Shown: positions 1-61,805 of the stretch, piece by piece | Position numbering within the stretch: position 1 is the stretch's first letter | Layout of the letters: every line of letters begins with the position of its first letter | Origin: a virus | Lineage: Duplodnaviria > Caudoviricetes | Reading direction: 5' to 3' (one strand) | DNA length: 61,805 bases | Virus record (IMG/VR): IMGVR_UViG_3300024999_000107 | Span: 1 to 61,805 of that record | The notes under the pieces: model-generated | Seen by the model: the letters and a program-made list of their open reading frames with translations, nothing else | What the model was told of the DNA's origin: nothing | Databases searched by the model: none | Translations under genes and position numbers: made by a program

Positions 1-137
1 TAAAATTTTAAATTCTCAAAAACGTCAAGGAATGAAACTTAATGATGCTTGGTGTGCTGAGAAATATTTATTGGATGAAGGATGTAAAGTAGTTTATATT
101 AATAGAAATTATTTCTAAAGAAAGGAAAGAATATATT

Positions 138-1789
138 ATGATGACAATTCAACAATGGGAAGAGATTGAGCAAGAGGTTATTAAAGCTTTAGATTCAATA
201 AATTTAATATCAGAAATGAAACAAGGAATAGAAGATTTGAAGGATTTTATGGATAGATTAGAAGAAAAATATCTATTCAAATTTCATAATGCAATATCAT
301 TATTTGATTGCTTTGGTATGGAAGATTTTGAAGATTATCTCTATAAAAGATATAAAAATATTGATTGTTATACACAAGAATATACTCGTGTAGATATAAT
401 CAAGATGTAAATAATTTCAATCGAAATAAAAACTCCCGAAGGAGGAATATAATCTTGATTTGTTAAAAATGTAAAAGTAAATATGATCAATCTGTAGTGT
501 CTAAGACAGAAGGATATACTTGGGATGGTGAATCAAGAACTTTTTATGATGAATATTGTCCTCATTGTAATACTTGGTTAAATTCTTATAGTTAAGCAAA
601 CTAAAGACATCAATTATAGGAGGAAAATACTTTATGGATAAATGCCAAAATTGCGGAAAAGAATTAAAACAGGATAGTTCTTATTACACATCTGATGGAG
701 ATATTACTTATTGGTACACAGATCAATTTGATAGTATACTCGTATGTGAGGAATGTTATTGTGATTTAATGGCAGGAGATTATTCAAATATGAATTAGGA
801 GGAATAATATTGATTGAATACGCAATTGTAAATGATAAAAATCTCTACTTTGAAGTTACTGAACGTCATGCAAATTTTGTTTTTGTTACAGATAATCCTA
901 TACGTGCATATAAAGTAAAGGATAAACCTTTAGCTAAAAAGTTAATCAAGCAAATTAATAATCATCCAATGACTTCTGAAGAAAATTGTCGTATCGCAAA
1001 AATTACAATCTCTGTAGAAATAGTTGAATAATTACAAGGAAATCCAACTTTAGAAAGACTATAAAAGGAGAATAATATTATGACTTTATTCAGATTAATT
1101 TTTAGAATTGGTGATGAATTTTTTGATACCACAGATAATAGGTATGGTCTTGAAAAAGATTTAATATTTATTAATGGTCAAAAAGATTCAGAAATAATTG
1201 AGATTGAAACCATAGGGGAGGAAGAAAGCGATTTTCCTACATTAATATTAAATAATGCTCAATTATCAAAAATTAATAATGCTCAACCAATTGAAAGTAT
1301 GTCAAATGATGAATATATTAAATTAGCTAAAGAAAGTAATAAGAAAATTAAATCTAAACCAAATTATATGAATGAATTATTAAAGAAATATGGGAGGAAT
1401 AAGTAATGTTTAAACATTTTAGAAAGGGAATAAATAAAATGCCAGACAATAAAGAACTATTCATGAGAGAATATTTATGTAAATGGCCTGAGCCATCTGA
1501 AGGATATCAAGAAGCATATAAATTATGGATAAAATATCGTTATAAATGTGAAAGATTTGATCAATTTGTATGCAAAGGTAATTTAGATGAATATGGATTC
1601 GTCAAACCGATAGATACGCATGAACGAATTTTAATAAATCGTAATTCTTCAAATTTAATAAAAGATTTATACTATAATGCAAAAATATTTGGAATTAGTA
1701 ATGAAGATCTAAAACATGCTAAACGAGATGCTAGTAGATTAACTTGTAAGGGATTAGAAGAAGAGTATAGGAGGTTGTTTGATGAATGA
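138..1789 (+). CDS. Run of small hypothetical phage proteins (138-410, 810-1031, 1080-1406, 1406-1789)
   Basis: ORFs with RBSs and coupled stop/starts; no recognisable motif. Confidence 0.65.
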
Positions 1790-2123
1790 AATTACAGATC
1801 AAGATAAAATAAATTTCAAAGAAAAATATGAAAACTTAAAAGAATATTATCAACATAATCCAGTAGCATTTATCGAGGAAACATGCCCAGATATTAAACT
1901 TCTCCCATATCAAAAGATTTTATTAAATACAATTATGTCAAAACAAAATGATTTTTATTATATCAATCCTTATACAGCACAGAAAAGATGGTTGGCAAAT
2001 ATGAAATTAGAATATATGAAAGCAATGGGAATGAATTTTGAGGTGTGGAGTCCTAAAGGTATTGATGTTTATGAGAATGGTATGTTGGTTAGGACTTTAA
2101 AACATAATAAAGGAGATATATAA
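1779..2123 (+). CDS. Hypothetical protein resembling the N-terminus of a terminase large subunit
   Basis: YYQHNPVAFIEE...IKLLPYQKILL resembles the TerL N-terminal/adenine-binding segment; no Walker A. Confidence 0.4.
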   Translation: MMNEITDQDKINFKEKYENLKEYYQHNPVAFIEETCPDIKLLPYQKILLNTIMSKQNDFYYINPYTAQKRWLANMKLEYMKAMGMNFEVWSPKGIDVYENGMLVRTLKHNKGDI

Positions 2124-3100
2124 ATGGATAAAGATCGTTATTGGTTAAGAAATAAAGTTACATGGGGAATTACATATGATGACAAAAAAGTAACCATAAA
2201 GGTTGAAAGTTTAAAATGTAAAGACATAAAATACAAAGAGACTTATGAGTCAAAATCATATCCTTATAGTGAAGAAGATATGAAACAATTTTTAAAAATT
2301 AGGGATGATCTAGTAACTAAGGTTGTCAAAGAAAACAGAACCAGAATTAGTGATGCGGAACAATCTTTAACTGATTTTATTAAAGATAATTCAAGCATAT
2401 GGGATTTAAACGACACAAAGGATTTTATTATGGAACATAAAAAAGATTTGCTTAAATTAATTGCAAATTTGTAGAATAAAGGAGAAGTTTGTTATGAAAT
2501 ATGAGAAATGTTTAACCTGTAGGTTTGAGCATCAAGGTAATAATGGAAATTATTATCCTTGTGATAAATGTGATGGAATTAATCAATATGGAGAAAAAGA
2601 TAAGATGTTATGTTCTCATTGTGGTAATTCTATATGGATAGATTAATATCCTATAAGTTCTTTATTTTACGGGAATGAAAGGAGTAAATAAATTGAACAA
2701 ATATGATGTAAGATGGTGCGTTAAATACTTGCCTAAAACTTTATACTAGCATTCTAAATATATCCCTAAACTGCACATATAAAGAATGCAATATAGACTA
2801 TAAAACTTGTAAATATATTTTAAAAGTACCTATTTATTAACCATATGTAAAATAGTTATTTTCCAGAAAAGCATTGTTTGACGCTATAATAGAAAGGATG
2901 ATACATAAATGAAATTAACTAAAAAAGTAATCGAGAAGAAATATAATTGTGAATTGATCAGAGACTTTGGATTTGATGATAGTCATTTATATTGGGTAGC
3001 ACATGAAAATGAATCAAGTGATAAAGGATTTGAATTTGCTGATGGATGGACACTAAAAGAATTGGTTAACAACATTGAGAAAAAGTTAAAGAAACAATAA
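2124..3100 (+). CDS. Small hypothetical proteins (2124-2474, ~2494-2646 Cys-rich, 2909-3100)
   Basis: ORFs with RBSs. Confidence 0.6.
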
Positions 3101-3164
3101 TTTTCAATAATATAAATTTTACAATTGATGGGATTCAAGTTTAATTGAATATATAAATAAATAT

Positions 3165-3193
3165 TTGCTATTTTCTAATTAATATATTATACT
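3165..3193 (+). promoter_or_regulatory. SigA-type promoter for the mazG-like operon
   Basis: TTGCTA-17 bp-TATACT. Confidence 0.6.
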
Positions 3194-3217
3194 TATTAAG
3201 GAAAGAATTATAAGGAG

Positions 3218-3526
3218 GTGAACAAGATTATTAAATTGCTAGAAAATATCCAATCACTAAGTATTAAAAATGGAAAATCATTAGAACAAATATGTCTTAA
3301 ATTATCAGAAGAAACTGGAGAATGTTCACAAGCATTATTATCTTACATAAATGCTGAAGGAAGTGTCTATAAGGGGTTAGGATCACAAGATGTTAAAGAA
3401 GAGTGTATAGATGTAATTATGGTCGCTATATCATTATTTTATAAATTAGGTGGAGATAATGAAAAATTAGTTAATCTTATTAATGTTAAGATGGAGAAAT
3501 GGCAAAAGACAGTTGGTATTAAATAA
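3218..3526 (+). CDS. MazG-like nucleotide pyrophosphohydrolase
   Basis: LSEETGECSQA...VKEECIDV: EExxE/ExxD metal-binding motifs of the MazG family. Confidence 0.85.
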   Translation: MNKIIKLLENIQSLSIKNGKSLEQICLKLSEETGECSQALLSYINAEGSVYKGLGSQDVKEECIDVIMVAISLFYKLGGDNEKLVNLINVKMEKWQKTVGIK

Positions 3527-3543
3527 AGAAAGAAGGAATAATT

Positions 3544-4989
3544 ATGCCTAATTTATTACAGGGTGTTAAAATAGAATACAATATTGAGTTTCTTATGCAA
3601 CCACAAGAGACTAACACTGTCGCAGATTTAAAGAAAGTATTAACTTTGTACAAACAATCAAAAAATTTATTAAAAACAGTTCCAAAAGAATTTCAAGATG
3701 CAATTGACTTAAAATTAAAAAAAGATGTGAACTCAGTAAGAAATGAAAAGTGGAAGACACATAGGAGTTTACCAGACAAATTAATAAGACAATATAATCA
3801 TGATGGTGAGTATTCTGATGTCTTAACTGCTTTAAATGCGTTACCAAAGGTAAAAATATCAGAATTTAGAAATCTTGCTGATAAATTTAACATGGTTATA
3901 ATTCCGGTTGAATATACTGAAGTGGATAAAATATTTGATATCCAAAAGAATTCAGGTGAATTAAAACAAGGATTAAAATATTTTAATGAATTGTTACGAC
4001 AGGATACAACCACGAAATATCAAAGCTACATATTATGCCCTATTGACTATTATAATATTTGGGAGCAAATTAAGAGTAATAAATTATTGAAAATATATTA
4101 TGCAGAGTATTTTGAGAATATATTTCAAACCTTAGAATTAATAATTCCTACTCAGAAAAATTTGTATTTAGCATCTAAAACTAATGACGAGAATCTAAAA
4201 GCATTAAGTTTGTCTTTTGATACAAATATTAAAACATTGAATGATAAAATTACTTCTATTTCTTCTAAAGTAAATAAGTTAGAATTAGAATTTATAGAGG
4301 AAAAGAGAAGGACTAGAAATCAAATCGAAGGATTACAAGATGCCCAGGCATCATTGCAAAATACAGTTCTCCAACAACAAAGACAAATTGAATTTCTATA
4401 TTGCCAATTAGATCCTATTCTATTTGCTGTTCCTAAAGAAACAGATATTGTTGAAGACGATTCGGTATCTATTGTAGGACTCTGTTGGGGTGAAGATATA
4501 GATGAAATGATTTTTGATATGAAAGGGATAACTATTGAACATAAAGATTTAGCAGAAATTAATCCTTTAAGTATAAAATCCAAAATGGATAAGGATGGTT
4601 TTAAATTAGAGTATGGGAAGATTGTTGATGTTGAGGAGTATATTTTAGGGATTATAAAAGATAATCTTCAGGAATTAAATAATAAACGATATATGAGATT
4701 CTGGAATGATAATGAGAAAGATTATAAAATCAAATATAAATTGTTTAATGAATTTAAAATAGTATTTGCGTATGAGAAAAACTATTCTAATACATTTATT
4801 AAATTAATGGAAATTCATGATAAGAATGATAAAGTTTTAACTAGTACTGTTTGTAACTATTGTTCATTAGATTCTTTATGTGAAGAAGATTTAAATAATA
4901 ATGAAAAATTCTTCAACACATATAAAAAATGGTTTAATGATTTAACTAAACAGTTTCATGAATATTGTAAAAATAATATTATAATTTAA
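3544..4989 (+). CDS. 481-aa hypothetical protein with central coiled coil
   Basis: Long ORF, heptad-rich region around aa 215-285, then LDPILFAVP...GLCWGED. Confidence 0.75.
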   Translation: MPNLLQGVKIEYNIEFLMQPQETNTVADLKKVLTLYKQSKNLLKTVPKEFQDAIDLKLKKDVNSVRNEKWKTHRSLPDKLIRQYNHDGEYSDVLTALNALPKVKISEFRNLADKFNMVIIPVEYTEVDKIFDIQKNSGELKQGLKYFNELLRQDTTTKYQSYILCPIDYYNIWEQIKSNKLLKIYYAEYFENIFQTLELIIPTQKNLYLASKTNDENLKALSLSFDTNIKTLNDKITSISSKVNKLELEFIEEKRRTRNQIEGLQDAQASLQNTVLQQQRQIEFLYCQLDPILFAVPKETDIVEDDSVSIVGLCWGEDIDEMIFDMKGITIEHKDLAEINPLSIKSKMDKDGFKLEYGKIVDVEEYILGIIKDNLQELNNKRYMRFWNDNEKDYKIKYKLFNEFKIVFAYEKNYSNTFIKLMEIHDKNDKVLTSTVCNYCSLDSLCEEDLNNNEKFFNTYKKWFNDLTKQFHEYCKNNIII

Positions 4990-5114
4990 AAATAATATTA
5001 GAAGTGAAGAAACAAAATGACCAAACCTAAATGAAGATTATGATAATAGTACGTGGAGTAATTTTAGGAATTGGATGATAGTTTAAATTAGAAAGGAGGT
5101 GATATAAAATAAAT

Positions 5115-5531
5115 ATGCTAGACCAATGTTTTAATTGTGGTGAAGAAATTGATATTGATCTGTCGGAAAAGTTAAAACTTGAGGCAGATGCAATATTTAT
5201 GTTTGCATTAAAAGGTTTACAAAGATTGCATAAACAAAATAAATTTACTGAAAGTACAGAAGTTAATAATAAACTTGAAGAATATAAACTGGATTCAAAT
5301 CCAGTAAAGCAATTTATGGAAGAAAAATATGTTGTAGTTGAAGATGAAAACAAAGGTGTAAAAAGTAATGACTTATACAATTCATATGGTTTATGGTGCG
5401 AAGAAAATGGTTTTATGAAATTGAACAATGTTAATTTTGGCAAAGAATTAAAAAGACTTCAATATAATAAGAAACAGAAGAAAATTGGTGGAAAAACTGT
5501 GGGATTTTTTGAAAAATTAGATAAAAGATAA
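5115..5531 (+). CDS. Truncated P4/D5-family primase-helicase C-terminal (winged-helix) fragment
   Basis: ALKGLQRL...FTES...EEYKLDSNPVKQF...LYNSYGLWCEENG...NFGKELKR is the typical C-terminus of phage/plasmid P4-family primases; ATPase and primase domains are absent. Confidence 0.8.
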   Translation: MLDQCFNCGEEIDIDLSEKLKLEADAIFMFALKGLQRLHKQNKFTESTEVNNKLEEYKLDSNPVKQFMEEKYVVVEDENKGVKSNDLYNSYGLWCEENGFMKLNNVNFGKELKRLQYNKKQKKIGGKTVGFFEKLDKR

Positions 5532-5534
5532 TAA

Positions 5535-5799
5535 AGGTTGATGGTTGCTAGTGAAAATATTTTACTAGCAACCTCAAAAAACAAGGTCACAGTAATGTTT
5601 ATAGGGCATAGGTTGATAGGTTGTTAGTGAAATTCATCAAATTAAAAAATAAATAATAATTAAGTAATATAATTGACAACAATATCTGTATCTATTTGTT
5701 AAATTCACTAGCAACCAACAACCTTTCCTTGAAAGTATTGTTATAATAGGGTTTTTGGAGGTTGCTAGTAGGTTGATAGTGAAATTTTACCTGCAACCT
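5535..5799. repeat. Iteron-like direct and inverted repeats flanking an AT-rich core (putative replication origin)
   Basis: GGTTG(C/A/T)TAGT(GAAA) units at 5535-5573, 5610-5635, 5704-5724 (inverted) and 5760-5799; AT-rich spacer 5640-5700. Confidence 0.7.
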
Positions 5800-5910
5800 T
5801 TTATAAGTAAATAATATAGTTCATGGAATAATTTCGACGCGATAGCTAGAAATTATGTAATGAAAAGCTTCCTGCAAGGACTTAAAGCAAAGATAAGGAG
5901 AGATAAAATT

Positions 5911-6297
5911 ATGAAACAGGTAATTACTATAGAATAATTAGAAGAATTAACACATGAACAAAAAGATAGTTTAAGAGAATGGTGGAATCCTGAGATTCAC
6001 ACATTCTTTGTAGTAAATAATACTATTTATCCTTGTGAAGATGGAAAATGTTTTGGCAAAAATGAAGTGGCAAACGGAGGATGTATTTTTAAGAAGGATA
6101 AATGTTTACCATTATTAAATATAGGGCAGATGATTGAGATATTGTCTTCTTGTAATATTGACATAATGAGTAATTATTATAATGAATTTGAGTGGACGAT
6201 AACTTTTTATAAAAAGGAACATTATATATTTAGAAATATAGAATTGTGTAATTCCTTATGGGAAGGTGTAAAAATTGTTTTGAGTAATAAAGTATAA
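5911..6297 (+). pseudogene. Phage hypothetical gene with internal nonsense codon
   Basis: RBS+ATG at 5911, in-frame TAA at codon 9; the frame then continues into ORF 6067-6297. Confidence 0.65.
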
Positions 6298-6775
6298 AGG
6301 AGATGATTAACAAAATGTTCTATGCAGAAAATTATAAAATAGGTAAACAATTTAAGAATAAATTCACTAATTAAATATGGGAAGTTATAAGATTTGATGA
6401 AATGTTGCTGTTTGCAAAACAAGGATGTAGAGATTTATCTTATTCATTAAATGATGATTATTTTGAGGAATTATAAAGGAGGAAAACAACAATGATCGAA
6501 CAATACCCAAATGGAGCCAGAGTAATAACTTTAGGTGAAAATACGACTCAAATTAGTCAAATTGTACATAAAGACAGTCCAGAATCTTTAGGAATATGCT
6601 TTTGTAATAGTTTTACTGAAAATAATAAACCAGATGGCAATGTTGTAATTATTAATATCATCAATATTCAAGGTGTAATCAGCTACATCAAAGCATTGAC
6701 AGATATGTTAGCAACATGGGAAATTGAAGGTTAGCAACTGTTAACTAAAAGTTATAAAAAGTTATAAATTTACCA

Positions 6776-6804
6776 TTTACATTATAATTATTGTATGTTA
6801 TAAT
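6776..6804 (+). promoter_or_regulatory. IS607 tnpA promoter
   Basis: TTTACA-17 bp-TATAAT with extended -10 TG. Confidence 0.6.
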
Positions 6805-6826
6805 CTATATATGAGGTGAAAAACAT

Positions 6827-7486
6827 ATGAAATATTATAGCATACATGAATTTTCAAAGTTAATATCTAGAACTCCACAAACTCTTAGGAATTGGGATAA
6901 AAATGGAAAACTAACTCCCAATCATACTGGAGCTAATGGTTATAGGTATTACTCGCACCAACAATTAAAAGAAGTTCTTAACATTAAAGATGACTCAGAA
7001 AAAAGTAGAATAGTAATCGGATATTGTAGAGTTTCTTCTAATAAGCAAAAAGATGACTTGCAAAGACAAGTTGATAATTTGTCAAAGTATTTGGAATCTT
7101 TAAACAAACCATATGAGATAATCACTGATATTGGTAGTGGAATTAATTATAAGAAAAAGGGACTCAGGGATTTATTGAAGAAAATCAATAATAAAGAAGT
7201 AGACAAAATAATTATTCTTTGTAAAGATAGACTTCTTAGATTTGGTTTTGAATTAATAGAATATATGGCTAATCTTAATGGTTGTGAAATAGAGATATTA
7301 GATAGCACTGAGAAAACACAACAAGAAGAATTGGTGGAAGATTTAATACAAATTATCACTGTTTTTAGTTGTAGACTTCAAGGTAAACGAGCTAATAGAA
7401 CTAGAAAAATGATTGATGATTTAATCAAGGAAGGAGATGAGGAAATTGATCAAGGGAATCAAAGTGATGCTTGTACCGAACAATAA
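6827..7486 (+). CDS. tnpA: IS607 transposase (MerR-like HTH + serine recombinase)
   Basis: TPQTLRNWD...GYRYYS HTH; GYCRVSS...QKDDL, DIGSG, DRLLRFG. Confidence 0.95.
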   Translation: MKYYSIHEFSKLISRTPQTLRNWDKNGKLTPNHTGANGYRYYSHQQLKEVLNIKDDSEKSRIVIGYCRVSSNKQKDDLQRQVDNLSKYLESLNKPYEIITDIGSGINYKKKGLRDLLKKINNKEVDKIIILCKDRLLRFGFELIEYMANLNGCEIEILDSTEKTQQEELVEDLIQIITVFSCRLQGKRANRTRKMIDDLIKEGDEEIDQGNQSDACTEQ

Positions 7487-8627
7487 GCAAAATACTTTAA
7501 TGTTTCAAAATGCTGGAACCGCAAGGTGGGCATATAACTGGGCATTGGGTAGAGAAAAAGAGAATTATGCAGATGGCGGTAAATTTATTTCAGATAATGA
7601 TTTAAGAAAAGAATTAACTCAACTAAAGAAAGAAGAAAAATTTAGTTGGTTGAATAGTGTTTCTAATAATGTACCAAAACAAGCAATTAAAGATGCTTGT
7701 ACTGCTTATCAACGATTCTTTAAAGGGCAAGCTAAGTTTCCTAAATTCAAGACTCGAAAAAAATCTCCTCCTAAATTTTATCAAGACAATATTAAAATTC
7801 AATTCACATCAACTCATGTTAAATTTGAAGGATTTGCTAAAAGTACAAAGAAAAATAAACAGCAATTAAACTGGGTAAGATTAGCTGAACATGATAGAAT
7901 TCCTTTTGGTAAAGATGTTAAGTATATCAATCCAAGAATCTCACATGATGGTTTAAATTGGTGGATTAGCGTTGGAATAGAATATCCAGATAGTCTTGAA
8001 ACACCATTAAATGAAGGAATCGGGATTGATGTAGGCATTAAAGATTTAGCAATTTGTTCAGATAAAGTTGCTTATGGTAATATTAATAAAACCAAAAAGA
8101 TGAAAAGATTAGAGAAGCAAAAGAAACGTCTTCAAAGACAAGTATCTAGAAGATATGAAGCGAATCGTGATGGTTTGAAATATATTAAAACTAAGAACAT
8201 TATTAAACTGGAACATAAAATTAAATCAGTTCAACACGAACTTAATGGGGTAAGAGATAATTATCTCCAACAAACGACTACTGAGATCGTGAAAACCAAA
8301 CCATCTTTTGTATCGTTAGAGGATTTAAATATTTCTGGAATGATGAAGAATTGCCATTTATCTAAAGCAATTCAACAACAAAGCCTGTATGAGTTTGGAA
8401 GACAGATTAAATACAAAGCAGCATGGAATCATATTGAAGTTAGAATTGTAGATAGATGGTATCCTTCAAGCAAAACATGTCATGATTGCGGTAAAGTTAA
8501 CAAGTTATTAAATTTAAACGACAGAGAATGGGTTTGTACTGGCTGTGGAAGTATTTTAGACAGGGATTATAATGCTTCATTGAATCTAAGAGATACAGAT
8601 AAATACAAGATATTTAAAGTAGCATAA
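7437..8627 (+). CDS. tnpB: RNA-guided nuclease TnpB
   Basis: RuvC motifs GIDVGI, LEDL, DRDYNA; zinc finger CHDC...CTGC. Confidence 0.95.
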   Translation: MRKLIKGIKVMLVPNNKQNTLMFQNAGTARWAYNWALGREKENYADGGKFISDNDLRKELTQLKKEEKFSWLNSVSNNVPKQAIKDACTAYQRFFKGQAKFPKFKTRKKSPPKFYQDNIKIQFTSTHVKFEGFAKSTKKNKQQLNWVRLAEHDRIPFGKDVKYINPRISHDGLNWWISVGIEYPDSLETPLNEGIGIDVGIKDLAICSDKVAYGNINKTKKMKRLEKQKKRLQRQVSRRYEANRDGLKYIKTKNIIKLEHKIKSVQHELNGVRDNYLQQTTTEIVKTKPSFVSLEDLNISGMMKNCHLSKAIQQQSLYEFGRQIKYKAAWNHIEVRIVDRWYPSSKTCHDCGKVNKLLNLNDREWVCTGCGSILDRDYNASLNLRDTDKYKIFKVA

Positions 8628-8816
8628 ATACAAACAAAATACTCGGACGTTGCCGAGGAATTTAAGCCTTTGGAGTGTTAAGCCACTTGAGTAGTATTAG
8701 AAATAATATGAAAAAGAACACGATGAATGAGGAATGAAACATAGAGTTATAACTTATTTGTTTAATTTATAACTTCTTATAAGTTTTCAGTAACGGTGCA
8801 GAGATACAATTAGAGG
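8628..8816 (+). ncRNA. Predicted TnpB omegaRNA (reRNA) at the IS right end, guide from flanking DNA; 5' boundary uncertain
   Basis: Non-coding 169 nt between the tnpB stop and the right end; known architecture of TnpB elements. Confidence 0.6.
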
Positions 8817-8844
8817 TTTTAAGGAATAGTTTGGAGGAGATTAG

Positions 8845-9541
8845 ATGACAGACATAAACAAAATTTATCAATCTAAAGGCTATCAAAATCGTAAGGAATT
8901 TATAGAAAGTTTAGTTGAAGATGTTGATGTTCCTTTGAAAAAAGCATTGGATATTTTAGATAATAAATATTTTGATGAATTAGTTTGGTTATTGAGTTAT
9001 GAGATTGATGAAAAGAGAGGTGAATAAATATTTGAGTTACATATATGACGAGAAAAATATTAAATCAAAAGAAGACGCAATTATTGCATTGGAGGAAATT
9101 AGAGCGTATCAAAGTCTTGAAGGATTACCTTTTGATTTTGGTGATGGATTAATTCAAAACGATTTATCTTATGGTACTGAACACGTTTATTGGAAAATGG
9201 ATGCTCAAGTTTTAGAAGATATAATTGAAGATTGGGAAAAAGATATTGAATGGGCAAACTGGTCGGAAACTCAATCAAAAAAGAAAAAACATAAGAATAA
9301 AAGATTAAATAAACACCTCAGAAAAATAATTGGTAAAAGAAAGTTAATTAATTTATTTAAAGCTTCATGGTGGATAGTATATTACAATGAAAAAGAAAAC
9401 AGATATATTCGATGTTATTATAGTGGTAGGAAAGGTTTTGCAAAATGGTGTTCTGATAGAGCTGTAAGGAATAGAAATGATTTTTCGTTAATAGGAGCTG
9501 GTTATAGGAAATGTTTTAATTACTGGAATATTGTGTTTTAG
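8845..9541 (+). CDS. Two hypothetical proteins (8845-9027; ~9008-9541)
   Basis: ORFs with RBSs. Confidence 0.6.
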
Positions 9542-9553
9542 AAAGGAATAATA

Positions 9554-10287
9554 ATGGGAAAATTTAAAGATTTGGTTGGGCAAGAATTTAATAGATTAAC
9601 TGTTCTTAAAAGAGATAAAAATAATAAACACAATCAAGTGATGTGGATTTGTCAATGCAATTGTGAAAATAAACCTATATTGACTGTAGAGTCATACAGT
9701 TTAACGAAAGGAAAGACTAAATCTTGCGGATGTTTGGCAAAGGAATTAACCATTCAAAGATTTAAAAAATATAATACATATAACTTGACTAATAAATATG
9801 GTATAGGTTATACATCAAATACAAACGAAGAGTTTTATTTTGATTTAGAGGATTATGAGAAAATCAAAGACTATTGTTGGAGAAAAAATTCAGATGGTTA
9901 TATTGTAACAAATATAACCATTAATAAAAAAATATTTGTTTATGGATTCATAGAATTATTATGAATGTATCAAAAGAATTAGACGTAGATCATATTATAT
10001 GTAAATATATATATGATAATAGAAAATCTAATTTAAGAATTACAGACAGAAGTGGTAATAATATAAATAAAGGATTACAAAAAAATAATACTTCTGGAAT
10101 TATAGGGGTAAGTTTTGATATTCAAAATCAAGTTTGGCGTTCACAAGTAAATAAAAATAAATTACATATTGACTTAGGATCTTTTATTCAGAAAAACGAT
10201 GCAATTTTTGCTCGTTTAAAAGCAGAGAAAAAATATTTTGGTGAATTTGCTCCTCAACAACACTTATATAATCAATATAGTATTTAG
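9554..10287 (+). pseudogene. HNH/AP2 homing endonuclease split by a frameshift
   Basis: KTKSCGC N-terminus; VDHI...DNRKSNLR HNH and NNTSGIIGV AP2 in the next ORF; one extra A in the A7 run at ~9926-9932 joins them (…ICLWIHRIIMN). Confidence 0.8.
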
Positions 10288-10371
10288 AAAGAGAGTTTTT
10301 AAATTGTTTTCATAATAGCATGAAAGTCAACTTTAATCCTATTATGAAAACAAAAGAAAGAAGGAAATAAA

Positions 10372-10770
10372 ATGAGTAATGGTTGGATAAAAAATTTATC
10401 ATCAGATGATTACTATGAAATTCAATTTAATAATTATCTAGGTTGGGATAAAATTAATGAAAAAACTCCTTATTATGTTTTATTAGAAATTATAAAAGGG
10501 AAAGATAAATCATCTCAGGATATAGGAGTTGAATTCGATGATATTTCACATGGTAACTTTTATTGGAGAGATTTTACAAAAAGTAGTTTACCATTTGTAG
10601 ATGATGGAGATATATATTGGTCTGGATTTAGTTTTCAATTTGCTGAAGATGCAAAGAAATTTGTTGAGTTATATGGTGGTAAGGGTAATTGGATGGATGA
10701 TTTTGAAGAGTTTAGGATTATGTGTGATAATAAGAGAAATGGGAGGGTTATTAATGAACAGACAAATTAA
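10372..10770 (+). CDS. Hypothetical protein
   Basis: 132-aa ORF with RBS. Confidence 0.7.
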   Translation: MSNGWIKNLSSDDYYEIQFNNYLGWDKINEKTPYYVLLEIIKGKDKSSQDIGVEFDDISHGNFYWRDFTKSSLPFVDDGDIYWSGFSFQFAEDAKKFVELYGGKGNWMDDFEEFRIMCDNKRNGRVINEQTN

Positions 10771-11143
10771 ATTTAGAGCATGGGATATAAATCATAAAGA
10801 AATGGTATATATTAATGATTTATATTGGTTTGAGGAAGAAGGAATTCATAATTTCGAGGGAAGTGGTCATAATTCAAAATATATTTTTATGGAATATACT
10901 GGATTATATAATAAAAGCGATAATAAAACCGAAGTATATGAAAGTGATATTATTAAGCAACTTGGATGGCGAGGTGAATATTATATAGTTGAATTTATAG
11001 ACTGTGCATTTTATGCAGTATTAATAAATAATAAAGTTCCTAAATGTTTGCGTAATAGGTATGTTAAATTAGATGAAATGTACGATTTTCAAGTTATTGG
11101 GAATAAGTATGATAATCAAGAACTATTATATCAAAGGAGGTGA
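10754..11143 (+). CDS. YopX-family phage protein
   Basis: MNRQIKFRAWD...MEYTGL...EVYESDI...VIGNKYDNQELL; true start at 10754 after GGGAGGG. Confidence 0.9.
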   Translation: MNRQIKFRAWDINHKEMVYINDLYWFEEEGIHNFEGSGHNSKYIFMEYTGLYNKSDNKTEVYESDIIKQLGWRGEYYIVEFIDCAFYAVLINNKVPKCLRNRYVKLDEMYDFQVIGNKYDNQELLYQRR

Positions 11144-11469
11144 TTTTAATGAATGAAATATGCGAGGCTTGTGAAAAAGAAATTGAAGAAGGTACAGGAG
11201 ATGAATATACAGATAATAGTTGTGGATATAAGTTTTGGTTGTGTGATAAAATGTATAGAAGAGTTAGATAAGTATTAAATAAATAAAAAATGAGGTGATT
11301 ATTATTATATTTCTATGTGCAGAATGTCACAAAGAAATGATTTGGATTACAGACCAAAATGATAGTGAAATTATTAGTCAAGAATATTATTGTAAAGATT
11401 GCAATATTGAATTGATTAAATACTCATCTATTTAAAACAATAAAATAATAAGAAAGTAGGAATTAAATA

Positions 11470-13026
11470 TTGAATGTATTAAGTTTGTTTGATGGTTTAT
11501 CAGGAGGTCAAATTGCATTGAATAGGGCAAATATAAAATATGATAAATATTATGCTAGTGAAATTAATCCAAATAGTATAAAGATTACACAGAAGAATTA
11601 TCCAGATACAATACAATTAGGTGATGTTACATTATTAGATGAAGAAAAGATAAAACAATTGGGTAAAATCGATTTACTTATCTTCGGATTTCCTTGTGAG
11701 GATGTTTCTATTATTAAATCAAAAACTAGAGAAAGTTTAAAAGGTAAAAAATCTGGGTTATTCTTTGAAGCAATAAGAATAAAAGATTTAATAAAGCCAA
11801 AATGGTTTATGGTAGAAAATGTTGCTAGTATGAACGAGGAAAGTAAAAATATAATAACCAAATATATAGGCGTAGATCCCATTGTAATAAATAGCAGTAA
11901 TTTTTCTGCACAGGATAGAGAAAGATATTATTGGACTAATATACCATTAGGTGATTTACCAGAGGATAAAGGATTAATATTGAAAGATATAATGGAAACT
12001 AATGTGGTAGAAAAACAATATTATAAACAACCATTTGAATTTCATGGATGGGATAAAAAAGTTATAGCAACTGTTCAATTAAAATGTCACGACATGGGGA
12101 AACGAGTTTATAATCCTAATATGAAATGTGCAACACTTACAGCAATTCAAGGTGGTTATCAGGAAAAGAAAGTATATGATAATAATAGATGTAGAAAATT
12201 AACTCCTATAGAATATGAAAGGCTCCAGACAATTGAAGATGATTATACAAAATTAGGAACAAATATTTATTATCAAATATTTGATAATAAATTAAATGGA
12301 GGATTAATTAATATATGCAATTATGCATTATTGAAGGATGTACTAATAAAATCTCAAGTAGAGAAACAAAATTATGTCATAAACACTATCTTAGATTTAA
12401 AAGATACAACACAACAGAACTCACAAGAAACCTCGTGGATAAAAGCAAGCAATGTTCGGTTGAAGGTTGTGAAAGAAAACAAGAAACTACCGGTGGCTAC
12501 TGTATCATGCATTATAAAAGAGAAAAAAGAACGGGGAATATTGAATTACCTAATAAAATTATTATTAAATGCGACTATTGTGATGGAGTGGCAATCGCAA
12601 GAGGAATGTGTAAAAGGCATTATCAAACTTGGTACAGACACGGCGATCCTTTATACACCGATAAAGATAGGTCAAACACAAATTCTCATGGATACACAAA
12701 ATCTCAGGGGGAATATAAGGTCTTACATAGAGAAGTTGCCGATAAAAAACTTGGGAGAAGACTCAAGCGAGGAGAAGTTGTTCATCATGCTAACCTTGAT
12801 AAATTGGATAACGATCAATTTAATTTATACGTCTGTCAAGGAAACAAAGAACATATTAGTTTACATCAACAACTTAACCGTGTTGCAGGAGGACTTGTTA
12901 AATTGGGATATATCATATTTGAGAACGGAGAATATAGAATTAATATCTGATACAGCAAGAAGAAGTGCTTGCGGAGATGGATGGACTATTGATGTCATAA
13001 CATTCTTATTTAATAATATTACATAA
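11470..13026 (+). CDS. C5-cytosine DNA methyltransferase with a 229-codon internal insertion
   Basis: Motifs I (LSLFDG), IV (GFPC), VI (ENV), VIII (QDRER), IX (RKLTPIEYERLQT) and X (GDGWTIDVI); insert between IX and X. Confidence 0.9.
   Translation: MNVLSLFDGLSGGQIALNRANIKYDKYYASEINPNSIKITQKNYPDTIQLGDVTLLDEEKIKQLGKIDLLIFGFPCEDVSIIKSKTRESLKGKKSGLFFEAIRIKDLIKPKWFMVENVASMNEESKNIITKYIGVDPIVINSSNFSAQDRERYYWTNIPLGDLPEDKGLILKDIMETNVVEKQYYKQPFEFHGWDKKVIATVQLKCHDMGKRVYNPNMKCATLTAIQGGYQEKKVYDNNRCRKLTPIEYERLQTIEDDYTKLGTNIYYQIFDNKLNGGLINICNYALLKDVLIKSQVEKQNYVINTILDLKDTTQQNSQETSWIKASNVRLKVVKENKKLPVATVSCIIKEKKERGILNYLIKLLLNATIVMEWQSQEECVKGIIKLGTDTAILYTPIKIGQTQILMDTQNLRGNIRSYIEKLPIKNLGEDSSEEKLFIMLTLINWITINLIYTSVKETKNILVYINNLTVLQEDLLNWDISYLRTENIELISDTARRSACGDGWTIDVITFLFNNIT
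12315..12950 (+). CDS. HNH endonuclease nested out of frame inside the methyltransferase
   Basis: Own RBS (GGAGGA); three Cys/His zinc-knuckle repeats; LHREVA...GEVVHHANLDKLDNDQFNL HNH motif. Confidence 0.9.
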   Translation: MQLCIIEGCTNKISSRETKLCHKHYLRFKRYNTTELTRNLVDKSKQCSVEGCERKQETTGGYCIMHYKREKRTGNIELPNKIIIKCDYCDGVAIARGMCKRHYQTWYRHGDPLYTDKDRSNTNSHGYTKSQGEYKVLHREVADKKLGRRLKRGEVVHHANLDKLDNDQFNLYVCQGNKEHISLHQQLNRVAGGLVKLGYIIFENGEYRINI

Positions 13027-13042
13027 GTAATAAATAAATATT

Positions 13043-13080
13043 TATAACCTCTTGCAATTCGTTGTAGGAGGTTATATAAT
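13043..13080 (+). promoter_or_regulatory. Hairpin (15-bp stem, TTCG loop) coincident with a SigA promoter
   Basis: TATAACCTCTTGCAA-TTCG-TTGTAGGAGGTTATA; TTGCAA-17-TATAAT. Confidence 0.65.
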
Positions 13081-13114
13081 GTTATTAATAAGTAAATCAA
13101 AGGGAGTGTTCAAG

Positions 13115-15247
13115 ATGAGTGAATATCTCACAAAATTGAATCTGTTCTTGAAACATTTAGAAAACAGCGCAAACGAGATGTTAGACATTATTGGTAAAGA
13201 AAATGGAGATTATGAAGATCGGTTTGATATTAAAATAGCTATTAATGGCAAGCAGATTATAATTCCTTTATGTGCTGATAGCTATAGTAGACTAGAGCAA
13301 TTTATAATGGATGAGATAAGAGAAGAACAAGAATTAAGAGGTTCAATGACATGAGAAAACCAGATGTGATTTATACTGATATTCTTCCGAGAGATATTGG
13401 CCTTTATGTTAACCAAGATGATGAGGAATGCCATAAATTTGAATCAGTGATTGTTAATGGTGAGCAGCGATTTGATATTAAAGTGTGGTTAAAGAATTAA
13501 TTTATTAAAATATGGAAAGAGGTTATTAATTATGAATCAGGATCAAATAAATTTAGTGCTTAGAATGTATAATCTTTTTACGGAAATTAGTTTAGAATGT
13601 GAGCAAGATGATAAATTTAACGATTTTATTTCAGAACAAAACATTTTCAAAAAAGTGTTGATGAAATACTGCGCGACTTTGATTGTGCTCAATTTGATAA
13701 AGATAGTAAGTAAAAGGAGGATTAATATTATGAAGAACAAAATTATTTTAGTTGATGGCGAGGAGTATTGGTTAGGAGCAACAATGGGAAAATATAATGA
13801 GAAATATGATTGTTTTATGTTTGGAAATTGTTTTGTTCACAGGTATGATACTATATTCAAGTAAATTTGGGTTAAGTAATGTGCGGCAACAAGTGATAGA
13901 TTAAATATAGGAGAGGAGTAATATCCTCTCCTATATTTTTATAATGAATCAATAAATAATTTTTTCAAATACTATATACAGATAAAACCCAATATGATAT
14001 AATAAGTTAGATACAAATATTAAAGGGGAGTCGCAAGTGATGAAAATATATTATTCTTTGAATTCCGAAGAAATGGGAGAAGAATCACGGAAGGAAAATT
14101 TATTAGATATTTACAAAGAATCAATTAAGTATAAGGAGGACGACAAAGAAACAGGGAGCAATAATAATTATTACTTTGTCAAACATGAAATAGAAAATGG
14201 GATTGATCTAATAACAGAAGGAAAGGTATATAAGAAGAACAACAAAATATATTTTAAATCTGTATAAACGATTGTTTAAGAAAATTAGGAAAGTAAATAC
14301 GAGAATTGCCAAACAATTAATTTTAGCTTAAAATTATATTTTCCAAGGATATTTGAAAGGAATGATTTTTATGTTTAAAAAAGATGAAATGGTATGGTGT
14401 AGACCTCGATTAATTGATGAGCCTATTCTTGGTAAGTATATTGAGAGAATGAGTGCCGAAGAAATTAAAAAAGGATATCGTGATGGGCATATTGTAGAAA
14501 TTGATGGTGTAAAACGTTGGGTTAATCTTGGATTTTGCGGTACAAATAAAGAAATTGTAAAAAACATGAAGTGGTAGTAACTGGCACTTTTAATTGATAG
14601 GAAAGGAGGTATGAGTTTAATTGGAACAAATTGAAAAAGAAATTGAAGAGTTAAGATTACTTGAAGCAGAACTATATAAAAAGTTTAAAGATGTCAATTT
14701 GCAACTTCAGATAAAAATGGAAGAGTATATGCAATTTTTAAAAGGAGGAAGATGATACATAATGTTTAATTTCTTCAAAAAGAAAACAGTGAAAATTGAA
14801 AAACCAAAATTATATAATTGTGCTATGTGTAATGGTAATTATCGAGAAGAAGATATTGATTTTCTTGTAAGTAAGAAAATAGGTAAGAGTATTTGCATAA
14901 GGTGTGCTGAGTATATTAAGGGTAATTTAAATAAGAAAAAGAAGGAGAATGAATATATGAAAAACTTAGAAACCATTATTAAAAACAGAGATGAGTTAAA
15001 GAAATCAATTGATAATATTTGGGAGGAAGTATATTCTATCAAAAAAGGTAGAGAGTGGCCTGAATTATCAAAAGAAGAACAGAAAATAGTTGGACAATTA
15101 CTTGGATTGAAGGCCAATTATTTTAATCAAATGGTAGCATTAAACTTTGTATTGAATGAAGACAATGGGTTATTAGATTATAGGACAAATAAAAATTATG
15201 AAGGTATTGTGGATGAGAGATTCTTTGCTGATGTTAATGTGAAATAA
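13115..15247 (+). CDS. Run of small hypothetical proteins (~13115-13354, 13532-13864, 14037-14267, ~14371-14577, 14762-15247)
   Basis: ORFs with RBSs; some appear frameshifted. Confidence 0.55.
13903..13940 (+). terminator. Intrinsic terminator
   Basis: AAATATAGGAGAGGA-gtaata-TCCTCTCCTATATTT followed by a T run. Confidence 0.85.
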
Positions 15248-15319
15248 TAGCTCGAAATGATGTACTTAAAGGAATTAATAAAACTAAATTGAGGAGGTAG
15301 ATAAACCATTATAAGTATA

Positions 15320-15571
15320 ATGTATTTAATCGGAACAATAAGTTCTATTTGTTTCATAAGTAGTTATTTACCTGATATGCTTAAGTCAATTAGAAGCAAA
15401 GAAATTAAAGGAGTTACAAAATTAAGTTCAATTATTTTAATGTTCGCTTTATCTGGCTCTATTGTAACTAACTTATATTTTAAAAATTATCCATTTGTTA
15501 TTAACGATATAATATGCATTTTGCTTAATGTTGTTATTTTAACTAATAAAATGAAGAAGATTATAGAATAG
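15320..15571 (+). CDS. SemiSWEET/PQ-loop small membrane protein
   Basis: Three TM helices; SYLPDMLKSIRSKEIKGVT matches the PQ-loop pattern (LPQxxKxxRxK). Confidence 0.7.
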   Translation: MYLIGTISSICFISSYLPDMLKSIRSKEIKGVTKLSSIILMFALSGSIVTNLYFKNYPFVINDIICILLNVVILTNKMKKIIE

Positions 15572-15608
15572 AATGGTTATATATTTTTAAAGGAGTAGTG
15601 AATTAAAA

Positions 15609-15788
15609 ATGAAAGAAATTAAACTATGTCCGTTTTGTGGTGGTAAAGGCAATCTCCAAGATTCAGGAGAAGTATGGGGTACTGTTTGGGTGAGTTGTGA
15701 GCAATGTGGTGCAGAAGGTGCATATGTAGAAATATTTAATGGAGTCACAGAAGACGATGCTATTGATAAATGGAATATGAGAGTATAA
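15609..15788 (+). CDS. Lar-family restriction-alleviation zinc-finger protein (59 aa, not in ORF track)
   Basis: MKEIKLCPFCGG...VSCEQCGA...AIDKWNMRV. Confidence 0.85.
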   Translation: MKEIKLCPFCGGKGNLQDSGEVWGTVWVSCEQCGAEGAYVEIFNGVTEDDAIDKWNMRV

Positions 15789-16407
15789 TAAGAATAAAGA
15801 AAGGGTGATAAACCATGATCAAAGAATATGATGTTAGCGGAGTTGTTTTGGTCAGAGATGAGTTAATTACACTCAAAGATGCTATGATTCAACACAGTGG
15901 TCTTGGATACAATGTTGAACTAGATTTAAATACATTAGGATATGTTAAAAAATATCAGATTATCAACGAAACTGAATTTATTCCAGTTACTTTCAATGGC
16001 AAGTTTTTAAAAGGAGAGATAAAATAGACATCAAATCAAAGAATGGTTTGCTAGTATTATTAAAGGAGGAATAAGAAATGAAACTAATTAATATGAAGTG
16101 CCGTAAATTTAGAAAAATTGTAATACATGTTGCATATACAGAATGTAAACAACCGAATTGTAACGGCTACCCACATTTAATAAACCAATATTCAAATCAT
16201 GTAGAACAGGAGGATTAAAATAATGGAAAATAAGTTTGAAGGATTTCTAATGGGATTAGAATATTATATATATTACTGCCAAGAATGCAAAACTGATTTT
16301 GCTGTGAAATTAGGAAGCAATGTAGTATGTTGCCATCATGTAAAAGCATGAATCTTATTGAAGGTGAAATGCAAGAGTTTTGTTAAAAATTAGAAGGAGG
16401 AAAACCA

Positions 16408-17286
16408 ATGGGAAAGAAAAATAGAAAATATAAAGATTATCACAAAACTATCGATGGAATTGAATATAAACAGTGTAGAGATTGCCTAGAATGGCTTGTA
16501 ATGAACAATGACAATTTTGGTACAGACAACGGCAATAAAGACAAATATAATATGTTATGTATAAAATGTCTAAGAATATATGGAAACACCATGTATATGA
16601 AAGATAGAGAAAATAGAATAAAGAAATCAACCACTTATCAATCAGAACATAAAAAAGAAAGAGTAAAATGGACTAAAACATATTATCAAAAAGAACATGT
16701 TCAAGAAACACATAGATTGAATAGACTCGAACAAAAAGAAAGTGGATATTATGATAATTATATAAAAAACAATCCTGATAAAGTAAAATTATATACTCAA
16801 AATCACAGACAACATGATATTACAGAATTAGAGTGGATGAGTTGCTTAAAAGTATTTAATAATACTTGTGCTTATTGTGGGATACCTATTGAAAAACATG
16901 TCGCACAAAGAAAAGGAAAGTATTTTATAATGCAATTTCACAAAGAACATGTGGACGATTATGGTTATAATGACATTAGAAATTGTGTGCCATCATGTAG
17001 AGATTGTAATAGTCATAAACATCAATATAATATGGAAGAATGGTTTAGGAAACAAAAATTCTTCTCAGAGGATAAATTAGAATTTATTAAATGGTGGATA
17101 ACTGAGGGTTATAAAAATTACATAGAGGATAAGCCTCTTTACAGAATTGTTAGAAAGCAAAATGAAGGTTTGAAAACATTTCACTGGGAATTATGGACAG
17201 TAGATGAGATGAGAAATATGGTTGAATTAATTGATGTTGGAGATCAAAAGAAAGATTTAAATCTTGAACTTATAGATAATACATAA
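16408..17286 (+). CDS. HNH endonuclease
   Basis: CAYCG...HKEHV...NCVPSCRDCNSHK. Confidence 0.85.
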   Translation: MGKKNRKYKDYHKTIDGIEYKQCRDCLEWLVMNNDNFGTDNGNKDKYNMLCIKCLRIYGNTMYMKDRENRIKKSTTYQSEHKKERVKWTKTYYQKEHVQETHRLNRLEQKESGYYDNYIKNNPDKVKLYTQNHRQHDITELEWMSCLKVFNNTCAYCGIPIEKHVAQRKGKYFIMQFHKEHVDDYGYNDIRNCVPSCRDCNSHKHQYNMEEWFRKQKFFSEDKLEFIKWWITEGYKNYIEDKPLYRIVRKQNEGLKTFHWELWTVDEMRNMVELIDVGDQKKDLNLELIDNT

Positions 17287-17300
17287 ATAAATAATTGTTG

Positions 17301-17347
17301 TTGACATACTGGATTGATTAGTTATATAATGGGATTAATCAATCCAG
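17301..17347 (+). promoter_or_regulatory. SigA promoter with a 12-bp inverted repeat around the -10 (operator-like)
   Basis: TTGACA-18-TATAAT; CTGGATTGATTA...TAATCAATCCAG. Confidence 0.65.
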
Positions 17348-17602
17348 ATAAATTATCCTTCATTTTATCGTATGTCAATTATTGGTTTGAAAACATAAGC
17401 ATTTGGAAGTATAATGAAGTATTAATAAGTATAAGGGAGGTAATAATGTGTTTAAGTTAATTTGTATAAAATGTGGAAATGAAATTACAGTTAAAAACGA
17501 TTCTAAAAGAGGGAATTGTAACAATAGATGAGGATTGCGAAATTGAATGCAGGTGCGGTAATAAAGTTGTGGTATAATAATATTTAAAAAAGGGTTGATA
17601 TT

Positions 17603-20600
17603 ATGGAATGGGAAATTACTATGAAGGATTATCCTGAAAAATTAGTCAATACTGTTGTTGAATACCTTGAAAATCACAAAGGATCAGAGTTATTTCATTA
17701 CGATTCTCACACCAGTAATATGTACAAAGATAAATCTATTGTCAGTACGACTTATCGAGCATATATTCTATATGGTAATTTATTTGAAGTTATGAGATAT
17801 ACATTTTGCTCTAAGCCAGAATGGAATTATGATAAAGTGGATTCTGATTCTATGATTATGCATGAAATTGAGATGTGTTTTAAGAAGAGTGGTATGTTTA
17901 TATGATTTATCATATCAGTTGGCTAGAAAGTGCTATTATGAAGCTTAGAGAGGATAATACTAAGGTTAGTACTGTAAATGGCGATATGACTATTGATGAA
18001 TTTATTAGAGAGTTTTGTGGTGAAGAATTGGATAAGGTTATTAAATTAAAGTAAATGAAACAAATTTACATTGAAATACGTCAAGTAGTTTGTTAAATTT
18101 CAATAAGAAAGTGGTTGATTAAAAATGAATTTAGAACAAGCTATAGAATGGTGTAAAGAACACCAAATAGATATCAGTTTTAGGGATGGTAATACAACTC
18201 ATCCTAGTCCTTACATTAGAGTCCATGCTAATGGTTGGTATGAAGAATTCGCTGATACATTAATTGAGGCTATTGAAAGATATAAACTCAATTGGGAATT
18301 AAGACAGATAAAGTAATTCCCATAAGTCAAAAGTTTTAATTAAGGAGGAGTAGAAATGGATAAGTTGAAAGTAATTGAAGGTAAAGTGATTCAAAATCCT
18401 TATGGCAATTGGGATGATGTTGATAAAGGTTGGTACGTTGACGAAGAAGATATTTTAAGTATAATTCAAGATTATGAGGATAAGAAAATCAAAATTACTA
18501 TTGAATTAATTGAACCAGAGAAAGTAGATAATGGTTAATTACCATATATTAAAGAGGTAAGGACAGAAACAATTGAGGAGTACAAATATAACCCTAATTA
18601 TGGTGACGATAGAATCTGCAAATGTGGTCACACTTATTATAGGCATTTTGATCCATATGAAGATATGTATGCAGTAGGATGTAAATATTGTCACTCAGAT
18701 GAGTGTAGTGGATTCAAAGAAGCAGAATAACCTACGAAAGCAGAGTTTCTTGGGATTAAGAGGAGGTATAAATATGGAAAGATTTATTGTGAAGATTAAA
18801 ATACAACTTAAAAATTACGAAGAGTTTGATAAAAAACTTATTGAATTTTTAGAAGCAAATACTATTGATTATGATTTGAGTGTTATTCAAGTAATGACAA
18901 AAGAAGAGAAAAAGGAAGTTGTAGACTCTATTAGAAAAGCAATGAAAGAAGGATAAATTATGAAAGAAAATAAACATCAAACATTCGCAGTAGCAACTAA
19001 AACAGAAGAGGGAGAAAAATATCTAAGTGCAGATGAGGATGAAAAACCATTTTATTATCATGATTTATTTTATGCAAATTTTTATACACACTTAGGGTTT
19101 ATTACATTATCAGAAAATGAATATGTTGTTAGAGTTGAGTATGATAAGCAAGGATTACCATATATGGCAAGCGACGAAAAGAATGTATTGAATTAGAAAT
19201 TGAAAGATTAACTCCAATATTTGAAGATGCACGAAAGAAGCATACATAATAAAGCATTTCATGATCTTAATGCCAAGAAAAATGAATATTTTGATTTATT
19301 ACTAAAGATTAAAAAATCAAAAATAACCGTTTTGAATAGATATTTGAAAGGGGAAACTATATGACAATATGTAAAAACTGTGGTGTTGACATTGGTAACA
19401 AACTGAGACATTTTTGTAAATTGTGTGAAACTTGCGGTCAGTTATTAGATATCGATGAAGCGCAAGCGGGTGATGCAGTTTGTAGATCGTGCATTTGCAA
19501 TTGGGAAAAAGAAAGTGGTATTTGCAATGATGAAGACTATAATTAAACCATCCCTTAAAAAACGCATTTGGTTTGGTTTTATGAATCATATTAAATTTAA
19601 AGGAGAAAGAATAATATGAATATGCCAAATTTGGTCAGACATGGTTTATATAGGGATTTTGAGTCTGGAATGACTAGTGATGCTACGCACATGCTGTATG
19701 AATCTGCTAAGAAAAGTCCAGAAGAAATTTCAGAAATGATTAGAGAAACTTGGAATTATATCAAAGAAGAAAATAAAAGTAATCATGTAGTAAGTCATTT
19801 CTTTTATCTACTTGGATGTGAAGTGAATAGGGATTTGGTAAAAGATATATCATTAGATATTGTTCAATATGGATTAAATCACGAAGACGATGAAGTCGTA
19901 GATAATACTATTGGATTAATTGAAACATGGAACGATAAAGATATACTTGATTTACTATATAATACTGAAATTAAAATGGAATGGCTTGAAGAGTACAAAA
20001 TGGCAGTATTAGAGCAGTTTGATTATTTCAAATAAATCGGTGATTTAATGCTAAAGAAAAGGATGATGATAACTATGAATGAATTTGAGTTATGGAATAT
20101 GCTAAGAACGAAGGAAGATAAGACTAATATTGAGAAATTATTATTACATTATAGGCATATGCTAGGTAATATTAGTGATGAATTGGTAGAGAAATCTAAA
20201 AATCATGTCAGCGATTATGATGCGATAAAGCATATAAGAGCAATTATGTTAAGAATCAATATTCCAATGACAGAACTATAAACCAATACAAACTGTAAAA
20301 GGAGGTATTATTGATGGATTTTAAAGGCAAAGATAAAAACTATATTGATGAATGGATTAGAATGATGTTGCCCCCCCCCATCTTGATTTGTCTGCATATG
20401 AAAGATTGGGATATTTGAGAGGATATTCAGGATGCAAAGGAAAATTAGATGGATACTTTCAAGAACAATATGAACAATTGATTAATATTTTAACCAAGCA
20501 ATAAGATAGCACATCTTGGAATTTAGTAGTAGATAAATCATGTAAATGGAAGTATAATATAAGCATGAGGTGTAAAATTATGCAAAATATTATCAATACT

Positions 20601-20989
20601 ATTAAAATTTCAAATAATTCTAATGAAGTAAAACAAATTCTAAAACCATTAAAAATTAAAGAAGTTGTTAAAATTGCAAAAGGTTTGGATGTTTGTATCA
20701 GAGGAAATGAAAATAAAACTGAGGTAATTGGAAATATTATTTTAGCAATTGTGAAAGGAGATTAAAAATGAATGAAGAAGAATTTATGAAAGGAGAATAC
20801 AAAAAAATGAAAACAGACATTAAACAAATTGGCAATTGGTGGAAATGGAATGAATACTGTAATAATTGTGCAAAACAAATTAGAGATTATAATTCTTCAT
20901 CGAGTGAAGAACCGGAGAGGGACAAGGAAGGTTTTTGTTTAGATTGTTTGAGGAAAATTTCTGATGGGATTATTGGTAAGAATCAATAA
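17603..20989 (+). CDS. Array of small hypothetical proteins (17603-17905, 18125-18316, 18356-18538, ~18774-18956, 18960-19196, 19361-19546, 19616-20035, ~20075-20281, ~20580-20765, 20768-20989)
   Basis: ORFs with RBSs; no recognisable motifs. Confidence 0.6.
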
Positions 20990-21259
20990 ATAAAGTTTTT
21001 ACAATGTGTTGATTTATGTTTATGGTTGTGGTATTATATTGGTAAGGAAAAAGTTGAGAGGTGGAAGATAAATGGAAAAGAGAATGGTAAGATTTACTAT
21101 GATAGTTACTAGAGATATAGAGGAAGCATCTGAATTTAATATGCAATGTGATATACAAGATCCCTTCGCATTTATTGATGCTAAAGATACCAAGATTGAA
21201 ATGAAGTATGAAATTTTGCCTGAAAATCTAAAACATAGGATTTAATGAAAATTACATTT

Positions 21260-21410
21260 GCCCAAATTACCTGTGCTGAGATTGCGAAAGGTAAGCTAAC
21301 TTATGATTTTAGGATTGTAAGCAGTTGAAGTGTTATGGCAAACATCCTAACGTAAAGTCGAGGATGAAGACTCTCCTTCCCCAAGGAAGTGAACTTAGGG
21401 GGGATTTTAT
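21260..21410 (+). ncRNA. Candidate structured RNA/attenuator ending in a terminator
   Basis: GC-rich intergenic island with three stems; family not recognised. Confidence 0.4.
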
Positions 21411-21693
21411 ACAATAAATTTAAGGAGTGTATTATATGTGTTTAAATATTTTTGAGCAAGAACATTTGAAGGTAAATAACTTTGTTATTATTAGAGAATT
21501 GACATTCGGACGTTGTGTAGTTATTACAGATAAATTGTGAGATGCTTTATTAAGTAATGAAGAAAATCAGAGGTTAATCAATTCAATGAAAGCGGTTATA
21601 ATTAAAAGATAAAGAAGGAGTTTATGCCAACTTTATGATCTGAGAGTTGAAGCAATTTAGGAGTAAATGAGAGTATGATGGAGGTAAAATATT

Positions 21694-22530
21694 ATGGCAA
21701 AGAAAACACAAACTAAAGTTCCAAAAATAACTCCTGAAGAACAACTTATACTTGATAAACAATTCAGATTAAAAGAAGTGTCTGAACGACTTCCTTTAAT
21801 TCCTAACCCTACATACAAACATAATATAGGGGATAGGGTGTCAATGGGTAATTTAGAAGATGTTCATATTTCTGCAATTCATAATGAAAACAAAATATAT
21901 GAAATTGATTATACTTCTATCAATAATAATCGTGGGAACCCAATTAGGAATGAGCACCAATGGATGTTTGTTACATGGATGGATGTTAGAAAATATATTG
22001 AAGCAATTGAGGAATCCTTTATTGAGAATAGAGATGTCAAATTGAATTATTCTCAAAGAGGTATGGGCGATATTTTCACCAAAGCATATCATTTTGGTAT
22101 TAATTTCGAACCAGAATATCAACGTAAATTTGTTTGGAATTTAGAAGATAAAGTTTCATTAATTGATTCTATCTTTCATAATGTGGATATTGGAAAGTTT
22201 ACTTTTATTCACTATAGTTCGGATAAGTGGTTAGAAACTGGTTATGGATATGAAATATTAGATGGGAAACAGAGACTAAGAGCAATTCTTGATTTTTATG
22301 AGGACAGATTTACTTATAAAGGTAAGCTATTTAGCGAACTATCTGATAGAGATCAATATCATTTTAGAGATTATGGTATAGTCGAAGCAGAAGCAAGAAA
22401 TTTGACTCAAGAACAAATTCTAAGATACTTCATTATGTTAAATACTGGTGGACGTATTATGGCAAAAGAACAAATTGATAAGGTTAGAGGTATGTTAGAG
22501 AGTAGTAAGGAGGATAAAAACAATGGATAG
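21694..22530 (+). CDS. DUF262 (ParB/GmrS-like) domain protein
   Basis: PEYQRKFVW...SLIDSI...ILDGKQRL...FIMLNTGG. Confidence 0.85.
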   Translation: MAKKTQTKVPKITPEEQLILDKQFRLKEVSERLPLIPNPTYKHNIGDRVSMGNLEDVHISAIHNENKIYEIDYTSINNNRGNPIRNEHQWMFVTWMDVRKYIEAIEESFIENRDVKLNYSQRGMGDIFTKAYHFGINFEPEYQRKFVWNLEDKVSLIDSIFHNVDIGKFTFIHYSSDKWLETGYGYEILDGKQRLRAILDFYEDRFTYKGKLFSELSDRDQYHFRDYGIVEAEARNLTQEQILRYFIMLNTGGRIMAKEQIDKVRGMLESSKEDKNNG

Positions 22531-23683
22531 GAAATCAGTGGTACAAATGGCATACCATATTATTACTATGGATCAAGAAATTATTTCCCTGAATGCAGAG
22601 GTTAAAGAGTTAAGGGAATATAAAAGGATTAGACAAGATCAAGATGCTCAGTATGTCGAGGACAGTTTAAATGGATTGGGAGATTTAGTCAATGCAATTA
22701 ATAATCGACAAATTATAGGCAGATAAATTTATTCTTTTAATTGATTTTAGAAAGGGAGTGTATTTAAAAATGTATAGAGTAATATTTTATAGTGTAAATA
22801 ATGGGTGGAATTTAAGTGATAATTTTATCGATATTGAGAAAGCAAGAGAATATAAGGATAGATTAATTAAAGCTTATTATCAAGAAGATAAAATACACAT
22901 TGTTACGATTGTAGAGTAGAATTAAAAATATGAAAGAAGGAATTAATTATGGGTTATCAAGAAAGTTTTATATTTACTAGTGCAAAAGATATTGTTAAAA
23001 ACAACAGCGATGTAGGGATAATTGTAAATCTTTTCAAAGATCATGATGTTAGAACACATGATGATGGATTAGCCAATTGTGTAGCCAAAATTACCTTTCT
23101 CAAAAAATTAGGTCAGTTTAAAGAAGGACAACAAGTTTTATGGATTACTGGTGAAAGAAGTTCTCAAAGACATTCAGCAAGACTATTTGAATTTGAGGAT
23201 TATAACGAATTGAGAGAAAGTATAGATTATAATAAAGATGAAAAGAAATTAATTAATTCAATCGAAGTAGTTTTTATTGATAATATTTCTTCTTATCTTC
23301 CTAAAATTACACGCGACAGCAAATATGTAACTATAGAGGATTTAAAGATTGAAGCGGAACGACCACCAAATTACGATATTGTAGAAAAATTATTTACTCT
23401 AATCAAACCTAATCAAATTGAAAACGATTATAGTGGATTCGTTTTTGGACTTGACTCATTTAATGAACTTGATGAAATAATTAGAAAATCATGCGTAGAA
23501 TTAGAATTACCATTAGTTGTAGATGAATCTACACATGAACATTTGAATGTGCCATACTATAATTATTCTATTAACAAGTGTAGTTTTGCTAGTTACCATG
23601 ACACACCACATTTAGATAAAGTGGGTTCTTGGAATATAGATATGACACCGCAAAATATGAGAAAGATTGCTAGAGTAATTTAA
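22523..23683 (+). CDS. Hypothetical proteins (22523-22726; 22949-23683)
   Basis: ORFs with RBSs. Confidence 0.65.
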
Positions 23684-23717
23684 AAAGAAAATTGTTCAAT
23701 CAATACTTACAAATGCA

Positions 23718-23765
23718 AATATAAATATTGTAATATTCTTTATAGTGTGTTACAATATTTATATT
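23718..23765 (+). promoter_or_regulatory. Promoter embedded in a perfect 16-bp inverted repeat
   Basis: AATATAAATATTGTAA-16 nt-TTACAATATTTATATT; TTGTAA-17-TACAAT with TG extension. Confidence 0.65.
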
Positions 23766-23787
23766 AATAGTTAGGAGGTATTTACAT

Positions 23788-24258
23788 ATGAATATATTTG
23801 TCTTAGACTTAGACATCAAGAAATGTGCTGAATATCATTGCGATAAGCATGTTGTAAAAATGCTCTTGGAGGCATCGCAAATTTTATGCAGTGCTTTCTA
23901 TTACACAAATGAATCTCATAAATCACCATATAAACTTGCACACAAAAATCATCCTTGTACTGTATGGGCAAGAGAAAGTCTATCTAATTGGTTATGGCTT
24001 AGAGATTTAGGATTAGCTTTGTATGATGAATATAAGAAGAGGTACAACGATAAAGATCATAAGTCAGGAGATGTTATATTAGCTCTAGATGCTCCAAATT
24101 TGACTGATAAGGGTTTAACTCCATTCACTCAAGCAATGCCCTTAGAATACAGAAATGAAGATACTGTGAAGGCATATAGGAATTATTATAAGGGTGAAAA
24201 ATTTGACATTTTGAAGTATAATAATTGTGAGTGGCCTGAGTGGTTAAAAGTTGGTTAA
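23788..24258 (+). CDS. Pyrimidine-dimer DNA glycosylase (DenV-like family)
   Basis: MNIFVLD...HCDKHVVKMLLEASQIL...HKNHPCTVWARES...AYRNYY. Confidence 0.75.
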   Translation: MNIFVLDLDIKKCAEYHCDKHVVKMLLEASQILCSAFYYTNESHKSPYKLAHKNHPCTVWARESLSNWLWLRDLGLALYDEYKKRYNDKDHKSGDVILALDAPNLTDKGLTPFTQAMPLEYRNEDTVKAYRNYYKGEKFDILKYNNCEWPEWLKVG

Positions 24259-24298
24259 GAAATAAGGCAAAAACCATTGCGTGAAAGGAGAGTAAATT

Positions 24299-24906
24299 AT
24301 GATTATTAGTTTTGAAAAGATAGTTGAAAGATTTATATCTGCATATGGAATAAGAGCAGTAGTTTTAAATACTAAATTTATCAATGAAAGCGAGTGTCAT
24401 TTGTCTTTACGAGGTGGATTTACAACATCTATAAAGATAATTGAAGATAAGTTATATAAAGATAATGTATTATATTGCAAAGTTGATGATTTGTTTGGTT
24501 AGATGTCCTAGAAAAGTGTGGTTTGCTAGGATTATAAAAAGGAGTGAGTTATATGAAATTTATTGCTAATGTTTTAGTAAAAATCGAAGTCGAAGCAGAT
24601 ACAGAAGAATTTGCAAGAAAACTATTAGAAGAAGAACGTGCCCAAATGCATATTGGATGCAGAGGCTGTCATGTGGATCATGGTAGTTATTTCTTAAAAT
24701 CAATAGGTCAGAGAGTTATGAATATTCAAAAGGATAATGTTCAATTTGTGTTAAAATCAAGGGATTCCGAATCGTATTTAAAATCAAGTGAACATGGAAT
24801 CAATTCCTATACGGATGATATTAATTTGGCCTTTGTATGGAAATGTAATACCAGTATTAGTGAATTAAAAATTGATGAGGAAATGTACGAAATAATTAAG
24901 ATTTAG
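24299..24906 (+). CDS. Hypothetical proteins (24299-24502; ~24553-24906)
   Basis: ORFs with RBSs. Confidence 0.6.
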
Positions 24907-25261
24907 AGGAGCAAATAAATGAAAAAGATAAAAGAAAAACTTCAAATTATTATGTGTTCCAAACGACAAAATATTTATTTTTATATATTTGCAATATCTT
25001 TTTTAGTTTTAATAATTGAGTTGTTATTTTTTTATCATTTAAATAGAAACATGTTGAAATTTAGCATAAAAGGAGTTGAGACAACTTGGCAAACAACAAT
25101 ATTAACCTCAGAATTATTACAGAAAATCTGATGTTCGGACATATCAAAAATCATCAAGAATTTGAAGAATTGATTAAAGGCCAATGGGAATATAGAAAAA
25201 TAATAATGCGGATGGTTACAACAATACAGATTTAAATTATATAGAAATAACATTAAATAAT

Positions 25262-25828
25262 AAGGATATAACTATTTTACATATATTCAAAGATATTTTA
25301 AAATGCGATAGACCATTACAAAAAATTAAGGTTAAGCTTAATAATAAAGAATATAATCATATTAGGTTATGTATTACTAGTGTGCGTTTATCTCAAAGAC
25401 TTTTTGAACTTGGCTGTGGGAAAAACAAAACATTTAAGATTGAATTTCCAATATGGTTAGATGAATCTTTATATAATCATTTTATTAGAGGTGTTTTTGA
25501 CGGAGATGGTAGTATAAGTTTTTTAATTAGGGATAATAGCCCAGAATTTAATATCACTGGAACAGAGGAACTTTTGGCATATATTCAAAACATTTTAATG
25601 AAAGAATGTAATTTAAATAAGACAAAACTAACTAAAAAGAAAAATAGTAAAACAAATATTGTTGCTTTGAGATATAGTGGCACTGTAAACTTGATTAAAA
25701 TTAGAAGATGGTTGTATAAAGATGCAACAATTTATTTAGAAAGAAAATATAATAAATTTATGAAGGTAGAAATTAAAAAAGGGAAACGATATGAATATTT
25801 TAATAAGAGATTAAATGAAGAATTTTGA
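25262..25828 (+). pseudogene. 5'-truncated LAGLIDADG homing endonuclease
   Basis: HFIRGVFDGDGSI...LYKDATIYLERKY; the frame extends upstream of 25382 without a start. Confidence 0.75.
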
Positions 25829-25848
25829 AATATGAAGGAGGTAAATAG

Positions 25849-26526
25849 ATGATATATATAACCGGAGATACACACGGAAAAATGTCAAGATTCAATATGG
25901 ATAATTTCCCAATACAAAAAGAATTAACAAAAGATGATTGTATGATAATTTGTGGAGATTTTGGTTTGGTATGGGATAATTCAAAAGAAGAGAAATATTG
26001 GTTAAAGTGGTTAAATGATAAGAAATACACGACAATTTTTTGTGATGGAAATCATTCTAATCACGATATATTAGATTCTCTTCCAGTTTCAATGTGGAAT
26101 GGTGGTAAAGTACATTTTATCAATGATAGTGTTATTCATCTTATGCGTGGACAAATGTTTAATATCAACGGCAAAAAGATATTTACTTTTGGTGGAGCTG
26201 ATTCAATCGATAAGCAACATAGGATCGAAGGTAAATCATGGTGGAAAAGAGAAATGCCATCACATGCTGAATATGAAGAGGGGTTAGATAATTTAGAGAA
26301 GTGTAATTATAAAATCGATGTGATTATTTCTCATGATTGCTCTACGAGTGTTTTTGAGAAGTTAATGGCCGGATTGTGGGTAAAGAATTTAACTTCAATT
26401 AACAAGTATTTTGAAGTATTAGAAGAGAAATTGGAGTATAAGCAATGGTATTTTGGGCATTATCATGAAGATAGATGGATTGATGAGAAGCATAGGTTGA
26501 TTTACAATGGTATTGAAATGATTTAA
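25849..26526 (+). CDS. Calcineurin-like metallophosphoesterase
   Basis: GDTHG, GDFG, DGNH, SHD, GHYH motifs. Confidence 0.9.
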   Translation: MIYITGDTHGKMSRFNMDNFPIQKELTKDDCMIICGDFGLVWDNSKEEKYWLKWLNDKKYTTIFCDGNHSNHDILDSLPVSMWNGGKVHFINDSVIHLMRGQMFNINGKKIFTFGGADSIDKQHRIEGKSWWKREMPSHAEYEEGLDNLEKCNYKIDVIISHDCSTSVFEKLMAGLWVKNLTSINKYFEVLEEKLEYKQWYFGHYHEDRWIDEKHRLIYNGIEMI

Positions 26527-26542
26527 TAAATAATAGAGGAGG

Positions 26543-27072
26543 ATGATTAATGTGTCAATGCAAATGGATGTGCTTTTATACAATGATAAAAATGAGGTTG
26601 TAGTTGCCTATACACCTAATAAAGACTTTAAAAAAGGTAATGTAATAAGTATTAATGGTAAAGATAGTAAGGTTGTGGATATTGAGAAATATAGGGTTAT
26701 GAACGGTGGGGAGTTTGTGGTTTTGGGATTGAAGTGAATAGAATGATTTTTTAAAGGTAATTAGAAAGGAAGGTAAATAATATGTATTTTATTACTGGAA
26801 TTGAGAAATTGGATAAAGATTATGGTGTTAAAGGCTCAAGATGTTTTGGCTATAAGAAAACTTGGTTAGAAGCAGATCATTCTGTAAGAGGAAATTCGTG
26901 TGATATTAATGAAACAATTTATGATTATGCGGTTATTGAATATATTGAAAGTGGCATACACAATATTTGTAGAGCAAGATGGTTTTATAAGTTTGACTAT
27001 AATAATGGTATTTATGAGTCAATTAAAAAACCTGAAGAAGTTAAGGGATTATGTAATTTGAGTATTGGGTAA
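26543..27072 (+). CDS. Hypothetical proteins (26543-26737; 26782-27072)
   Basis: ORFs with RBSs. Confidence 0.65.
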
Positions 27073-27083
27073 AGAAATAATGC

Positions 27084-27113
27084 TTGACATGAATCAATAA
27101 ATAATGTTATAAT
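27084..27113 (+). promoter_or_regulatory. Consensus SigA promoter
   Basis: TTGACA-18-TATAAT with TG extension. Confidence 0.7.
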
Positions 27114-27242
27114 AAACACATGGTAAATAGAAATCTTACATAAGTTAAACGTTAAAAGGATGTGAAACAAAAACATGATGATAAGAGGTCATACATAAAT
27201 TAATTTTATTAATATTAACAATAAAATAAAATTAAGAGGAGA

Positions 27243-29294
27243 TTGATTAAGATGGAATTTAGAGAATTTAAAAAATTGTTTCAAGAAAACTTTAAACAAC
27301 TTTCAAAGGATGCTACTCATTTATTCGAGGTAAAAGTAGATGCTGAATATATGTGGAATTTGTATCTTGACAGCTTTCCATCAGGCACAAATGAAATCTT
27401 TAGAGGAAGGAGAGAATTTGATTGTAGTTGTTGTAGACATTTTATTAAAAATATCGGAAATGCAGTTTTTCTTAAAGACAATAAAATCACTACTATTTGG
27501 GACCTTGAAACTAACGATGCAACTTTCCAACCAGTAATTAATGCTTTGTCTGCATATATTGAATCTCAAATTGTTTCAGATATTTATGTTACAAAGGATA
27601 AAAAGATTGGAACAGACAAAAATTTTGAAAAGGGTGTAAATGGTAAAATAACTGAATGGCAACACTTTTATCTTGATCTACCGCAGAAATTTGTTAATAC
27701 CAGTGGAAAATCTGAAGGTGATATCAAAGGTGGTTTTAGGGATACAAGAAATGTATTCAAAAGATCATTAGAAGAAATCACTGAGGAAAGTTTACTGACT
27801 GTATTGGAACTTATTTCTCAAAATAGTCTGTATAAAGGGGAAGAGTGGAAAGCAGTATTGACTGAGTTTCTGAAATATAAAAAGCAATATGATAAACTTA
27901 AACAAGAGGACAGAGAAAATTATACTTGGGAACAATCGGTAAAAGTAGGTGGAGCAATGGGAAGAATTAAGAATCATTCGATTGGAACATTGCTTATCAA
28001 TATCAGCGAAGGTATGGATTTAGATTTAGCAGTTAAGAAATATGAAGCGATTGTGGCCCCCGAGAGTTATATGAGGCCAAAAGCGATATTTACCAAGAAA
28101 ATGCTAGAGGATGCTAAGAAAACATTGCAAGAACTTGGTTATATGGAATCATTAAGCAGAAGATTCGCTACGCTCGATGATATTACAGTGAATAACATTT
28201 TATTCTCTAATAAAGATTCAGCAAAAAGAATCAGTGGATTAGATGTATTCGATGAAATGTCTAGTAATATCCCCGTTAATCCTAAAAAGTTTTCAAAAGT
28301 TGAAGAAATTTCTATTGATAATTTTATTAAAGACATTTTGCCTACAGCAAAAGAGCTTGAAATATTCTTGGAAAACAAACATGCTAGTAATATGGTATCA
28401 TTGATTGCACCGGAAAACAAAGACTCAAAAACTATGTTCAGATGGGCCAATAATTTTTCATGGTCTTATTCTGGAAATATTACAGATAGTTCTATGAAAG
28501 AGAATGTAAAGGGCGCTGGTGGTAATGTAGAAGGAATTTTAAGATTTTCAATTCAATGGAATGATAATGAGTATGATGGCAACGATTTAGATGCTCATTG
28601 TTATGAACCTAGCGGTAATCTGATTTATTATAGTAGTAGTCATAATAGAGCAACGACTGGTCAATTAGATATTGATATCAGAAATCCAATCAAAGAAAAA
28701 CCTGCTGTTGAAAATATTACATGGACTAACAAAAGTAGAATGCAAGAAGGTATTTATAAATTCTTAGTTCATAACTTTTCTAATCGCGGTGGAAGGGGTG
28801 GTTTTAGAGCAGAAATAGAATTTGATGGTCAAATATTTTCTTTTGATTATGGTAAAGAATTAAGACAAGATGAAAAAGTTGTTGTTGCAGAAGTAACTTT
28901 TAATAGAAATACAGGATTTACTATTAAGGAAAAATTACCATCCAACGTATTATCAAAAGAAGTATGGGGATTAAAAACAAATCAATTTATTCCTGTTTCG
29001 GTAGTATGTCTATCTCCCAATTATTGGGATGAACAACATGGAATTGGAAATAAACATTTTATGTTCATGTTAAAGGGCTGTAACAATCCTGAACAACCAA
29101 ATGGTTTCTACGTTGAATTTTTAAAGCAAGATTTAGTGCCTCATAGAAAAGTTTTTGAGGCATTGGGAGCAAAAATGGCAGTAAAAGATATTGAAGATCA
29201 ACTTAGCGGAGTTGCATTCAGTTCTACTAAGAGAAATGAATTATTAGTCAAGGTCAAGGGAAATGTTGAGAGAATGGTTAAAATTAAATTCTAG
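27243..29294 (+). CDS. 683-aa phage protein with a YfaP/DUF2135-like C-terminal domain
   Basis: CSCCRHF N-terminal motif; LRFSIQW...DLDAHC...GQLDID...VENITW...VHNF. Confidence 0.7.
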
Positions 29295-29331
29295 AATAAA
29301 TATAAAGAATAAAAAGGAGTGTGTATTTATT

Positions 29332-29727
29332 ATGACAAATGTTAATGGAAAAAATATCTTCGAGGTAGCTACCCGTAACGGTTTTAGGTTTAATTTCAAA
29401 GGTATGATTAGCGTTGAGGATCTTTGGGCGTTAAATACTAAGGATTTAGATTCAGTTTTTAAGGTTTTAAATTCTCAACTTAAACAAGCAAACGAAGAGA
29501 GCCTTTTAGATGTAAAAACTAAACAAGACGAAGAATTGGACACAAAGATTGAAATCGTTAAATATATCGTTAAGGTTAAACAGGAAGAAGAAAACCTAAG
29601 ACTTAAAGTAAAAGAGCAAAAAGAAAAGAAACAAAAAATCATGGAAATTCTATCAGCAAAACAAGAATCTAATTTGCAAAACATGTCCGAAGATGAACTT
29701 AAAAAGATGCTTAGTGAGTTAGAATAG
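29332..29727 (+). CDS. Coiled-coil partner protein of the 683-aa gene
   Basis: RBS AAGGAG then ATG at 29332; IFEVATR...KGMISVEDLW. Confidence 0.75.
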   Translation: MTNVNGKNIFEVATRNGFRFNFKGMISVEDLWALNTKDLDSVFKVLNSQLKQANEESLLDVKTKQDEELDTKIEIVKYIVKVKQEEENLRLKVKEQKEKKQKIMEILSAKQESNLQNMSEDELKKMLSELE

Positions 29728-29747
29728 GTTAGATAAATAGTTAAAAA

Positions 29748-29778
29748 TAAGTAGGGAGATTTAAACTCTCCCTACTTA
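29748..29778 (+). terminator. Terminator-like hairpin closing the two-gene operon
   Basis: TAAGTAGGGAGA-tttaaac-TCTCCCTACTTA. Confidence 0.7.
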
Positions 29779-29816
29779 ATACATAATATAAAATATAGTT
29801 ATTAGGAGTGGAATAA

Positions 29817-31059
29817 ATGGAATTGACAGATGAAGAAATATTGCAATTACCAATGGAAGATAAATTAAAATTAGTCGCAGATCACATTAACAATATGACT
29901 GACGAAGAGTTTGAAAAAGAATGTGGGCATCTCTTCATTGAAGAAGGAAGTATAGAAAGTCCTTGGCATCCATCAAAACAAAATAGTTTTTACCTTTGTT
30001 GGTATTGTGGAAAAGATGGGAATGCTCATTTATGTACAGATGGAATGGGTAGAGGATTTTGTCCAGAATGTAGAGAAAGGGCAGAGAAAGAATTTTTAGA
30101 TTGGAAAAATCCTAAAGAAAGGGAGAGTTGGCAAGATGATTGAACAAATTATTTGTGAAACAGATGAAAACTATGAAAAACTTTCTGAAGAAAGAAAAAT
30201 AATATATCAAGATATTTGGAAGAAAGCTGCTTGCTGTCCTAAAAAATATGTTTTATCTGTAGATATTGCATCATCTAATAGTAAAGATTATTCGGTAGTG
30301 ACAAAATTTAATTATGAAGAATATGTAAAAGGTAATATGGTAGTAGAAAGTGTAGAGCATTTTTAAGCAAATAAATCAGGATTTTTATTGGATATTAGTA
30401 TAAAGAATAGGAGGGGATTGTTTTGATGATTAAGCAAGTTGTTAGTTTTAATCAGGATGAAATCAAAGATATATTAAATGACTATCTTTTAGATAAAGGT
30501 TTTAAGAACATCACTAGTATTAAAATTACAATTGGTGGCAATCCACATGATTTTATAACTGGAAATGGATACGTAGATACAAAACTTACAGTAGAAACAA
30601 CAAAAGATGAAATTATTTGAGGGAGGTAAATATGTTAGGAAATAATTTTGAAACAAATTATCCAATTGGATATTGGTTTACATTTGGTTATATTGTAAAA
30701 ACAATTGTAGATATTCGTAAAGATGAAAATGGTTACAATAAATATTTATTGAATGACGATCAATGGGGGTAACGGGTAGATATATTACATTTTGTAGTGA
30801 TTAGGATATATTTTCTTGGGAAAATTCAAAGGAGGAATAATTTATGAATTATATTGAATTATTTATGAGACGTAATTTTATTGCTATAGATGAAAAATTT
30901 GCCATAAAAGGTTGTAAAAAGTATTCGGATATTGATAAATCATTCTATTTTGATAGTAATTATAATTTAAAAAGCAAACATATTAATAGAGAGCACAACA
31001 GTATATTTTTAAGATTATTATCTGGAATCTATTCAATTGTAGTAGATATAAAATCATAA
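29817..31059 (+). CDS. Small hypothetical proteins (29817-30143, 30136-30366, 30423-30620, 30844-31059)
   Basis: ORFs with RBSs; 30136-30366 has a VDIA...DYS segment like a terminase nuclease motif. Confidence 0.6.
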
Positions 31060-31122
31060 TACTTTCAAAATCAAATTTTAAAGGTTTTTGGAAATAATAT
31101 TTAGAAAGAAGGAAAATATAAA

Positions 31123-32098
31123 GTGGAAATATTAAAAAATTATCAAGTTCCAACAGGTAATATATTAATCGTTCAAGGAGATAAAGGAAAATTAGAGTGT
31201 TTGTCTCTTGGGGATTATAGAAAAGACATAAATCTTAATCAACACAAAAAAGTTGAACACACTCAATTGTTACCACTGGAAGAAAAATGGGTAATTACAA
31301 TATCAACTCAATATGGTTGTAATAGTGCCTGTCTATTTTGTGATGTGCCTAAAGTTGGCAAAGGAATTAATGCAACATATAATGATTTACTGAATCAGAT
31401 ATTATTAAGTTTAGAGTTGCATCCAGAAGTAACTAGTACAAAACGTCTTAATGTTCATTATGCTAGAATGGGAGAACCTACATGGAATCCTAATATAATA
31501 GAGTTTACGAAGAATATGCGAAAAGAATTATACCCATACATAAATAGATCATTAATTCATCCTGTAATTTCAACAATGTTGCCAAATAAAAATAAGAATC
31601 TTATTCCATTTATAAATGATTGGATGGAAATTAAGAATTATGATTTTAGAGGCGATGCAGGATTACAATTCTCCATTAATTCAACTGACAATGAAGAGAG
31701 AAATAAAATGTTTTCTGGAAATTCTTTAAGCATTGAAGAAATATCAAAAATTGGAAAATATCTTGATATGCCAAAAGGACGTAAAATTACATTGAATTTT
31801 GCAGTAGCGGATTATACAATTGACGCAGAAAAACTAAGAGATTTATTTGCTCCTAATAAATTTATTATTAAAATTACACCAATGCATAAAACAACAGAAG
31901 CATTGAAACATGGTATCCAAACAATAGGAGATTATACAGAATCATATCCCTATATTCACCACGAAGAAGCGTTGAAGAAAGTTGGGTTTGATGTATTGAC
32001 TTTTATTGCATCATGGGAAGAAGATGCAGGAAGAATTAACGTGTGGTAATGCAATTCTTAGTGGGACTGAGCCGATGGTTGAATTTAAAATGGTTTAG
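31123..32098 (+). CDS. RlmN/Cfr-like radical SAM protein, C-terminus frameshifted
   Basis: ISTQYGCNSACLFC (CxxxCxxC), RMGEP, LQFSINS; deleting one A at 32038-39 gives ...AGRITCGNAILSG...* ending at 32098. Confidence 0.8.
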
Positions 32099-32395
32099 AA
32101 TTTTTAAAAAAGGTTTAATTGATTACTCGAAAGAGTTATTTTCTGGGAAAGGAATTTAAGAATTTTATGATTAAAAGTCTTAGACTATATAGTAGTGAAA
32201 ATGATATTAATTGTTCAACTTGCAGAAGGTCTTTTAAGAACTATTATTCAGAAATAGGTTATATAATGATATGTATGATGCATGATGCATGATCATATCA
32301 TAAAAGATCATGAAGTTTGTATTGATTGGGAATGTTGGTTAGATAATTAGATATCTTAAATAAAAACAGATTTCAAATAGTTAGAAAAGAGTTGG

Positions 32396-32632
32396 ATGTA
32401 CATGAAAGAAACACCAAACTGTAAAATATGTAAACTAAAATGTTGTGGTTGTCAAAGTTATAATACTTGTTTGATGAGAAAAGAAGAAAATTGTCATCAA
32501 ATAGAAGATTGTACATACATGGCAAGTAAATATTATTTATTTACTGAGTATTTGAGTTATGATAAAGGTATGAATATGAAGTTATATAATTATGATGAAG
32601 TGTGTAAAAGTGCTGTTGAGACTTGGAATTAG
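32396..32632 (+). CDS. Cys-rich hypothetical protein
   Basis: 78-aa ORF. Confidence 0.55.
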   Translation: MYMKETPNCKICKLKCCGCQSYNTCLMRKEENCHQIEDCTYMASKYYLFTEYLSYDKGMNMKLYNYDEVCKSAVETWN

Positions 32633-32644
32633 GAGTGATTACAA

Positions 32645-33001
32645 ATGGATTTAAGAATGTATATATTAGTCAATGAAGATATAAAGATTAATAAAGGAAA
32701 ATTGGCTGGTCAAGTAGGTCATGCGGTAGCAGTATATTTCTATAATACAATGGATGATAAAAATAATCTATACGATTCAACTATTGAATTATATATGACG
32801 AATTATCAAAAGAAAATTATTTTGTATGCTCCGCAATCTAAATTAGAGGAATTAGAAGAGAATAAATATATTACAATTAGAGATAGAGGATGGACAGATT
32901 TAGAACCTAATACATTAACTTGTGTTAATATGGGCATTATTGATTATGATGATTTTCCAAAAGAGTTAAATTGGTTAAAGAATTTAAAATTATGCAGATA
33001 A
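32645..33001 (+). CDS. Peptidyl-tRNA hydrolase, Pth2 family
   Basis: KGKLAGQVGHA...KKIIL...IRDRGWTDLEPNTLTC. Confidence 0.88.
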   Translation: MDLRMYILVNEDIKINKGKLAGQVGHAVAVYFYNTMDDKNNLYDSTIELYMTNYQKKIILYAPQSKLEELEENKYITIRDRGWTDLEPNTLTCVNMGIIDYDDFPKELNWLKNLKLCR

Positions 33002-33058
33002 GTTATCAATTCCAAACAAAGAATAGATTTATTTGATAAGAAAGGAATATAATTTTAA

Positions 33059-33805
33059 ATGGGAGTAAAAATTCAATTAAAAAGTGGAGCAGTACATAAT
33101 TACCCTGATGCAAAATTAACTAAAGAATTTTTTGAAGATTGGTTATTAAATAGTAAAACTTATTTTGATGCTTTAGAGAATGATGATACATGTGTTATTT
33201 ACAGAATTTCAGAAATAGAAAGTATTCAAATAGAAAAGTAAAAGGAGGAAATAAAATCATGTGTGAAAATAATAAAGGACATAAACATGTCATAATTAAC
33301 ATTCTACCTCAAAGTCCAGTTGCTTGGTTTTTTATAATGTGGATTGGTATATTTTTTGCTTGTGCAGGGGGAGGAAAATAATCATGGACTTAGCAGATGT
33401 AATTAAAAATTGTAAAGATAGGGAAGTATATAAAGCTACTTTCGCTATTGATGAGTATTGGTATATTACTAAAATTTCTGAATGTTTTTGGTATTGCGAT
33501 GAATATGGCAAAGGATTTGAAGATATATCAGCAGTGCCTTTGACTTATAGTAATTTGAGAGCAGAGTATGAAAAAGTTTAGAAAGGAACTTAATAATTAT
33601 GTTAAAATTTGAGGAAATGTTTCTCAAAGGGATACTAAAATATAATGAGGAACATAGAAATATTCCAGACCAATATTCTATAATGAAAGAGTGGGAAAGT
33701 TTCCTAGAAGAGTCTAGACGTTTCTTAGAGAAAACAAAAAATAGAAAACCAATAGTTGATTTTAAAGTCAGAGATGAATTAAAATTAAAATATGACAAAT
33801 TGTGA
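33059..33805 (+). CDS. Small hypothetical proteins (33059-33241, ~33259-33381, ~33384-33581, 33599-33805)
   Basis: ORFs with RBSs. Confidence 0.55.
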
Positions 33806-33827
33806 TCAAATGAGGTGATATAATCAC

Positions 33828-34409
33828 ATGATCGAATCAATACTCCTCTCATTCTTAATCTCTAAATCTAAAATCCATATAGAATTAGGGAAATTAAAAT
33901 TCCAAAAAGAATCATACAAACTGACTCCTATATTCAAACATTGGAGTATTTACCCCATGATTATTATGTCAATCTTCTATATCTATTTAGAATACTCAAC
34001 ATGGAACAATGATTACTCCTTGCTACAATACTCTAATATCTTCAGAATGGCATTTCTAAGCTCTTTTCTAGTCTTAGCAATACATTACAACCAAACAATG
34101 AAATTACTTCAAGGAATCATATTTATGTCGATTGGAACAGTTCTGAATAATATTGCTATCAAAGTAAATTCAAATCATATGCCGATATTCCCTTCCATTA
34201 CATTTTCTACTGGAGTTACAAATCCAGATAAATTCCTTGATTCATCAATGTATGGAGATTTTCATGTCATAGGGGATTATACAACAAAATTAATACCACT
34301 TTGCGATTTTATGGACAATGGAATAAGTACGTATAGTATCGGAGATATATTTATATTTTCTTTTGCATTTATTCTAATTTATGGTTCTGTTAAAGCATCT
34401 AATATTTAA
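33828..34409 (+). CDS. DUF5317-family membrane protein
   Basis: GTVLNNIAIKVNSNHMPIFPS...HVIG...TKLIPLCD...SIGD; multi-TM. Confidence 0.75.
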   Translation: MIESILLSFLISKSKIHIELGKLKFQKESYKLTPIFKHWSIYPMIIMSIFYIYLEYSTWNNDYSLLQYSNIFRMAFLSSFLVLAIHYNQTMKLLQGIIFMSIGTVLNNIAIKVNSNHMPIFPSITFSTGVTNPDKFLDSSMYGDFHVIGDYTTKLIPLCDFMDNGISTYSIGDIFIFSFAFILIYGSVKASNI

Positions 34410-34438
34410 CAAAAATAAAAATAATTTATAGCATGGAC

Positions 34439-34467
34439 TTGTAAACCACTTGACTTTCTGTTATAAT
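34439..34467 (+). promoter_or_regulatory. Promoter for receptor-agrD
   Basis: TTGTAA-17-TATAAT with TG extension. Confidence 0.6.
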
Positions 34468-34504
34468 TATCTAAAGATTATAAATAAAAGATAGAGAAAG
34501 AGAG

Positions 34505-35335
34505 ATGGGAATATTTATGCAAGGAATCACAAATATGTTCTTTAACTTGATTTTAGTAACTATACCGGAGCAATTCTTCTTAGTGGTTATGACATTAATA
34601 TTTCTAAAGAAATTTGGAATTTTAGATGTATTGATGTGGAAACAAAACATTAAGTGGATATTAATCCCAGTAATACCAATATCAATTATTGAGGATATAA
34701 ATACTTTTATAATTACAAATAATTTATTTAGTCAGATATTAACCATTCTAAATCTAGTGTTTTTTTACATATTAATGGTATATGTAGCAAAAAAGAATAG
34801 TGACAACTTCAATATGAGAGATTACAAAAAAATATTCGCAGGTTTAGCTATAAGTCTTTTAATATTAGGAGTTTTAGAATCTGTAACTGCTCCAATAATG
34901 TTATTATTATTGAATAAACCTTTAACATATATTAATGATAATGCGATTTGGAACTTTGTCGGAAGTTTTCCTTCAAGAACATTTGAATTTTTAATACTTA
35001 CATTTTTTATTATTAAAAACAATAATGCTGTAAAAATTCAAATGTTTGATTCAATATCTAGACACAATTCACTACTTGTTCCTATTACAACTTTCGTAGT
35101 TTTATCCAATATATTTGCAGTTTATCTTATAAAATTAGTTGGAGGAGATAAAATCCTAGACAAAGTTTCAACATTGGGGCAAGTAATTATATCAATGAGT
35201 ATTTTAGTTGTTCCTGCACTCGTATTATATCTAATATTAATGATAATAAACTTTTTCTTAGTTCGAGAAAAACAAGCCCATAAAGTTTACGAAAATCTTG
35301 CAACGCAAGATAAGGTAGTAGACTTTGATATATAA
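34505..35335 (+). CDS. Polytopic membrane protein, AgrC-sensor-like, lacking a histidine-kinase domain (putative AIP receptor)
   Basis: About 7-8 hydrophobic segments with intramembrane Glu; directly upstream of agrD; only a ~20-aa tail, no H-box or HATPase. Confidence 0.55.
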   Translation: MGIFMQGITNMFFNLILVTIPEQFFLVVMTLIFLKKFGILDVLMWKQNIKWILIPVIPISIIEDINTFIITNNLFSQILTILNLVFFYILMVYVAKKNSDNFNMRDYKKIFAGLAISLLILGVLESVTAPIMLLLLNKPLTYINDNAIWNFVGSFPSRTFEFLILTFFIIKNNNAVKIQMFDSISRHNSLLVPITTFVVLSNIFAVYLIKLVGGDKILDKVSTLGQVIISMSILVVPALVLYLILMIINFFLVREKQAHKVYENLATQDKVVDFDI

Positions 35336-35368
35336 TTAATTTTATATGGGTGAGAGGAGGTGAATACA

Positions 35369-35500
35369 ATGAAAGTAAAAATGTATACGGTTGTTGCTAG
35401 TCTATTGGGTTTGGTAGCAATGGGCCTTGTTCAAACTGCTTGTCGTTTCTGGTTTTTTCAACCAGAAGAAGATCAAACTCCAAAGTGCTTAAGTAAATAA
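35369..35500 (+). CDS. agrD: AgrD cyclic autoinducing-peptide precursor (43 aa, not in ORF track)
   Basis: RBS GAGGAGGTG; MKVKMYTVVASLLGLVAMGLVQTA-CRFWF-FQPEEDQTPKCLSK has a leader, a Cys-x4 ring and a [HYF]QPE..P tail like clostridial AgrD. Confidence 0.9.
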   Translation: MKVKMYTVVASLLGLVAMGLVQTACRFWFFQPEEDQTPKCLSK

Positions 35501-35510
35501 GTAAACATAA

Positions 35511-35538
35511 GTAGGGAGGATTTTATAGTCTTCCCTAC
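35511..35538 (+). terminator. Hairpin after agrD
   Basis: GTAGGGAGGA-ttttatag-TCTTCCCTAC. Confidence 0.65.
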
Positions 35539-35579
35539 AACTATAAAAATAATTATTTTATAAATATAGTATAAGACTG

Positions 35580-35609
35580 TTGACATTTGAATACACTTTA
35601 GTATATAAT
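35580..35609 (+). promoter_or_regulatory. SigA promoter for the HTH-mazF/agrB operon
   Basis: TTGACA-18-TATAAT, followed by an imperfect inverted repeat AATTAGATAA...TTATCTAATT. Confidence 0.65.
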
Positions 35610-35668
35610 TAGATAAATAAATTAATAAAATTAATTATCTAATTGCTAATAAAAAGGAGTGTATTGTT

Positions 35669-36463
35669 ATGTTAGACACATTGGTCAAAAAATTTAATAC
35701 AGAGGAAAATATTAAAAAGGATTTCAAAAAAGTAGCCAGTTATGTAATTAAAGCAAAAGGTAGCGAAAGATCAATCGGAGGTTTTGCTGGAGATTGTGGG
35801 GTTAGCGGGCAATATATGGAAAGTGTTATAAAAGGGAAAATAAATTGTTATCCCCAAATGCAGTTCCTAAAAGTTGTATCTGATAATTCCGAAGGCAGAG
35901 TTTCATTCAAGGATTTAACACTAGCTTGCGGTTATTCTAATTATTGTAATAATGACTTGGAACAAATTAAAAATATAAAAATTGAGAGAGGTGGAATTTA
36001 TTTTTGTAACTTTGGCGATAGTGGGATTGATAGTGAGATAACTGGTCATCGTCCAGTGTGTATAATTCAGAATTCTATAGGCAATGCACGAAGCAGTAAT
36101 ACCAAAGTTCTCACAATCACCAGTCGCAGTAAAGCAAAATTGCCGACGCATATAGAAATAAGTAGCAAGGAATATAAAGGCTTAACATCTGATTCTATTA
36201 TTTGTTGCGAAGTTGAAGACACTGTTAGTAAGAGAAGATTAATATCTGGATCTGGAGTAGTAGAAAAAATAGCACAGTGTTCTCCTGAATTACTACTTCG
36301 TATTTCTGTGGCAGTAGCCAAGGCAGATGGAATCATTGATTTAAATGTACCTGAAAAAATTGCCATTGAGGCTTTAATGAATTTGAATAGAGGAATAACT
36401 AAAACATATCAATTTGAAAATAATCGCAATCTAAATACAGCCAAACAATCAGTATTTGCTTAA
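35669..36463 (+). CDS. XRE-type HTH fused to a MazF/PemK endoribonuclease domain
   Basis: N-terminal KAKGSERSIGGFAGDCGVS...LTLACGY HTH; C-terminal ERGGIYF...SEITGHRPVCIIQNSIGN...TITS...KAKLPTHIEI aligns with Bacillus MazF/EndoA, catalytic Arg and Thr kept. Confidence 0.85.
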   Translation: MLDTLVKKFNTEENIKKDFKKVASYVIKAKGSERSIGGFAGDCGVSGQYMESVIKGKINCYPQMQFLKVVSDNSEGRVSFKDLTLACGYSNYCNNDLEQIKNIKIERGGIYFCNFGDSGIDSEITGHRPVCIIQNSIGNARSSNTKVLTITSRSKAKLPTHIEISSKEYKGLTSDSIICCEVEDTVSKRRLISGSGVVEKIAQCSPELLLRISVAVAKADGIIDLNVPEKIAIEALMNLNRGITKTYQFENNRNLNTAKQSVFA

Positions 36464-36477
36464 AGAAAGGAGTTTTA

Positions 36478-37101
36478 ATGATTTTACTTAATAATTTATC
36501 AAATCGTTTTGCAAAATACTTATCCACAATAGTACCAAACTCTAAATATCCTTCTATAAAAGATCAAATTGAAGTTTATGATTTTGCTATCAAGGGGGTT
36601 TTTGAAGAATTATCTACTATGATATTATTAATCTTATTTTCATTGGTTTTAGGTGTATTTACTCCTGTTATATTTATTGCATTAACTTTTATTTCATTAA
36701 GAAGTATAGCAGGAGGAATACACCTTTCAACGCATAGAAGATGCCAGATTATGTCTATAGTGATGTTTATTGGATCTGGATTGATTATGAAGTTGATATT
36801 AAGGTGTCTGTCTATTCAAAACATCTATTTTTTGTTGTTATTTTGTGTCTTAACGACGTTATATATGGTAGTTAGGTATATTCCTAGGGATTCAATAAAC
36901 AAACCGATTACAGATCCTTTAGAAAGATTAAAATTCAAAAGATTGTCATTGTATTATATTATAATATGGACAATTATAATGACAATCTTTCTCCACCTTA
37001 ATTTAAAAATAATTGTCATTGCTAGTTGTTTTGGATTATTGTTAGAATTATTTAATTGTAGTAAAATGGGACAGTTTATTTCCTTTATAAGTGATTCATA
37101 A
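36478..37101 (+). CDS. agrB: AgrB peptide-processing membrane protein
   Basis: FISLRSIAGGIHLSTHRRC (His/Cys dyad) and RYIPRDSINKPI motifs. Confidence 0.92.
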   Translation: MILLNNLSNRFAKYLSTIVPNSKYPSIKDQIEVYDFAIKGVFEELSTMILLILFSLVLGVFTPVIFIALTFISLRSIAGGIHLSTHRRCQIMSIVMFIGSGLIMKLILRCLSIQNIYFLLLFCVLTTLYMVVRYIPRDSINKPITDPLERLKFKRLSLYYIIIWTIIMTIFLHLNLKIIVIASCFGLLLELFNCSKMGQFISFISDS

Positions 37102-37208
37102 AAATTAGTCCTAAAGTCCTATGACATTAGACCTATAAATAAAATACAATCATGTCGAAAAACAGAACATAACGTGTCAACATTAAGAAATTATTGGTAA
37201 TTTTGTTC

Positions 37209-37237
37209 TTGATTCCTGAACAAATGTTCTATATACT
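37209..37237 (+). promoter_or_regulatory. LexA (SOS/Cheo) box inside a SigA promoter
   Basis: TTGATT-17-TATACT with GAAC-AAAT-GTTC at 37218-37229 in the spacer. Confidence 0.75.
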
Positions 37238-37318
37238 ATTATCAAGGAGGTATTAAAAGAATTCAGGTACTATTTGTAGAATATACCAAATATTAGAAAC
37301 TAAAGGAGAAGTGAATAA

Positions 37319-37756
37319 ATGGAATGTGTTAAAAAAATAGATATTAATAAGGAAAGATTTATATGGACTATTAAGGATCAAGACGGTAATTATTGTCAAA
37401 AAACTAGTATTTGCAAATTAAATAATAAAGAATGGATATACATACCTAGTGAAATTAATTCTAAAACATTTTCTCAAGAATCTAGAGGGTACATAACTAA
37501 AGAGTCGGCTGAAAAAGCATTGGATTTATTAAATAAAAAGAAAATAGTTGCAGGATTTGATCTTACATTTCATATTGAAAGACTTAATCTAGATGAAATA
37601 ATTGAAGAGAGTGTGCAATTTCAAGGGAATAATTTGGTCATATGTGATAAAGATTCTTCAACTAATCCTTGGGAAATTGTAAAAGCATGTATTTGTTCCT
37701 ATATGTGTTTATGTTGTCTTCATCAATGCTTGGGTATGATGACGAATGTAATTTAG
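37319..37756 (+). CDS. 145-aa hypothetical protein, predicted SOS-inducible, Cys-rich C-terminus
   Basis: RBS AAAGGAG; downstream of the LexA-boxed promoter. Confidence 0.7.
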   Translation: MECVKKIDINKERFIWTIKDQDGNYCQKTSICKLNNKEWIYIPSEINSKTFSQESRGYITKESAEKALDLLNKKKIVAGFDLTFHIERLNLDEIIEESVQFQGNNLVICDKDSSTNPWEIVKACICSYMCLCCLHQCLGMMTNVI

Positions 37757-37783
37757 TAATTAATAGACCAATTAATTATGCAA

Positions 37784-37828
37784 TATAATAAACTACTTCT
37801 TCTATTCTCCGTGGAGTAGTTTATTATA
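37784..37828. terminator. Long hairpin separating the SOS gene from the repressor operon
   Basis: TATAATAAACTACT...AGTAGTTTATTATA. Confidence 0.65.
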
Positions 37829-37847
37829 TAAAAATAAGTATTATTCC

Positions 37848-37912
37848 TTGACATTATTAGGGAAGTCATGATATATTATATTATATAAGTGTGTCATTAC
37901 TGTGACAATAAT
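37848..37912 (+). promoter_or_regulatory. Promoter of the yopQ/yopR-like operon with possible operator
   Basis: TTGACA-18-TATATT; downstream palindrome TGTCA-6-TGACA. Confidence 0.55.
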
Positions 37913-37920
37913 GCGAAGGA

Positions 37921-39315
37921 GTGATATTTATGCTAAAAGAAAAATCGGTTGAATTGATTCGTGGGCTTAATGTATTAATTGAAGATTATGCATCGAACGA
38001 CAAGGTAAGAAAAATAATTGTTGAAGAGTTTGACAAAAGAAATATGAAAGGTAGTTTAGCAGTTGGTATTCTAAATAAAAATAGAGAGTTATCCACGTTA
38101 GATATTGATGAAAGTAAAGATTTAATCATATTGTTTGTTTTTACTATGAGCATGTATAACGCACTAATGTTTAAGGAATCAGATGATAAAGAACCATTGG
38201 GGAAAATTGAAGAAATATTAATGATTAATCCTAAAAATTATTTCAATGAAATTGAGATTGAAAACTTAAATGATTATAAATTTGAAAAGAAAGTAGATAA
38301 AAAAGACGAAGTTATTGTTTTCCCTAAAATGAATAGAATTGCTACTGGATTTTATTCTGGATATATATCAGGAAAACAATTCGCCGAATTAGATGCTGGA
38401 AATGAACTCATCTATAATTTTAAAACGCAACGTGATCCACTTATTGATGTGTATGGAATGAAGCGAATACACTTAAACAAAACAAATGCAAAAGAAATTA
38501 GAGATGGTGTTCTTTCAGGAGATCAATTTCCAACTACTATTGTGGTAAATGTTCTTAAAGATGGTACTGATGAATTAGATTATGATGAAAAAACAGGTGA
38601 TTTATTTATTATTTCAGGAACTAAAAATCTAGTTGACGGATTTCATCGGAAGGTCGGAAATAGCTTGGCCTTCGCCATTAACCAAGATTTAGAGTTCAAC
38701 TGGTTATTAGTTGTAACAAATTACAGTGAAATTAGAGCGCAAAAATATATGGTAGAAATTAATAAACAACAAAAAATGAAGCAAGAGCATATTAAAAATA
38801 TGGATACTGCTAGTCTTGGAAATGTAGTCGTAGATGCAATTAAAGATATTGATACCTCTGAATTTGCAGATCAAATAAAGGATAACGATAAAGAAATTGG
38901 ACATTTTGAACTTGAACATTTCGGCATGGCTAAGAAGTCCACATTGGCATTAGCTATTGAAGAGTGTTATGGAGATAAATTAACTAATAAGCTTCAAGTA
39001 AGACCTATTGCAAAGCATATAGCAAATGTTATGGATTATATTATAGGACTGCATGTAGAAGAGTTTATGGAACATCCTGAAGCTACTCAGAAGGTAAGTT
39101 ATATCAATCATAAGAATATGTTCGCAGGATATATCGCTTTGTCTGAGCGATTATATGGTGTGAAAAAGTGGGAAGATATTCTTGAAGAAATTTTAAATAA
39201 GATAGATTTCAGTATGGAAAATACATTCTGGGATGATATTAAATTGAACAAAGATTCAGATATGAAAAAGTCTACACGGACAAATTTATATAAATTCTTT
39301 CAGAAATTAATTTAA
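37921..39315 (+). CDS. SPbeta YopQ/SroE-like protein (ParB/DndB-like DGxHR domain)
   Basis: 464 aa; IYNFKTQRD...LVDGFHR...INKQ; directly precedes the YopR homologue as in SPbeta. Confidence 0.75.
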   Translation: MIFMLKEKSVELIRGLNVLIEDYASNDKVRKIIVEEFDKRNMKGSLAVGILNKNRELSTLDIDESKDLIILFVFTMSMYNALMFKESDDKEPLGKIEEILMINPKNYFNEIEIENLNDYKFEKKVDKKDEVIVFPKMNRIATGFYSGYISGKQFAELDAGNELIYNFKTQRDPLIDVYGMKRIHLNKTNAKEIRDGVLSGDQFPTTIVVNVLKDGTDELDYDEKTGDLFIISGTKNLVDGFHRKVGNSLAFAINQDLEFNWLLVVTNYSEIRAQKYMVEINKQQKMKQEHIKNMDTASLGNVVVDAIKDIDTSEFADQIKDNDKEIGHFELEHFGMAKKSTLALAIEECYGDKLTNKLQVRPIAKHIANVMDYIIGLHVEEFMEHPEATQKVSYINHKNMFAGYIALSERLYGVKKWEDILEEILNKIDFSMENTFWDDIKLNKDSDMKKSTRTNLYKFFQKLI

Positions 39316-39330
39316 AGGAGATGCTTTAAA

Positions 39331-40362
39331 ATGATTGAAATTGCAAATGATGAATTACAAAATGAAGAAAAAGTGGAATTTAAAGTTGATCCTGAAGTTA
39401 AGGAAGAATTTTTAGAAAAACAATTAAAATCTACTAGAAGTTATTATCGTTATATTTTAAAACTTGCAGATGATTTTGAAGTAAAACTTGGTAAACCTAT
39501 TTACAACTTTAATACAGAAGAGAGAGACGAATTATTAATTGTGCAATATAAAAACAAAAACAAGTTCGCTTTTCAAACTGTTTTATCTCCATTAAAAACT
39601 TATGTAGATTTTTGCATTTCACCTAAGAATCTAGTACGACACAATGAAAACAGGTTTTCTAGCATTTTAACATCGAACTATAAATTTTATATTAATTCTC
39701 AAGCAAAAGAAAATTCCTATATTCCTCTATCAGAGTGTCGAGAATTTCAATCTAAATTAGCAAATTATCAAGATAGGGCAATTCTTGAATTACCAAGTCT
39801 AGGGGTTAGAGGCCGTACTGAAAAAGGCAATACTCTTGAAGAATTAGTAAACCTAAAAGAAGACGATATTAAATGGGAAAAGAAAAGATTATATCTTACC
39901 AAAAATAATGGCGAATTGAGGTGGATTGAAGTTGATGACTATACTTTAGATTTACTCAAAAAAACCATTAATCAAGATTTTTATATTTCAAATAATGGAT
40001 TAAAAACAAAACCCAATGAAAATGGGGTATACGAAAGTACAGATAAGGGAAGAATGATTAATAAAACTGAATATGTATTTAGAGTCCCAGGGAGCAACAA
40101 ACATGGCAAGGTCGATTATCAATTTTTTGCTAGTAGAATTCAACGGATGCAAAAATGGTTAGGAAAACCTTATATTAGTGTAAGTAATTTATACTTCTCT
40201 GCTATTATTGAATATGCTAAAAAGTTGAAAAAAGAGAAAGGCGAATTGACTAGAGAAGATTATCTTTCAATTAATGAGAGATTTGAATTTGGTGAAACTA
40301 AGGAGAAATATGTTTTTAAAACTAGAGAACTTATTGAATCGTATCTGAATGATGAGAGGTAA
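39331..40362 (+). CDS. SPbeta YopR/MrpR/SroF-like master repressor (tyrosine-recombinase fold)
   Basis: EVKEEFL...KPIYNF...YVDFCI...LANYQDRAILEL..GVRG...EELVNL parallels YopR as I recall it (EIKEKYL...LVNYQSKAVLRLLFEGVSG); no canonical HxxR. Confidence 0.8.
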   Translation: MIEIANDELQNEEKVEFKVDPEVKEEFLEKQLKSTRSYYRYILKLADDFEVKLGKPIYNFNTEERDELLIVQYKNKNKFAFQTVLSPLKTYVDFCISPKNLVRHNENRFSSILTSNYKFYINSQAKENSYIPLSECREFQSKLANYQDRAILELPSLGVRGRTEKGNTLEELVNLKEDDIKWEKKRLYLTKNNGELRWIEVDDYTLDLLKKTINQDFYISNNGLKTKPNENGVYESTDKGRMINKTEYVFRVPGSNKHGKVDYQFFASRIQRMQKWLGKPYISVSNLYFSAIIEYAKKLKKEKGELTREDYLSINERFEFGETKEKYVFKTRELIESYLNDER

Positions 40363-40367
40363 ATATT

Positions 40368-40775
40368 ATGCAAAATACGCTATTAGAAATGTGGAAAAGA
40401 TATAATTTGCTTCTTTCTTTTAAAGTGGAGATGAATAAACGTGGACACGCTAGTAAAGATTTATATTGTTTACATGCTCAATTATATCTCTTGATGGAAT
40501 TAATTGAAATTGAAAGTGAAAGTGTTTTGAGTTTATTATTACAAAAGACCTATTTTAGAATATTTCAATCAATAGATAAAGGAATTGAGTATTTGCCTGA
40601 AATTGTTTATGATCCAGAGGGATGGACGTTGAATAAAATTGAGGATGATAATGATGCTTGGATTAGCAAAGATGTTTTAATTTTCACTTGTAAATCAACA
40701 GTTGCTACATTTAGTAGGATATCTAGGAAAGAAACTGGATATAGATATGTTCTCAGTAGTAGCAAATGGCAATAA
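40368..40775 (+). CDS. Hypothetical protein
   Basis: 135-aa ORF coupled to the yopR-like gene. Confidence 0.6.
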   Translation: MQNTLLEMWKRYNLLLSFKVEMNKRGHASKDLYCLHAQLYLLMELIEIESESVLSLLLQKTYFRIFQSIDKGIEYLPEIVYDPEGWTLNKIEDDNDAWISKDVLIFTCKSTVATFSRISRKETGYRYVLSSSKWQ

Positions 40776-41194
40776 GAAGGGAATTGATATTAATGAACGT
40801 GGGAGAAAAGGTTTTTTTGTTTAAAGAAAGGTTGGGACATAAATATTTTGCTGATTTTGCTAGGTCTGCAAATGTTCCTCCTGCTTGGTTAAACGAAATT
40901 AAAGATAAAGAAGAGATTAAACAAATAAGTGACATGTCATATCTTATAAATCTTTGCTCATATTTAAATATGACAATTGATGATTTTTTAAGAAATGAGA
41001 ATGTCATAAAAGAAGAAATTTCTGACATTATTGATGTAAATTCAGAAGATATTGGTGTTTTAATCAACAATATGATAGTGTTATTAGGAAAGGAGGGAAT
41101 AAAAGTAGATGGTATGTTAATGAACGACAAAAGTAAAGAGATTTGTATTGACTCTTTACATGTCGTAAAAACGCTAGTTAAACAACATTTATAA
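40766..41194 (+). CDS. XRE-like HTH regulator (likely start 40793)
   Basis: MNVGEKV...DFARSANVPPAWLNEI...LCSYLNMTIDDFL. Confidence 0.7.
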   Translation: MAIRRELILMNVGEKVFLFKERLGHKYFADFARSANVPPAWLNEIKDKEEIKQISDMSYLINLCSYLNMTIDDFLRNENVIKEEISDIIDVNSEDIGVLINNMIVLLGKEGIKVDGMLMNDKSKEICIDSLHVVKTLVKQHL

Positions 41195-41214
41195 ATGAAG
41201 AGAGGTGAATAATC

Positions 41215-42072
41215 ATGGTATTCAAAGGAAGATCAACTGACACATTTGAGATGGATGATATAGAGGTTTATCAACTAGTCAAAAGTGGTTCTCTAAAATC
41301 ATTTCCTTCTGGATTTTGGGATGGAGTCGCAGGACTTCAAACTGCTAAGAAAATTCTAAACTATGTTTTCAAGGATATTTTAAATTGGACTATTGATGAT
41401 ATTAAACATAAAGTAAATAGAGAAATATTTGAAGAATATAAATTAGTTGGAATGATTTCAACAGTTTTTGATGGTAGTATGTATATTTGCTTAGGAGAAG
41501 CTTATCCAGAACTTAAAGAATGGGCAGATAAATTGTATCAAACAAATGAACACACTGATTTCGTTCATAGAAAATATACAGATGACGAATTGATTTATAT
41601 TCTCCAAGAAAAATCAAAAGAGCTAAACAGGATTCCTAAAGGAGTTGATATGAAAACGCCTAGTAGTGCTATTTATAGTAATAGATTTGGTTCATGGGAG
41701 AAGTCTTTAATGAAGGCAGGTTTGATCGAAGACATCTATAAAGATGTTGATTTTAGTAAAAACTCTAAAGAATCAGTTATATCTCATTTAAAGAAATTAT
41801 TTTCAGAAAAAGAAAGAGTATTGGATAAAAATGAGATATACGCCATTTATCCTGAAGGATTAATTAAAGAATATTTTGGGAATTACAATAAGGTTGAAAA
41901 AGTTATTGCAGTAGAGTATACTAAAAAAGACTTAATCAAAATATTGAAAAAGAAGAAAGAAAAGTTAGGAAGAATTCCAAGCAACAAAGACATGAAATTT
42001 CCAATGGCTATTGTATTTATAGATAAGTTTGGTAGTTGGCAGAAAGCAATTGATCAAATGGAGAAATCATGA
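41215..42072 (+). CDS. DUF4046-like protein with homing-endonuclease-associated repeats
   Basis: FPSGFW...LGEAYP; repeats YT.DELI..L...RIP...RFGSW. Confidence 0.65.
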   Translation: MVFKGRSTDTFEMDDIEVYQLVKSGSLKSFPSGFWDGVAGLQTAKKILNYVFKDILNWTIDDIKHKVNREIFEEYKLVGMISTVFDGSMYICLGEAYPELKEWADKLYQTNEHTDFVHRKYTDDELIYILQEKSKELNRIPKGVDMKTPSSAIYSNRFGSWEKSLMKAGLIEDIYKDVDFSKNSKESVISHLKKLFSEKERVLDKNEIYAIYPEGLIKEYFGNYNKVEKVIAVEYTKKDLIKILKKKKEKLGRIPSNKDMKFPMAIVFIDKFGSWQKAIDQMEKS

Positions 42073-42166
42073 TTTGCTTTTATATTATCGGGATGTGTTA
42101 TTATGTCTCGATATTACATAAGTAAAATTAATACAATTCAATAAATAAATTTATCATAAAAAGAAA

Positions 42167-42778
42167 GTGAGTTATCAAATGAGAAAAACTACACTAAAAC
42201 ATAATAAATTATTCATCACATTAATTAGTGCTTTTCTCATTGTGGGAAGTGCAAATGGAAATCATATAAGTGAGAATAAAATTATAAAAACTGCTAGTCA
42301 GAAAACTAATTATTTAGGGAGTGATGCCTGTGGTGCAATTAAGGAATTGAGAAAACAATACATAGTAGTTCCAAGTAAAATTGATGTGGAAAAGGAAATT
42401 ATTAAATCAGTAAATGAAAAAATAGACAAAGTATTCAAAGTCTCTGCTTATACATTAGCATATCAATCATGTCAAAAATCTAGAGGTTCAAAGGACTATG
42501 GTATAACTTCATCAGGTTATGATTTAAAAGGTCATACTCTTGTCTCCGCTAGGACAATTGCTACTGATCCTATCATCATACCAACTGGTACTAAAGTCAT
42601 GCTTACGTTCAAAAATAGCAAATACAAGAAATGGGATGGTATATATACTAGCCGTGATATAGGAGGTGGAATAAAGAGTTTTCAAATAGATTTATTTGTT
42701 GGAAGTGGTTATGGATCAAATAAGTTTGCTAAAGATTTCGGAGTAACTTATGCAATTGTAACAATCTTAGAAGATTAA
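42167..42778 (+). CDS. Secreted 3D-domain (cell-wall/lytic transglycosylase-like) protein
   Basis: Signal peptide; SAYT...GITSSG...IATDP...DIGGGIK...IDLF. Confidence 0.85.
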   Translation: MSYQMRKTTLKHNKLFITLISAFLIVGSANGNHISENKIIKTASQKTNYLGSDACGAIKELRKQYIVVPSKIDVEKEIIKSVNEKIDKVFKVSAYTLAYQSCQKSRGSKDYGITSSGYDLKGHTLVSARTIATDPIIIPTGTKVMLTFKNSKYKKWDGIYTSRDIGGGIKSFQIDLFVGSGYGSNKFAKDFGVTYAIVTILED

Positions 42779-43050
42779 CATATCATGTGAATAAATTAGT
42801 AAATATATAAATAAAATTATGAGGAGTGTTAGAAATGTTAACAGATTACACAGTTATATATTTTGATGGTGATTTCAAAAAAAGATTAGTCGAACAAAAG
42901 AAACTTGAACAGGAGATGATTAAAAAGTTCGGAAGGAATAGACCAGATGACTTAAGGTATAAGCTAATGGTGGAAGAAAAATGTCTAGTAGCAATTCATA
43001 GGTCTGAGAGAGAATTGATTAATCGCTGATTACATATTAAATTAAAGAAG

Positions 43051-43815
43051 GTGAATTTAATAAATAATAATTTTAAAGATTTAACTGGTATAGTATTTGA
43101 AAGATTAACTGTACTTAGTAGAGATTATGGAAACACAAAGAAAGGCATATATTGGTTGTGTCAATGTGATTGCATATGTCAAACAGTTATATCTGTAATA
43201 TCTGGCTCATTGGTTAGTGGGAACACAAAAAGTTGCGGGTGCTTACAGAAAGAAAAAATAATTAATTTAAATAAGTTAATTAAAAAGAAGTTCAACACGT
43301 ATGATTTATCAGGAGAATATGGTATAGGATATACATTTAAAGGAAAAGAATTTTATTTTGATTTAGAAGACTATGATTTAATTAAAGATTATTGTTGGTC
43401 TTTGCGTAAAGGATATGTTAGTGCAAGAAATATTAATGTAGATGACAATGATAATACACATGTTAATATGCACAGATTAATAATGAATGCTAAAGATAAT
43501 GAATATGTCGATCATATATTTCATAACATAACAGATAATCGAAAAAGTAAATTAAGATTAGTTAGTGATAGTCAAAATCAAATGAATAGAATTATACCAA
43601 GCAATAATAAATCTGGAGTTAAAGGAGTTTGTTGGGATAAAGAATATGGAAAGTGGGTGGCGTATATAACTGTTAATAAGAAAGTGATGAAACTTGGTAG
43701 ATTCTATAAGTTCGAAGATGCAGTAAAATCACGCAAAAACGCAGAAAATAAATATTGTAAAGAATATAGTTATGATAATAGTATGATAATAAAATTAGAA
43801 TTACTAAAGAGTTAG
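43051..43815 (+). CDS. HNH/AP2 homing endonuclease
   Basis: TKSCGC, MHRLIM...VDHI...DNRKSKLR, NKSGVKGV; paralogue of 9554-10287. Confidence 0.88.
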   Translation: MNLINNNFKDLTGIVFERLTVLSRDYGNTKKGIYWLCQCDCICQTVISVISGSLVSGNTKSCGCLQKEKIINLNKLIKKKFNTYDLSGEYGIGYTFKGKEFYFDLEDYDLIKDYCWSLRKGYVSARNINVDDNDNTHVNMHRLIMNAKDNEYVDHIFHNITDNRKSKLRLVSDSQNQMNRIIPSNNKSGVKGVCWDKEYGKWVAYITVNKKVMKLGRFYKFEDAVKSRKNAENKYCKEYSYDNSMIIKLELLKS

Positions 43816-43884
43816 AAGCAAATAGGCATAGAAAAGGTATTAGAATTATCGAAGATGATGAGAGAGGAAATATAATTTATTCTC

Positions 43885-44391
43885 ATGCAATGGAACAAGG
43901 TGCATTCCACTAATACATATAATACTCAAATAATAATCAAAAGAAAAGAGGAATTTAATGTGATAATTGTAGAAAATATTGAAACGGTTATTGTTCAACA
44001 AAAAACAGTAGGTAAATTATGCAATAAGTGTGGACTACCATTCAGTCCACATGCAGAGGATATTAAAACTACAAATACTGATCTTGGAGAATATGGAAAT
44101 CCTAAATATGAAATATGCGATAAATGCCACTTAGAATTCATCAAATCATTTGCCATAGTGCCAACGAATTTTAAAAGTAGCCCTTATTTTACTTCGTCTT
44201 TTGATTTAGATCATGATTTACATCAAAATTTGTTCGAACAGTGGCAAATTAGTGGGATATGGAATTGTGATGAAGATCCTTGGAGAGATTATTATGAAAA
44301 TTATGAGGAATATTTATTGGATTATGAGAGTTATGAGGAATATGAAGATGTTTCTGATGCAATAGAGGTACGAAAGCCTTATTATGTTTAA
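43885..44391 (+). CDS. Hypothetical zinc-binding protein with acidic tail
   Basis: CNKC...CDKC. Confidence 0.6.
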   Translation: MQWNKVHSTNTYNTQIIIKRKEEFNVIIVENIETVIVQQKTVGKLCNKCGLPFSPHAEDIKTTNTDLGEYGNPKYEICDKCHLEFIKSFAIVPTNFKSSPYFTSSFDLDHDLHQNLFEQWQISGIWNCDEDPWRDYYENYEEYLLDYESYEEYEDVSDAIEVRKPYYV

Positions 44392-44417
44392 ATGATAATT
44401 GGAAAGGAGAGAAATAA

Positions 44418-45017
44418 ATGAAAATTACATTCAATAAAAACAACCCACATGAATTTATAAATAATATAAAATCAGTTACTAAAAATAAAAATGTATTGTT
44501 TGCTTGTGTTGGCACAGATAGAAGTACAGGCGATTCTCTAGGGCCAATTGTAGGAAGTTCCTTAGAATTATTAGGGTATAATGTTGTTGGTACTTTAGAT
44601 GACCCTTTACATGCTAGTAATATAGTTGAGCGTATGGAAATCTTGAAACAAATGAATTATGATTTGGTAATTGCTGTTGATGCTTGTTTAGGGAAAATAG
44701 ATAATATTAGCAACATTTATTTAAATTATTCATCATTAAAACCTGGAACAGGAGTTGGTAAAGAATTACCAGAAATCGGAGATTATTGTATTACCGGAGT
44801 TGTGAATATTTCAGGGTTCATGGAATACATGGTGTTGCAAAATACTAGATTATCTATAGTTATGAATATGGCAAAAATAATTGTTGAAATGATTAAAATA
44901 GCGATTCCATTAGAAGAAAATATTATTGAAGTTATACGTAATGGCAAAGAAAATAGTATGACTTTATTTGAGAAAGCAAAATCGATGTTTATTCCAAGAA
45001 AAATTAAATTGGCTTAA
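44418..45017 (+). CDS. yyaC: Spore protease YyaC (DUF1256)
   Basis: CVGTDRSTGDSLGPIVG...PLHA...IAVDACLG...LKPGTGVGKELP...LQNTRL. Confidence 0.93.
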   Translation: MKITFNKNNPHEFINNIKSVTKNKNVLFACVGTDRSTGDSLGPIVGSSLELLGYNVVGTLDDPLHASNIVERMEILKQMNYDLVIAVDACLGKIDNISNIYLNYSSLKPGTGVGKELPEIGDYCITGVVNISGFMEYMVLQNTRLSIVMNMAKIIVEMIKIAIPLEENIIEVIRNGKENSMTLFEKAKSMFIPRKIKLA

Positions 45018-45025
45018 ATATATAT

Positions 45026-47136
45026 TTGAAAGGAGAAGGGAGAGAAGATAAAATGTATAAAAATAAATGTGATAATTGTGTTAAAGGTAATATCTGTGTA
45101 ATAAATGTTAAAGTTGGAGAGGTGAAGCAAGAATTACACTCCCAAGCATATAAATTGCAATATTCTCTATTAAATGATATGTATTATATTGATAAAACAG
45201 ATGTGTACTTTTATGAAGAAACTAAATTTGGTATCAGAGAATGTAAGCATTATCTAGAGAAGAATCCACAATATCTTGATGAGAAAAATAAGAAGGAGTT
45301 AGAGCAAGCAGAAATAGAAAAGGAAATTGCTACAGCATTCTTTAATGCACTCAAACTATATCCTACTAATGATGGCCTGAATTTTAATATGAGTGTTGAA
45401 AGTAAAGAAGAGGGGGGATGAGGGTACAGAGAAACTAAATAAAATCTGTGAATTTTTGATACCAGTTCTAGGATATGCAAAATCAGAAATTAGGACTTAT
45501 GAATATGGTAAAAAGATTTCATATATTAATTTTACTTTAAAAAAGAATAATTTTGGAGTTTCTATTAATTATCGTTGTTATGGAATAGGATACGATGAAG
45601 GGATTTTAATTGTTAAACAATATTCAAATTCCATATCAAATGATTTTGATAATTATAAGAATTAAAAGGAGAGAATAAATGAAAAAACAAAATGAAGATA
45701 AATATCTTCCATATACAAAGAAAGATTTTAGAAAATATTGGTGTGATCCAGAATCTAGTTTCCCAGAGATGCAAACATTTGAAATTATCAGACCACTTAC
45801 TGAAAAAGAAAAAGCTGATTTTACTAAAGGTGAAGATTATGATTACACTGAAGAAATGTATTTAATTAGAAATAATAATAGGGAAGAACGTGAAGTTTTT
45901 GATATTGAAATTCTTAATGAATATGAAATAGATCCAGAAACATGGAGGTGCTGTATAATTAATTTATTAGAAGACATGGAAGGTGATGATGAAAATATTA
46001 TAGAATTTATAAAAGAATGTAAAATAGAGCAATATATCAAAAAACATTGTTAGAAAGAAGGGTTGTCAAATTAATGATATTAAGCAATGAGGAATTAATC
46101 AAGTTAAAAGTTTTAATATTGGCTGATTTAGATGAAGAAGATAATTACGACTGTATGAAATGTACACTAGAAAATCCATGTTGTGGTTTAATCAGTATAT
46201 GTAATAGATATGGATCATTTTACTTTTTTGATGGAGCAAAGGATATGGTTAGGGATTTATTTGATACTATTGAAAGTTTGAAAGATGAATTATTTGAGCA
46301 AAGAATTGTTGATAATTGTATAAATTGTGAAAAAACAGCAATAAAATTCTAGAAAGATGTATGTTAGAAAATGATGAAGAATTGGAGTGTCTCTTAGATA
46401 ATTATAATTATCATATTAGAAAGAAATAAACATAACTATATGAAAGGATATGAAAGGATATGAAAGGATATGATTTAATGTTTAAAATGCTCCCAATACA
46501 ATATAAATTTCAACCAAAATTTAAACCAACAAAAGATGTTTATGATAAATACATTATTGCAGAACCTTATAAATGGGACAATGGTTATGGCATTTCATTC
46601 ATAATTGAAGCAGAAATTCCATTAGAAGGCAAAATAATTGGTTCAAGAGTTAAAACAATAGAAAGATATGATTATTTGACAGAGATATTGATTATAATTT
46701 ATCATTAATGTTTTCTCCTTTATACAATGGTGAAATAAGAGGTGAATATGCAGAAAGAATTGTCTGGAATATATTTTATAAGATGTGTATTCATGAGGAA
46801 TGGGTGATTAATAATTTTCAAATTCCAAAAATATGATACTAATTATTATTAAAGTTTAAGAAAGAAGGAAACAAAATGTTAGAAAATATTATTAAAGATG
46901 AAATCGAAACTATAATCCAAGAAAAAGGATTAACTCAAATTATTAAGGATATTGTTAGAAAGAAAATGTCTAATGAAAATATTCAACAAATCATTGAAAT
47001 GGAAATAGATAAATTATTACCAGAAGCAGTTATGGAAAGTGTACAATATCAATTGAGCGATAGCGATATTGTTCATAATGCCACTCACAGAAAATTAAAA
47101 GAAATGATAGAAAATAGAATATTGAATTGGAAGTGA
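45026..47136 (+). CDS. Run of hypothetical proteins (45026-45421, 45393-45665, 45679-46053, 46047-46352, 46460-46708, 46876-47136)
   Basis: ORFs with RBSs. Confidence 0.6.
46438..46473 (+). repeat. Tandem triplication of a 10-bp RBS/start unit
   Basis: (TGAAAGGATA)x3 at 46441-46470. Confidence 0.9.
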
Positions 47137-47314
47137 TGAGTTATGGAATTAACTACTAAAGATAAGGCGTTAATTAGATGTAGATTAGACAGCAATATAA
47201 AATATGCTTGTCATAATTGTGAAATTCACAAGGAATGTGAATGGGGAGCCAATTATAATTTTCTTGCGGAAGAATTGCTAATTAAATTAAATATTAAATG
47301 GGAGGAGAGAACAA

Positions 47315-47644
47315 ATGATTAATATATTTCTTGATGATTTACGACCATGTCCTGGACATTTTATCTTAGCAAAAAACGCTCTAGAATGTCGCCTGTTACT
47401 ATTAAGCAATGATGTCAATATTCTATCACTTGACCACGACTTAAGTGAAACTGAAACTGGTTACGATCTTTGTAAGTGGCTCATTGAAGCTGGATATTAT
47501 AATCCTAATATCTATCCTAAAGAAATCTATCTTCACACTGGAAATGGAGTAGGCAGAGATAATATGTTTAAATTATTAGATAGATATAAACCAGATTGGG
47601 TTAAATTGCATCGTGGGCCTATGGTTAATGAAGATAATTTGTGA
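47315..47644 (+). CDS. Cyclic-phosphate-processing receiver-domain protein
   Basis: IFLDDLRPCP...LSLDHDL...TGYD...HTGNGVG. Confidence 0.8.
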   Translation: MINIFLDDLRPCPGHFILAKNALECRLLLLSNDVNILSLDHDLSETETGYDLCKWLIEAGYYNPNIYPKEIYLHTGNGVGRDNMFKLLDRYKPDWVKLHRGPMVNEDNL

Positions 47645-48757
47645 TTGTGGTAATGAAGTAAATTTAGTTAAACCAGATGATAATGAAGATAGTGATATTA
47701 TTGATGAAGGCTTATATGTAGTTACTGATGATTATAGCAAGTTTGATTTCTGGGAAAGGTATGATGTGATTGGTATTTATTGTATAAAGTGTGAAAAGTC
47801 AATTTGGATGTTTGTTTAAGCATTTCAATGTAATAATTGATGGTGAGTGAAAGGAGTATCTTCATGGAAATAAACTACGATGAAATAGATATTGAATGTA
47901 TCCCAATGGTAAAATTATTTAACAATATCGGTTTGACAACGAAGTTTAGTTGCCAAGGACACAATAATATATTACAAAATAGCTTTCAAATAATATTTGC
48001 TGATTCTGTAAATGATTCTAATATTATAGAATTTGTAAATAAATTTGATAATATCTATACCCACTCTCCATTTCATGGCAAGTTCTTAAAATGGATGAGA
48101 AAAATGAATGGTGAAATAGTTTCAAATTGGACATATGAAATTAGCTATGGGAATTTTAAAACAAACATTAAATTATCAAAAATTGATTATGATTTATTCA
48201 AAGAATTGGTTTAAGCTACAGAGTTGATTCTAATATAGAAAGGAAGTAAAAAATGCATAAAGAAAGTAAAACTGTCCAAATAGGAATTAATTATTATTGT
48301 GTATATTGTGGAAATAAAACAAAAGAAAATTCTGAGTATTGGGGAGATAATGAATTTACTTATCATCATTATTGTGATTCTTGTGAATTAGGAAAAGAAG
48401 AAACAATATTACATGATGAAATTGCTCAAGTTATTAAAAAACATGGTGGTTATGAAAAATTTAAGAGAATTCAAGGATTGTCAGTAGATTAAGATATGAA
48501 AATGAATTATCTTCATTAAATAATAGGTATAAGGATTATATTTAATACTATAAATGACGAGTTTAAAAGGAGATGAAATTATTATGTTTAAACTTAAAAA
48601 ACTAAAATTAATTATTGCAATTAAATTAACAAATTTATTATTAATGTTAATAAAATTATTTTTAATAGTATTGTTAGGATTAATATACTTGATAATATTT
48701 GGTGGAGTATTAGCTATATTCGCAATACCTATTGCATTATTGTTTAAATTGATCTAG
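47613..48757 (+). CDS. Hypothetical proteins (47628-47819; ~47864-48214 with TTKFSCQGH motif; 48253-48492; ~48584-48757 membrane)
   Basis: ORFs with RBSs. Confidence 0.6.
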
Positions 48758-48766
48758 TTTATTTGA

Positions 48767-48859
48767 TTAATGACTAAAATAGTAAATCAACATACTAATA
48801 ATTGGCGTTAAAATAATAATCATTCCAAGAATTATAATTATAATCTTTTCTATAGTCAT
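48767..48859 (-). CDS. 30-aa hydrophobic peptide on the minus strand (not in ORF track)
   Basis: RBS AGGAG 8 nt before ATG; MTIEKIIIIILGMIIILTPIISMLIYYFSH. Confidence 0.6.
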   Translation of the reverse strand: MTIEKIIIIILGMIIILTPIISMLIYYFSH

Positions 48860-48903
48860 GGTATTATTCTCCTATTTCTCTTATCTATCTTATTACTCAA
48901 ATC

Positions 48904-48942
48904 AAAAAGAACCTCTTAGCCAGTTTATCTTTCTAAGAGGTT
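48904..48942 (-). terminator. Minus-strand terminator hairpin in the leader of the peptide gene
   Basis: Minus strand: AACCTCTTAG-13-CTAAGAGGTT-CTTTTT. Confidence 0.65.
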
Positions 48943-49292
48943 AATATAGGACGAGAACAATTTTCGTAACGACATTATTATATGCCATATTAAGAATTAT
49001 TATGCAAGAAAGGAGGAAATTAAAATAATGAGATGTAGATGTGAAAAGTGCAGTAGTTTTTCTCATAGAAAAATTCATGTTTATCCAATATGTCAAGAAA
49101 CAAGACATGTAATTAATAGATACGATAATGAGTGTAATTTGCTTAAAAAATATTCAAGAGACTAGAGATGAATTAATTAGAAAATGTAGATTATTTGAGG
49201 AAGTATTTGAAATTGATTGTAGTAATAGTTTAGATGAAGTGATTGATGGTATGTCATAAAGAATACGATTTATAGGAAAGGAGATTAATTAT

Positions 49293-50138
49293 ATGGAATT
49301 TATAAAATTTATAGGTAAAGTAAAATATCATATTCCTTCTGATAGATGGTCTTTAGAAGGTGTTGAATTAAATGATTTTGATACTAACAATTTATTAGAT
49401 GGCGTTGACCAATGTTTATCTAATGTCAATAAGGAACGTCTTAATATTGATGATGAAATAACCATTATAATTCGAAGAAGGGAAGAAGAAAAGAATGAGT
49501 AAACCGTTAATTGAACTTATAGTCTGTGAGTCAGGAGATTGGGAAGTATTACAAGTAAATTTTGGAGAAGATTTTAAATGTGAAGGCCACTCAATATCTA
49601 ATTATGGATGGATTGGCTTGTTAGAAGTATTAGGTTTTGAAGTTGAAACAAAAAAAATATCGGATAAAGATATGGAAGACGAAAAATATTAAAATATAAA
49701 GAAGGATAAATAAAAATGTTAGAAAATAAATTCCCAATCTATAAATTTTATGCCACTTGGAATCAAGATGATTATCAGAATAATTTTACAGATTATTTTA
49801 TTATGTATAAAGAAAATCAATCAGCAGAACAGTTAGAAGAAGAATTAAAACAGTTTAAATTAAGGACATTAACAAAACATAATGGAGTTATATTTAAGAA
49901 TATTGAATATGAATTTGTCGAAGAAGAATCTTGGTGCTTGAGATGGTTTAATCACTATACCTTTAATGAATTTAAAACTGATTCTGATGTTGAGAGAAGT
50001 TTTGAAGAATTTGTTAGTCGTAAGAAATTATTGGGTGAAGGTAAATATTGTCTTATGGGTGCTGAGGATAGATATAGGTGGACTATTTGTCGATGTGAAC
50101 ATTGTAATATGGCAGGTAAGATTACTATTGATCATTAA
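49293..50138 (+). CDS. Hypothetical proteins (49293-49502, 49495-49692, 49716-50138)
   Basis: ORFs with RBSs. Confidence 0.6.
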
Positions 50139-50183
50139 GTGGAAGTATTGTACCATATTAAAATGAAAGGAGATTGATTAATA

Positions 50184-50711
50184 ATGAAATACAAACCAAC
50201 AATTATAGTAAGTGCATTTCCTGCCTGTGGTAAATCCTACATGTTTAATAATTATAATGACAAACCATATACAATGTTAGATTCAGATTCTAGTAATTTT
50301 AGTTGGGTTAAAGATGAAAATGGAATTAATACTAAGGAAAGAGATTCTAATTTCCCTAATAATTATATTAAACATATTAAAGATAATATTGGCAAAGTGG
50401 ATGTAATTTTTGTATCAAGTCATAATATCGTGCGAGAAGCGTTAAATGAAAACAATATTAGATTTTTTATGGTATATCCAGATAAGAATATGAAAGATGA
50501 ATGGATTAAACGTTTTAGGGAACGTGATAATAATGGGATATTTATTAATTTTATTTCTAAAAATTGGGATAATTTTATTGACGAAATCGAAAAAGAAGAT
50601 AAGTGTTTATTAGAGAGACTGAATGCTGATAATCCATATATTGATAATAAATATCTTGCAGGTTGTTTTGACCCCAATATGGGTAATTTGTCTTGCAATT
50701 GGTGGAATTAA
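50184..50711 (+). CDS. P-loop NTPase/nucleotide-kinase-like protein
   Basis: IVSAFPACGKS Walker A; LDSDSS. Confidence 0.75.
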   Translation: MKYKPTIIVSAFPACGKSYMFNNYNDKPYTMLDSDSSNFSWVKDENGINTKERDSNFPNNYIKHIKDNIGKVDVIFVSSHNIVREALNENNIRFFMVYPDKNMKDEWIKRFRERDNNGIFINFISKNWDNFIDEIEKEDKCLLERLNADNPYIDNKYLAGCFDPNMGNLSCNWWN

Positions 50712-50760
50712 ATAATAGGATAAGTTTGTGATTTTAAATGTTATATAAGAAAGGAGAAAA

Positions 50761-51192
50761 ATGAAAAATTTTGATGAAATAAAATATGAAGGATATTATG
50801 GTAGTTTTGGATATTATAAAACACATAAATTAACTAATAATCAAACAATTATAATATGCTTCAATAAATATGAATTTAGTAAATGTAAAGAATACTCAAT
50901 ATTTTTAGCAATTGCAAATAAGAAAAAACATATCCGACAATTTTTATCAGAAGAAAGAGATGTACTAATAGGCAAGGAAACTGGTAAGTGTGGCTTGGAA
51001 GGCTTAATATGGGCTAAGAATCAGATTATTGAATTTGAGAATTCTGATTTCTGTAAAAATGGAGATTATATTCGCATAGGGTGGAACGATAATAGGCGTA
51101 GAAATGTTTATGAATATGGATTAAGAAAATTAGGATTTATTATGGGATTTAGAGATGGTGGTAAATGTTTGAGTAAGAAGGTTATTAAGTAA
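50761..51192 (+). CDS. Hypothetical protein
   Basis: 143-aa ORF with RBS. Confidence 0.65.
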   Translation: MKNFDEIKYEGYYGSFGYYKTHKLTNNQTIIICFNKYEFSKCKEYSIFLAIANKKKHIRQFLSEERDVLIGKETGKCGLEGLIWAKNQIIEFENSDFCKNGDYIRIGWNDNRRRNVYEYGLRKLGFIMGFRDGGKCLSKKVIK

Positions 51193-51224
51193 GAAACTTA
51201 ATACAAAACTAAAAAATAATTTAT

Positions 51225-51253
51225 TTGACAAAGACATATAATTGTAGTATTAT
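51225..51253 (+). promoter_or_regulatory. SigA promoter for HNH-ligase
   Basis: TTGACA-17-TATTAT. Confidence 0.6.
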
Positions 51254-51267
51254 AAAGGAGAGATTAA

Positions 51268-52155
51268 ATGGAAGAAAAGAAAAATACGTGTTTAGCCAAT
51301 GGATGTAAGGATATTGAACACGTAAAGGGGTATTACAAGAAACATTATAAACAGGTTTTTAGACATGGACATGTATTGGAAAGAACAAGGTTTGATAAAA
51401 ATGAAATAATTATTAATAACGAACTAAATTATGCTGAAATATTATTATATGATATTCACAATATTGTTAAAAACAAAACGATATTGATTGATATTGAAGA
51501 TGTAGAAAAAGTTAAAGATATGAAGTGGAGTTTAGACTCCAAAGGATATCCTGTTACAACTATAAATAGAATAGAAAAAATTAGAATGCATAGAATGTTA
51601 TTAAATTCAGATGTGGAGGTGGATCATGAGAATAAAAATAGGAGAGATAATAGAAAATTTAATCTAAGAGTCGCTTCAAGTTCAGATAATGGTGCTAACA
51701 AATCAATGCAAAGAAACAATACTAGTGGGTTTACTGGAGTGTTTTGGTATAAGAATACTAACAAATGGCAGGTAAATATTCAATATTACAAAGAAGAATT
51801 CCAATTAGGTTATTATAAAAGTAAAAATATTGCTATCTCAGTAAGGTTAAAAGGAGAGCAGTTGATATTTAAGGAATTCGCTCCAAATATTGATAAGTTT
51901 CATATGATCGATGAAAATATTAATAAAGCGGAAACAATTAACGAATTAAAACATTTTGCTCAAATGTTAGACAACTGTATTTCTATTCCAAAAGTAAAAA
52001 GATTGACTCAATACAAAGTAGATAATCTTTATAATGATACTATGGGTGTGGGGATAGAGTACAATAGAAAAGAATTGGCAACTAAGTATAAATGTAGTTT
52101 GTCTACAATAGATGTACATATTAGAAAATTTAAACAGAATAAGGAGATGTCATAA
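51268..52155 (+). CDS. HNH/AP2 homing endonuclease
   Basis: MHRML...VDHENKNRRDNRKFNLR...NNTSGFTGV. Confidence 0.88.
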   Translation: MEEKKNTCLANGCKDIEHVKGYYKKHYKQVFRHGHVLERTRFDKNEIIINNELNYAEILLYDIHNIVKNKTILIDIEDVEKVKDMKWSLDSKGYPVTTINRIEKIRMHRMLLNSDVEVDHENKNRRDNRKFNLRVASSSDNGANKSMQRNNTSGFTGVFWYKNTNKWQVNIQYYKEEFQLGYYKSKNIAISVRLKGEQLIFKEFAPNIDKFHMIDENINKAETINELKHFAQMLDNCISIPKVKRLTQYKVDNLYNDTMGVGIEYNRKELATKYKCSLSTIDVHIRKFKQNKEMS

Positions 52156-54147
52156 ATGAAAAAGATTGAACAAATTCAAAACCTTATTAAAGAACTAAAT
52201 AAGCACTCCTACGATTATTATACCCTTAGTAACCCAACTATCTCAGATTCCCAATATGACTCAAAATACACCCTACTGGAAGCCTTACAAAAGGAATCTA
52301 ATTACATACCAGAAGATAGCCCCACACAACGAATTGGAGATATAGTTTTAGACAAATTTGAAAAACATGAACATAAAGCAAGGTTATATTCAATGGACAA
52401 AGCACAAAATATGGATGAACTTGATGATTGGCATAAAAAGAATGAACAGTTTGTAAAACAAAATAATCTGCCAAAACTTCAATATGTTGTAGAGAAAAAA
52501 TTCGACGGACTGACAATTAATAATACTTATAAAAGTGTATTATTGTCTTCTGCCACAAGGGGAACTGGTGGAATTAAAGGTGAATTAGTAACATCACAAG
52601 TAAAAACAATTAAATCTATTCCATTACGAATTGCTTGTGGTTATGTTATTGAAGTTCATGGCGAAGCCTATATGAAGAAAAGTGCTTTTAAAAAATATAA
52701 TGAAACAGCTAAAATTCCTTTGAAAAATGTAAGAAATGGTGCTGCCGGAGCAATCAAAAACTTAGATTCAAAAGAAACTGCTAATAAAAACTTAGACGCT
52801 TTCTTTTATGACATTGGATACAGTGAAGGAATTAAATTCACAACTTACATTCAAATGATGAAGTTTATCACAGAAATGGGATTGCCAGTAGATCAAGATT
52901 ATTATCTATGTAATACCATTGAAGAAGTTAAAGAAAAAATTGCTTTAATTGAAGAACTTAGACCTAATTTAGATTATGAAATTGATGGAGCAATAGTAAG
53001 CATCAATGATATCAAAACAAGAGAAGCAATGGGATTCGCCACAAAGTTTCCTAAGTGGGCAATTTCATTTAAATATGAGTCAGAAGAAACAACTACAGAA
53101 TTATTAGATATTGAATTCAGGACTGGTCGTACAGGGAAAGTAACTCCTAGAGGAACTTTAGAACCTGTAGATTTAATGGGTTCGACCGTTAGTTATGCTA
53201 CCTTAAATAGCATGGACGATATCAAGAAGAAAGGAGTAAAAATTGGTGCAACAATATTTATTCGGAAGTCCAATGACGTTATTCCTGAAATTTTAGGAGT
53301 AGTAGAGGATAGTATTACAGAGGATATGCTTGAAATTAAAATGCCCACTCATTGTCAATCATGTGGAAGTGAATTAGTACAGGATGGAGTTCATTACTTT
53401 TGTATGAATTCATTAGAATGCAAGGCACAAATTGTAAAATCAATATCTCATTTTGGAACAATCCAAGCAATGGATATTGATGGATTCAGTGAACAAACTG
53501 CGTTGCTCTTTGTTGAAAATGGAATTATCAATAATATTTTGGATTTGTTTAGTTTGGAAAACAAAAAAGATAAAATCATTAAACTTCCTAAATTCGGGAT
53601 TAAAAAATACAATAACCTAATCCAAGCAATTAAAAATTGTAAAAAGGTAAAATTAGAGTCGTTTATTTTTGCTCTAGGAATTGATGGAATTGGATTAGGA
53701 GGTAGTAAAAACTTATGTAAACATTTCAATAATGATATTACTGAAATTATGAGTGCAAAGGTAAAAGATTTATTATTGGTAAAAGATTTTGGGCCAATTG
53801 CTTCAGAAAATGTTTATAGTTATTTTATGGATAATGACAATTGGATTCAAGTATCTGAACTATTAAAACATATTGAGATTATCAAAGAAGAAAAGAAGGA
53901 AGTGATTAATGTGGATGGAGTTTTTGCAGGTAAAAAACTGTACTGCACTGGTAGTTTCGAATCACATAAGAAGGATGAATTAAAAGCAATCATAGAGGGG
54001 TTAGGTGGGGAATTTGGATCAGGTTACGCTAAGTCCTTGGACTATTTGGTGGTAGGTAAATTAAAAGGTTCATCTAAAGAAGCAAAAGCGTTAAAAGATG
54101 GAGTTCCAATTTTAACTGAAGATGAATTTTTAGAAAAAATAAAATAA
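52156..54147 (+). CDS. ligA: NAD+-dependent DNA ligase
   Basis: EKKFDG, ATRG, RNGAAG, EIDG, GRTG, zinc finger, HhH repeats, BRCT. Confidence 0.96.
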   Translation: MKKIEQIQNLIKELNKHSYDYYTLSNPTISDSQYDSKYTLLEALQKESNYIPEDSPTQRIGDIVLDKFEKHEHKARLYSMDKAQNMDELDDWHKKNEQFVKQNNLPKLQYVVEKKFDGLTINNTYKSVLLSSATRGTGGIKGELVTSQVKTIKSIPLRIACGYVIEVHGEAYMKKSAFKKYNETAKIPLKNVRNGAAGAIKNLDSKETANKNLDAFFYDIGYSEGIKFTTYIQMMKFITEMGLPVDQDYYLCNTIEEVKEKIALIEELRPNLDYEIDGAIVSINDIKTREAMGFATKFPKWAISFKYESEETTTELLDIEFRTGRTGKVTPRGTLEPVDLMGSTVSYATLNSMDDIKKKGVKIGATIFIRKSNDVIPEILGVVEDSITEDMLEIKMPTHCQSCGSELVQDGVHYFCMNSLECKAQIVKSISHFGTIQAMDIDGFSEQTALLFVENGIINNILDLFSLENKKDKIIKLPKFGIKKYNNLIQAIKNCKKVKLESFIFALGIDGIGLGGSKNLCKHFNNDITEIMSAKVKDLLLVKDFGPIASENVYSYFMDNDNWIQVSELLKHIEIIKEEKKEVINVDGVFAGKKLYCTGSFESHKKDELKAIIEGLGGEFGSGYAKSLDYLVVGKLKGSSKEAKALKDGVPILTEDEFLEKIK

Positions 54148-54269
54148 TAGAATTAAATATGGAAGTGTAAAATTACACCTCTCTTATACTCACTTATGCT
54201 TCCATATGCTCCATATCCCAAATATGTAAATACTTTAAAATATCGAATTGAAAGGAACTGATAAAAGTT

Positions 54270-57200
54270 ATGGCAGATTGTCTAAATTGCATAAATTGTA
54301 TAAGAAAAGAAGTATATGATGGGCAATGGGGAAGGTTTGCATTTGACAAGAAATGTTTGGTTGGGGTATTTGTTATCAAAGATGGTAGAATAAATCCGTG
54401 GGATATGCTATGTGATAAATTTGAACACGGAGAATCAAAAATTAAATACATGACAAAAGAAGAAAAACATAAATATTAAACATAGGAGATGTTGTTATGG
54501 CGTTTGGTAAAAGAGAATCTTACACTGATGATTTAATTACTTATACCGAGAGTGTTGATATGCTTTTAAATGATTTAAAATCAATAGGACATAAAGAGAT
54601 AACAAAAGAAGAACTAAATAAAATTTTACAAAATAATTTTTCTATAGGTTGTGCAGTAAGATTGGAATTAGGTAGAATATTAAAAATGGAGGTATAGAAA
54701 TGGCAAAAGCTGACGATTATTGCGGAGCTAAAAGTTGTGGGTGTAAAGCAGATGACTATGATGTTGGTTATTGGGATCGAGTAAAAAGAGACAATAATAG
54801 AGAATTGTTTATGCAAGAATATTTATGTGAATGGGTGAAAGATGATACTTTTTTAAATTCTATAGAAATATGTTTGCTACACTTATATACACAAGTTTAC
54901 AGAGAACATCCAACTGAACGTGATCTTCTGGCTTATCAAATTAATAGAATTTGTCATGATTTAGAAATAAATAGTGACAAAATAATTGATATTTTACCAT
55001 CTGGTAGACTAAGACCTAAAAATTTTAGTAGACATATTAATGTAGAAAATATACCTGAAATATGTGAATCTGCATATAATAAGATTTATGAACTTTATAA
55101 TAAAATATCAGAGGAAGATAGGAAAAGACAAGAAGAGCAAGAGAAAGAAAATAAAGATGGTTATTATTTTTTAAAATTATAGCATAAATCTCTAAATTTA
55201 AATGCTTTTAGAAAGGAGATTAATTTATGCAATTAGATAAAAAAGTTGATATCAATAATCCAGAAGAGATTAAAAAATATCTTGACAACTCTATTACAAA
55301 TTGGCGTAGAAGTAAAGAAAATGCAGACGATCAAGAAGATATGTTAGTAGCCAGTTGCTATGTTGATGCTTATCAGAGCGTAAGAGTATCATTGTTTGGT
55401 GAATTAAAGGATTAAGAAAGAGGTTAAAGTTATGACAAAAACAGAGATTCTATTTTATGGAGCATTACTGGAAAGTGATATGTATGTTGATGGATATGGT
55501 TCAACTGACGAAGATGCATTGCAAGTACAAAAAGCATTAAAGAAAATGTATGGTGTTACAAAAGAAATCTCAGATGAGGATGCCTTGAAAACCGAAGCAC
55601 AAATAAATGATGATATGAGAAGTTTGGTTATAGAATTTAGAGATAAGGTGAGAGAGTATCTAGGTAAGGAGGAGTAATCATATGTCAAACGATTTTAAAT
55701 TGGATATTAATATTCCACAAAAGAATATTGAGCAAATGGCTAAACAAGTTGTGCGCGAACTTATTGAGGGGAAAATTGATGAGGTAATGATAAAATTAAA
55801 TGTAGAAAAATTAGTGGAAGAAAAAGTAAAATCAATTATTGAATCAAAAACAACTAAAATTATTGATACTTCAATAAAAAAATTAGTTTCAGATATTGAA
55901 TGGAGAATTGAGGGTAGTGTTAGGCAAGAAATTCATGATATTGTCATTAAAGAAGTACAAAAGAAACCTATGAGTGGGAATGTGTATTTAAAAATTGGCA
56001 GTGATAATGTAGAAACAGATTGGGATTAATTTGGGTTAAAAGGATTATTTCATCCCTAATAAAAATAAAGGAGATTGATGAGCATGTTAACAATTGAGTT
56101 TAAAGGTATCGTAAAATGTGATGATGAAAATGGTTTTTATGCAGAAAGTCAAAATGAAAATATTATGGATGCTGAGTCTCTTGATGGATTAGATCAAATT
56201 CTATCTAATTTTGGGTATAGTCCGACAGCTATAGATGAAGAGATCGAAATTATAATTAAAACAAATAGAAAAGATGTCCGTACTATAAATGAACAAATTA
56301 CTCAAGGATATTAAATTTATATTTAATTGTTTTAAAAAGGAGCATCTATGAAAGACAACACATTCACTTATGAATTATGGGATTTATGTAGACAATATCA
56401 GCATGAAAGTTTGTTTGCAAAAATAACATTTGCAATATTAAATAGATTCACTGATATGAAAACTATTTATTTTAATGAAGAAGATTTTTATAATGCAATT
56501 GATTGTGAAGATTATAAGTGGGCAGAATTACGTTTGCAATATATGATTAATAATGGTATTAATTATAATTCCCCCTAGAATGACTGGATTGCGTACAACT
56601 CTTGCATTAGAAAGGATGGATTTATGTGAGGAAAGGAATTGATAAAATGATTAAACTCAATAATCAATTAATAATGACTATTGGAAAAACACAAAATGGA
56701 TGGAATTTAACCAAAGAAATGATTATGAACTCTTTAGACACATTCGCAAACAAACCTATTGTATGGAATAAACGTGAAGATTTTAACAATTATACAGATA
56801 TGGATAATTATAAAGATAGTTGTCAAGTAATAGGAATGATTTTAGCAGAACCTAATATAGAAATTACAGATCATGAGGTTTATGCAGATATTATGATAAT
56901 GAATGATAATCATAGGCATCTATGGACAGGAAAATTTGATAATTGGTGTATTACGTTAAGTGATGATAAGAAGTCATTTGAATTAGATAGCATTGAAGTA
57001 TTTTAAGGAGGAATTGATTAAAATGGAATTCGAAGACATTAAAGAACAAGTTAGTATATTATTAGATTTAACAAACAGAAAGACAACACTTAAACTTCTT
57101 GGAGAAATATTAGATGAAGATTATGATCTTAAAACCGCAAGCAATTTAGTAAAAGCAGATTGTAATTCATCTCTAAATAAAATGATGTTTGAAGAATGTT

Positions 57201-58799
57201 ACTATTCTGAAGGAAATGAAGAAGCAGGATTTATTAGATTAAAAGATATTTTGGACGCAGTTGAGGAAATAGTAAATCTCGATGATTATAATAGAGTTGA
57301 AGACATTCATTTTGAGTATTTTGTTAGACCAGAAACAGATGAAGAATCGGAAATTGAAGGACGACATGATAGTGGTATTGAGTGGTGGGTTGCGGATGAA
57401 AGGGTGGATATCGATAAGATTTATGTTCAATTTGATGGATCGTAAACAATATTATGGTTTTATTTTAGAAAGGAGTATTTATAACATTGATAATTTATCC
57501 AGATAGAGATTACTCATATCTTCTACTCTCTCAAGGAAGGCAATGTGGAAAAACAAATATACATCTTGCTATTTTAGAAGCTGTCATGAGTAGCAAGTTA
57601 ATTAATAAACCTGTGGAAATAAGTTTTAGTATGAAGCTTGTAAAAATTGAAGATTAAAAAGGAGCTAATTAAATGAATTTAGAAGAAAAAATTAGTGAAC
57701 TAAGACTGGCACTAGAATGTTTAAAAGACTAATATGTTCAATATGTTAACAATGCTTGTCATTGTGATGAATATGACGATAATGAAGAATGTTCATATTG
57801 CTATGCTAAAAGAGTATTAGAAAAAACAAAGTAAAACAAATAAAAAATATTTGAAAGGAAGTTGTAAAATGAAAATTGTAAAAAATCTAATTAAAAATAA
57901 AAAACCAATTTATAATGTTAAAATGTGTGGAGATTATAATGATGCTGATTATTCTTACTCAGAGGAAGAATTTGATGAAACATATTTTAATGAAATTGCA
58001 GAATGTTTACTAGAAGTTAAGAAATTAGTTGGAAAAGACTATACCAATGAAGATCACGGATATGAAAATGTGGATGAACATATTCAGGAATTGCAAAAAC
58101 AATATAAAGTAGATTTTAATTGTCCAAATGGAGATAGTGCTTCAGGGTATCCAATACATAGTTTAGAAAGTGTTGATATTCAATTTATTGATATCGATGG
58201 GAAGATATATAATGTTATTTTAGAAGATTAGGAAAGGAGATAAATTATGCCAAGATTAATTACAATTTATGAAACAGAAGTAGAAGTCCCACAATGGGAA
58301 TATTGTAATGAACAAACAGATAAAGCAAGTAAAAATGGAGATACCTTATGTAAATTTGTTAAAGGTTCAAGAGATGAAAGAAATTGCTTACTGTCTGGAC
58401 AAATTCTTTATATGGTTGGGTTAAAAAATGTGATGACTGTATCATAATGTCAAAAATGAATAAAAAGGAGATAAAACAATGAAAGAATTTAACGATCAAT
58501 TACTAAAATTTAAAATCACCAATGATAAACTTAAAATGGAAATAAGTCTTAAAGATTTGGTGTGGTTGTTTCATAATAGTCCTGATAATTGTAGTGATGA
58601 TGGAAGTAATTTAGGTGCAAAAATAATGCGCGGTAAAAGACAGGAATTTGCTGAATATATTGTAACTATGCTTATGGACGAATCACCAAACAATGGGAAT
58701 AATATGAGATGGGGAGAACCATTTGAAGATATATTTATGGAAATATTCGAGGGTGATGAAGAATTTTGCAAATATAATGGATATGAGGATGGTGAATAA
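54270..58799 (+). CDS. Array of small hypothetical proteins (54270-54479, 54497-54697, 54700-55182, 55227-55415, 55432-55677, 55682-56029, 56075-56314, 56348-56578, ~56647-57006, ~57023-57445, ~57869-58231, 58247-58447, 58479-58799)
   Basis: Tightly packed ORFs with RBSs. Confidence 0.6.
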
Positions 58800-58802
58800 A
58801 TA

Positions 58803-59864
58803 ATGAATAGTACAATATTTTTACCAAAAACTATTAAAGTAGGTTATCAAGAACGCAAAGATACATACACTGGACAACTTGCTTACATTATTTATTATGA
58901 CCAAAGAAATGTTTTAAGAAAAGAAAAAAGTTGGAATGGTTGGCGCGACAACAAAATTGAACCACAAGAGTTTGAAAATGTACCTACGAGTGGATTTGTA
59001 TTAAATAAGAAAGTTGGCGATTATAGTTCGGGATGGGAGCATCGAAAATCATATTGTAGAGTATTCGATGAGCGAAACTTTGAATTCGAAATTACAATAG
59101 AAAACTTACTCTATATTCTTGAAAATGCTAGTTCTATTAAAGGTAAGGGGTTAGAAGGATTTTTTGTGTACGGTTGGTCTGGGTCAGATTTATTGTTAAT
59201 CCCAGTGGAATCTCCTGATTATGTTGAACTATCCAAATTAAACGATCTAAGACATGAAAAGAAGAAATTCGATGGTAAAACCTTAATATTAGGTGGGACA
59301 TATAAATCCAATTCCAATAATGAATTGATTTATTTAGGCAGATTTTATGAAAACAATAAGGACAGTAAAGAAACAAAAACATATTTTTTCTATAATAGAA
59401 ATGTAAGTTATAGAAAAATTACATCTATAAAATCTTTATCAGGCAATATTATTGATATAATAGATGAGAATTGTGTTGAAGATTATTCTGATTTGATGGA
59501 TGAACTATTAAAGAGCGATAGTTATTCTGCTAGAGAACCCAAGAATGATATATATTTAGATTATACATCAGAAGAATTCAATAAATTATTAGAAAAGAAT
59601 TCTTATTGGCATAATCAATGCTATGTTAAAATTAATAACAAATATATAAAATATTATATTGAAAGACAAAGACATTATAGTTATTATCACTATACTAATT
59701 ATGATAAGAAAAATGAAGTTTATAATGTTTATACTACCACCAAGGGTAGAAAAGATGAAATATTTATGAGAGAAGCATCTCTTGAAAAAGTTTTTGATAC
59801 AATTAACCCTAAATATTTAGTAACTTATAATTCAAATAAAGAATTAATTAAGGAGTGGAAATAA
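58803..59864 (+). CDS. 353-aa phage hypothetical protein
   Basis: Long ORF; LRKEKSWNGWRD...GFVLNKKVG...FEFEITIENL. Confidence 0.75.
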   Translation: MNSTIFLPKTIKVGYQERKDTYTGQLAYIIYYDQRNVLRKEKSWNGWRDNKIEPQEFENVPTSGFVLNKKVGDYSSGWEHRKSYCRVFDERNFEFEITIENLLYILENASSIKGKGLEGFFVYGWSGSDLLLIPVESPDYVELSKLNDLRHEKKKFDGKTLILGGTYKSNSNNELIYLGRFYENNKDSKETKTYFFYNRNVSYRKITSIKSLSGNIIDIIDENCVEDYSDLMDELLKSDSYSAREPKNDIYLDYTSEEFNKLLEKNSYWHNQCYVKINNKYIKYYIERQRHYSYYHYTNYDKKNEVYNVYTTTKGRKDEIFMREASLEKVFDTINPKYLVTYNSNKELIKEWK

Positions 59865-59866
59865 AA

Positions 59867-60271
59867 ATGAAAACAGAAACAAACGATCTTAAGATTATGG
59901 AACTAAAAAAGCAAATTGAGGAAAAGAAAATTAAATTAGGAAAATCTCAAAAGTTTTCACCAATTACAAATTGTTCAATTGAACTAAATGGTATTAGGGT
60001 AAATATTCAAGTTCTAACGAAAGAGCAATTAACTACTTTATTAATTAAACTAAATTCATATGCAATTTCTGCTAAAGATTTGGGAATTGATTTTGTTATT
60101 AGTGGATATCATGTTGTTGAGTGGATTACCGATATTAAGTCTAAACTTGATTTTGTAAGTTGTAAAGAAGAAGAAAATAAACTTAAAGTTATGGAATCGA
60201 AATTGCATCAGCTTCTTTCCAATGAAAAGAAAGTTGAACTTGAAATTGATGAGATAATGAAGAATCTGTAA
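59867..60271 (+). CDS. Coiled-coil partner hypothetical protein
   Basis: RBS AAGGAG; coupled to the preceding gene. Confidence 0.7.
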   Translation: MKTETNDLKIMELKKQIEEKKIKLGKSQKFSPITNCSIELNGIRVNIQVLTKEQLTTLLIKLNSYAISAKDLGIDFVISGYHVVEWITDIKSKLDFVSCKEEENKLKVMESKLHQLLSNEKKVELEIDEIMKNL

Positions 60272-60288
60272 TTAGTTGATTCTTGAAA

Positions 60289-60318
60289 GTGGCCTCTAAC
60301 AAGGATTCTAGAGGCCAC
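60289..60318. terminator. GC-rich hairpin
   Basis: GTGGCCTCTA-10-TAGAGGCCAC. Confidence 0.6.
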
Positions 60319-60366
60319 ATAACCAGATAAAATCTGATGTTGAAGAATAAAGAAAGGAGTCCTCTC

Positions 60367-60824
60367 ATGTATCTTAAAAATTCAAAAGGTGAAGAAATTA
60401 ATACAAAAGAAATGGCAATCAAGGCACTAGTTCATACTGCCAATTATGAGCAAATGTCTTTACAAGAAATTTGGTGTTTTGATGAACAATGTGAAATGTT
60501 TGGGATAGATAAAACTAAATTCTATGCTCAAGAAATGTGTAAAGAATGTATGAAATGGGGAGTTCTGATTTATCATTATAAGGATGATAATTTTGAGTAT
60601 AGGTATGATTGGAAATGTCCTACGTGTAGAAAGGAGGATTAATATGATAAGATATCAGATAGGAGGAATATATGTTAACTTCATGTAAAGAGAATCAATA
60701 TCTTGTGTTTTATTTTGATGATGGTAAAAACGTAAAATATAATTTATCAACAGGAGAAACAATTGGCAAACTTGGCAAACCAGTAAAAGACATTCGCACA
60801 CAACTTAGGGGATATGATTTATAA
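60367..60824 (+). CDS. Hypothetical proteins (60367-60642; 60672-60824, probably a truncated gene)
   Basis: ORFs with RBSs. Confidence 0.5.
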
Positions 60825-60847
60825 ATAAAAATAAGGAGGACTGACTT

Positions 60848-61805
60848 ATTGGGTTATTAACCAAATTAGCTATAATAAATTGGCATCCCAGAAATAAAAA
60901 ACATTATGAAAATAAAGAATATATTTTCACGAAATGGAAAGACAAGTTTGAAGTTAAAATAGAAGATTTACAAATTGGAGCTAAAATATTAGCAAAAATA
61001 AAGTGCGATGGTGATAGATGTACAAAAGTAATGAATGTAAAATGGCATGATTATTTAAAATGTGTTCATAGTGATGGTAAATATTATTGTAATAAATGTG
61101 CCAATAGAATATTTGGAAGTGAAAATACAAGAAAAGGTAGACTAAAGAACGGCAGATCATTTGAACAATGGTGTATTGACAATAATAAACAAGATGTTCT
61201 TAATTTATGGGATTATGAATTAAATATATTAAAACCAGATGAAATAAATTATGGTTCTACGAAGAAATATTACTTTAAATGTCCTAGAAATATACACGAA
61301 AGTGAGTTAAAGAAAATTAGTCGAGTTACAGGTAAATGCAATCAATGCAATTCCTTTGCCCAATGGGGCATTGATAAATACGGAGAAAATTTTTTGGAAA
61401 AATATTGGGACTATAATAAAAATGACAACATAGACCCTTGGGGAATTAGTCGTGGTAGTAATAAAAAGGTATGGATTATATGTCAAAAGAAAGATTATCA
61501 TAGTAGTTATAAAGTAACAATATACAACTTTAATAAAAAAAATAATAGATGCTCATATTGTAATTCTAATAGTGGCAAAGTACATAAATTGGATAGTGTG
61601 GGTACTGTATGCCCTGAAGTATTAAATGTATGGAGTGATAAAAATAAAACATCTCCCTATGAATATAGTCCTCATAGCGATAAAGAAGTTTATTGGAAAT
61701 GCGAACATGGTATACATAGTGATTACAAAAGAAATATTGATTGTTCATTAAGATATAATTTTCATTGCCCAGAATGTCGATATTCTAAAGGTGAAAAAAT
61801 AATAA
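60848..61805 (+). CDS. Zinc-ribbon repeat (DUF4379-like) protein, probably a mobile endonuclease; runs off the window end
   Basis: Frame open from ATT at 60848 (8 nt after AGGAGG) to the end; repeats WDY..N...P......S.KK.W..C...H...CxxC; ends SKGEKII. Confidence 0.75.
   Translation, partial: MGLLTKLAIINWHPRNKKHYENKEYIFTKWKDKFEVKIEDLQIGAKILAKIKCDGDRCTKVMNVKWHDYLKCVHSDGKYYCNKCANRIFGSENTRKGRLKNGRSFEQWCIDNNKQDVLNLWDYELNILKPDEINYGSTKKYYFKCPRNIHESELKKISRVTGKCNQCNSFAQWGIDKYGENFLEKYWDYNKNDNIDPWGISRGSNKKVWIICQKKDYHSSYKVTIYNFNKKNNRCSYCNSNSGKVHKLDSVGTVCPEVLNVWSDKNKTSPYEYSPHSDKEVYWKCEHGIHSDYKRNIDCSLRYNFHCPECRYSKGEKII

What the first reader, a model, noticed from the sequence alone, without database searches (positions are those of the whole stretch)
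12251..12950. Dual-coded insert: HNH endonuclease nested out of frame in a methyltransferase whose own frame stays open
Seen: a 687-nt insert (12256-12942) bounded by AATTA direct repeats (12251-55, 12938-42) separates MTase motifs IX and X. Exact removal gives the normal ...DDYTKL-ISDTARR.... The insert holds a complete 211-aa HNH gene with its own RBS in another frame, yet the MTase frame has no stop over 229 codons, which is very unlikely by chance in such AT-rich DNA. The HNH uses codons that look rare for this genome (CTC, ATC, CTT) and places TTA before pyrimidines, as expected if stops in the second frame are selected against. There are no intein termini and only ~60 nt of non-HNH sequence, too little for a separate group I intron core. 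Inference: a homing element spares its host gene by overprinting rather than splicing, or by ribosomal bypassing between the matched TTA codons.
Basis: partly seen in the sequence, partly recalled or inferred. Interest (0 to 1): 0.85.

Follow-up and report, generated by a model that had tools for sequence, protein, structure and literature searches.

The report
Out-of-frame HNH gene inside methylase
A selfish nuclease gene sits inside a phage DNA-methylase gene in a different reading frame, and its codons are arranged so the methylase frame never meets a stop, a way of living in a gene without intron or intein that was first described in 2025 in unrelated phages.

Summary
A 687-nt insert (12256-12942) lies between the last two conserved blocks of a C5 cytosine methyltransferase (ORF 11470-13026, 518 aa). 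It carries a complete 211-aa HNH gene (12315-12950) in another frame, and the methylase frame has 0 stops over 229 codons.

This is not chance. None of 100,000 synonymous permutations of the HNH's own codons gave 0 stops (mean 5.5). Every other ORF of 100 aa or more in the genome has at least 3 stops in that frame.

Relatives show the same arrangement. Five DNA loci (HNH 42-72% identical, GC 29-62%) and 35 protein clusters carry the same insert, at the same site wherever the flank shows it, with the frame open. Free-standing relatives have stops. No intron or intein signature was found. Matched junction codons occur in only 2 of 33 sequences, so ribosomal bypassing is unsupported.

The best reading is a homing HNH element that is translated through and kept in the methylase as a tolerated, probably disordered loop. 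No experiment supports this yet.

The kind is already published for N6/N4 methylases of actinophages (Arsenault et al. 2025, "ShiLan domain"). This case is an independent lineage, with a different methylase class, HNH family and frame offset. The methylase in this window has three atypical residues at conserved positions, so its activity is uncertain.

The parts
11470..12255 (+). 5' part of the C5 cytosine methyltransferase gene (TTG start, conserved blocks from FDGxSGG through RKLTPIEYERLQ...DDYTKL)
   Evidence: PF00145 on residues 1-263, E 6e-31. The N-terminus MNVLSLFDG matches homologues. The motif IV triplet reads PCE, against 13 PCQ and 4 PCT among the 18 aligned sequences that have this column.
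12256..12942 (+). 687-nt insert, exactly 229 codons in the methylase frame with no stop
   Evidence: Relative L004 has an insert of the same length with identical junction sequences. GC is about 34-36% against about 25-29% in the flanks.
12251..12255 (+). AATTA, upstream copy of the 5-nt direct repeat; it makes the exact boundary ambiguous by 5 nt
   Evidence: Also present in L004. Matched junction residues occur in only 2 of 33 family members.
12938..12942 (+). AATTA, downstream copy of the direct repeat
12256..12314 (+). 59-nt leader of the insert, not coding for the HNH but open in the methylase frame; it holds GGAGG at 12298-12302, 12 nt before the HNH ATG, and a TAA in the HNH frame at 12309-11
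   Evidence: The window and L004 differ here by two compensating 3-nt indels.
12315..12950 (+). [quoted passage not shown]
   Evidence: 72% identical to P0001/L004, with the conserved His and Asn residues kept.
12943..13026 (+). 3' part of the methyltransferase gene (ISDTARRSACGDGWTIDVITFLFNNIT, last conserved block, then stop)
   Evidence: The window has R where 32 of 33 have Y, and D where 32 of 33 have N. AlphaFold packs residues 490-518 onto the core with pLDDT 84-93.
13043..13076 (+). terminator-like hairpin just after the methylase stop
   Evidence: a consensus match only.

Best explanation
The insert is a mobile homing-endonuclease element, an HNH_3-type gene with its own start codon. 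It has inserted in phase into a phage C5 cytosine methyltransferase gene between its last two conserved blocks. It has neither an intron nor an intein.

The element has instead evolved so that the host reading frame passes through it without a stop. Codon choice and codon order in the HNH gene avoid NTA followed by a purine and NTG followed by A. Indels in the non-HNH leader come in threes.

Ribosomes that translate the methylase therefore read through. They make a 518-aa protein whose 229 extra residues form a poorly structured loop at a permissive hinge. The C-terminal block can still fold back onto the core.

The HNH is made separately by internal initiation. In this copy that means GGAGG 12 nt before an ATG, with a stop in the HNH frame two codons upstream. 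It presumably cuts insert-free alleles at the conserved DDYT..ISD site, so that repair copies the element in.

Shown here: the anatomy, the non-random stop avoidance, its conservation across diverged copies, and the greater similarity of the element than of its host genes. Inferred: translation through the insert, tolerance by the enzyme, HNH activity and homing.
For: Stop avoidance is not chance. 0 of 100,000 synonymous permutations reached 0 stops. The HNH is the only one of 71 ORFs of 100 aa or more with no +1-frame stop. A second HNH gene in the same genome (51268-52155) has 25 such stops.

Replication in DNA found through the HNH, not through the open frame. L004 (HNH 72% id, GC 29%), L005 (46%, GC 34%), L006/L007 (42%, GC 62%) and L087 (44%, GC 33%) all have 0 stops in the methylase frame across the HNH. 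L004, L006/L007 and L087 show the same methylase site on both sides. L005, cut at its 5' end, shows it only on the 3' side. Permutations with 0 stops: 4, 138 and 5,060 of 20,000 for L004, L005 and L006. Six free-standing relatives have 6-15 stops, close to expectation. Of the 80 metagenome loci, 69 have 1-21 such stops.

The methylase-frame peptide of the insert finds 35 representative proteins at E<=1e-3. 33 of them match PF00145, 30 above the curated cut-off. Where the part just before the insert is matched, the match ends near profile position 293-308 of 324.

Window against L004. The HNH ORFs differ at 119 positions, spread 35/41/43 over codon positions 1/2/3. About 6.4% of possible single changes would create a methylase-frame stop and 6.8% an HNH-frame stop, so about 7.6 and 8 would be expected; none is seen. 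Both inserts are exactly 687 nt.

Mobility. Insert identity is 66-72% aa against 39.6% for the upstream methylase part. P0007 and P0008 are 98% identical (282/287) from the block before the insert to the C-terminus, but unalignable upstream.

No intron or intein. An Rfam scan of 11000-13600 at E<=10 gave only a chance miRNA match. Pfam found no Hint domain in the 518-aa product.

AlphaFold with a 33-row alignment gives pLDDT above 90 for most of the core, 84-93 for residues 490-518 and below 50 for 269-483.

The same model was proposed for the ShiLan element (PMC11855218, discussion read).
Against: No RNA, protein or methylation data exist for this or any member. No RNA run holds the locus, so splicing is not excluded experimentally.

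The methylase of this window may be impaired, which weakens 'the host gene is spared' for this copy. It is the only one of 33 aligned with R for the Y and D for the N of its last conserved block, and the only one of 18 with PCE.

In L087 the N-terminal methylase part is in another frame than the rest. L006 shows the same, while its near-twin L007 does not. Some hosts may therefore be pseudogenes, or the assemblies may carry errors.

The 35 protein hits are predicted proteins and are biased towards open frames. The unbiased DNA sample is small (the window plus 5 loci, two of them near-identical).

A low pLDDT does not show that the enzyme tolerates the loop.

The GGAGG before the HNH start is seen only in the window and L004, not in L005, L087 or L006, so how the HNH is expressed family-wide is unclear.

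Substitution classes suggest only weak constraint on the HNH protein (rough ratio 0.5-0.7, uncorrected for multiple hits).
Confidence: 0.72

Rival explanations
1. The insert is removed at the RNA level by an unrecognised or highly degenerate self-splicing (or host-assisted) intron whose structure overlaps the HNH coding sequence. The open frame would then be a side effect.
For: HNH genes commonly ride in phage group I introns (established knowledge). Annotators of Mycobacterium phage Schatzie wrote 'unable to determine intron boundaries' for an analogous locus. No expression data exclude it.
Against: Rfam found no intron model at E<=10. Only 59 nt lie outside the HNH ORF. Splicing gives no reason for the stop avoidance that is conserved across copies 42-72% identical and across GC 29-62%. 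Phage introns normally stop the upstream frame early; the LittleE capsid intron does so after 30 bp (PMC11855218, results read).
Confidence: 0.1
2. The methylase is no longer functional in this genome. The frame is open for another reason: avoidance of polarity on downstream genes, a function of the read-through peptide itself, or too little time for decay.
For: The window's methylase is unique among the aligned relatives at three conserved positions (PCE, Y to R, N to D). L087 and L006 show frame breaks elsewhere in the host gene.
Against: All 32 aligned relatives keep Y and GN in the last block. The 17 relatives that have the column keep PCQ or PCT. Window and L004 differ at 119 positions with no stop in either frame, where about 7.6 would be expected. 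The codon pattern is a long-term adaptation of the element, not of this host gene alone.
Confidence: 0.1
3. The extra 229 residues are translated and then removed from the protein by a non-canonical protein-splicing or proteolytic step.
For: The frame is open, as for an intein. Ser493 right after the insert is invariant in 33 of 33 sequences.
Against: No Hint domain was found. The first insert residue is Gly here and varies in the family (17 G of 33), not Cys, Ser or Thr. There is no His-Asn before the downstream junction. The invariant Ser is also present in insert-free alleles.
Confidence: 0.05
4. Ribosomes hop from the TTA at 12253-55 to the TTA at 12940-42 (translational bypassing, as in T4 gene 60).
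For: Identical AATTA at both junctions in the window and in L004.
Against: The junction residues match in only 2 of 33 family members. There is no stop after the supposed take-off codon. The gap is 687 nt against 50 nt in gene 60 (recalled). Bypassing would not select for an open frame.
Confidence: 0.02
5. The open frame is a chance feature of this sequence.
For: GC of the insert is higher than in the flanks, which lowers stop frequency somewhat.
Against: 0 of 100,000 permutations that keep the insert's own codon usage reached 0 stops. The pattern is replicated in independent loci.
Confidence: 0.01

Closest known systems
ShiLan domain / 'hidden' out-of-frame HNH in actinobacteriophage DNA methylases (Gosselin et al. 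2023, PMC9957025, passages read; Arsenault, Gosselin & Gogarten 2025, PMC11855218, introduction, results, discussion and legends read)
   Same: An insertion of about 200 aa lies at a conserved site of a phage DNA methylase and is present in some alleles only. There is no stop in the methylase frame, and a complete HNH ORF sits in another frame, ending at the 3' edge of the insert. No intron or intein is detectable. The element has diverged less than its host genes. AlphaFold gives low confidence for the read-through peptide. The proposed mechanism is the same (retained loop, no splicing).
   Different: I used Mycobacterium phage Applejack gp54/gp55 (PP978873.1, named in PMC12613952) as the published-type example; that it carries the ShiLan element itself is my assumption.

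Its host enzyme is PF01555 (N6/N4 methylase), not PF00145. Its HNH is PF01844/HNH_5, not HNH_3. Its HNH offset is 1 mod 3, so the +2 frame is the open one, not +1. BLASTP shows no similarity to the window's HNH or methylase (E above 2).

Its genome is GC-rich (HNH 61% GC), where an open alternative frame is far less improbable. The authors found no ribosome-binding site and a GTG start, whereas the window has GGAGG and ATG.
HNH_3 elements with helix-turn-helix N-termini nested after the QxRxR block of C5 methylases (Mycobacterium cluster J phages Bombitas, Constella, Schatzie and others; metagenome loci L018, L019/L020, L061)
   Same: The C-terminal HNH_3 domain is homologous (39% identity over 78 aa). 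The host family is the same (C5 methylase) and so is the frame relation (+1 frame open, 0 stops).
   Different: The insertion site and the N-terminal DNA-binding part differ. In Bombitas and L061 the methylase continues in a second ORF or frame downstream, while L018 is one 548-codon open span. I found no description of this set in the papers I read (Pope et al. 2013, PMC3706429, passages read).
Homing endonuclease genes in group I introns and in inteins of phage genes
   Same: A selfish endonuclease gene occupies a conserved site of a host gene and leaves the host gene usable.
   Different: No ribozyme core and no Hint splicing domain. The host frame is protected by stop avoidance, not by excision.
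Out-of-frame homing endonucleases inside inteins (bioRxiv 10.1101/2025.01.02.630785, passages read; bioRxiv 10.64898/2026.09.14.751524, search listing and abstract start only)
   Same: An endonuclease is encoded in frame 3 relative to a host-frame sequence that stays open.
   Different: There the surrounding intein still splices the extra residues out. Here no splicing domain exists.

Membership tests
Out-of-frame ('hidden') HNH insertion in a phage DNA methylase (kind described by Arsenault et al. 2025) | Insertion at a conserved site, present in some homologous methylases and absent in others | tested here: met
   Insert-free MaeS, FPSV-S27 and HTVC309P have the YT-xx-[ILV]S spacing. 33 insert-bearing sequences share the site.
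Out-of-frame ('hidden') HNH insertion in a phage DNA methylase (kind described by Arsenault et al. 2025) | No stop codon in the methylase frame across the insertion | tested here: met
   0 stops in 229 codons, and 0 of 100,000 permutations reach 0. Also 0 in L004, L005, L006/L007 and L087.
Out-of-frame ('hidden') HNH insertion in a phage DNA methylase (kind described by Arsenault et al. 2025) | Complete HNH endonuclease ORF in an alternative frame of the insertion | tested here: met
   211-aa ORF; HNH_3 at E 1e-4 (below the cut-off), phrog_5351 at 6.6e-20.
Out-of-frame ('hidden') HNH insertion in a phage DNA methylase (kind described by Arsenault et al. 2025) | No detectable intron or intein | tested here: met
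   Rfam at E<=10 found none. Pfam found no Hint domain.
Out-of-frame ('hidden') HNH insertion in a phage DNA methylase (kind described by Arsenault et al. 2025) | Element less diverged than its host genes (sign of horizontal spread) | tested here: met
   Insert 66-72% aa against 39.6% for the upstream methylase part between window and L004. P0007 and P0008 are 98% identical over the cassette and unrelated upstream.
ShiLan element proper (sequence family) | Sequence homology of the HNH and of the host methylase to the actinophage element | tested here: not met
   Applejack gp54 is PF01555 and gp55 is PF01844. BLASTP to the window's proteins gives E above 2, and the frame offset differs. ShiLan's own sequence was not fetched.
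C5 cytosine DNA methyltransferase (PF00145) | Profile match and conserved blocks (FxGxG, PCQ, ENV, QxRxR, RxLTxxExxRLQ, GN[GAS]); block names are recalled from the literature | tested here: inconclusive
   The profile match is strong (E 6e-31). However, PCQ reads PCE, and the last block reads RR..GDGW where 32 of 33 relatives have Y and GN. Membership by descent is clear; activity is uncertain.
HNH_3 endonucleases (PF13392) | Profile match and catalytic His/Asn residues | tested here: met
   22.3 bits against a cut-off of 24.8 for the window. Relatives L005 (27.4), L018 (39.6) and Bombitas (37.2) pass. H157, H158, N160, N166 and N170 are invariant in alignment A1.
Group I intron carrying a homing endonuclease ORF | Conserved ribozyme core outside or around the ORF | tested here: not met
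   No Rfam match at E<=10 in 11000-13600. Only 59 nt are non-ORF.
Intein | Hint splicing domain; Cys/Ser/Thr as first residue; His-Asn at the end | tested here: not met
   No Hint family at E<=0.01. The insert starts with Gly and ends ...NIEL.
Translational bypassing element (T4 gene 60 type) | Matched take-off and landing codons, stop after take-off, short gap | tested here: not met
   TTA/TTA is matched here, but the junction residues match in only 2 of 33 relatives. No stop follows the take-off codon, and the gap is 687 nt.

The most novel reading that the evidence does not exclude
Stop-free overprinting is a general, convergently evolved third way (besides introns and inteins) for homing endonuclease genes to live inside protein-coding genes. 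The read-through peptide would not be mere filler. Both frames show some constraint: substitutions are spread evenly over codon positions, changes that alter both proteins are under-represented (43% seen against 59% expected), and leader indels come in threes. The peptide may therefore have become a working linker of the methylase. Alternatively, translation of the methylase frame over the internal start site may throttle HNH production, tying nuclease dose to methylase expression.
Probability: 0.2. Interest if true: 0.8.

Novelty: new variant of a known kind. Interest (0 to 1): 0.58.

Why it matters
Homing endonuclease genes are thought to survive inside essential or useful genes only by riding on self-splicing introns or inteins. 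The 2025 actinophage report proposed a third way, an out-of-frame endonuclease whose host frame simply stays open. It rested on about ten GC-rich genes, where an open alternative frame is not very surprising.

This AT-rich case gives the statistical proof that was missing, because stop avoidance is written into both codon choice and codon order. It also shows that the strategy arose independently in another methylase class, with another HNH family and another frame offset. It is widespread as well, with at least 35 protein clusters at 50% identity.

It also warns annotators. Such methylases are called as one long ORF, as split genes or as 'introns', and the nested nuclease is often missed. Finally, it points to permissive insertion sites in C5 methyltransferases that may be useful for protein engineering. 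All of this still needs one simple experiment showing the read-through protein.

Tried and rejected
- Group I/II intron: the Rfam scan at E<=10 over 11000-13600 gave one chance miRNA match only.
- Intein: no Hint family was found.
- Bypassing: the junction residues match in 2 of 33 sequences.
- First scan of viral contigs with the single HNH protein: 7 pattern matches, none confirmed. A repeat with alignment A1 gave 80 loci, none nested in a methylase; L112 has a methylase on the opposite strand.
- Pelagibacter phages HTVC309P/134P and MedDCM-OCT-S42-C7 matched the methylase in two pieces. HTVC309P gp4 merely has a long variable region, with no ORF of 60 aa or more in the other frames.
- PDB sequence search with the HNH: nothing below E 0.15.
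- Promoter scan: 12 promoter-like sites against 14.6 expected, so it is uninformative.
- Expression: no RNA holder was listed. The contigs of four runs showed no joint that skips 12256-12942, and contigs cannot show absence.
- Earlier findings of this scan were not open to the session.
- ShiLan's own sequence could not be fetched because I had no accession. Applejack (PP978873.1) served as a stand-in.
- Co-conversion near the junction: identity between window and L004 is higher in the last 60 nt before the insert (77%) than further upstream (40-47%, ungapped). That stretch is itself a conserved block, so this is not evidence.
- Supplementary files of the papers were not available. The ShiLan alignments and repository data that could bear on the comparison were not seen.
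Full report
**1. The observation**

The window is a whole 61.8-kb, 28% GC contig with phage-type genes. PHROG matches include NAD-dependent DNA ligase, integrase, transposase and several HNH genes.

ORF 11470-13026 (+, 518 aa) matches the C5 cytosine methyltransferase family PF00145 over residues 1-263 (E 6e-31). ORF 12315-12950 (+, 211 aa) lies wholly inside it, offset 2 mod 3. It is an HNH endonuclease: PF13392 at E 1e-4 (just under the cut-off) and PHROG HNH families down to 6.6e-20.

AATTA stands at 12251-55 and at 12938-42. The 687 nt between them (12256-12942) have 0 stops in the methylase frame, against 34 and 4 in the other two frames.

Removing the insert gives DDYTKL-ISDTARR. Insert-free homologues read DDNYTEG-ISDSARY (MaeS), DDYTAS-LSKTQRY (FPSV-S27) and DNYTSS-VSNSQRY (HTVC309P), so exact removal restores the normal spacing.

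**2. Is it more than chance?**

Yes.

- Permuting synonymous codons within the HNH gene keeps its protein and its own codon usage. The mean was 5.5 methylase-frame stops, and none of 100,000 permutations reached 0.
- Of the 71 ORFs of 100 aa or more in the genome, the HNH is the only one without a +1-frame stop. The others have 3-68, and their longest open +1 run is 71 codons. Another HNH gene of the same genome (51268-52155) has 25.
NTA codons are 3.8% of the HNH against 10.1% of the genome. All 8 are followed by a pyrimidine, while 68% are followed by a purine in the genome. None of the 7 NTG codons is followed by A. CTC, ATC and CTT are enriched, ATA is depleted, and GTA and CTA are absent.

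**3. Relatives found through the HNH protein**

This route is blind to the methylase frame.

A metagenome scan gave 80 loci. The four closest have the HNH nested in a C5 methylase, with 0 stops in the methylase frame:

- L004: 72% identical, GC 29%.
- L005: 46% identical, GC 34%. The contig is cut at its 5' end, so only the 3' junction into the last conserved block is seen.
- L006 and L007: 42% identical, GC 62%.

L004 and L006/L007 show the same site on both sides. A genome-contig scan added L087 (44%, GC 33%), which shows the same.

Permutation tests gave 0-stop outcomes in 4, 138 and 5,060 of 20,000 permutations for L004, L005 and L006. Six free-standing relatives had 6-15 observed stops, near expectation. 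Among the 80 loci, 69 have 1-21 stops in that frame. Three short ORFs of 78-79 aa (L027-L029) have 0 without being nested.

**4. Relatives found through the read-through peptide**

The 229-aa methylase-frame translation of the insert finds 35 representative proteins at E<=1e-3 in a library clustered at 50% identity. For most of them the match covers nearly its whole length.

33 of the 35 match PF00145 (30 above the curated cut-off). Where the part before the insert is matched, the match ends near profile position 293-308 of 324. One of them, P0020, also carries a Hint/LAGLIDADG intein further upstream.

These are predicted proteins, so they are biased towards open frames. They show breadth, not frequency.

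**5. Window against L004 at the DNA level**

- Both inserts are exactly 687 nt and have identical junction sequences.
- The leader differs by two compensating 3-nt indels.
- The HNH ORFs are 81% identical, with 119 differences spread 35/41/43 over HNH codon positions 1/2/3. The usual excess at position 3 is absent.
- Of all possible single changes, 6.4% would make a methylase-frame stop and 6.8% an HNH-frame stop. About 7.6 and 8 stops would therefore be expected among 119 changes; none is seen.
- Changes that alter both proteins are under-represented (43% against 59% expected). Changes silent for the HNH are enriched (31% against 20%). These rough ratios, uncorrected for multiple hits, suggest weak purifying selection on both frames.

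**6. Mobility**

Between the window and L004 the insert is 66% (methylase frame) to 72% (HNH frame) identical in protein. The upstream methylase part is 39.6% identical.

P0007 and P0008 are 98% identical (282/287) from the block before the insert through to the C-terminus, but they cannot be aligned upstream. This is what homing with co-conversion of flanks would give.

In a wastewater run (X4), two 151-nt contigs match 12570-12720 and 12774-12924 with 6 and 3 differences. The flanks are covered only at short conserved patches. This is a weak hint, because the contigs are short.

**7. What it is not**

- Not an intron by any available test. Rfam finds nothing at E<=10, and only 59 nt lie outside the HNH ORF.
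- Not an intein. There is no Hint domain, the insert starts with Gly and it ends NIEL.
- Not a bypass element. The residue before each junction is the same in 2 of 33 aligned sequences.
- The HNH cannot be a frameshift fusion to the methylase. A TAA in its frame lies two codons before its ATG.

**8. How it most likely works**

The methylase is translated straight through the insert.

AlphaFold, with 33 aligned insert-bearing methylases, gives pLDDT above 90 for most of the core, 84-93 for the C-terminal helices (490-518) packed onto it, and below 50 for 269-483. This alignment is the window plus P0006 plus 31 of the 35 hits; P0020, P0036, P0037 and P0039 were left out. The result fits a floppy loop at a permissive hinge, but it does not prove tolerance.

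The HNH starts internally. In the window and in L004, GGAGG lies 12 and 9 nt before the ATG. L005, L087 and L006 show no clear equivalent.

The HNH stop codon is made from the host's own codons for the invariant Ser and the following Asp (TCT GAT gives TGA). In L004 it is made from Ser-Asn (TCT AAT gives TAA).

Homing activity, target site and methylase activity are all inferred.

**9. A caution for this copy**

Among the 33 aligned sequences the window alone has R for the nearly invariant Y and D for the N of the last conserved block (GDGW instead of GNGW). Among the 18 sequences that have the column, it alone has PCE (13 PCQ, 4 PCT). The host methylase here may be impaired or unusual.

**10. 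Comparison with what is known**

The kind is published. Gosselin et al. 2023 (PMC9957025, passages read) found a 202-aa 'ShiLan domain' in actinophage methylases. Arsenault, Gosselin and Gogarten 2025 (PMC11855218; introduction, results, discussion and legends read) showed that it hides an out-of-frame HNH, has no stop in the methylase frame and has no detectable intron or intein. They proposed a retained loop. That work was computational only, and BLASTP with the in-frame peptide found 9 relatives, all from phages.

An announcement names Applejack gp54/gp55 as such a case (PMC12613952, passages read). I fetched it. The methylase is PF01555 (N6/N4 type) and the HNH is PF01844. The offset is 1 mod 3, so the +2 frame is the open one. 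There is no BLASTP similarity to the window's proteins.

The window's element is therefore an independent lineage of the same strategy, in another methylase class, and it is spread in AT-rich sequences. A literature search for the phrases 'out-of-frame HNH', 'hidden HNH', 'ShiLan domain', 'out-of-frame endonuclease' and 'out-of-frame homing endonuclease' found 5 papers. None describes C5 methylases or AT-rich phages in the parts I saw.

**11. Verdict**

The finding is a new variant of a kind first described in 2025. Its value lies in the statistical proof of selection for read-through, the evidence of convergence, and the breadth of the family. The mechanism still awaits a simple expression experiment.

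Noticed in passing
L001-L003 (Mycobacterium phages Schatzie, Bombitas, Constella; HNH at locus 2153-2770), L018:1176-1778, L019:3530-4159, L020:1386-2015, L061:363-971: A second nested family. An HNH_3 gene with helix-turn-helix repeats sits right after the QxRxR block of C5 methylases, again with the +1 frame free of stops (0-stop permutations 156-679 of 20,000). L018 is one 548-codon open span through all the conserved blocks. In Bombitas and L061 the methylase continues in a second ORF or frame about 300 nt downstream. GenBank annotators treat it in three different ways: one long CDS, nested CDSs, or 'unable to determine intron boundaries'.
   Followed up: partly
window 11470-13026 (residues 77, 498, 503): The host methylase reads PCE, RR and GDGW where relatives read PCQ or PCT, RY and GNGW. 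It is the only sequence to do so among the 18 or 33 aligned.
   Followed up: partly
A2 alignment, first 18 residues of the insert against first 18 residues after it: Across the family, the start of the insert in the methylase frame weakly resembles the methylase block that follows the insert (for example ..GNGF.. against ..GNGW.. in P0012). The mean ungapped BLOSUM62 score is 1.0 against -2.9 +/- 1.0 for shuffled leaders, and 0 of 1,000 shuffles reach it. The sequences are related, so this is no clean test, and the window's own leader scores -7. The ShiLan paper reports a similar resemblance.
   Followed up: partly
P0020 (1000 aa): One C5 methylase carries both a Hint/LAGLIDADG intein after its PC motif and the out-of-frame-HNH insert near its C-terminus, so two different selfish elements occupy one gene.
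   Followed up: no
P0009 (544 aa), P0013 (651 aa): After the last conserved block, these insert-bearing methylases run on into the first blocks of another C5 methylase (..SMYDG..YYA.EIDKYA..). This suggests tandem or fused methylase genes, or a permuted order.
   Followed up: no
window 51268-52155, 16408-17286, 7437-8627: Further mobile-element genes occur in the same genome: an HNH gene directly upstream of the NAD-dependent DNA ligase (52156-54147), an endonuclease VII/HNH-like gene, and a transposase (phrog_506).
   Followed up: no
window 10372-10770 and 10601-11143: Two overlapping same-strand ORFs in different frames (132 and 180 aa) have unusually long open alternative-frame runs (56-65 codons). 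The second matches phrog_98 on residues 50-176 only, so its true start may lie later.
   Followed up: no
runs X2/X3 laid on window 11473-12249: A 1,363-nt contig of a related methylase (about 89% identical on the laid parts) stops fitting at 12249, just before the insert, and runs on for about 134 nt unlike the window. It may be an insert-free or differently occupied allele in the same habitat.
   Followed up: no

Follow-up and report, generated by a model that had tools for sequence, protein, structure and literature searches.

In phage phi3T, the arbitrium peptide system is described as working by controlling MazF, whose activity favours lysogeny (PMC10769878). The yopM-yopR operon of this phage lies downstream of aimR-aimP-aimX, as reported (PMC8612738) and as the phi3T record confirms. 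In Clostridium perfringens, a four-gene agr layout is described as co-transcribed (PMC2706048). Phage-borne agr genes have been described in phiCDHM1, whose locus closely resembles the agr3 locus of its host, and recent transfer has been proposed on that ground (PMC3901668).

The window analysed here, a stretch of 61,805 nucleotides from a virus of the Caudoviricetes (IMG/VR record IMGVR_UViG_3300024999_000107), carries an agr-type cassette beside repressor genes. It is carried by large Clostridium phages of one lineage, with genomes of 150-230 kb. The initial annotation had read the cassette as a thiolactone-based counterpart of arbitrium; the gene order and coordinates that it gave across 33828-40362 were reproduced on re-analysis, and its interpretation as a whole is partly supported. 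The order is DUF5317, TM276a, agrD, MazF fusion, agrB, LexA-boxed orf145, yopQ-like, yopR-like, and the data suggest a new route of phage-to-phage communication for the choice between killing and dormancy. The genes concerned are:

33828..34409, +, DUF5317 polytopic membrane protein, 193 aa (PF17248, E 3.3e-15)
34505..35335, +, TM276a, 276 aa, about seven transmembrane (TM) segments predicted from hydropathy, no family
35369..35500, +, agrD, precursor of the cyclic autoinducing peptide (TIGR04223, 28.9 bits against a cut-off of 19)
35669..36463, +, MazF fusion, 264 aa (PemK/MazF domain at residues 106-217, PF02452, E 4.6e-17)
36478..37101, +, agrB, membrane cysteine peptidase cyclising AgrD (PF04647, E 5.2e-33)
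37319..37756, +, orf145, 145 aa, conserved, with a Cys-rich or hydrophobic C-end
37921..39315, +, YopQ-like protein, DndB/ParB-N-like (phrog_5732, E 2.7e-57)
39331..40362, +, YopR/MrpR-like protein (MrpR_N_CB PF22822, E 1.4e-12; phrog_5830, E 7.9e-48)
40368..41194, +, two conserved genes (135 aa and 142 aa) that accompany the yopQR allele of the window

The labels of the two repressor-module genes are borne out by these family matches and by homology to phi3T. The YopQ-like protein shares 23% identity with phi3T YopQ across 380 aa (E 8e-19), its match to DndB (E 5e-5) falling below the cut-off. The YopR-like protein, of the SPbeta master-repressor family with a tyrosine-recombinase fold, is 27% identical to phi3T/SPbeta yopR at 88% coverage and also matches Geobacillus virus E3 (both by tblastn). 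The yopQ-yopR pair is likewise present in the E3 and phi3T records, and the cassette stands where phi3T has aimR-aimP-aimX, as had been claimed. A single-sequence search of low sensitivity found no AimR homologue in the window or in five related records (three rated complete); AimR-type sequence searches and Pfam scans yielded no homologue of AimR, AimP or AimX.

Synteny of agrB and agrD with YopQ/YopR had been set beforehand as a test of the proposal. The cassette adjoins yopQ-yopR in 4/4 loci retrieved with YopQ, in 14/14 viral loci retrieved with AgrB and in one of the two genome loci retrieved with AgrB, that one being a Clostridium MAG contig. Nine of the 14 viral AgrB loci, from six distinct phages, keep the adjacency though their YopQ and YopR are just 21-32% identical to those of the window, and homing-endonuclease genes are the sole content of the gaps between cassette and yopQ. 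Fifteen cassette alleles were compared. The 135-aa and 142-aa downstream genes, to which no family was assigned, show 54-82% identity among loci sharing the yopQR allele of the window. Three observations suggest a temperate lifestyle: the repressor homologue, the LexA box and one locus on a MAG contig. The complete relative, however, showed neither an attachment junction nor a large serine recombinase.

Each of the 15 alleles has one agrD homologue, and a complete 178-kb relative has exactly one; the gene of the window has an alternative GTG start at 35360, and its product a predicted ring CRFWF followed by FQPEED..PKC. In AgrB, R75, G80, H82 and C89, corresponding to R70, G75, H77 and C84 of Staphylococcus aureus (PMC10196373), are invariant across 26 sequences. 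Given these intact catalytic residues and a canonical AgrD, the product should be a (thio)lactone peptide of five residues. The thiolactone first proposed suits the window, whose ring has Cys, but the ring position holds Ser in 13 of the 15 phage AgrDs and Cys in only two, so that a lactone is to be expected in most relatives. Ser-lactone variants of autoinducing peptides (AIPs) exist in staphylococci. Chromosomal AgrDs have Cys at this position in 11/11 cases, and such a difference would fit a channel kept apart from the agr of the host. The 15 alleles have 15 different ring sequences, at least seven of them on contigs from one metagenome; the peptide varies as a private signal would.

It could instead be a cyclic peptide of the bacteriocin kind, to which the polytopic TM276a would confer immunity. 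Translational coupling of the peptide gene to a hypervariable multi-TM gene, with stop/start overlap in L019, L022 and L023, would suit such a pair. However, the peptide fits the AgrD family fully, AgrB recognition tail included, AgrB is intact, and we know of no antimicrobial role for five-residue AIP rings; we consider this explanation very improbable.

Capture of a host agr locus, the objection foreseen in the initial annotation, is not what the phylogeny indicates. The phage AgrBs group in a single clade, with the AgrBs of chromosomal DUF5317-X-agrB-agrD operons as its sister group, which argues against recent wholesale capture from a host; nine of 15 chromosomal DUF5317 matches lie at most 1.2 kb upstream of agrB. 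Judged from sequence, the cassette is a vertically inherited, phage-owned derivative of this clostridial four-gene operon, rebuilt round phage MazF genes and fixed beside the YopQ/YopR (MrpR-type) module. Since its parts descend from an agr operon, the earlier description "independently built" holds relative to arbitrium only.

Genes adjoining lysogeny modules are often host-directed "morons", and the agr receptor reported for C. perfringens is VirS. The cassette might serve host-directed quorum manipulation, in which a prophage AIP analogue, mostly a lactone, would activate or block host agr/VirS-type sensing as a form of lysogenic conversion; DUF5317 and TM276 would then act in maturation or export, a role that their chromosomal homologues may have as well, and adjacency to the repressor would merely reflect prophage expression. 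In keeping with this, DUF5317, TM276/X, AgrB and AgrD all come from a chromosomal operon type without a receptor gene, the host MAG of L008 has a DUF5317-X-agrB-agrD operon of its own with a ring composition similar to that of the prophage, and host-aimed phage agr genes have been proposed for phiCDHM1 (PMC3901668). Yet 15 rings among close, co-occurring phages fit poorly with a shared host receptor, and the linkage to two MazF genes and yopQR survives deep divergence. We regard host manipulation as unlikely, though less so than the other alternatives.

The membrane proteins bear on the same question. DUF5317 is present in 14/15 alleles, with E3, N107, N114, H146, D163, S170, G172 and D173 invariant. 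Hydropathy places the N-terminus of TM276a outside and its C-terminus inside; cytoplasmic loop 1 is conserved and the C-tail is acidic. The protein has no sequence match in Pfam, NCBIfam, PHROG or the PDB, and neither TM276 nor the AgrB of the window has a match among 50,697 deposited phage records. TM276 has 214 relatives; the 150 listed are each at most 326 aa, and no kinase fusion was found among them. By hhalign, the family scores 96-97% with operon gene X and 59-89% with AgrC-type sensor domains, the range being 59-85% for those of AgrB-adjacent histidine kinases, against at most 1.8% for reversed controls; two groups of AgrB-adjacent kinases score 85-86% on each other. A profile from the nine phage TM276 sequences alone reached 2-8% against AgrC-type kinases, and when the TM276 profile was searched directly against 22 of these kinases by HMM, no significant match emerged. 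TM276 resembles AgrC-type sensor domains only weakly, and the "receptor-like" label of the initial annotation keeps this remote similarity in its favour, but the closest kin is gene X, which could act in peptide maturation or export.

X has about 155 aa and five TM segments in the operon, whereas TM276 has about 270 aa, seven TM segments and the acidic tail. The His pair conserved in X is missing from TM276, a point against host manipulation. TM276a is a candidate peptide-specific partner, either a receptor or a maturation/export factor. Its column identity is 0.23-0.42 in the core, 0.55-0.58 in the N-terminus and loop 1, and 0.51 in the C-tail, as one would expect if a variable sensor were joined to an output face that stays constant. 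A further paralogue, TM276b, is much more conserved (58.5% identity vs 34.8% for TM276a across the same six loci) and is not accompanied by a peptide gene, so a sensor role fits it better than that of a maturation enzyme; with no peptide to process, it too speaks against host manipulation.

TM276a varies more than any other cassette gene, with a mean pairwise identity of 40% vs 54.5% for the MazF fusion. Between L008 and L017, AgrB is 100%, the MazF fusion 97% and DUF5317 92% identical, TM276a is 67% identical and the rings differ at two of four positions; between L019 and L022, TM276a is 91% identical vs 69-80% for the flanks, and the rings differ at one position. L004 and L011 have different rings with MazF 92% identical. 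Covariation of peptide and candidate receptor, a check proposed in the initial annotation, was found but was not specific: in partial Mantel tests on n=15 related loci, TM276a tracked the ring given MazF (rho 0.43, p 0.001), but MazF also tracked the ring given TM276a (rho 0.38, p 0.001), so TM276a is not singled out.

The MazF fusion combines an N-terminal domain of about 100 aa, the MazF/PemK endoribonuclease domain and a C-terminal extension with a conserved tail; the family comprises 47 protein clusters, every one of them drawn from metagenomes or a Clostridium MAG. The MazF domain aligns to the Bacillus MazF structures 4HKE, 4MDX and 1NE8 (E ~1e-15) and retains the catalytic Arg (R128) and Thr positions. 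Most relatives have a short MazF in addition, and Arg and Thr are retained in both homologues. The HTH label given earlier to the N-domain is backed by weak matches to SinR (E 0.7-1.2) and SlrR (E 0.13) but by no Pfam match in any of 15 family members; the domain is possibly an XRE/SinR-like HTH.

These ribonucleases might belong to a toxin module gated by the peptide, one that maintains the prophage, discriminates kin or excludes superinfection and leaves the lysis-lysogeny decision unaffected. MazF would be the weapon, TM276 and/or the fusion N-domain the brake, and the peptide would tell lysogens of kin. Two catalytically intact MazF homologues with no antitoxin gene conserved beside either, the PHROG label of the family (MazF-like growth inhibitor), the reported enhancement of MazF activity by the peptide EDF, and the hypervariable peptide/partner pairs typical of kin-recognition systems are all in line with it. 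No PADLOC family was matched by any of the 11 proteins scanned, however, and the invariable adjacency to the repressor module, with the arbitrium-MazF precedent, favours the switch itself, which leaves the toxin module improbable.

The locus keeps a conserved set of putative transcription elements, with a hairpin after agrD, a strong promoter before the MazF fusion and a LexA box before orf145:

35511..35538, +, terminator-like hairpin after agrD (dG -19.7 kcal/mol, z -5.0)
35580..35609, +, sigma-70-like promoter ahead of the MazF-fusion/agrB unit (TTGACA-18-TATAAT, 12/12)
37218..37229, +, LexA (Cheo)-type box GAACAAATGTTC, 90 nt upstream of orf145
37783..37829, +, terminator-like hairpin after orf145 (dG -18.4 kcal/mol, z -8.0)
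37848..37877, +, promoter-like site of the yopQ-yopR unit (TTGACA-18-TATATT, TG extension, 11/12)

The agrD hairpin is kept in 8/8 aligned loci, six of its 13 pairs showing compensatory change in at least one sequence, and the conserved orf145 hairpin has a compensatory change in L007. TTGACAT and the -10 box of the MazF-fusion/agrB promoter are kept in relatives, and the yopQ-yopR site in 5/5 aligned loci. The LexA box overlaps a promoter-like site of orf145 (37209-37237) and is the sole exact GAAC-N4-GTTC in the window, which is weak alone, given that 27 of 100 shuffles contain at least one. Boxes with at least 7/8 core matches recur upstream of the orf145 homologue in 11/14 loci, vs 0.04 expected per 260 nt, in agreement with the earlier description of a LexA-boxed ORF. 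Homologues of orf145 are found in 14/15 alleles, either before yopQ or after yopR, and Pfam, NCBIfam, PHROG and PADLOC scans assigned it no family. It is a candidate SOS-induced antirepressor or induction factor.

Our preferred interpretation, tentative and somewhat short of an even chance, is a phage-private peptide channel that acts via phage MazF on lysis-lysogeny, an analogue of arbitrium. The peptide would be a phage-specific signal, reporting the number of cells infected by that phage or carrying it. TM276a, a putative kinase-less relative of AgrC-type sensor domains and gene X, would read it and, by its conserved cytoplasmic loop and acidic tail, set the RNase activity of the fusion protein and, in most relatives, of the short MazF. 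This activity would bias the switch to lysogeny, like that of host MazF under arbitrium in phi3T. The LexA-boxed orf145 would be a separate input, likely an SOS-dependent induction trigger acting on the YopR-type repressor.

Compared with known systems, the cassette as proposed shares with EDF-MazF of Escherichia coli and B. subtilis the coupling of a small extracellular peptide to MazF activity. EDF is a linear peptide whose synthesis does not involve AgrB and which reportedly binds to MazF itself, whereas the cassette peptide is predicted to be AgrB-cyclised and MazF does not track it in key pairs (L004 vs L011). The agr groups of S. aureus also have a five-residue ring and a hypervariable peptide with an adjacent hypervariable membrane partner inside conserved flanks; their hypervariable AgrB-AgrD-AgrC sensor region differs from the cassette, which has no histidine kinase or response regulator and whose proposed output is a ribonuclease. 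The phiCDHM1 myovirus of C. difficile likewise pairs agrB with agrD in a clostridial host without agrA, but its agr3 locus is described as agrC-agrB-agrD with a 453-aa AgrC kinase and adjoins an endolysin gene (PMC3901668), whereas the cassette is kinase-less and linked to MazF and yopQR. With the C. perfringens CPE1563-CPE1562-agrB-agrD type the cassette has in common DUF5317, a polytopic IPE-motif protein (X/TM276), AgrB and AgrD; by operon type, DUF5317 and X are putative counterparts of CPE1563 and CPE1562. The AgrD tail Y/H-Q-P-x-x-P-x-C is that of clostridial orphan agr operons. Relative to these, the phage order is permuted, agrD following TM276 and agrB the MazF fusion, MazF genes are added, and Ser mostly replaces Cys in the peptide. 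With arbitrium the cassette shares a phage-encoded secreted peptide of phage-specific sequence, genes just upstream of yopQ-yopR and, as proposed here, a separate SOS input (PMC8612738) and a MazF ribonuclease as lysogeny-favouring effector (PMC10769878). Arbitrium uses a linear hexapeptide, an intracellular TPR receptor and the MazF of its Bacillus host; the cassette, in Clostridium, would use an AgrB-cyclised (thio)lactone, extracellular sensing via a membrane protein and a MazF encoded by the phage itself.

The genes that the initial annotation had read in the cassette at 33828..40362 were each found where it had placed them, and their identities are as follows.

Genes of the cassette and the matches that identify them
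DUF5317, first cassette gene: PF17248, E 3.3e-15
TM276, 276-aa polytopic protein: no family match
AgrD, 35369-35500: TIGR04223, 28.9 bits against a cut-off of 19
MazF fusion, 264 aa, PemK/MazF domain at residues 106-217: PF02452, E 4.6e-17, 62.6 bits against a cut-off of 23.1
AgrB: PF04647, E 5.2e-33, 114 bits, model positions 16-182 of 185
orf145, 145 aa, with GAACAAATGTTC upstream
YopQ-like protein: phrog_5732, E 2.7e-57; 23% identity to phi3T YopQ, E 8e-19
YopR/MrpR-like protein: PF22822, E 1.4e-12, 48.6 bits against a cut-off of 27; also phrog_5830

The AgrD of the window reads A-C-RFWF / FQPEED..P, with the Cys/Ser four residues before the cleavage site, a hydrophobic N-terminal leader and a charged, Pro-containing conserved tail; the pattern [SC]-x4-[YHF]-Q-[PS] fits AgrD in 15/15 alleles. 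In AgrB, R75, G80, H82 and C89 are invariant among 26 aligned sequences, at a constant offset of +5 from Staphylococcus aureus, whose AgrB requires R70, G75, H77 and C84 for proteolysis according to the accessible text of PMC10196373. The AgrB/AgrD pair is intact and is predicted to make a cyclic peptide.

Synteny of the cassette with yopQ-yopR in related phages had been named beforehand as a test, and it was kept in all the related viral loci retrieved. With YopQ as the query, the cassette lay directly upstream in 4/4 related viral loci, in which YopQ and YopR are 69-92% identical to those of the window and the cassette proteins just 25-54%. An AgrB alignment recovered the full block in 14/14 viral loci and 1/2 genome loci, where the 14 include one phage from four metagenomes (4 loci) and 2 contigs already found by YopQ, and where the loci are related to each other, so that the counts are not independent events. 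Scanning viral contigs with the single AgrB protein gave no match; the alignment-based scan succeeded. The block runs (short MazF)-DUF5317-TM276a-AgrD-MazF fusion-AgrB-(TM276b)-YopQ-YopR, with short MazF an extra MazF gene, TM276a the TM276 protein encoded just before agrD and TM276b its paralogue; the window carries a minimal cassette, with neither short MazF nor TM276b. YopQ and YopR are just 21-32% identical to those of the window in 9 of the 14 viral loci (6 distinct phages), where the cassette still adjoins them and the orf145 homologue sits after yopR. Sub-blocks occur on small contigs, DUF5317-TM-AgrD-MazF fusion and AgrB-TM-AgrD (L026 and L009). The wider gaps between agrB and yopQ arise because homing-endonuclease genes have been inserted. 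Genes of this type, which encode DUF4379 treble-clef proteins (520-600 aa), an HNH protein (242 aa) and a GIY-YIG protein (258 aa), stand at varied points of the cassette in loci L004, L006, L007, L008, L010, L011, L016, L019, L021, L022 and L023; in L023 such an insertion has destroyed TM276b, of which the final 98 residues remain. The linkage of the cassette to yopQR is fixed.

CheckV puts the completeness of the window, an entire 61.8-kb IMG/VR virus record, at ~35%. Its G+C content is ~28%, nearly every gene lies on the + strand, and outside the cassette it holds genes typical of large Bacillota phages (YopX, C5 methylase, NAD ligase, GmrSD-like proteins, many homing endonucleases and an IS605/IS607-type element). 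This element (6827-8734) contains a MerR-HTH serine resolvase at 6827-7486 and, at 7437-8627, an OrfB/TnpB with a Cas12f-like TNB domain, just downstream of which is a RAGATH-18 RNA (8667-8734; 55.7 bits against a cut-off of 44.9); three further OrfB copies are found in the 178-kb relative. Over 34001-38000, GC skew falls to 0.13-0.18 (elsewhere ~0.3) and AT skew to 0.03 (elsewhere ~0.12), a dip that is likely caused by the run of membrane-protein genes rich in Phe, Leu and Ile codons. Near the switch region (31123-33001, 44418-45017) are genes for a radical-SAM-like protein (below the cut-off), a PTH2 peptidyl-tRNA hydrolase and a DUF1256 protein with weak similarity to germination protease; PTH2 homologues also lie upstream of the cassette in relatives.

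The relatives of the window phage are contigs of 150-230 kb, 3 of which are rated complete, and the host assignment to Clostridium sp. comes from one cassette-bearing MAG contig. Among deposited phages, neither the cassette region (megablast) nor AgrB or TM276 (tblastn) found a match. The complete 178-kb relative L093 encodes at 6014-6691 a small (225-aa) protein of the tyrosine-integrase family, the sole integrase-type protein found among the ORFs scanned; a large serine recombinase is absent from it (73/81 ORFs >=170 aa scanned). We infer a temperate lifestyle for these phages, and the ParB-N-like domain of YopQ would also fit an episomal prophage.

Several results show that the peptide and TM276a have diversified. 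The 15 alleles carry 15 rings (CRFWF, SYFIS, CFAVW, SMFFS, SMVVW, SWLWS, SWLGA, SWAFS, SWFFA, SWLFS, SWLFT, SAMWT, SWFWL, SAMWS and SAFWT) within one constant frame, A/S-[S/C]-x4-[YHF]-Q-P/S-x-x-P/L-x-C, and at least 7 of these 15 ring alleles are on contigs of one metagenome. The ring nucleophile is Ser in 13/15 phage AgrDs, the window phage being one of the two Cys exceptions; the 11 AgrDs from chromosomal operons of the DUF5317 type all have Cys. Of the cassette genes, TM276a varies most, with a mean pairwise identity of 40% (AgrB 48%, DUF5317 50%, MazF fusion 54.5%); its stop codon and the start of agrD often overlap. In TM276a, column identity is 0.55-0.58 from the N-terminus through TM1 to loop 1 and 0.51 in the C-tail, the conserved parts, against 0.23-0.42 in the variable TM2-TM7.

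Co-variation of peptide and receptor, which the initial annotation had put forward for testing, held only in part: the ring and TM276a both diversify and some pairs of loci are telling, but the partial Mantel tests singled out neither TM276a nor the MazF fusion. Over 15 related loci, the correlation of TM276a with the ring given MazF (rho 0.43, p 0.001) stood beside that of MazF with the ring given TM276a (rho 0.38, p 0.001). Because the test did not separate the two proteins, the argument rests on locus pairs. L008 and L017 share 100% of AgrB, 97% of the MazF fusion and 92% of DUF5317, but 67% of TM276a, and differ at two ring positions. In L019 and L022, which differ at one ring position, TM276a is 91% identical and exceeds its flanks (69-80%). 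For L004 and L011 the figures are 92% for the MazF fusion and 43% for TM276a. A rival explanation of such a variable peptide and its neighbour is a bacteriocin/immunity pair.

TM276 has ~7 TM segments and, by the positive-inside rule, is oriented N-out/C-in; the chain ends ~28 residues past the last TM segment. Profile comparison by hhalign with the N-terminal 235 residues of HATPase_c_5 kinases gave 83-89% over all 22 kinases and 59-85% for the 9 that are adjacent to agrB, with controls at <=1.8% (reversed) and <=0.9% (AgrB); two kinase groups compared with each other scored 85-86%. The topology, this similarity to sensor domains, a variable core between conserved cytoplasmic faces and the conserved paralogue TM276b, which has no peptide gene of its own, favour a receptor; each locus has a single agrD, as has the complete 178-kb relative. 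Against it, TM276 lacks DHp/HATPase_c_5 kinase domains, has no Pfam domain and shows no kinase-fused relative among the best 150 of 214, a plain HMM search of its profile against the kinases found nothing, a small phage-only profile scored 2-8% in hhalign, and its nearest relative, X (the second gene of chromosomal DUF5317 operons), comes from operons with the receptor elsewhere. On these sequence comparisons, a receptor role for TM276 is plausible at a little under an even chance, and a part in maturation or export of the peptide is a reading to which we likewise give somewhat less than half. The family is largely viral, the nearest Atlas cluster being 76% viral. Two other proposals were rejected: that TM276 is an AgrC cut short, with relatives that carry the kinase, the best 150 of 214 relatives all being <=326 aa, and that it is a common chromosomal agr partner, since it was found in 3/292 Clostridiaceae genomes (8 candidates scored per genome).

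The origin of the cassette may be sought in clostridial chromosomes. In 40 Clostridiaceae genomes, 9/15 matches to DUF5317 lie <=1.2 kb upstream of a same-strand agrB, in the order DUF5317, X, AgrB, AgrD, where X has 150-161 aa, five TM segments and the motifs IPE and LPIHYGVH. A four-gene layout of this kind recalls C. perfringens strain 13 (CPE1563, CPE1562), in which, according to the accessible part of PMC2706048, agrBD is co-transcribed with two upstream 'hypothetical' genes. The TM276 profile (102 sequences) matches X by hhalign at 95.8-96.9% probability (E 7e-9 to 2e-10, 137-164 columns, 20% identity; reversed control 0.2-0.6%), and TM276 is therefore an enlarged X, without the conserved His pair of X. 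X itself scores 69-75% hhalign probability against AgrC-type sensor domains (loci L058-L077, L103-L106). It might be an overlooked signalling or maturation component of orphan clostridial agr operons.

Recent wholesale capture of a host agr locus, which the initial annotation had set against its own reading, is not what the AgrB tree (45 rows) indicates. The 15 phage AgrBs group with that of L009 in a single clade (support 98/95), whose sister group, weakly supported (80/63), is the 13 AgrBs of DUF5317/X operons; the AgrC-adjacent AgrBs are on the opposite side. This topology speaks for a single old acquisition, followed by vertical diversification within the phage lineage. Host-directed quorum interference is a further rival explanation of the module.

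Against Bacillus MazF structures, both the MazF fusion and short MazF give alignments at E ~1e-15; 4HKE and 7BXY were among the structures aligned. PF02452 matches 15/15 MazF-fusion members. The R-G, S, R-P, N, P-T-H, S and E positions are invariant in both types. Over 25 MazF sequences, R128 is invariant and T/S is conserved at the aligned position; we take these Arg and Thr/Ser to be the catalytic residues (B. subtilis MazF R25, T48). To judge from these residues, the proteins look catalytic. No antitoxin-like small ORF is conserved upstream of short MazF (13 loci) and no MazE-like gene was found; agrD, not an antitoxin gene, precedes the MazF fusion. Both types end in a conserved N-(N/Q)-V-A-Y-A(-N/R) tail (window 36440-36463; all homologues in L004-L023), which resembles C-terminal degradation tags or an autoinhibitory peptide. 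In the fusion, the N-domain shows XRE/SinR-HTH spacing with weak matches (SinR structures E 0.7-1.2; SlrR E 0.13) and no Pfam family in 15/15 members. The fusion family comprises 47 clusters, all from metagenomes or a Clostridium MAG, and tblastn against deposited phages returned matches to the MazF domain alone, 0/60 records covering >=80% of the query. A pairing of one MazF with each TM276 paralogue was rejected, given that two MazFs accompany a single intact TM276 in seven alleles (in L023 the second TM276 is a fragment). PADLOC matched no known defence system. Another rival explanation is that these genes form a toxin module gated by the peptide and serving maintenance or exclusion.

The YopR/MrpR-like protein, which has the core-binding domain of MrpR at its N-terminus and a recombinase-like fold throughout, is 27% identical to phi3T YopR, with 88% of the length covered, and its gene is directly preceded by yopQ, as the MrpR pairing expects. 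The phi3T genome has aimR-aimP-aimX followed by three small genes and then by yopP, yopQ and yopR; because aimR-aimP-aimX precedes yopQ-yopR there, the cassette stands in the arbitrium position. The initial annotation saw no AimR in the window, and the phi3T AimR query agreed with it, finding no match in the window or 5 related records in a low-sensitivity single-sequence search; no TPR Pfam domain was present among the ORFs scanned. A repeated operator common to the promoters was not evident in 33000-41500, and Rfam gave no match in the cassette region. Conserved elements do punctuate the transcription layout: a hairpin 3' of agrD (dG -19.7, z -5.0) is kept in 8/8 loci with compensatory changes in 6/13 pairs, a promoter before the MazF fusion-agrB unit matches the consensus at 12/12 positions, the yopQ promoter is conserved, and so is a hairpin after orf145 (z -8.0).

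A LexA-type box, GAAC-N4-GTTC, is exact in the window, and >=7/8 core matches are present upstream of the orf145 homologue in 11/14 loci (<=260 nt upstream; expected 0.04, from 28 matches in 181,697 positions), also where this homologue has moved behind yopR. On this conservation of the predicted box, orf145 would be a gene of the switch region that is conserved and under SOS control, and it may act as an antirepressor; it has no similarity to phi3T_93/YopN. How SOS removes the YopR repressor in SPbeta is stated to be unknown in the accessible text of PMC8612738, and orf145 is a testable candidate for how SOS reaches YopR-type repressors. Its leader (37238-37318), highly conserved over 5 loci, has the Shine-Dalgarno-like runs AAGGAGGT and AAAGGAGAAGTGA and, at z +1.4, is no more stably folded than shuffled sequences; it may contain a very short upstream ORF or be bound by a protein.

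In the reading that we favour, to which we give slightly less than half, the phage peptide would report the density of the same phage and be read by TM276a, whose conserved loop and acidic tail would control the phage MazF. That MazF activity favours lysogeny is proposed by analogy with arbitrium, under which host MazF does so, as the accessible part of PMC10769878 reports. It can further be proposed, as a model that we consider rather unlikely to hold as a whole, that the module is an arbitrium-like census with different hardware. The peptide, a cyclic lactone or thiolactone, would be sensed outside the cell by the kinase-less, seven-helix TM276a. The conserved acidic tail of TM276a in the cytoplasm would be a membrane-tethered brake on the phage-encoded MazF ribonucleases, and peptide binding would free MazF activity, so that the infection would enter lysogeny or the prophage would be held there. 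The conserved paralogue TM276b may respond to the agr signal of the host and, by extension, X would be a long-missed sensing component of orphan clostridial agrBD operons.

If the module steers lysis-lysogeny, census taking would have arisen in viruses on at least two occasions, from unrelated chemistry, with MazF as the point of convergence. A pathway in which a membrane sensor acts on a ribonuclease without a kinase would be defined, and a handle would be gained on what the two additional genes of clostridial agr operons do.

A literature search, with few subscription-journal papers within reach, found no description of such a module and nothing on DUF5317. The phage communication systems described to date all consist of a linear propeptide and an intracellular receptor, in the account available from bioRxiv 10.1101/2021.07.15.452460. 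In the accessible parts of PMC3901668 and of the reviews PMC11945551 and PMC13389391, phage agr genes are known just as recent host-like captures with no link to a switch; the two reviews, to the same extent, treat phage agr in the phiCDHM1 sense or leave it unmentioned. The agr-derived module described here is old, phage-specific and diversifying, and is locked to repressor genes and a phage MazF.

Follow-up and report, generated by a model that had tools for sequence, protein, structure and literature searches.

To our knowledge, all textbook agr systems relay their peptide signal through autophosphorylation of AgrC. The activity of Agr in Staphylococcus aureus reportedly also needs MroQ, a membrane protease of the Abi/CPBP type. 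In the SPbeta-like Bacillus phages a peptide module of another kind, arbitrium (AimR-AimP-AimX), uses a linear peptide that is imported and a cytoplasmic receptor that is itself a transcription factor. In SPBc2, yopM-yopR are immediately preceded by the arbitrium genes yopK and yopL. According to the available parts of two studies, arbitrium is linked to MazEF: AimX and YosL of phi3T bind host MazF (PMC10769878) and YopM binds MazE (PMC10516654). The second of these studies also gives MrpR a tyrosine-recombinase fold.

Phages may carry agr genes as well. The agr3 locus of the Clostridioides difficile phage phiCDHM1 encodes, in the accessible portion of its description, a 453-aa AgrC with a HATPase_c domain (PMC3901668), and the phage agr homologues mentioned in the corresponding portion of a 2025 review are agrB, agrC and agrD only (PMC11945551). 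Searches of open-access full texts returned neither an account of a kinase-less AgrC-like protein nor one of a phage agr module with MazF.

Here we report such a module from a large clostridial phage, a Caudoviricetes record of IMG/VR (IMGVR_UViG_3300024999_000107), of which the whole stretch of 61,805 nucleotides, hereafter the window, was analysed. Like phiCDHM1, so far as the accessible text on that phage goes, it combines phage agrB and agrD with the absence of an AgrA-type regulator (PMC3901668); unlike phiCDHM1 as described there, the present phages have no kinase and encode in addition an HTH-MazF fusion and a DUF5317 protein. At the centre of the module is a membrane protein of a family, common in phages, that has kept the AgrC sensor and the pairing with agrD and has lost the kinase.

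The sensor gene and its product

The module consists, in this order, of a DUF5317 gene, the sensor gene, agrD, a gene for an XRE-HTH-MazF (HTH-PemK) fusion and agrB. The following features were found in and behind it.

33828..34409, + strand: DUF5317 membrane protein (Pfam PF17248, E 3.3e-15)
34439..34467, + strand: promoter-like site 5' of the sensor gene, TTGTAA-17-TATAAT with TG (10/12 matches)
34505..35335, + strand: gene for a kinase-less AgrC-type seven-helix membrane sensor (ATG, 276 aa; probable start 34517)
35360..35500, + strand: agrD, precursor of a cyclic autoinducing peptide (TIGR04223, E 9.4e-7 and 7.5e-7, above cut-off)
35511..35538, + strand: GC-rich hairpin directly after the agrD stop, its sequence kept in 9/9 distinct phage-type loci
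35580..35609, + strand: perfect sigma-70 consensus promoter, TTGACA-18-TATAAT (12/12 matches)
35607..35644, no strand assigned: operator-like inverted repeat AATTAGATAA-N18-TTATCTAATT over the -10/start region
35669..36463, + strand: XRE-like HTH fused to a MazF/EndoA-type endoribonuclease domain (PF02452, E 4.6e-17; phrog_1936)
36478..37101, + strand: AgrB peptidase/cyclase (PF04647, E 5.2e-33), 14 nt after the stop of the HTH-MazF gene
37319..37756, + strand: conserved 145-aa ORF between the agr module and the yopQ-like gene (ORF list)
37921..39315, + strand: YopQ homologue, DndB-like (phrog_5732; tblastn with SPBc2 yopQ)
39331..40362, + strand: MrpR/YopR-like protein of tyrosine-recombinase fold, candidate master repressor (Pfam MrpR_N_CB, E 1.4e-12)

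The first-pass annotation had described the sensor as a 276-aa membrane protein that ends shortly after its last helix and is followed 33 nt later by agrD, with no remnant of a kinase in between. The ORF call and a structure model agree with the first half of this description, and the ORF list (agrD at ATG 35369) and Pfam with the second. No Pfam match to HisKA, SPOB_a or HATPase was found in the sensor ORF or downstream of it, nor were these kinase domains found anywhere in the whole 61.8-kb record. Since the alignment of relatives opens at residue 5 of the 276-aa ORF, the ATG at 34517 is the likelier start, and the true product probably has 272 aa. The gap to agrD is 24 nt if translation begins at the GTG at 35360 and 33 nt if it begins at the ATG at 35369, which is preceded by the better ribosome-binding site, GAGAGGAGG, and is the probable start. 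By analogy with known AgrD proteins, the predicted ring of the peptide is CRFWF, followed in the precursor by FQPEEDQTPK.

An AlphaFold2 model built on a 59-sequence alignment was confident (pLDDT 94.5, pTM 0.89); an earlier model from 7 close sequences was poor (pLDDT 48.5) and was set aside. The sensor forms seven long helices in the confident model (residues 2-33, 42-69, 73-98, 104-136, 147-173, 188-214 and 223-274), the last of which extends about 25 residues past the membrane part, and there the protein stops. Loops rich in Lys and Arg lie at residues 34-51, 95-107 and 170-188, and we read them by the positive-inside rule as placing the N-terminus outside and the tail inside. Conservation shows no clean split between the outer and inner faces. 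In the PDB, Foldseek found nothing similar to the model at E<=0.001 (best 0.79), a wide fold search with VIA-align reached a best Z of 7.4 on generic helices, which is below the noise level of the tool for helical proteins, and comparison with solved structures by sequence gave a best E of 0.23 for the single protein and 0 matches for the profile. No solved structure resembles the sensor model, although fold novelty does not follow from this, as solved structures alone were compared.

Relationship to the sensors of AgrC-type kinases

Similarity to the sensor domains for autoinducing peptides, which the first-pass annotation had also predicted, was recovered against AgrC-type kinases. In 399 Clostridia genomes searched with the family profile A2, a 452-aa kinase (SPOB_a, HATPase_c_5) that adjoins a LytTR regulator was matched weakly, in its membrane part. 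In hhalign comparisons, A2 aligned with this LytTR-paired kinase at a probability of 90.4% (E 1.4e-6), with a 424-aa kinase encoded beside AgrB at 82.8% (E 9.4e-6) and with an alignment of seven kinases, six of them encoded within 1.5 kb of AgrB and one adjoining a LytTR regulator, at 96.3% (E 1.7e-9) over 257 columns; the sensor part alone gave 85.9%. Composition can inflate the scores of profile matches between membrane proteins, but the controls never exceeded 0.8%: reversed kinases reached 0.8%, membrane-GGDEF proteins from agr loci 0.4%, AgrB 0.1% and eight column shuffles at most 0.1%, which argues against a match of this origin.

The family and the kinases are about 20% identical. Both have a Glu buried in the membrane part of helix 1 (family VSIPEE, kinases VSVPES or IET), a further Glu in helix 4 and an SLPxR-like motif, and the phage-type sensors end before the position that aligns with the phospho-accepting His. 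At the level of sequence, these comparisons establish that the family shares ancestry with the membrane module and the first stretch of the linker helix of AgrC-type (LytTR-coupled) kinases.

The resemblance to AgrC and the AgrC-like LytTR-coupled kinases of Firmicutes thus covers a homologous polytopic membrane module at the N-terminus, the buried Glu in helices 1 and 4, a last membrane helix that runs into a cytoplasmic helix, and linkage of the gene to agrB and agrD. Unlike AgrC, the sensor has neither a phospho-accepting His helix (SPOB_a/HisKA-type) nor a GHKL ATPase domain (HATPase_c_5 or HATPase_c), it belongs to a family of its own at the ~20% identity given above, and its gene precedes agrD, whereas the AgrC order is agrB, agrD, agrC. 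A LytTR regulator (AgrA) was encoded nearby in 0/5 phage records and 0/17 bacterial loci when their ORFs were scanned. HATPase_c_5, HATPase_c and LytTR were all absent from the five related phage records, three of which are complete, and neither a kinase nor a LytTR gene was found near the 17 bacterial family loci. With the His helix, the ATPase and the LytTR partner missing, three features that define AgrC, the sensor is not to be filed as AgrC, although its function may yet resemble that of the sensing half.

MroQ offers a second comparison, being likewise a polytopic membrane protein that acts on the peptide pathway without belonging to the canonical set of four agr genes, a part for which the present sensor is a candidate. 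We considered and rejected an Abi/CPBP (MroQ-like) protease: neither the sensor nor 87 relatives had an Abi/CPBP match in Pfam, and there is no invariant His in the family alignments A1 and A3, while the Abi/CPBP motifs are, as we take them to be defined, a Glu-Glu-Arg motif and His motifs. Unlike MroQ, the sensor is related to the sensors of AgrC.

A widespread family without kinases

A word-indexed search returned seven proteins of 270-276 aa, namely the query's own cluster and six relatives, and none that was longer. An exhaustive phmmer search of 1.84 billion cluster representatives extended the family to 112 relatives at E<=1e-3, with lengths of 53-326 aa of which the short ones are fragments. 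No relative of kinase size was among these 112, the longest having 326 aa, and a Pfam scan of 87 of them gave nothing above the curated cut-off. It had been anticipated that homologues would consistently be about 270 aa long, and that homologues carrying kinase domains would instead mark the sensor as a recent truncation. The first expectation held, in that relatives are consistently 236-326 aa long and all without a kinase, and nothing came of the second, with 0 kinases in the family. Given this uniform length and the lack of any kinase, the sensor is, as judged from the sequences compared, a member of a separate, widespread family and not a recent truncation.

No Pfam, NCBIfam or PHROG model covers the sensor protein, and the source names seen for its relatives, which came from MAGs of Clostridia and Bacillota, were all 'hypothetical protein'. 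In the ESM Atlas, the closest cluster comprises 637 members; a taxon is known for 216 of them, and 76% of these 216 are viral. The phage collection contained no sequence match for the region or for the sensor protein, the plasmid collection none for the sensor protein, and the genome collection none for a narrower family alignment.

Pairing with agrD and AgrB

The module is carried by ten IMG/VR contigs of 54-230 kb and by one 13.9-kb contig binned with a Clostridium MAG. Across the phage-type loci, agrD lies at most 41 nt downstream of the sensor gene in 12 of 12 cases (9 distinct loci, as four share one sequence). An AgrD-type ORF on the same strand is found within the same distance in 13 of the 17 bacterial loci and is absent directly downstream in L042, L043, L044 and L048. 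The TIGR04223 model scored above its cut-off for all 13 bacterial peptides and for 7 of the 9 distinct phage peptides; the exceptions are those of L001, which fell below the cut-off, and L010, which was unmatched. The predicted rings vary among the phage loci (CRFWF, SYFIS, SWLFS, SWAFS and others).

AgrB and AgrD are both present in the window by their family models (PF04647, TIGR04223), as befits an agr locus. In AgrB, the residues H82 and C89, which lie 7 positions apart, are invariant and presumably form the catalytic pair known from AgrB of S. aureus. The AgrB of the window had no match in the phage collection, and an AgrB alignment searched against the genome collection matched one locus only, L013.

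Among the 399 Clostridia genomes, 21 had a match to profile A2, some of the weak ones being true kinases; the bacterial set of loci comprises 17 family loci and the kinase locus. AgrB was encoded somewhere in 19 of these 21 genomes as against 127 of the 378 others (Fisher p 2e-7, a test that ignores relatedness). Of the 17 bacterial loci, 7 had AgrB at a distance of at most 6 kb from the sensor gene, and three of the bacterial loci have the order agrB, sensor, agrD. Seven of the 17 bacterial members also have XRE HTH_3 genes nearby, whose products have a C-terminal YLKLAV-like motif in common, and no XRE neighbour was found for six long-tailed bacterial members. A DUF5317 gene stands ahead of the sensor gene in all distinct phage-type loci but L006, where none was seen (8 of 9), with conserved synteny in L001-L005, L010 and L013, and no DUF5317 gene was found beside the 17 bacterial family members.

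Putative control sites and the HTH-MazF fusion

From the short gap between the genes, the promoter-like site (10/12) 5' of the sensor gene, and the hairpin and promoter (12/12) that follow agrD, we infer that the sensor gene and agrD are co-transcribed. The promoter-like site itself counts for little here, as a scan of this AT-rich region found 35 such sites where 27.8 were expected. The hairpin at 35511..35538 is without a U-tract and so went unreported by the terminator scan, and Rfam gave no family in 33000-38000. The consensus promoter at 35580-35609 would drive the HTH-MazF fusion gene and agrB, and 8 of 9 distinct loci share a TTGACA hexamer at this position. The inverted repeat that overlies its -10/start region looks like an operator: a related exact repeat, TAAGATAT...ATATCTTA, is found at the equivalent position in L004, L006 and L010, and imperfect copies are present in L001 and L003, where they were read from the sequences by eye. 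The 8-mer of the repeat is not enriched in the whole window (15 found, 11 expected).

The MazF part of the fusion matched solved EndoA/MazF/PemK structures by profile at E ~3e-28 and has the PemK fold with its conserved Arg and Thr/Ser loops, which we take to be catalytic. Arg128 and the PTH core of an LPTHV-like motif are invariant, and a TSR-type stretch rich in Ser and Thr is kept with substitutions (TTR in L006, SSK in L005). The N-terminal region is weakly XRE-like (hhalign 42%, E 2.6e-4), and the protein ends in a conserved 45-aa C-terminal extension. A complex prediction for the sensor and the fusion returned a score of 0.00, which is no answer and weighs neither way.

Position beside SPbeta-type lysogeny genes

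Downstream of the module follow a homologue of SPBc2 yopQ (tblastn, 24.9% identity, 78% coverage, E 3e-15) and an MrpR-like gene related to those of phi3T and SPbeta-like phages (tblastn, 26.8% identity, 88% coverage, E 5e-10), and a yopQ-like and then an mrpR-like gene lie downstream of the module in related phage loci as well. The 145-aa ORF in between, which belongs to no Pfam or PHROG family, has similar ORFs in L001, L004, L005 and L013. As the module lies upstream of the yopQ and mrpR homologues, it occupies the place of arbitrium in a related lysogeny architecture.

The likeness to arbitrium therefore consists of a phage peptide module just upstream of yopQ/mrpR genes and, going by the available parts of the two studies, a tie to a MazF nuclease (PMC10769878, PMC10516654). 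Unlike arbitrium, the present module would use a cyclic product made from AgrD by AgrB and has a membrane protein as its candidate receptor, and the MazF domain is encoded by the phage and fused to an HTH.

Proposed role of the sensor and alternatives

We favour, at somewhat below an even chance, the reading of the sensor as a receptor for the autoinducing peptide, or a binding partner of it, that works independently of a kinase and signals by protein contact. The sensor would be co-produced with AgrD, the precursor whose gene follows immediately, AgrB of the same module would process the precursor, and the mature cyclic peptide would be bound on the outer face of the sensor, as it is by AgrC. 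The signal would then pass inward without phosphorylation, through the conserved cytoplasmic loop 1 and the C-terminal helix, such that the sensor holds or releases a cytoplasmic partner. In the phages this partner would most likely be the XRE-HTH-MazF fusion, itself a probable regulator of the promoter from which it and agrB would be transcribed; in bacteria it would probably be an XRE-type regulator encoded nearby. The phage module would in this way tell the neighbouring lysogeny genes of SPbeta type how dense the infected or lysogenic cells are. The first-pass annotation had likewise suggested phosphorylation-independent signalling, a peptide sink or interference with host AgrC, and the sequence comparisons support it in part. 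The missing XRE neighbour of the six long-tailed bacterial members, and conservation that does not divide cleanly between the two faces, speak against the receptor reading. The proposal in its full form, a phosphorylation-free agr pathway in which the receptor captures or releases XRE-MazF and density is wired to transcription, RNA cleavage and an SPbeta-type lysis-lysogeny switch, is rather unlikely as a whole.

If the sensor is a receptor, its family would represent a new output logic for cyclic-peptide signals and would provide kinase-less agrBD loci with candidate receptors, and phages outside Bacillus would run their own peptide communication beside a lysogeny switch, again with a tie to MazF. 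The phosphorylation-free pathway, if true, would be an agr-based counterpart of arbitrium in large clostridial phages.

A serious rival, although we place it on the unlikely side, is that the protein assists in the making or export of the peptide. As such an accessory factor it would bind AgrD or the thiolactone intermediate made by AgrB and aid its crossing of the membrane or the removal of its leader, so that an AgrC-like peptide-binding fold is used for handling and not for sensing. The pairing with agrD is tighter than that with AgrB, and precursor handling therefore fits as well as a receptor role. The sensor gene adjoins agrD in 25 of 29 loci, the three bacterial loci with the order agrB, sensor, agrD suit such a role, and the protein is without any output domain. 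The route of agr peptides out of the cell is an open point in the field, which we also count in favour of an accessory function. Homologues of 149-161 aa (hhalign 96.6%, E 4.9e-10) are encoded upstream of agrB, with a membrane-GGDEF protein downstream; in these loci it is the membrane-GGDEF protein, a candidate receptor, that follows agrD, which hints that this short branch has an accessory rather than a receptor role. A precedent may exist in C. perfringens, where, in the accessible part of the report, agrBD is transcribed together with two ORFs of uncharacterised function that lie upstream of agrB, and a mutant was complemented only by a plasmid that included both (PMC2706048).

Against an accessory function, canonical agr systems make their peptide without such a protein, and the phages would encode a signal without the means to hear it. 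Some phage loci have a second sensor paralogue after agrB with no agrD behind it, which is more easily explained as a second receptor. The homology, moreover, is to the sensor module of kinases and extends to the linker helix, through which AgrC transmits its signal. If the protein should nevertheless prove to be an export or processing factor, it would bear on how agr peptides exit the cell.

We regard it as improbable that the sensor is a decoy or dominant-negative modulator, which would trap peptide at the cell surface or form mixed dimers with an AgrC-type kinase of the host and thereby dampen or shift the quorum sensing of infected or lysogenic hosts. Phages commonly have genes that interfere with the signalling of their hosts, kinases of the AgrC type whose sensors are related do occur in Clostridia, and a protein with the sensor and the beginning of the dimer-forming linker but no catalytic part would be suited to the task. 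However, the chromosomal bacterial members are paired with an agrD of their own and have a kinase nearby in 0 of 17 cases, a sink for the module's own peptide within the same operon is hard to explain, and mixed dimers predict a closer similarity to host kinases than the ~20% identity seen.

A split kinase, in which phosphorylation is retained and a separate soluble kinase, that of the host in the case of the phages, docks on the C-terminal helix, is also quite improbable. A natural split does exist in the bacterial agr locus L070, where a 166-aa membrane ORF is followed by a separate ORF with SPOB_a and HATPase_c_5, but that membrane ORF had no match to the family profile at E<=0.01. A long-tailed subfamily of 290-326 aa has an extra cytoplasmic tail of about 60 aa, a hairpin, which in hhalign aligns with the region of the phospho-accepting helix of the kinases but is without the His. 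As a remnant of that helix the tail went unconfirmed by Pfam, which at E<=10 found no phospho-accepting-helix match in 23 long-tailed relatives, and the hhalign alignment is the sole indication. The phage-type proteins stop before the position of the phospho-accepting His, and no kinase gene was found near the 17 bacterial members or in the five phage records.

A gene for a small secreted peptide next to one for a polytopic membrane protein is the classic layout of bacteriocin-immunity pairs, and the sensor is paired with agrD in 25 of 29 loci, but an immunity protein against a toxic AgrD-derived peptide is very improbable indeed: the peptides are ordinary members of the AgrD family above the TIGR04223 cut-off, peptides of this kind are known signals, the sensor shares homology with a receptor module and the phage module has no bacteriocin export or processing genes.

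Divergence within the module

To return to the sensor as a receptor, its divergence from locus to locus was compared with that of its neighbours in 9 distinct phage loci. Of all genes in the module, the sensor gene evolves fastest, with a mean pairwise identity of 42%, followed by AgrD and DUF5317 (49% each), the HTH-MazF fusion (56%) and AgrB (58%). Sensor identity correlates with that of AgrD (rho 0.79) and of the HTH-MazF fusion (0.80, or 0.59 without L005), and less with that of AgrB (0.46). This pattern would fit direct contact of the sensor with a variable peptide, to which it lends slight support, as the 36 pairs of loci are not independent. Between L001 and L006, the HTH-MazF fusions are 91% identical, whereas AgrD is 49% and the sensor 45% identical.

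Conserved elements around the phage agr module

The stretch from the agrD stop codon to the genes behind the agr module, together with one distant region, holds the following features.

Features of the window, by position
6827-8627: two overlapping ORFs with transposase-family matches (phrog_6620 and phrog_506)
35511-35538: hairpin TAGGGA(A/G)GG-loop-CTTCCCTA, directly 3' of the agrD stop codon
35669-36463: an XRE-like HTH and a MazF/EndoA-type RNase domain fused in one protein, which ends in a conserved C-terminal extension of 45 aa
37319-37756: ORF of 145 aa without a family match, 3' of the agr module and ahead of the yopQ-like gene
37921-40362: directly behind the agr module, a homologue of the DndB-like yopQ of SPbeta and one of MrpR/YopR, a repressor with a recombinase fold

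Since the yopQ and MrpR/YopR homologues lie directly behind the agr module, they suggest that this clostridial phage has an SPbeta-like lysogeny switch. The 145-aa ORF that precedes them is kept at the same position in several related phage-type loci (L001, L004, L005 and L013).

Both the sequence and the structure of the hairpin behind agrD are kept in all nine distinct loci (the window, L001-L006, L010 and L013). It carries no U-tract and found no match in Rfam; it could be a terminator, an attenuator or a processing site. The HTH-MazF fusion gene sits between agrD and agrB in all related phage loci, and no separate antitoxin gene is evident adjoining it. A stand-alone PemK of ~135 aa is encoded upstream of the DUF5317 gene in L002, L003, L004, L010 and L013.

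The phage record is estimated to be 35% complete, and contigs of its relatives reach up to 230 kb. Our guess is that the overlapping transposase-like ORFs form an IS200/IS605- or IS607-type insertion element inside the record. The phage also encodes a spore-protease-like protein (44418-45017; phrog_8268) and an NAD-dependent DNA ligase (52156-54147; phrog_3869).

Sensor relatives and agr loci in bacteria

In seven agr loci of Clostridia genomes (L060, L061, L063, L066, L075, L079 and L083), what lies downstream of agrB and agrD is not a kinase but a ~400-aa protein that joins a membrane N-terminus to a GGDEF domain. In all of these except L079, agrB and agrD come after the gene of a membrane protein of 149-161 aa that is homologous to helices one to five of the sensor family. 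Such loci may link cyclic-peptide signals to c-di-GMP.

Another bacterial agr locus, L070, apparently encodes a split AgrC: adjoining agrB (2275-3545 of the locus), a 166-aa membrane ORF is directly followed by a separate SPOB_a and HATPase_c_5 ORF, the latter incomplete as it runs off the end of the locus.

Finally, the long-tailed sensor-family members of L040, L043 and L044 (319-326 aa) have no agrB nearby, and agrD lies behind the sensor gene in L040 only. All three occupy a conserved chromosomal setting, in which their neighbours are a LytR_cpsA_psr gene and an ORF of 123-131 aa that belongs to no Pfam family.

Follow-up and report, generated by a model that had tools for sequence, protein, structure and literature searches.

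The output of phage-borne agr genes has been a long-open question since phiCDHM1, because no response regulator is present there. The locus analysed here raises this question in a particular form: a gene coding for a helix-turn-helix (HTH) domain fused to a MazF-like domain (positions 35669-36463, + strand) is placed among the agr genes of a phage, and a preliminary description of the DNA had supposed that this fusion is the output module of the signalling system. The window, which is the whole stretch of DNA that was analysed (61,805 nt), is a 61.8-kb fragment estimated to cover about 35% of the phage genome, and its genes lie nearly all on the + strand. The PHROG matches in the window comprised transposases, a methyltransferase, HNH endonucleases, an NAD-dependent ligase, a spore protease and an integrase. 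The source is a large, Clostridium-type phage whose relatives are 150-230 kb long. The DNA of the gene cassette gave no match against 50,697 phage records, and the protein search of the same records returned MazF-domain matches only, none spanning 80% of the query. The Rfam scan of positions 33000-40500 matched no family. Sequencing runs containing the sequence were three DNA runs from one study, and no RNA runs were listed.

The fusion protein of 264 residues was analysed using its open reading frame, Pfam, AlphaFold and structure searches. Its ATG is preceded by AGGAG at a distance of about 9 nt. The Pfam model PemK_toxin (PF02452) matched residues 106-217 with an E value of 4.6e-17 (62.6 bits against a cut-off of 23.1), and the same model was matched by all 29 members of the fusion family. 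The MazF domain was assigned to residues 104-222 (35978-36334, + strand) from Pfam, profile and fold taken together. The family profile, built from 29 homologues, aligned with B. subtilis EndoA/YdcE over the full MazF domain (E 6e-28), and the SExGGxR motif, the strand bearing the threonine and the KLPTHVEI motif all align between the two. The Foldseek search of the PDB gave Bacillus and S. aureus MazF as the top matches (E 4e-12, TM on target 0.9), to which the domain is 36-39% identical, and VIA-align placed it in the MazF/CcdB SH3-like barrel with a Z score of 17.1 and an rmsd of 2.0 over 114 aligned residues.

The two motifs marked earlier as catalytic, RP and IT, correspond to R128-P129 and I150-T151. 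R128 is invariant in all 29 aligned homologues, and position 151 is threonine in 26 of them and serine in the other three; D121-S122-E123, R153, T160 and K188-R189-R190 are invariant as well. R128 and T151 align with R25 and T48 of EndoA, of which R25 is presumed here to have a catalytic role. The role of T48 is stated in a passage of Guler et al. (bioRxiv 10.1101/2023.04.27.537455). By sequence comparison, the domain is of EndoA type with its catalytic residues intact, and RNase activity is predicted for it.

The N-terminal part of the protein was recognised by its predicted fold, since none of the 29 members matched an HTH model of Pfam at E <= 1. The XRE-like domain covers approximately residues 13-90 (35705-35938, + strand), and residues 21-80 were modelled with a pLDDT of 86-90. 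When residues 13-90 were compared with 48,161 PDB chains, the leading matches were 2ofy (Z 10.2, 76 of 80 residues aligned, rmsd 2.8), C.AhdI (Z 9.4) and SinR (Z 8.8), followed by further members of the XRE family, namely CapH, ImmR, P22 c2, the 434 repressor and HigA, with Z scores down to 7. The structure prediction thus points to a five-helix HTH fold of XRE type, for which DNA binding is predicted. The domain is joined to MazF by a linker (residues 86-103, ACGYSNYxNNDxEQIKNI) which is the most conserved stretch of the protein, with a mean pairwise identity of 82%, compared to 64% for the N-domain and 56% for the MazF domain. Behind the MazF domain, residues 223-264 form a helix (229-240) and a low-confidence tail with a conserved pattern resembling YQ[YF]ENNYN...QVAFA. 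The mean pLDDT of the whole model is 79.6; the packing of the domains is not readable from it because the pTM is 0.55 and the tail lies below a pLDDT of 50. The C-terminal 47 residues gave chance-level matches only in the PDB, the best being TasA/CotN (E 0.07). A ClpXP-type degron was considered for the tail, which usually ends in AFA, VFA or AYA, and was rejected as the likeness was too weak; the tmRNA tag in the genome bin holding one related locus (L015) is ANDNLALAA. The fusion of an XRE-like HTH to a MazF/EndoA-like domain with intact RP and IT residues, as first described, is therefore upheld, the HTH by predicted fold only.

The search of a collection of 5.8 billion proteins gave 47 homologues of the fusion, of which about 44 are full length (256-279 residues) and which are 48-79% identical; nearly all of them are metagenomic. 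The word-based search, limited in reach, found neither stand-alone relatives of the N-domain nor longer fused forms of the protein.

The genes on both sides of the fusion identify the locus as agr-like. Upstream, the AgrD autoinducer propeptide is encoded at 35360-35500 (+ strand; TIGR04223, E 9.4e-7), its likely start being the ATG at 35369, with a predicted ring CRFWF followed by FQPEED. An equivalent small open reading frame with the pattern [C/S]xxxx-[FYH]QP is present in all 15 related loci, and the ring varies among the phages: it is CRFWF in the window, and SWLFT, SAFWT, SWAFS and others in the relatives. Downstream, the AgrB peptidase is encoded at 36478-37101 (+ strand; PF04647, E 5.2e-33) with its own AGGAG, and carries GGIH and, seven residues on, a cysteine; the histidine and the cysteine are presumably the catalytic pair, as in S. 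aureus AgrB. The stop codon of the fusion ends at 36463 and the ATG of agrB is at 36478, which leaves a gap of 14 nt, and the two genes are best explained as an operon in which the fusion comes first. The order DUF5317, TM276, AgrD, HTH-MazF, AgrB is that of a conserved phage cassette. Its first gene codes for a DUF5317 membrane protein (33828-34409, + strand; PF17248, E 3.3e-15) and precedes TM276 in 14 of the 15 viral and genome loci and in 36 of the 39 metagenome loci with enough flank. After the cassette come a conserved protein of 145 residues (37319-37756, + strand) with a Cys-rich hydrophobic C-terminus and no family match, whose homologues follow the cassette in all viral and genome loci but L004 and L014 (13 of 15) and in many metagenome loci, a DndB-like protein (37921-39315, + strand; PF14072, E 5e-5) and an MrpR-like tyrosine recombinase (39331-40362, + strand; PF22822, E 1.4e-12; phrog_5830 integrase, E 8e-48).

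The spacer between agrD and the fusion has a fixed layout of hairpin, promoter and palindrome. The promoter, TTGACA-18-TATAAT at 35580-35609 (+ strand), is a consensus sigma-A-type promoter for the fusion-agrB operon in all 12 of 12 positions, and the relatives carry TTGACA or TTGCAT with a -10 box at the same place. Upstream of the TM276-agrD pair, a promoter-like site that is a consensus match only (TTGTAA-17-TATAAT with a TG extension, 10 of 12) is present at 34439-34467 (+ strand), and a further one (11 of 12) at 37848. The palindrome at 35607-35644 is a candidate operator lying over the -10 box and the transcript start; its exact arms of 10 nt are AATTAGATAA at 35607-35616 and the exact complement at 35635-35644. 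The left arm overlaps the -10 box and the right arm precedes the ribosome-binding site. A DNA operator is the simpler reading of this repeat because its left arm lies in the -10 box. The placement of the fusion between agrD and agrB at 14 nt from the latter, its own consensus promoter, the inverted repeat and the two further promoter-like sites had all been noted in the preliminary description, and each was recovered here.

Most of 50 distinct upstream regions have a palindrome at this position, and in some of them its arms differ in sequence. Most relatives have the arms AAGATAT/ATATCTT and the window has TAGATAA/TTATCTA, both arms changing together; other relatives have AGATGTAT/ATGCATCT or CTAGTAATA/TATTATTAG. 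Many individual palindromes scored no better than shuffled AT-rich sequence, the half-site showed no enrichment in the rest of the window (45 matches, 40.6 expected), and the recognition helix of the HTH did not track the arm sequence, very different helices occurring with the same AAGATAT arms. Just 3' of agrD, a G+C-rich hairpin with the stem GTAGGGAGGA / TCTTCCCTAC is located at 35511-35538 (+ strand). The hairpin was present in all 48 distinct upstream regions, its stems changing on both sides; no T-run lies behind it, and the terminator scan found no terminator. Of 48 distinct relatives, 38 have UACAU at the 5' base of this hairpin, the background being 2.9% of 18-nt windows; the window's own sequence at this place is AACAU, not UACAU. 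A passage of Guler et al. (bioRxiv 10.1101/2023.04.27.537455) gives UACAU as the EndoA site. On the coding strand of the window UACAU was not enriched (88 observed, 84.7 expected).

The components which would usually accompany a MazF toxin or an agr signal were then sought. The neighbours of the fusion gene are agrD and agrB, and not the adjacent MazE-type antitoxin gene by which type II MazEF systems are recognised. MazE/AbrB (PF04014) and RHH_1 (PF01402) were not matched in any frame of the window, which bears out the earlier remark that no mazE-like reading frame lies next to the fusion, and the MazE chains of the PDB were matched neither by the profile of the fusion family nor by its tail. 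On the agr side, LytTR, Response_reg and HATPase_c_5 had no match in the window. HATPase_c_5 was also absent from three relatives whose completeness was put at 100% (230, 227 and 166 kb; the 166-kb one has terminal repeats), and LytTR did not rise above its cut-off in any of five relatives, three of them complete. The reported lack of an AgrA/LytTR regulator in the window was hence confirmed, and for LytTR it extends to three complete relatives.

The remaining gene of the cassette codes for a protein of 276 residues with seven long helices (TM276; 34505-35335, + strand), described from its AlphaFold model and its remote similarity to AgrC sensors. No match was obtained in Pfam or NCBIfam. The model is of high confidence (pLDDT 95.3), and its helix 223-275 extends about 25 residues past the last membrane span. 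The solved structures gave nothing convincing, with a best E of 1.0 by Foldseek and a best Z of 7.5 by VIA-align. Among the structural look-alikes in Atlas, a weak lead was an entry named 'sensory transduction protein kinase' (score 0.93). The profile search of 1.84 billion representatives revealed 221 relatives; the best 150 of these 221 are all of 326 residues or fewer, and therefore none of these is of kinase length. The Pfam scan of 18 relatives gave no family above cut-off.

The TM276 profile was scored against 30 HATPase_c_5 kinases from five Clostridia genomes, and four of these kinases aligned with it colinearly over their N-terminal membrane region. The kinase L111, which adjoins a LytTR gene, scored 28.5 bits; L106, lying behind an AgrD-like reading frame, scored 12.2 bits; L116, which adjoins AgrB, scored 8.3 bits and L120 scored 8.2 bits, compared to 4.6 bits for the best of 180 reversed or shuffled controls. 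The PE, E...P and LPxR motifs of TM276 line up in the best kinase match. Because the colinear matches exceed the controls and the motifs line up, the most likely identity of TM276 is a kinase-less sensor module of AgrC type. No other gene of the cassette diverges as much, the relatives being 32-51% identical to the copy in the window, and the mean identity is 59-60% in its N-terminal helix and 51% at the cytoplasmic end, with 32-44% in the middle helices. The variable TM276 together with the variable AgrD ring shows the pattern expected of a specificity pair, as judged from these alignments. The complex prediction of the fusion with TM276 scored 0.29 against a mark of 0.32, a value that favours neither binding nor its absence.

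Relatives of TM276 were also obtained from 7 of 399 Clostridia genomes searched. An AgrD-like reading frame follows directly in five of the eight bacterial loci, and AgrB is adjacent in two of the eight. No fusion was found within 1.5 kb of the bacterial TM276 and AgrD pairs, so the TM276 family works without the fusion. The kinase-less AgrC-like proteins with AgrD are thus a family found in bacterial Clostridia as well.

The linkage of the fusion to the agr genes, the firmest finding of the analysis, was followed across related loci. The order TM276, AgrD-like reading frame, fusion, AgrB was kept in 15 of 15 loci, comprising 14 viral contigs, none longer than 230 kb, and a single Clostridium genome bin. 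In a metagenome set of 61 loci, which are partly on the same contigs as the viral set and represent at least 50 distinct upstream sequences, AgrB lies directly downstream of the fusion in 44 of the 45 loci with a downstream flank of at least 700 nt, and TM276 lies upstream in all 43 with an upstream flank of at least 1300 nt. The sole exception for AgrB, L084, has two tandem TM276-fusion modules and three TM276 genes, and no AgrB; this duplication pairs the fusion with the sensor. The searches of the protein collection and of viral, genome and metagenome sequences did not find the fusion family outside an agr context. The objection foreseen at the outset, that homologues might be unlinked to agr genes, was accordingly not borne out.

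The identity of the flanking DndB-like and recombinase genes to those of the relatives is uncoupled from that of the cassette. One relative (L003) has a DndB-like gene 92% identical to that of the window and a fusion of 54% identity, and in another (L001) the fusion is 77% identical and the DndB-like gene 25%. Because the flanks recombine freely, the preserved gene order is more than the common inheritance of one block. Within the cassette, L001 and L002 show 77% identity in the fusion but only 33-37% in TM276, and their AgrD ring differs; by sequence identity, the fusion does not co-diverge with the TM276 sensor or with AgrD.

These results are tentatively interpreted, with a probability of about 45%, as an autoregulated DNA-binding RNase which serves a phage agr module lacking a kinase as its cytoplasmic arm. 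By binding the palindrome that overlaps the gene's own -10 box, the HTH would autoregulate the fusion and AgrB, while the MazF domain would cut RNA as the effector output. The activity of this domain would depend on the state of the membrane sensor, conveyed by the conserved cytoplasmic helix, and/or on the N- and C-terminal parts of the fusion itself, which would replace the missing antitoxin. The peptide signal would thereby tune RNA decay and the life-cycle choice of the phage, parallel to arbitrium in phi3T. An output role is reasonable for the fusion because it is the only nucleic-acid-binding protein of the cassette. The supposition that it is the output module was thus sustained in part: the linkage to agr genes and the lack of an AgrC-type kinase domain or LytTR regulator speak for it, while the lack of co-divergence with the sensor and AgrD and the bacterial TM276 and AgrD pairs without a fusion speak against it. 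By analogy with arbitrium and MazF, the fusion might promote lysogeny.

A more specific version of this proposal, which is rather unlikely as a whole, would have the kinase-less seven-helix receptor contact the DNA-binding MazF RNase directly, so that the cyclic peptide would be converted into RNA cleavage and promoter control in one step, bypassing any phosphorelay. Feedback of the RNase on the signal mRNA would take place at UACAU beside the agrD 3' hairpin, and the circuit would set the lysis-lysogeny or dormancy choice in Clostridium-type phages of 150-230 kb. If true, the direct-contact circuit would add a second system, evolved independently, by which phages communicate through MazF.

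The gene can also be explained without any gating by the peptide, as a single-chain toxin-antitoxin or host-takeover gene whose XRE domain, and perhaps C-terminal extension, would neutralise MazF in cis and autoregulate it, and which would travel with the agr cassette; its possible roles would be defence, superinfection exclusion, plasmid-prophage maintenance or host RNA shut-off. This explanation, the main alternative, is possible though somewhat doubtful. XRE-type domains are common antitoxins and HigA structures are among the fold matches, a separate antitoxin gene was not found in the window, and a palindrome over the gene's own promoter resembles toxin-antitoxin autoregulation. A second, stand-alone MazF without MazE and with a similar C-terminal tail is present outside the cassette in 15 of 15 relatives (two of the matches being weak), extended PemK-like proteins of 170-266 residues are common among phage structure predictions, and PHROG 1936 is annotated as 'MazF-like growth inhibitor'; MazF may be a general phage tool. 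The lack of co-divergence with the sensor and the location of the cassette beside a recombinase, mosaic relative to its flanks, point the same way. However, a gene that merely travelled along is at odds with the cassette position and agrB operon being kept (44/45 and 43/43) despite the surrounding recombination, with the duplication of the sensor-fusion pair in L084 and with a family not found outside the agr cassette, and no PADLOC defence model was matched.

If the protein were mainly a transcription factor, either a substitute for AgrA or a repressor of the agrB operon, the MazF fold would serve as a module for dimerisation or for binding a ligand or partner, and RNA cleavage would be irrelevant. 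The HTH fold and the palindrome over the promoter suit this idea, as does the stronger conservation of the N-domain and linker relative to the MazF domain, and MazF folds are obligate dimers. It is nevertheless improbable, because the catalytic arginine is invariant, the threonine is kept as Thr or Ser and the RNA-binding motifs of EndoA are conserved in 29 of 29 members at 48-79% overall identity, which is hard to explain without an RNase function. Least probable by far is a decoy, by which the phage MazF domain would soak up host MazE and free the host MazF, or for which host MazE would be the real antitoxin. The identity of the domain to Bacillus and S. aureus MazF agrees with it, and phages are known to interfere with host MazEF, as described in part of the text of Guler et al. 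(bioRxiv 10.1101/2023.04.27.537455), but it leaves the HTH, the tail and the constant position within the agr cassette unexplained, and the host is known only as a genome bin of Clostridium sp. with a related locus.

In the full-text literature, outside subscription journals and supplements, neither an HTH-MazF fusion within an agr locus nor a pairing of kinase-less AgrC-like proteins with AgrD was found described. As a toxin architecture, an XRE-MazF fusion that lacks an antitoxin gene is unusual. The fusion is conserved in every relative examined and could in principle bind DNA and cut RNA, which makes it a testable candidate for the missing agr output, and the passage from signal to phage decision by a kinase-less sensor and a DNA-binding MazF fusion may be a new route.

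The comparison with known systems places the fusion near several of them. It shares with EndoA (MazF/YdcE) and EndoAI (MazE) of B. subtilis (PDB 4mdx, 1ne8, 4me7) the MazF fold, the Arg and Thr residues and KLPTHVEI, and residues 104-222 align end to end; unlike that pair, it has no MazE gene, it carries an XRE-fold domain of about 100 residues in front and a conserved extension of about 42 residues behind, and it is phage-borne inside an agr cassette. HigA and MqsA are antitoxins of XRE type, and CapRel SJ46 and EzeT are single-chain toxin-antitoxin fusions, among which, to our knowledge, there is no MazF member. As in these types, an XRE-fold domain, seen here in the structural model, is joined to a toxin function and could allow neutralisation in cis. 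The staphylococcal agrBDCA system likewise has an AgrB peptidase, an AgrD whose ring has five residues and a polytopic sensor, and there too the sensor and peptide vary next to a cytoplasmic component that is conserved; the present locus differs from it in having no histidine kinase domain and no LytTR regulator, another gene order and two promoters.

The agr3 locus of C. difficile phage phiCDHM1 contains agrB, agrD and a receptor gene, and no response regulator according to the portion of Hargreaves et al. 2014 (PMC3901668) relied on here. The AgrC given there has 453 residues with a HATPase domain, whereas the receptor-like protein of the present phage has 276 residues and no kinase, and an HTH-MazF gene stands between agrD and agrB. 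The solitary MazF-mx of Myxococcus xanthus, as summarised in part of Makarova et al. 2009 (PMC2701414), has no MazE and is controlled by the transcription factor MrpC. The fusion is similarly a MazF without MazE tied to a DNA-binding part, but in M. xanthus the regulator is a separate protein encoded elsewhere and here the DNA-binding domain is in the same chain. In the toxin-antitoxin table of that survey, the portion cited here lists AbrB, RHH and XF1863 as partners of MazF, and not Xre. The closest parallel in function would be phage phi3T, where, according to passages of Guler et al. (bioRxiv 10.1101/2023.04.27.537455), AimX, which inhibits host MazF and resembles MazE, is under the control of arbitrium, and lysogeny requires the MazF RNase activity. 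Both systems would join phage peptide communication to an EndoA-type MazF, which for the fusion is predicted from its sequence and gene context. In phi3T, by the same passages, the MazF is that of the host and the phage supplies the MazE-like inhibitors AimX and YosL under an RRNPP-type receptor, whereas the present phage, with no MazE-like part detected, encodes a MazF of its own fused to an HTH and placed with an agr-type signal. This echo of the arbitrium-MazF link suggests that phage communication may repeatedly end in RNases of MazF type.

The gene neighbourhoods of the related cassettes were analysed. A separate, stand-alone MazF gene was present in all 15 relatives read (L001-L015; 14 viral contigs and one Clostridium genome bin), two of the 15 matches being weak. 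It encodes 128-140 aa and lies 2-4 kb upstream of the HTH-MazF fusion, and no MazE-like gene was found in front of it in these relatives. The two copies scanned, L001:3389-3781 and L007:1842-2264, matched PF02452 with E values of 1e-24 to 1e-25. The C-termini of most of these proteins (...ISYA, NVAYA or IVYA) resemble the tail of the fusion. A second MazF copy of this stand-alone kind is absent from the window.

A second paralogue of TM276, the kinase-less AgrC-sensor-like membrane protein, was found immediately 3' of agrB in 8 of the 15 viral loci, L001 giving a partial match only, and in 21 of 55 scored metagenome loci; examples are L007:7432-8253, L003:7595-8428, L012:7622-8473 and L013:7647-8510. 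No second agrD was noticed beside this paralogue, which may act as an additional receptor that recognises a different peptide. The metagenome locus L084 (58-4741) carries two TM276-fusion modules in tandem and lacks AgrB; it has three genes for TM276 in all, and its two fusions show 37% and 49% identity to the window fusion. The cytoplasmic end of TM276 (window 35269-35310, consensus QQTYENL) is similar to the fusion tail (36395-36430, consensus QKTYQYENN), and a YxNN motif also occurs in the fusion linker; as these are short motifs, the likeness seen in the sequences could be due to chance.

The ring of the window AgrD (35360-35500) is CRFWF, with Cys. The AgrD ORFs of all 15 relatives read (L001-L015) showed a Ser ring (SWLFT, SAFWT, SWAFS and others), and since Ser stands there instead of Cys, lactone rather than thiolactone peptides are predicted for them. 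A G+C-rich hairpin lies 3' of agrD (window 35511-35538), with equivalents conserved in loci L001-L083; its loop is often CTTCGG and the stem changes are two-sided. TACAT occurs at the 5' base of this hairpin in 38 of 48 distinct regions, compared to a background of 2.9%, and AACAT takes its place in the window.

Among the other genes of the window, 37319-37756 has its own upstream region and encodes a conserved protein of 145 aa that belongs to no known family and has a Cys-rich, hydrophobic C-terminus. Many relatives also carry this protein downstream of their cassette. Two adjoining transposase genes at 6827-8627, matching phrog_6620 (E 7e-68) and phrog_506 (E 5e-103), are suggestive of an insertion element within the phage genome. 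The phage also encodes a spore-protease homologue (44418-45017; phrog_8268, E 7e-32) and, at 31123-32049, a protein of radical-SAM-like type that contains a CxxxCxxC motif (phrog_24834, E 1.5e-107).

The TM276 relatives of bacterial Clostridia (L026-L033) are likewise kinase-less, with 277-326 aa and a longer helical C-terminus. An AgrD-like ORF was located directly 3' of the TM276 relative in five of these eight loci, and AgrB adjoins it only in L030 and L031. In bacteria, these kinase-less proteins appear to be a receptor-like AgrD partner that has not been described before.
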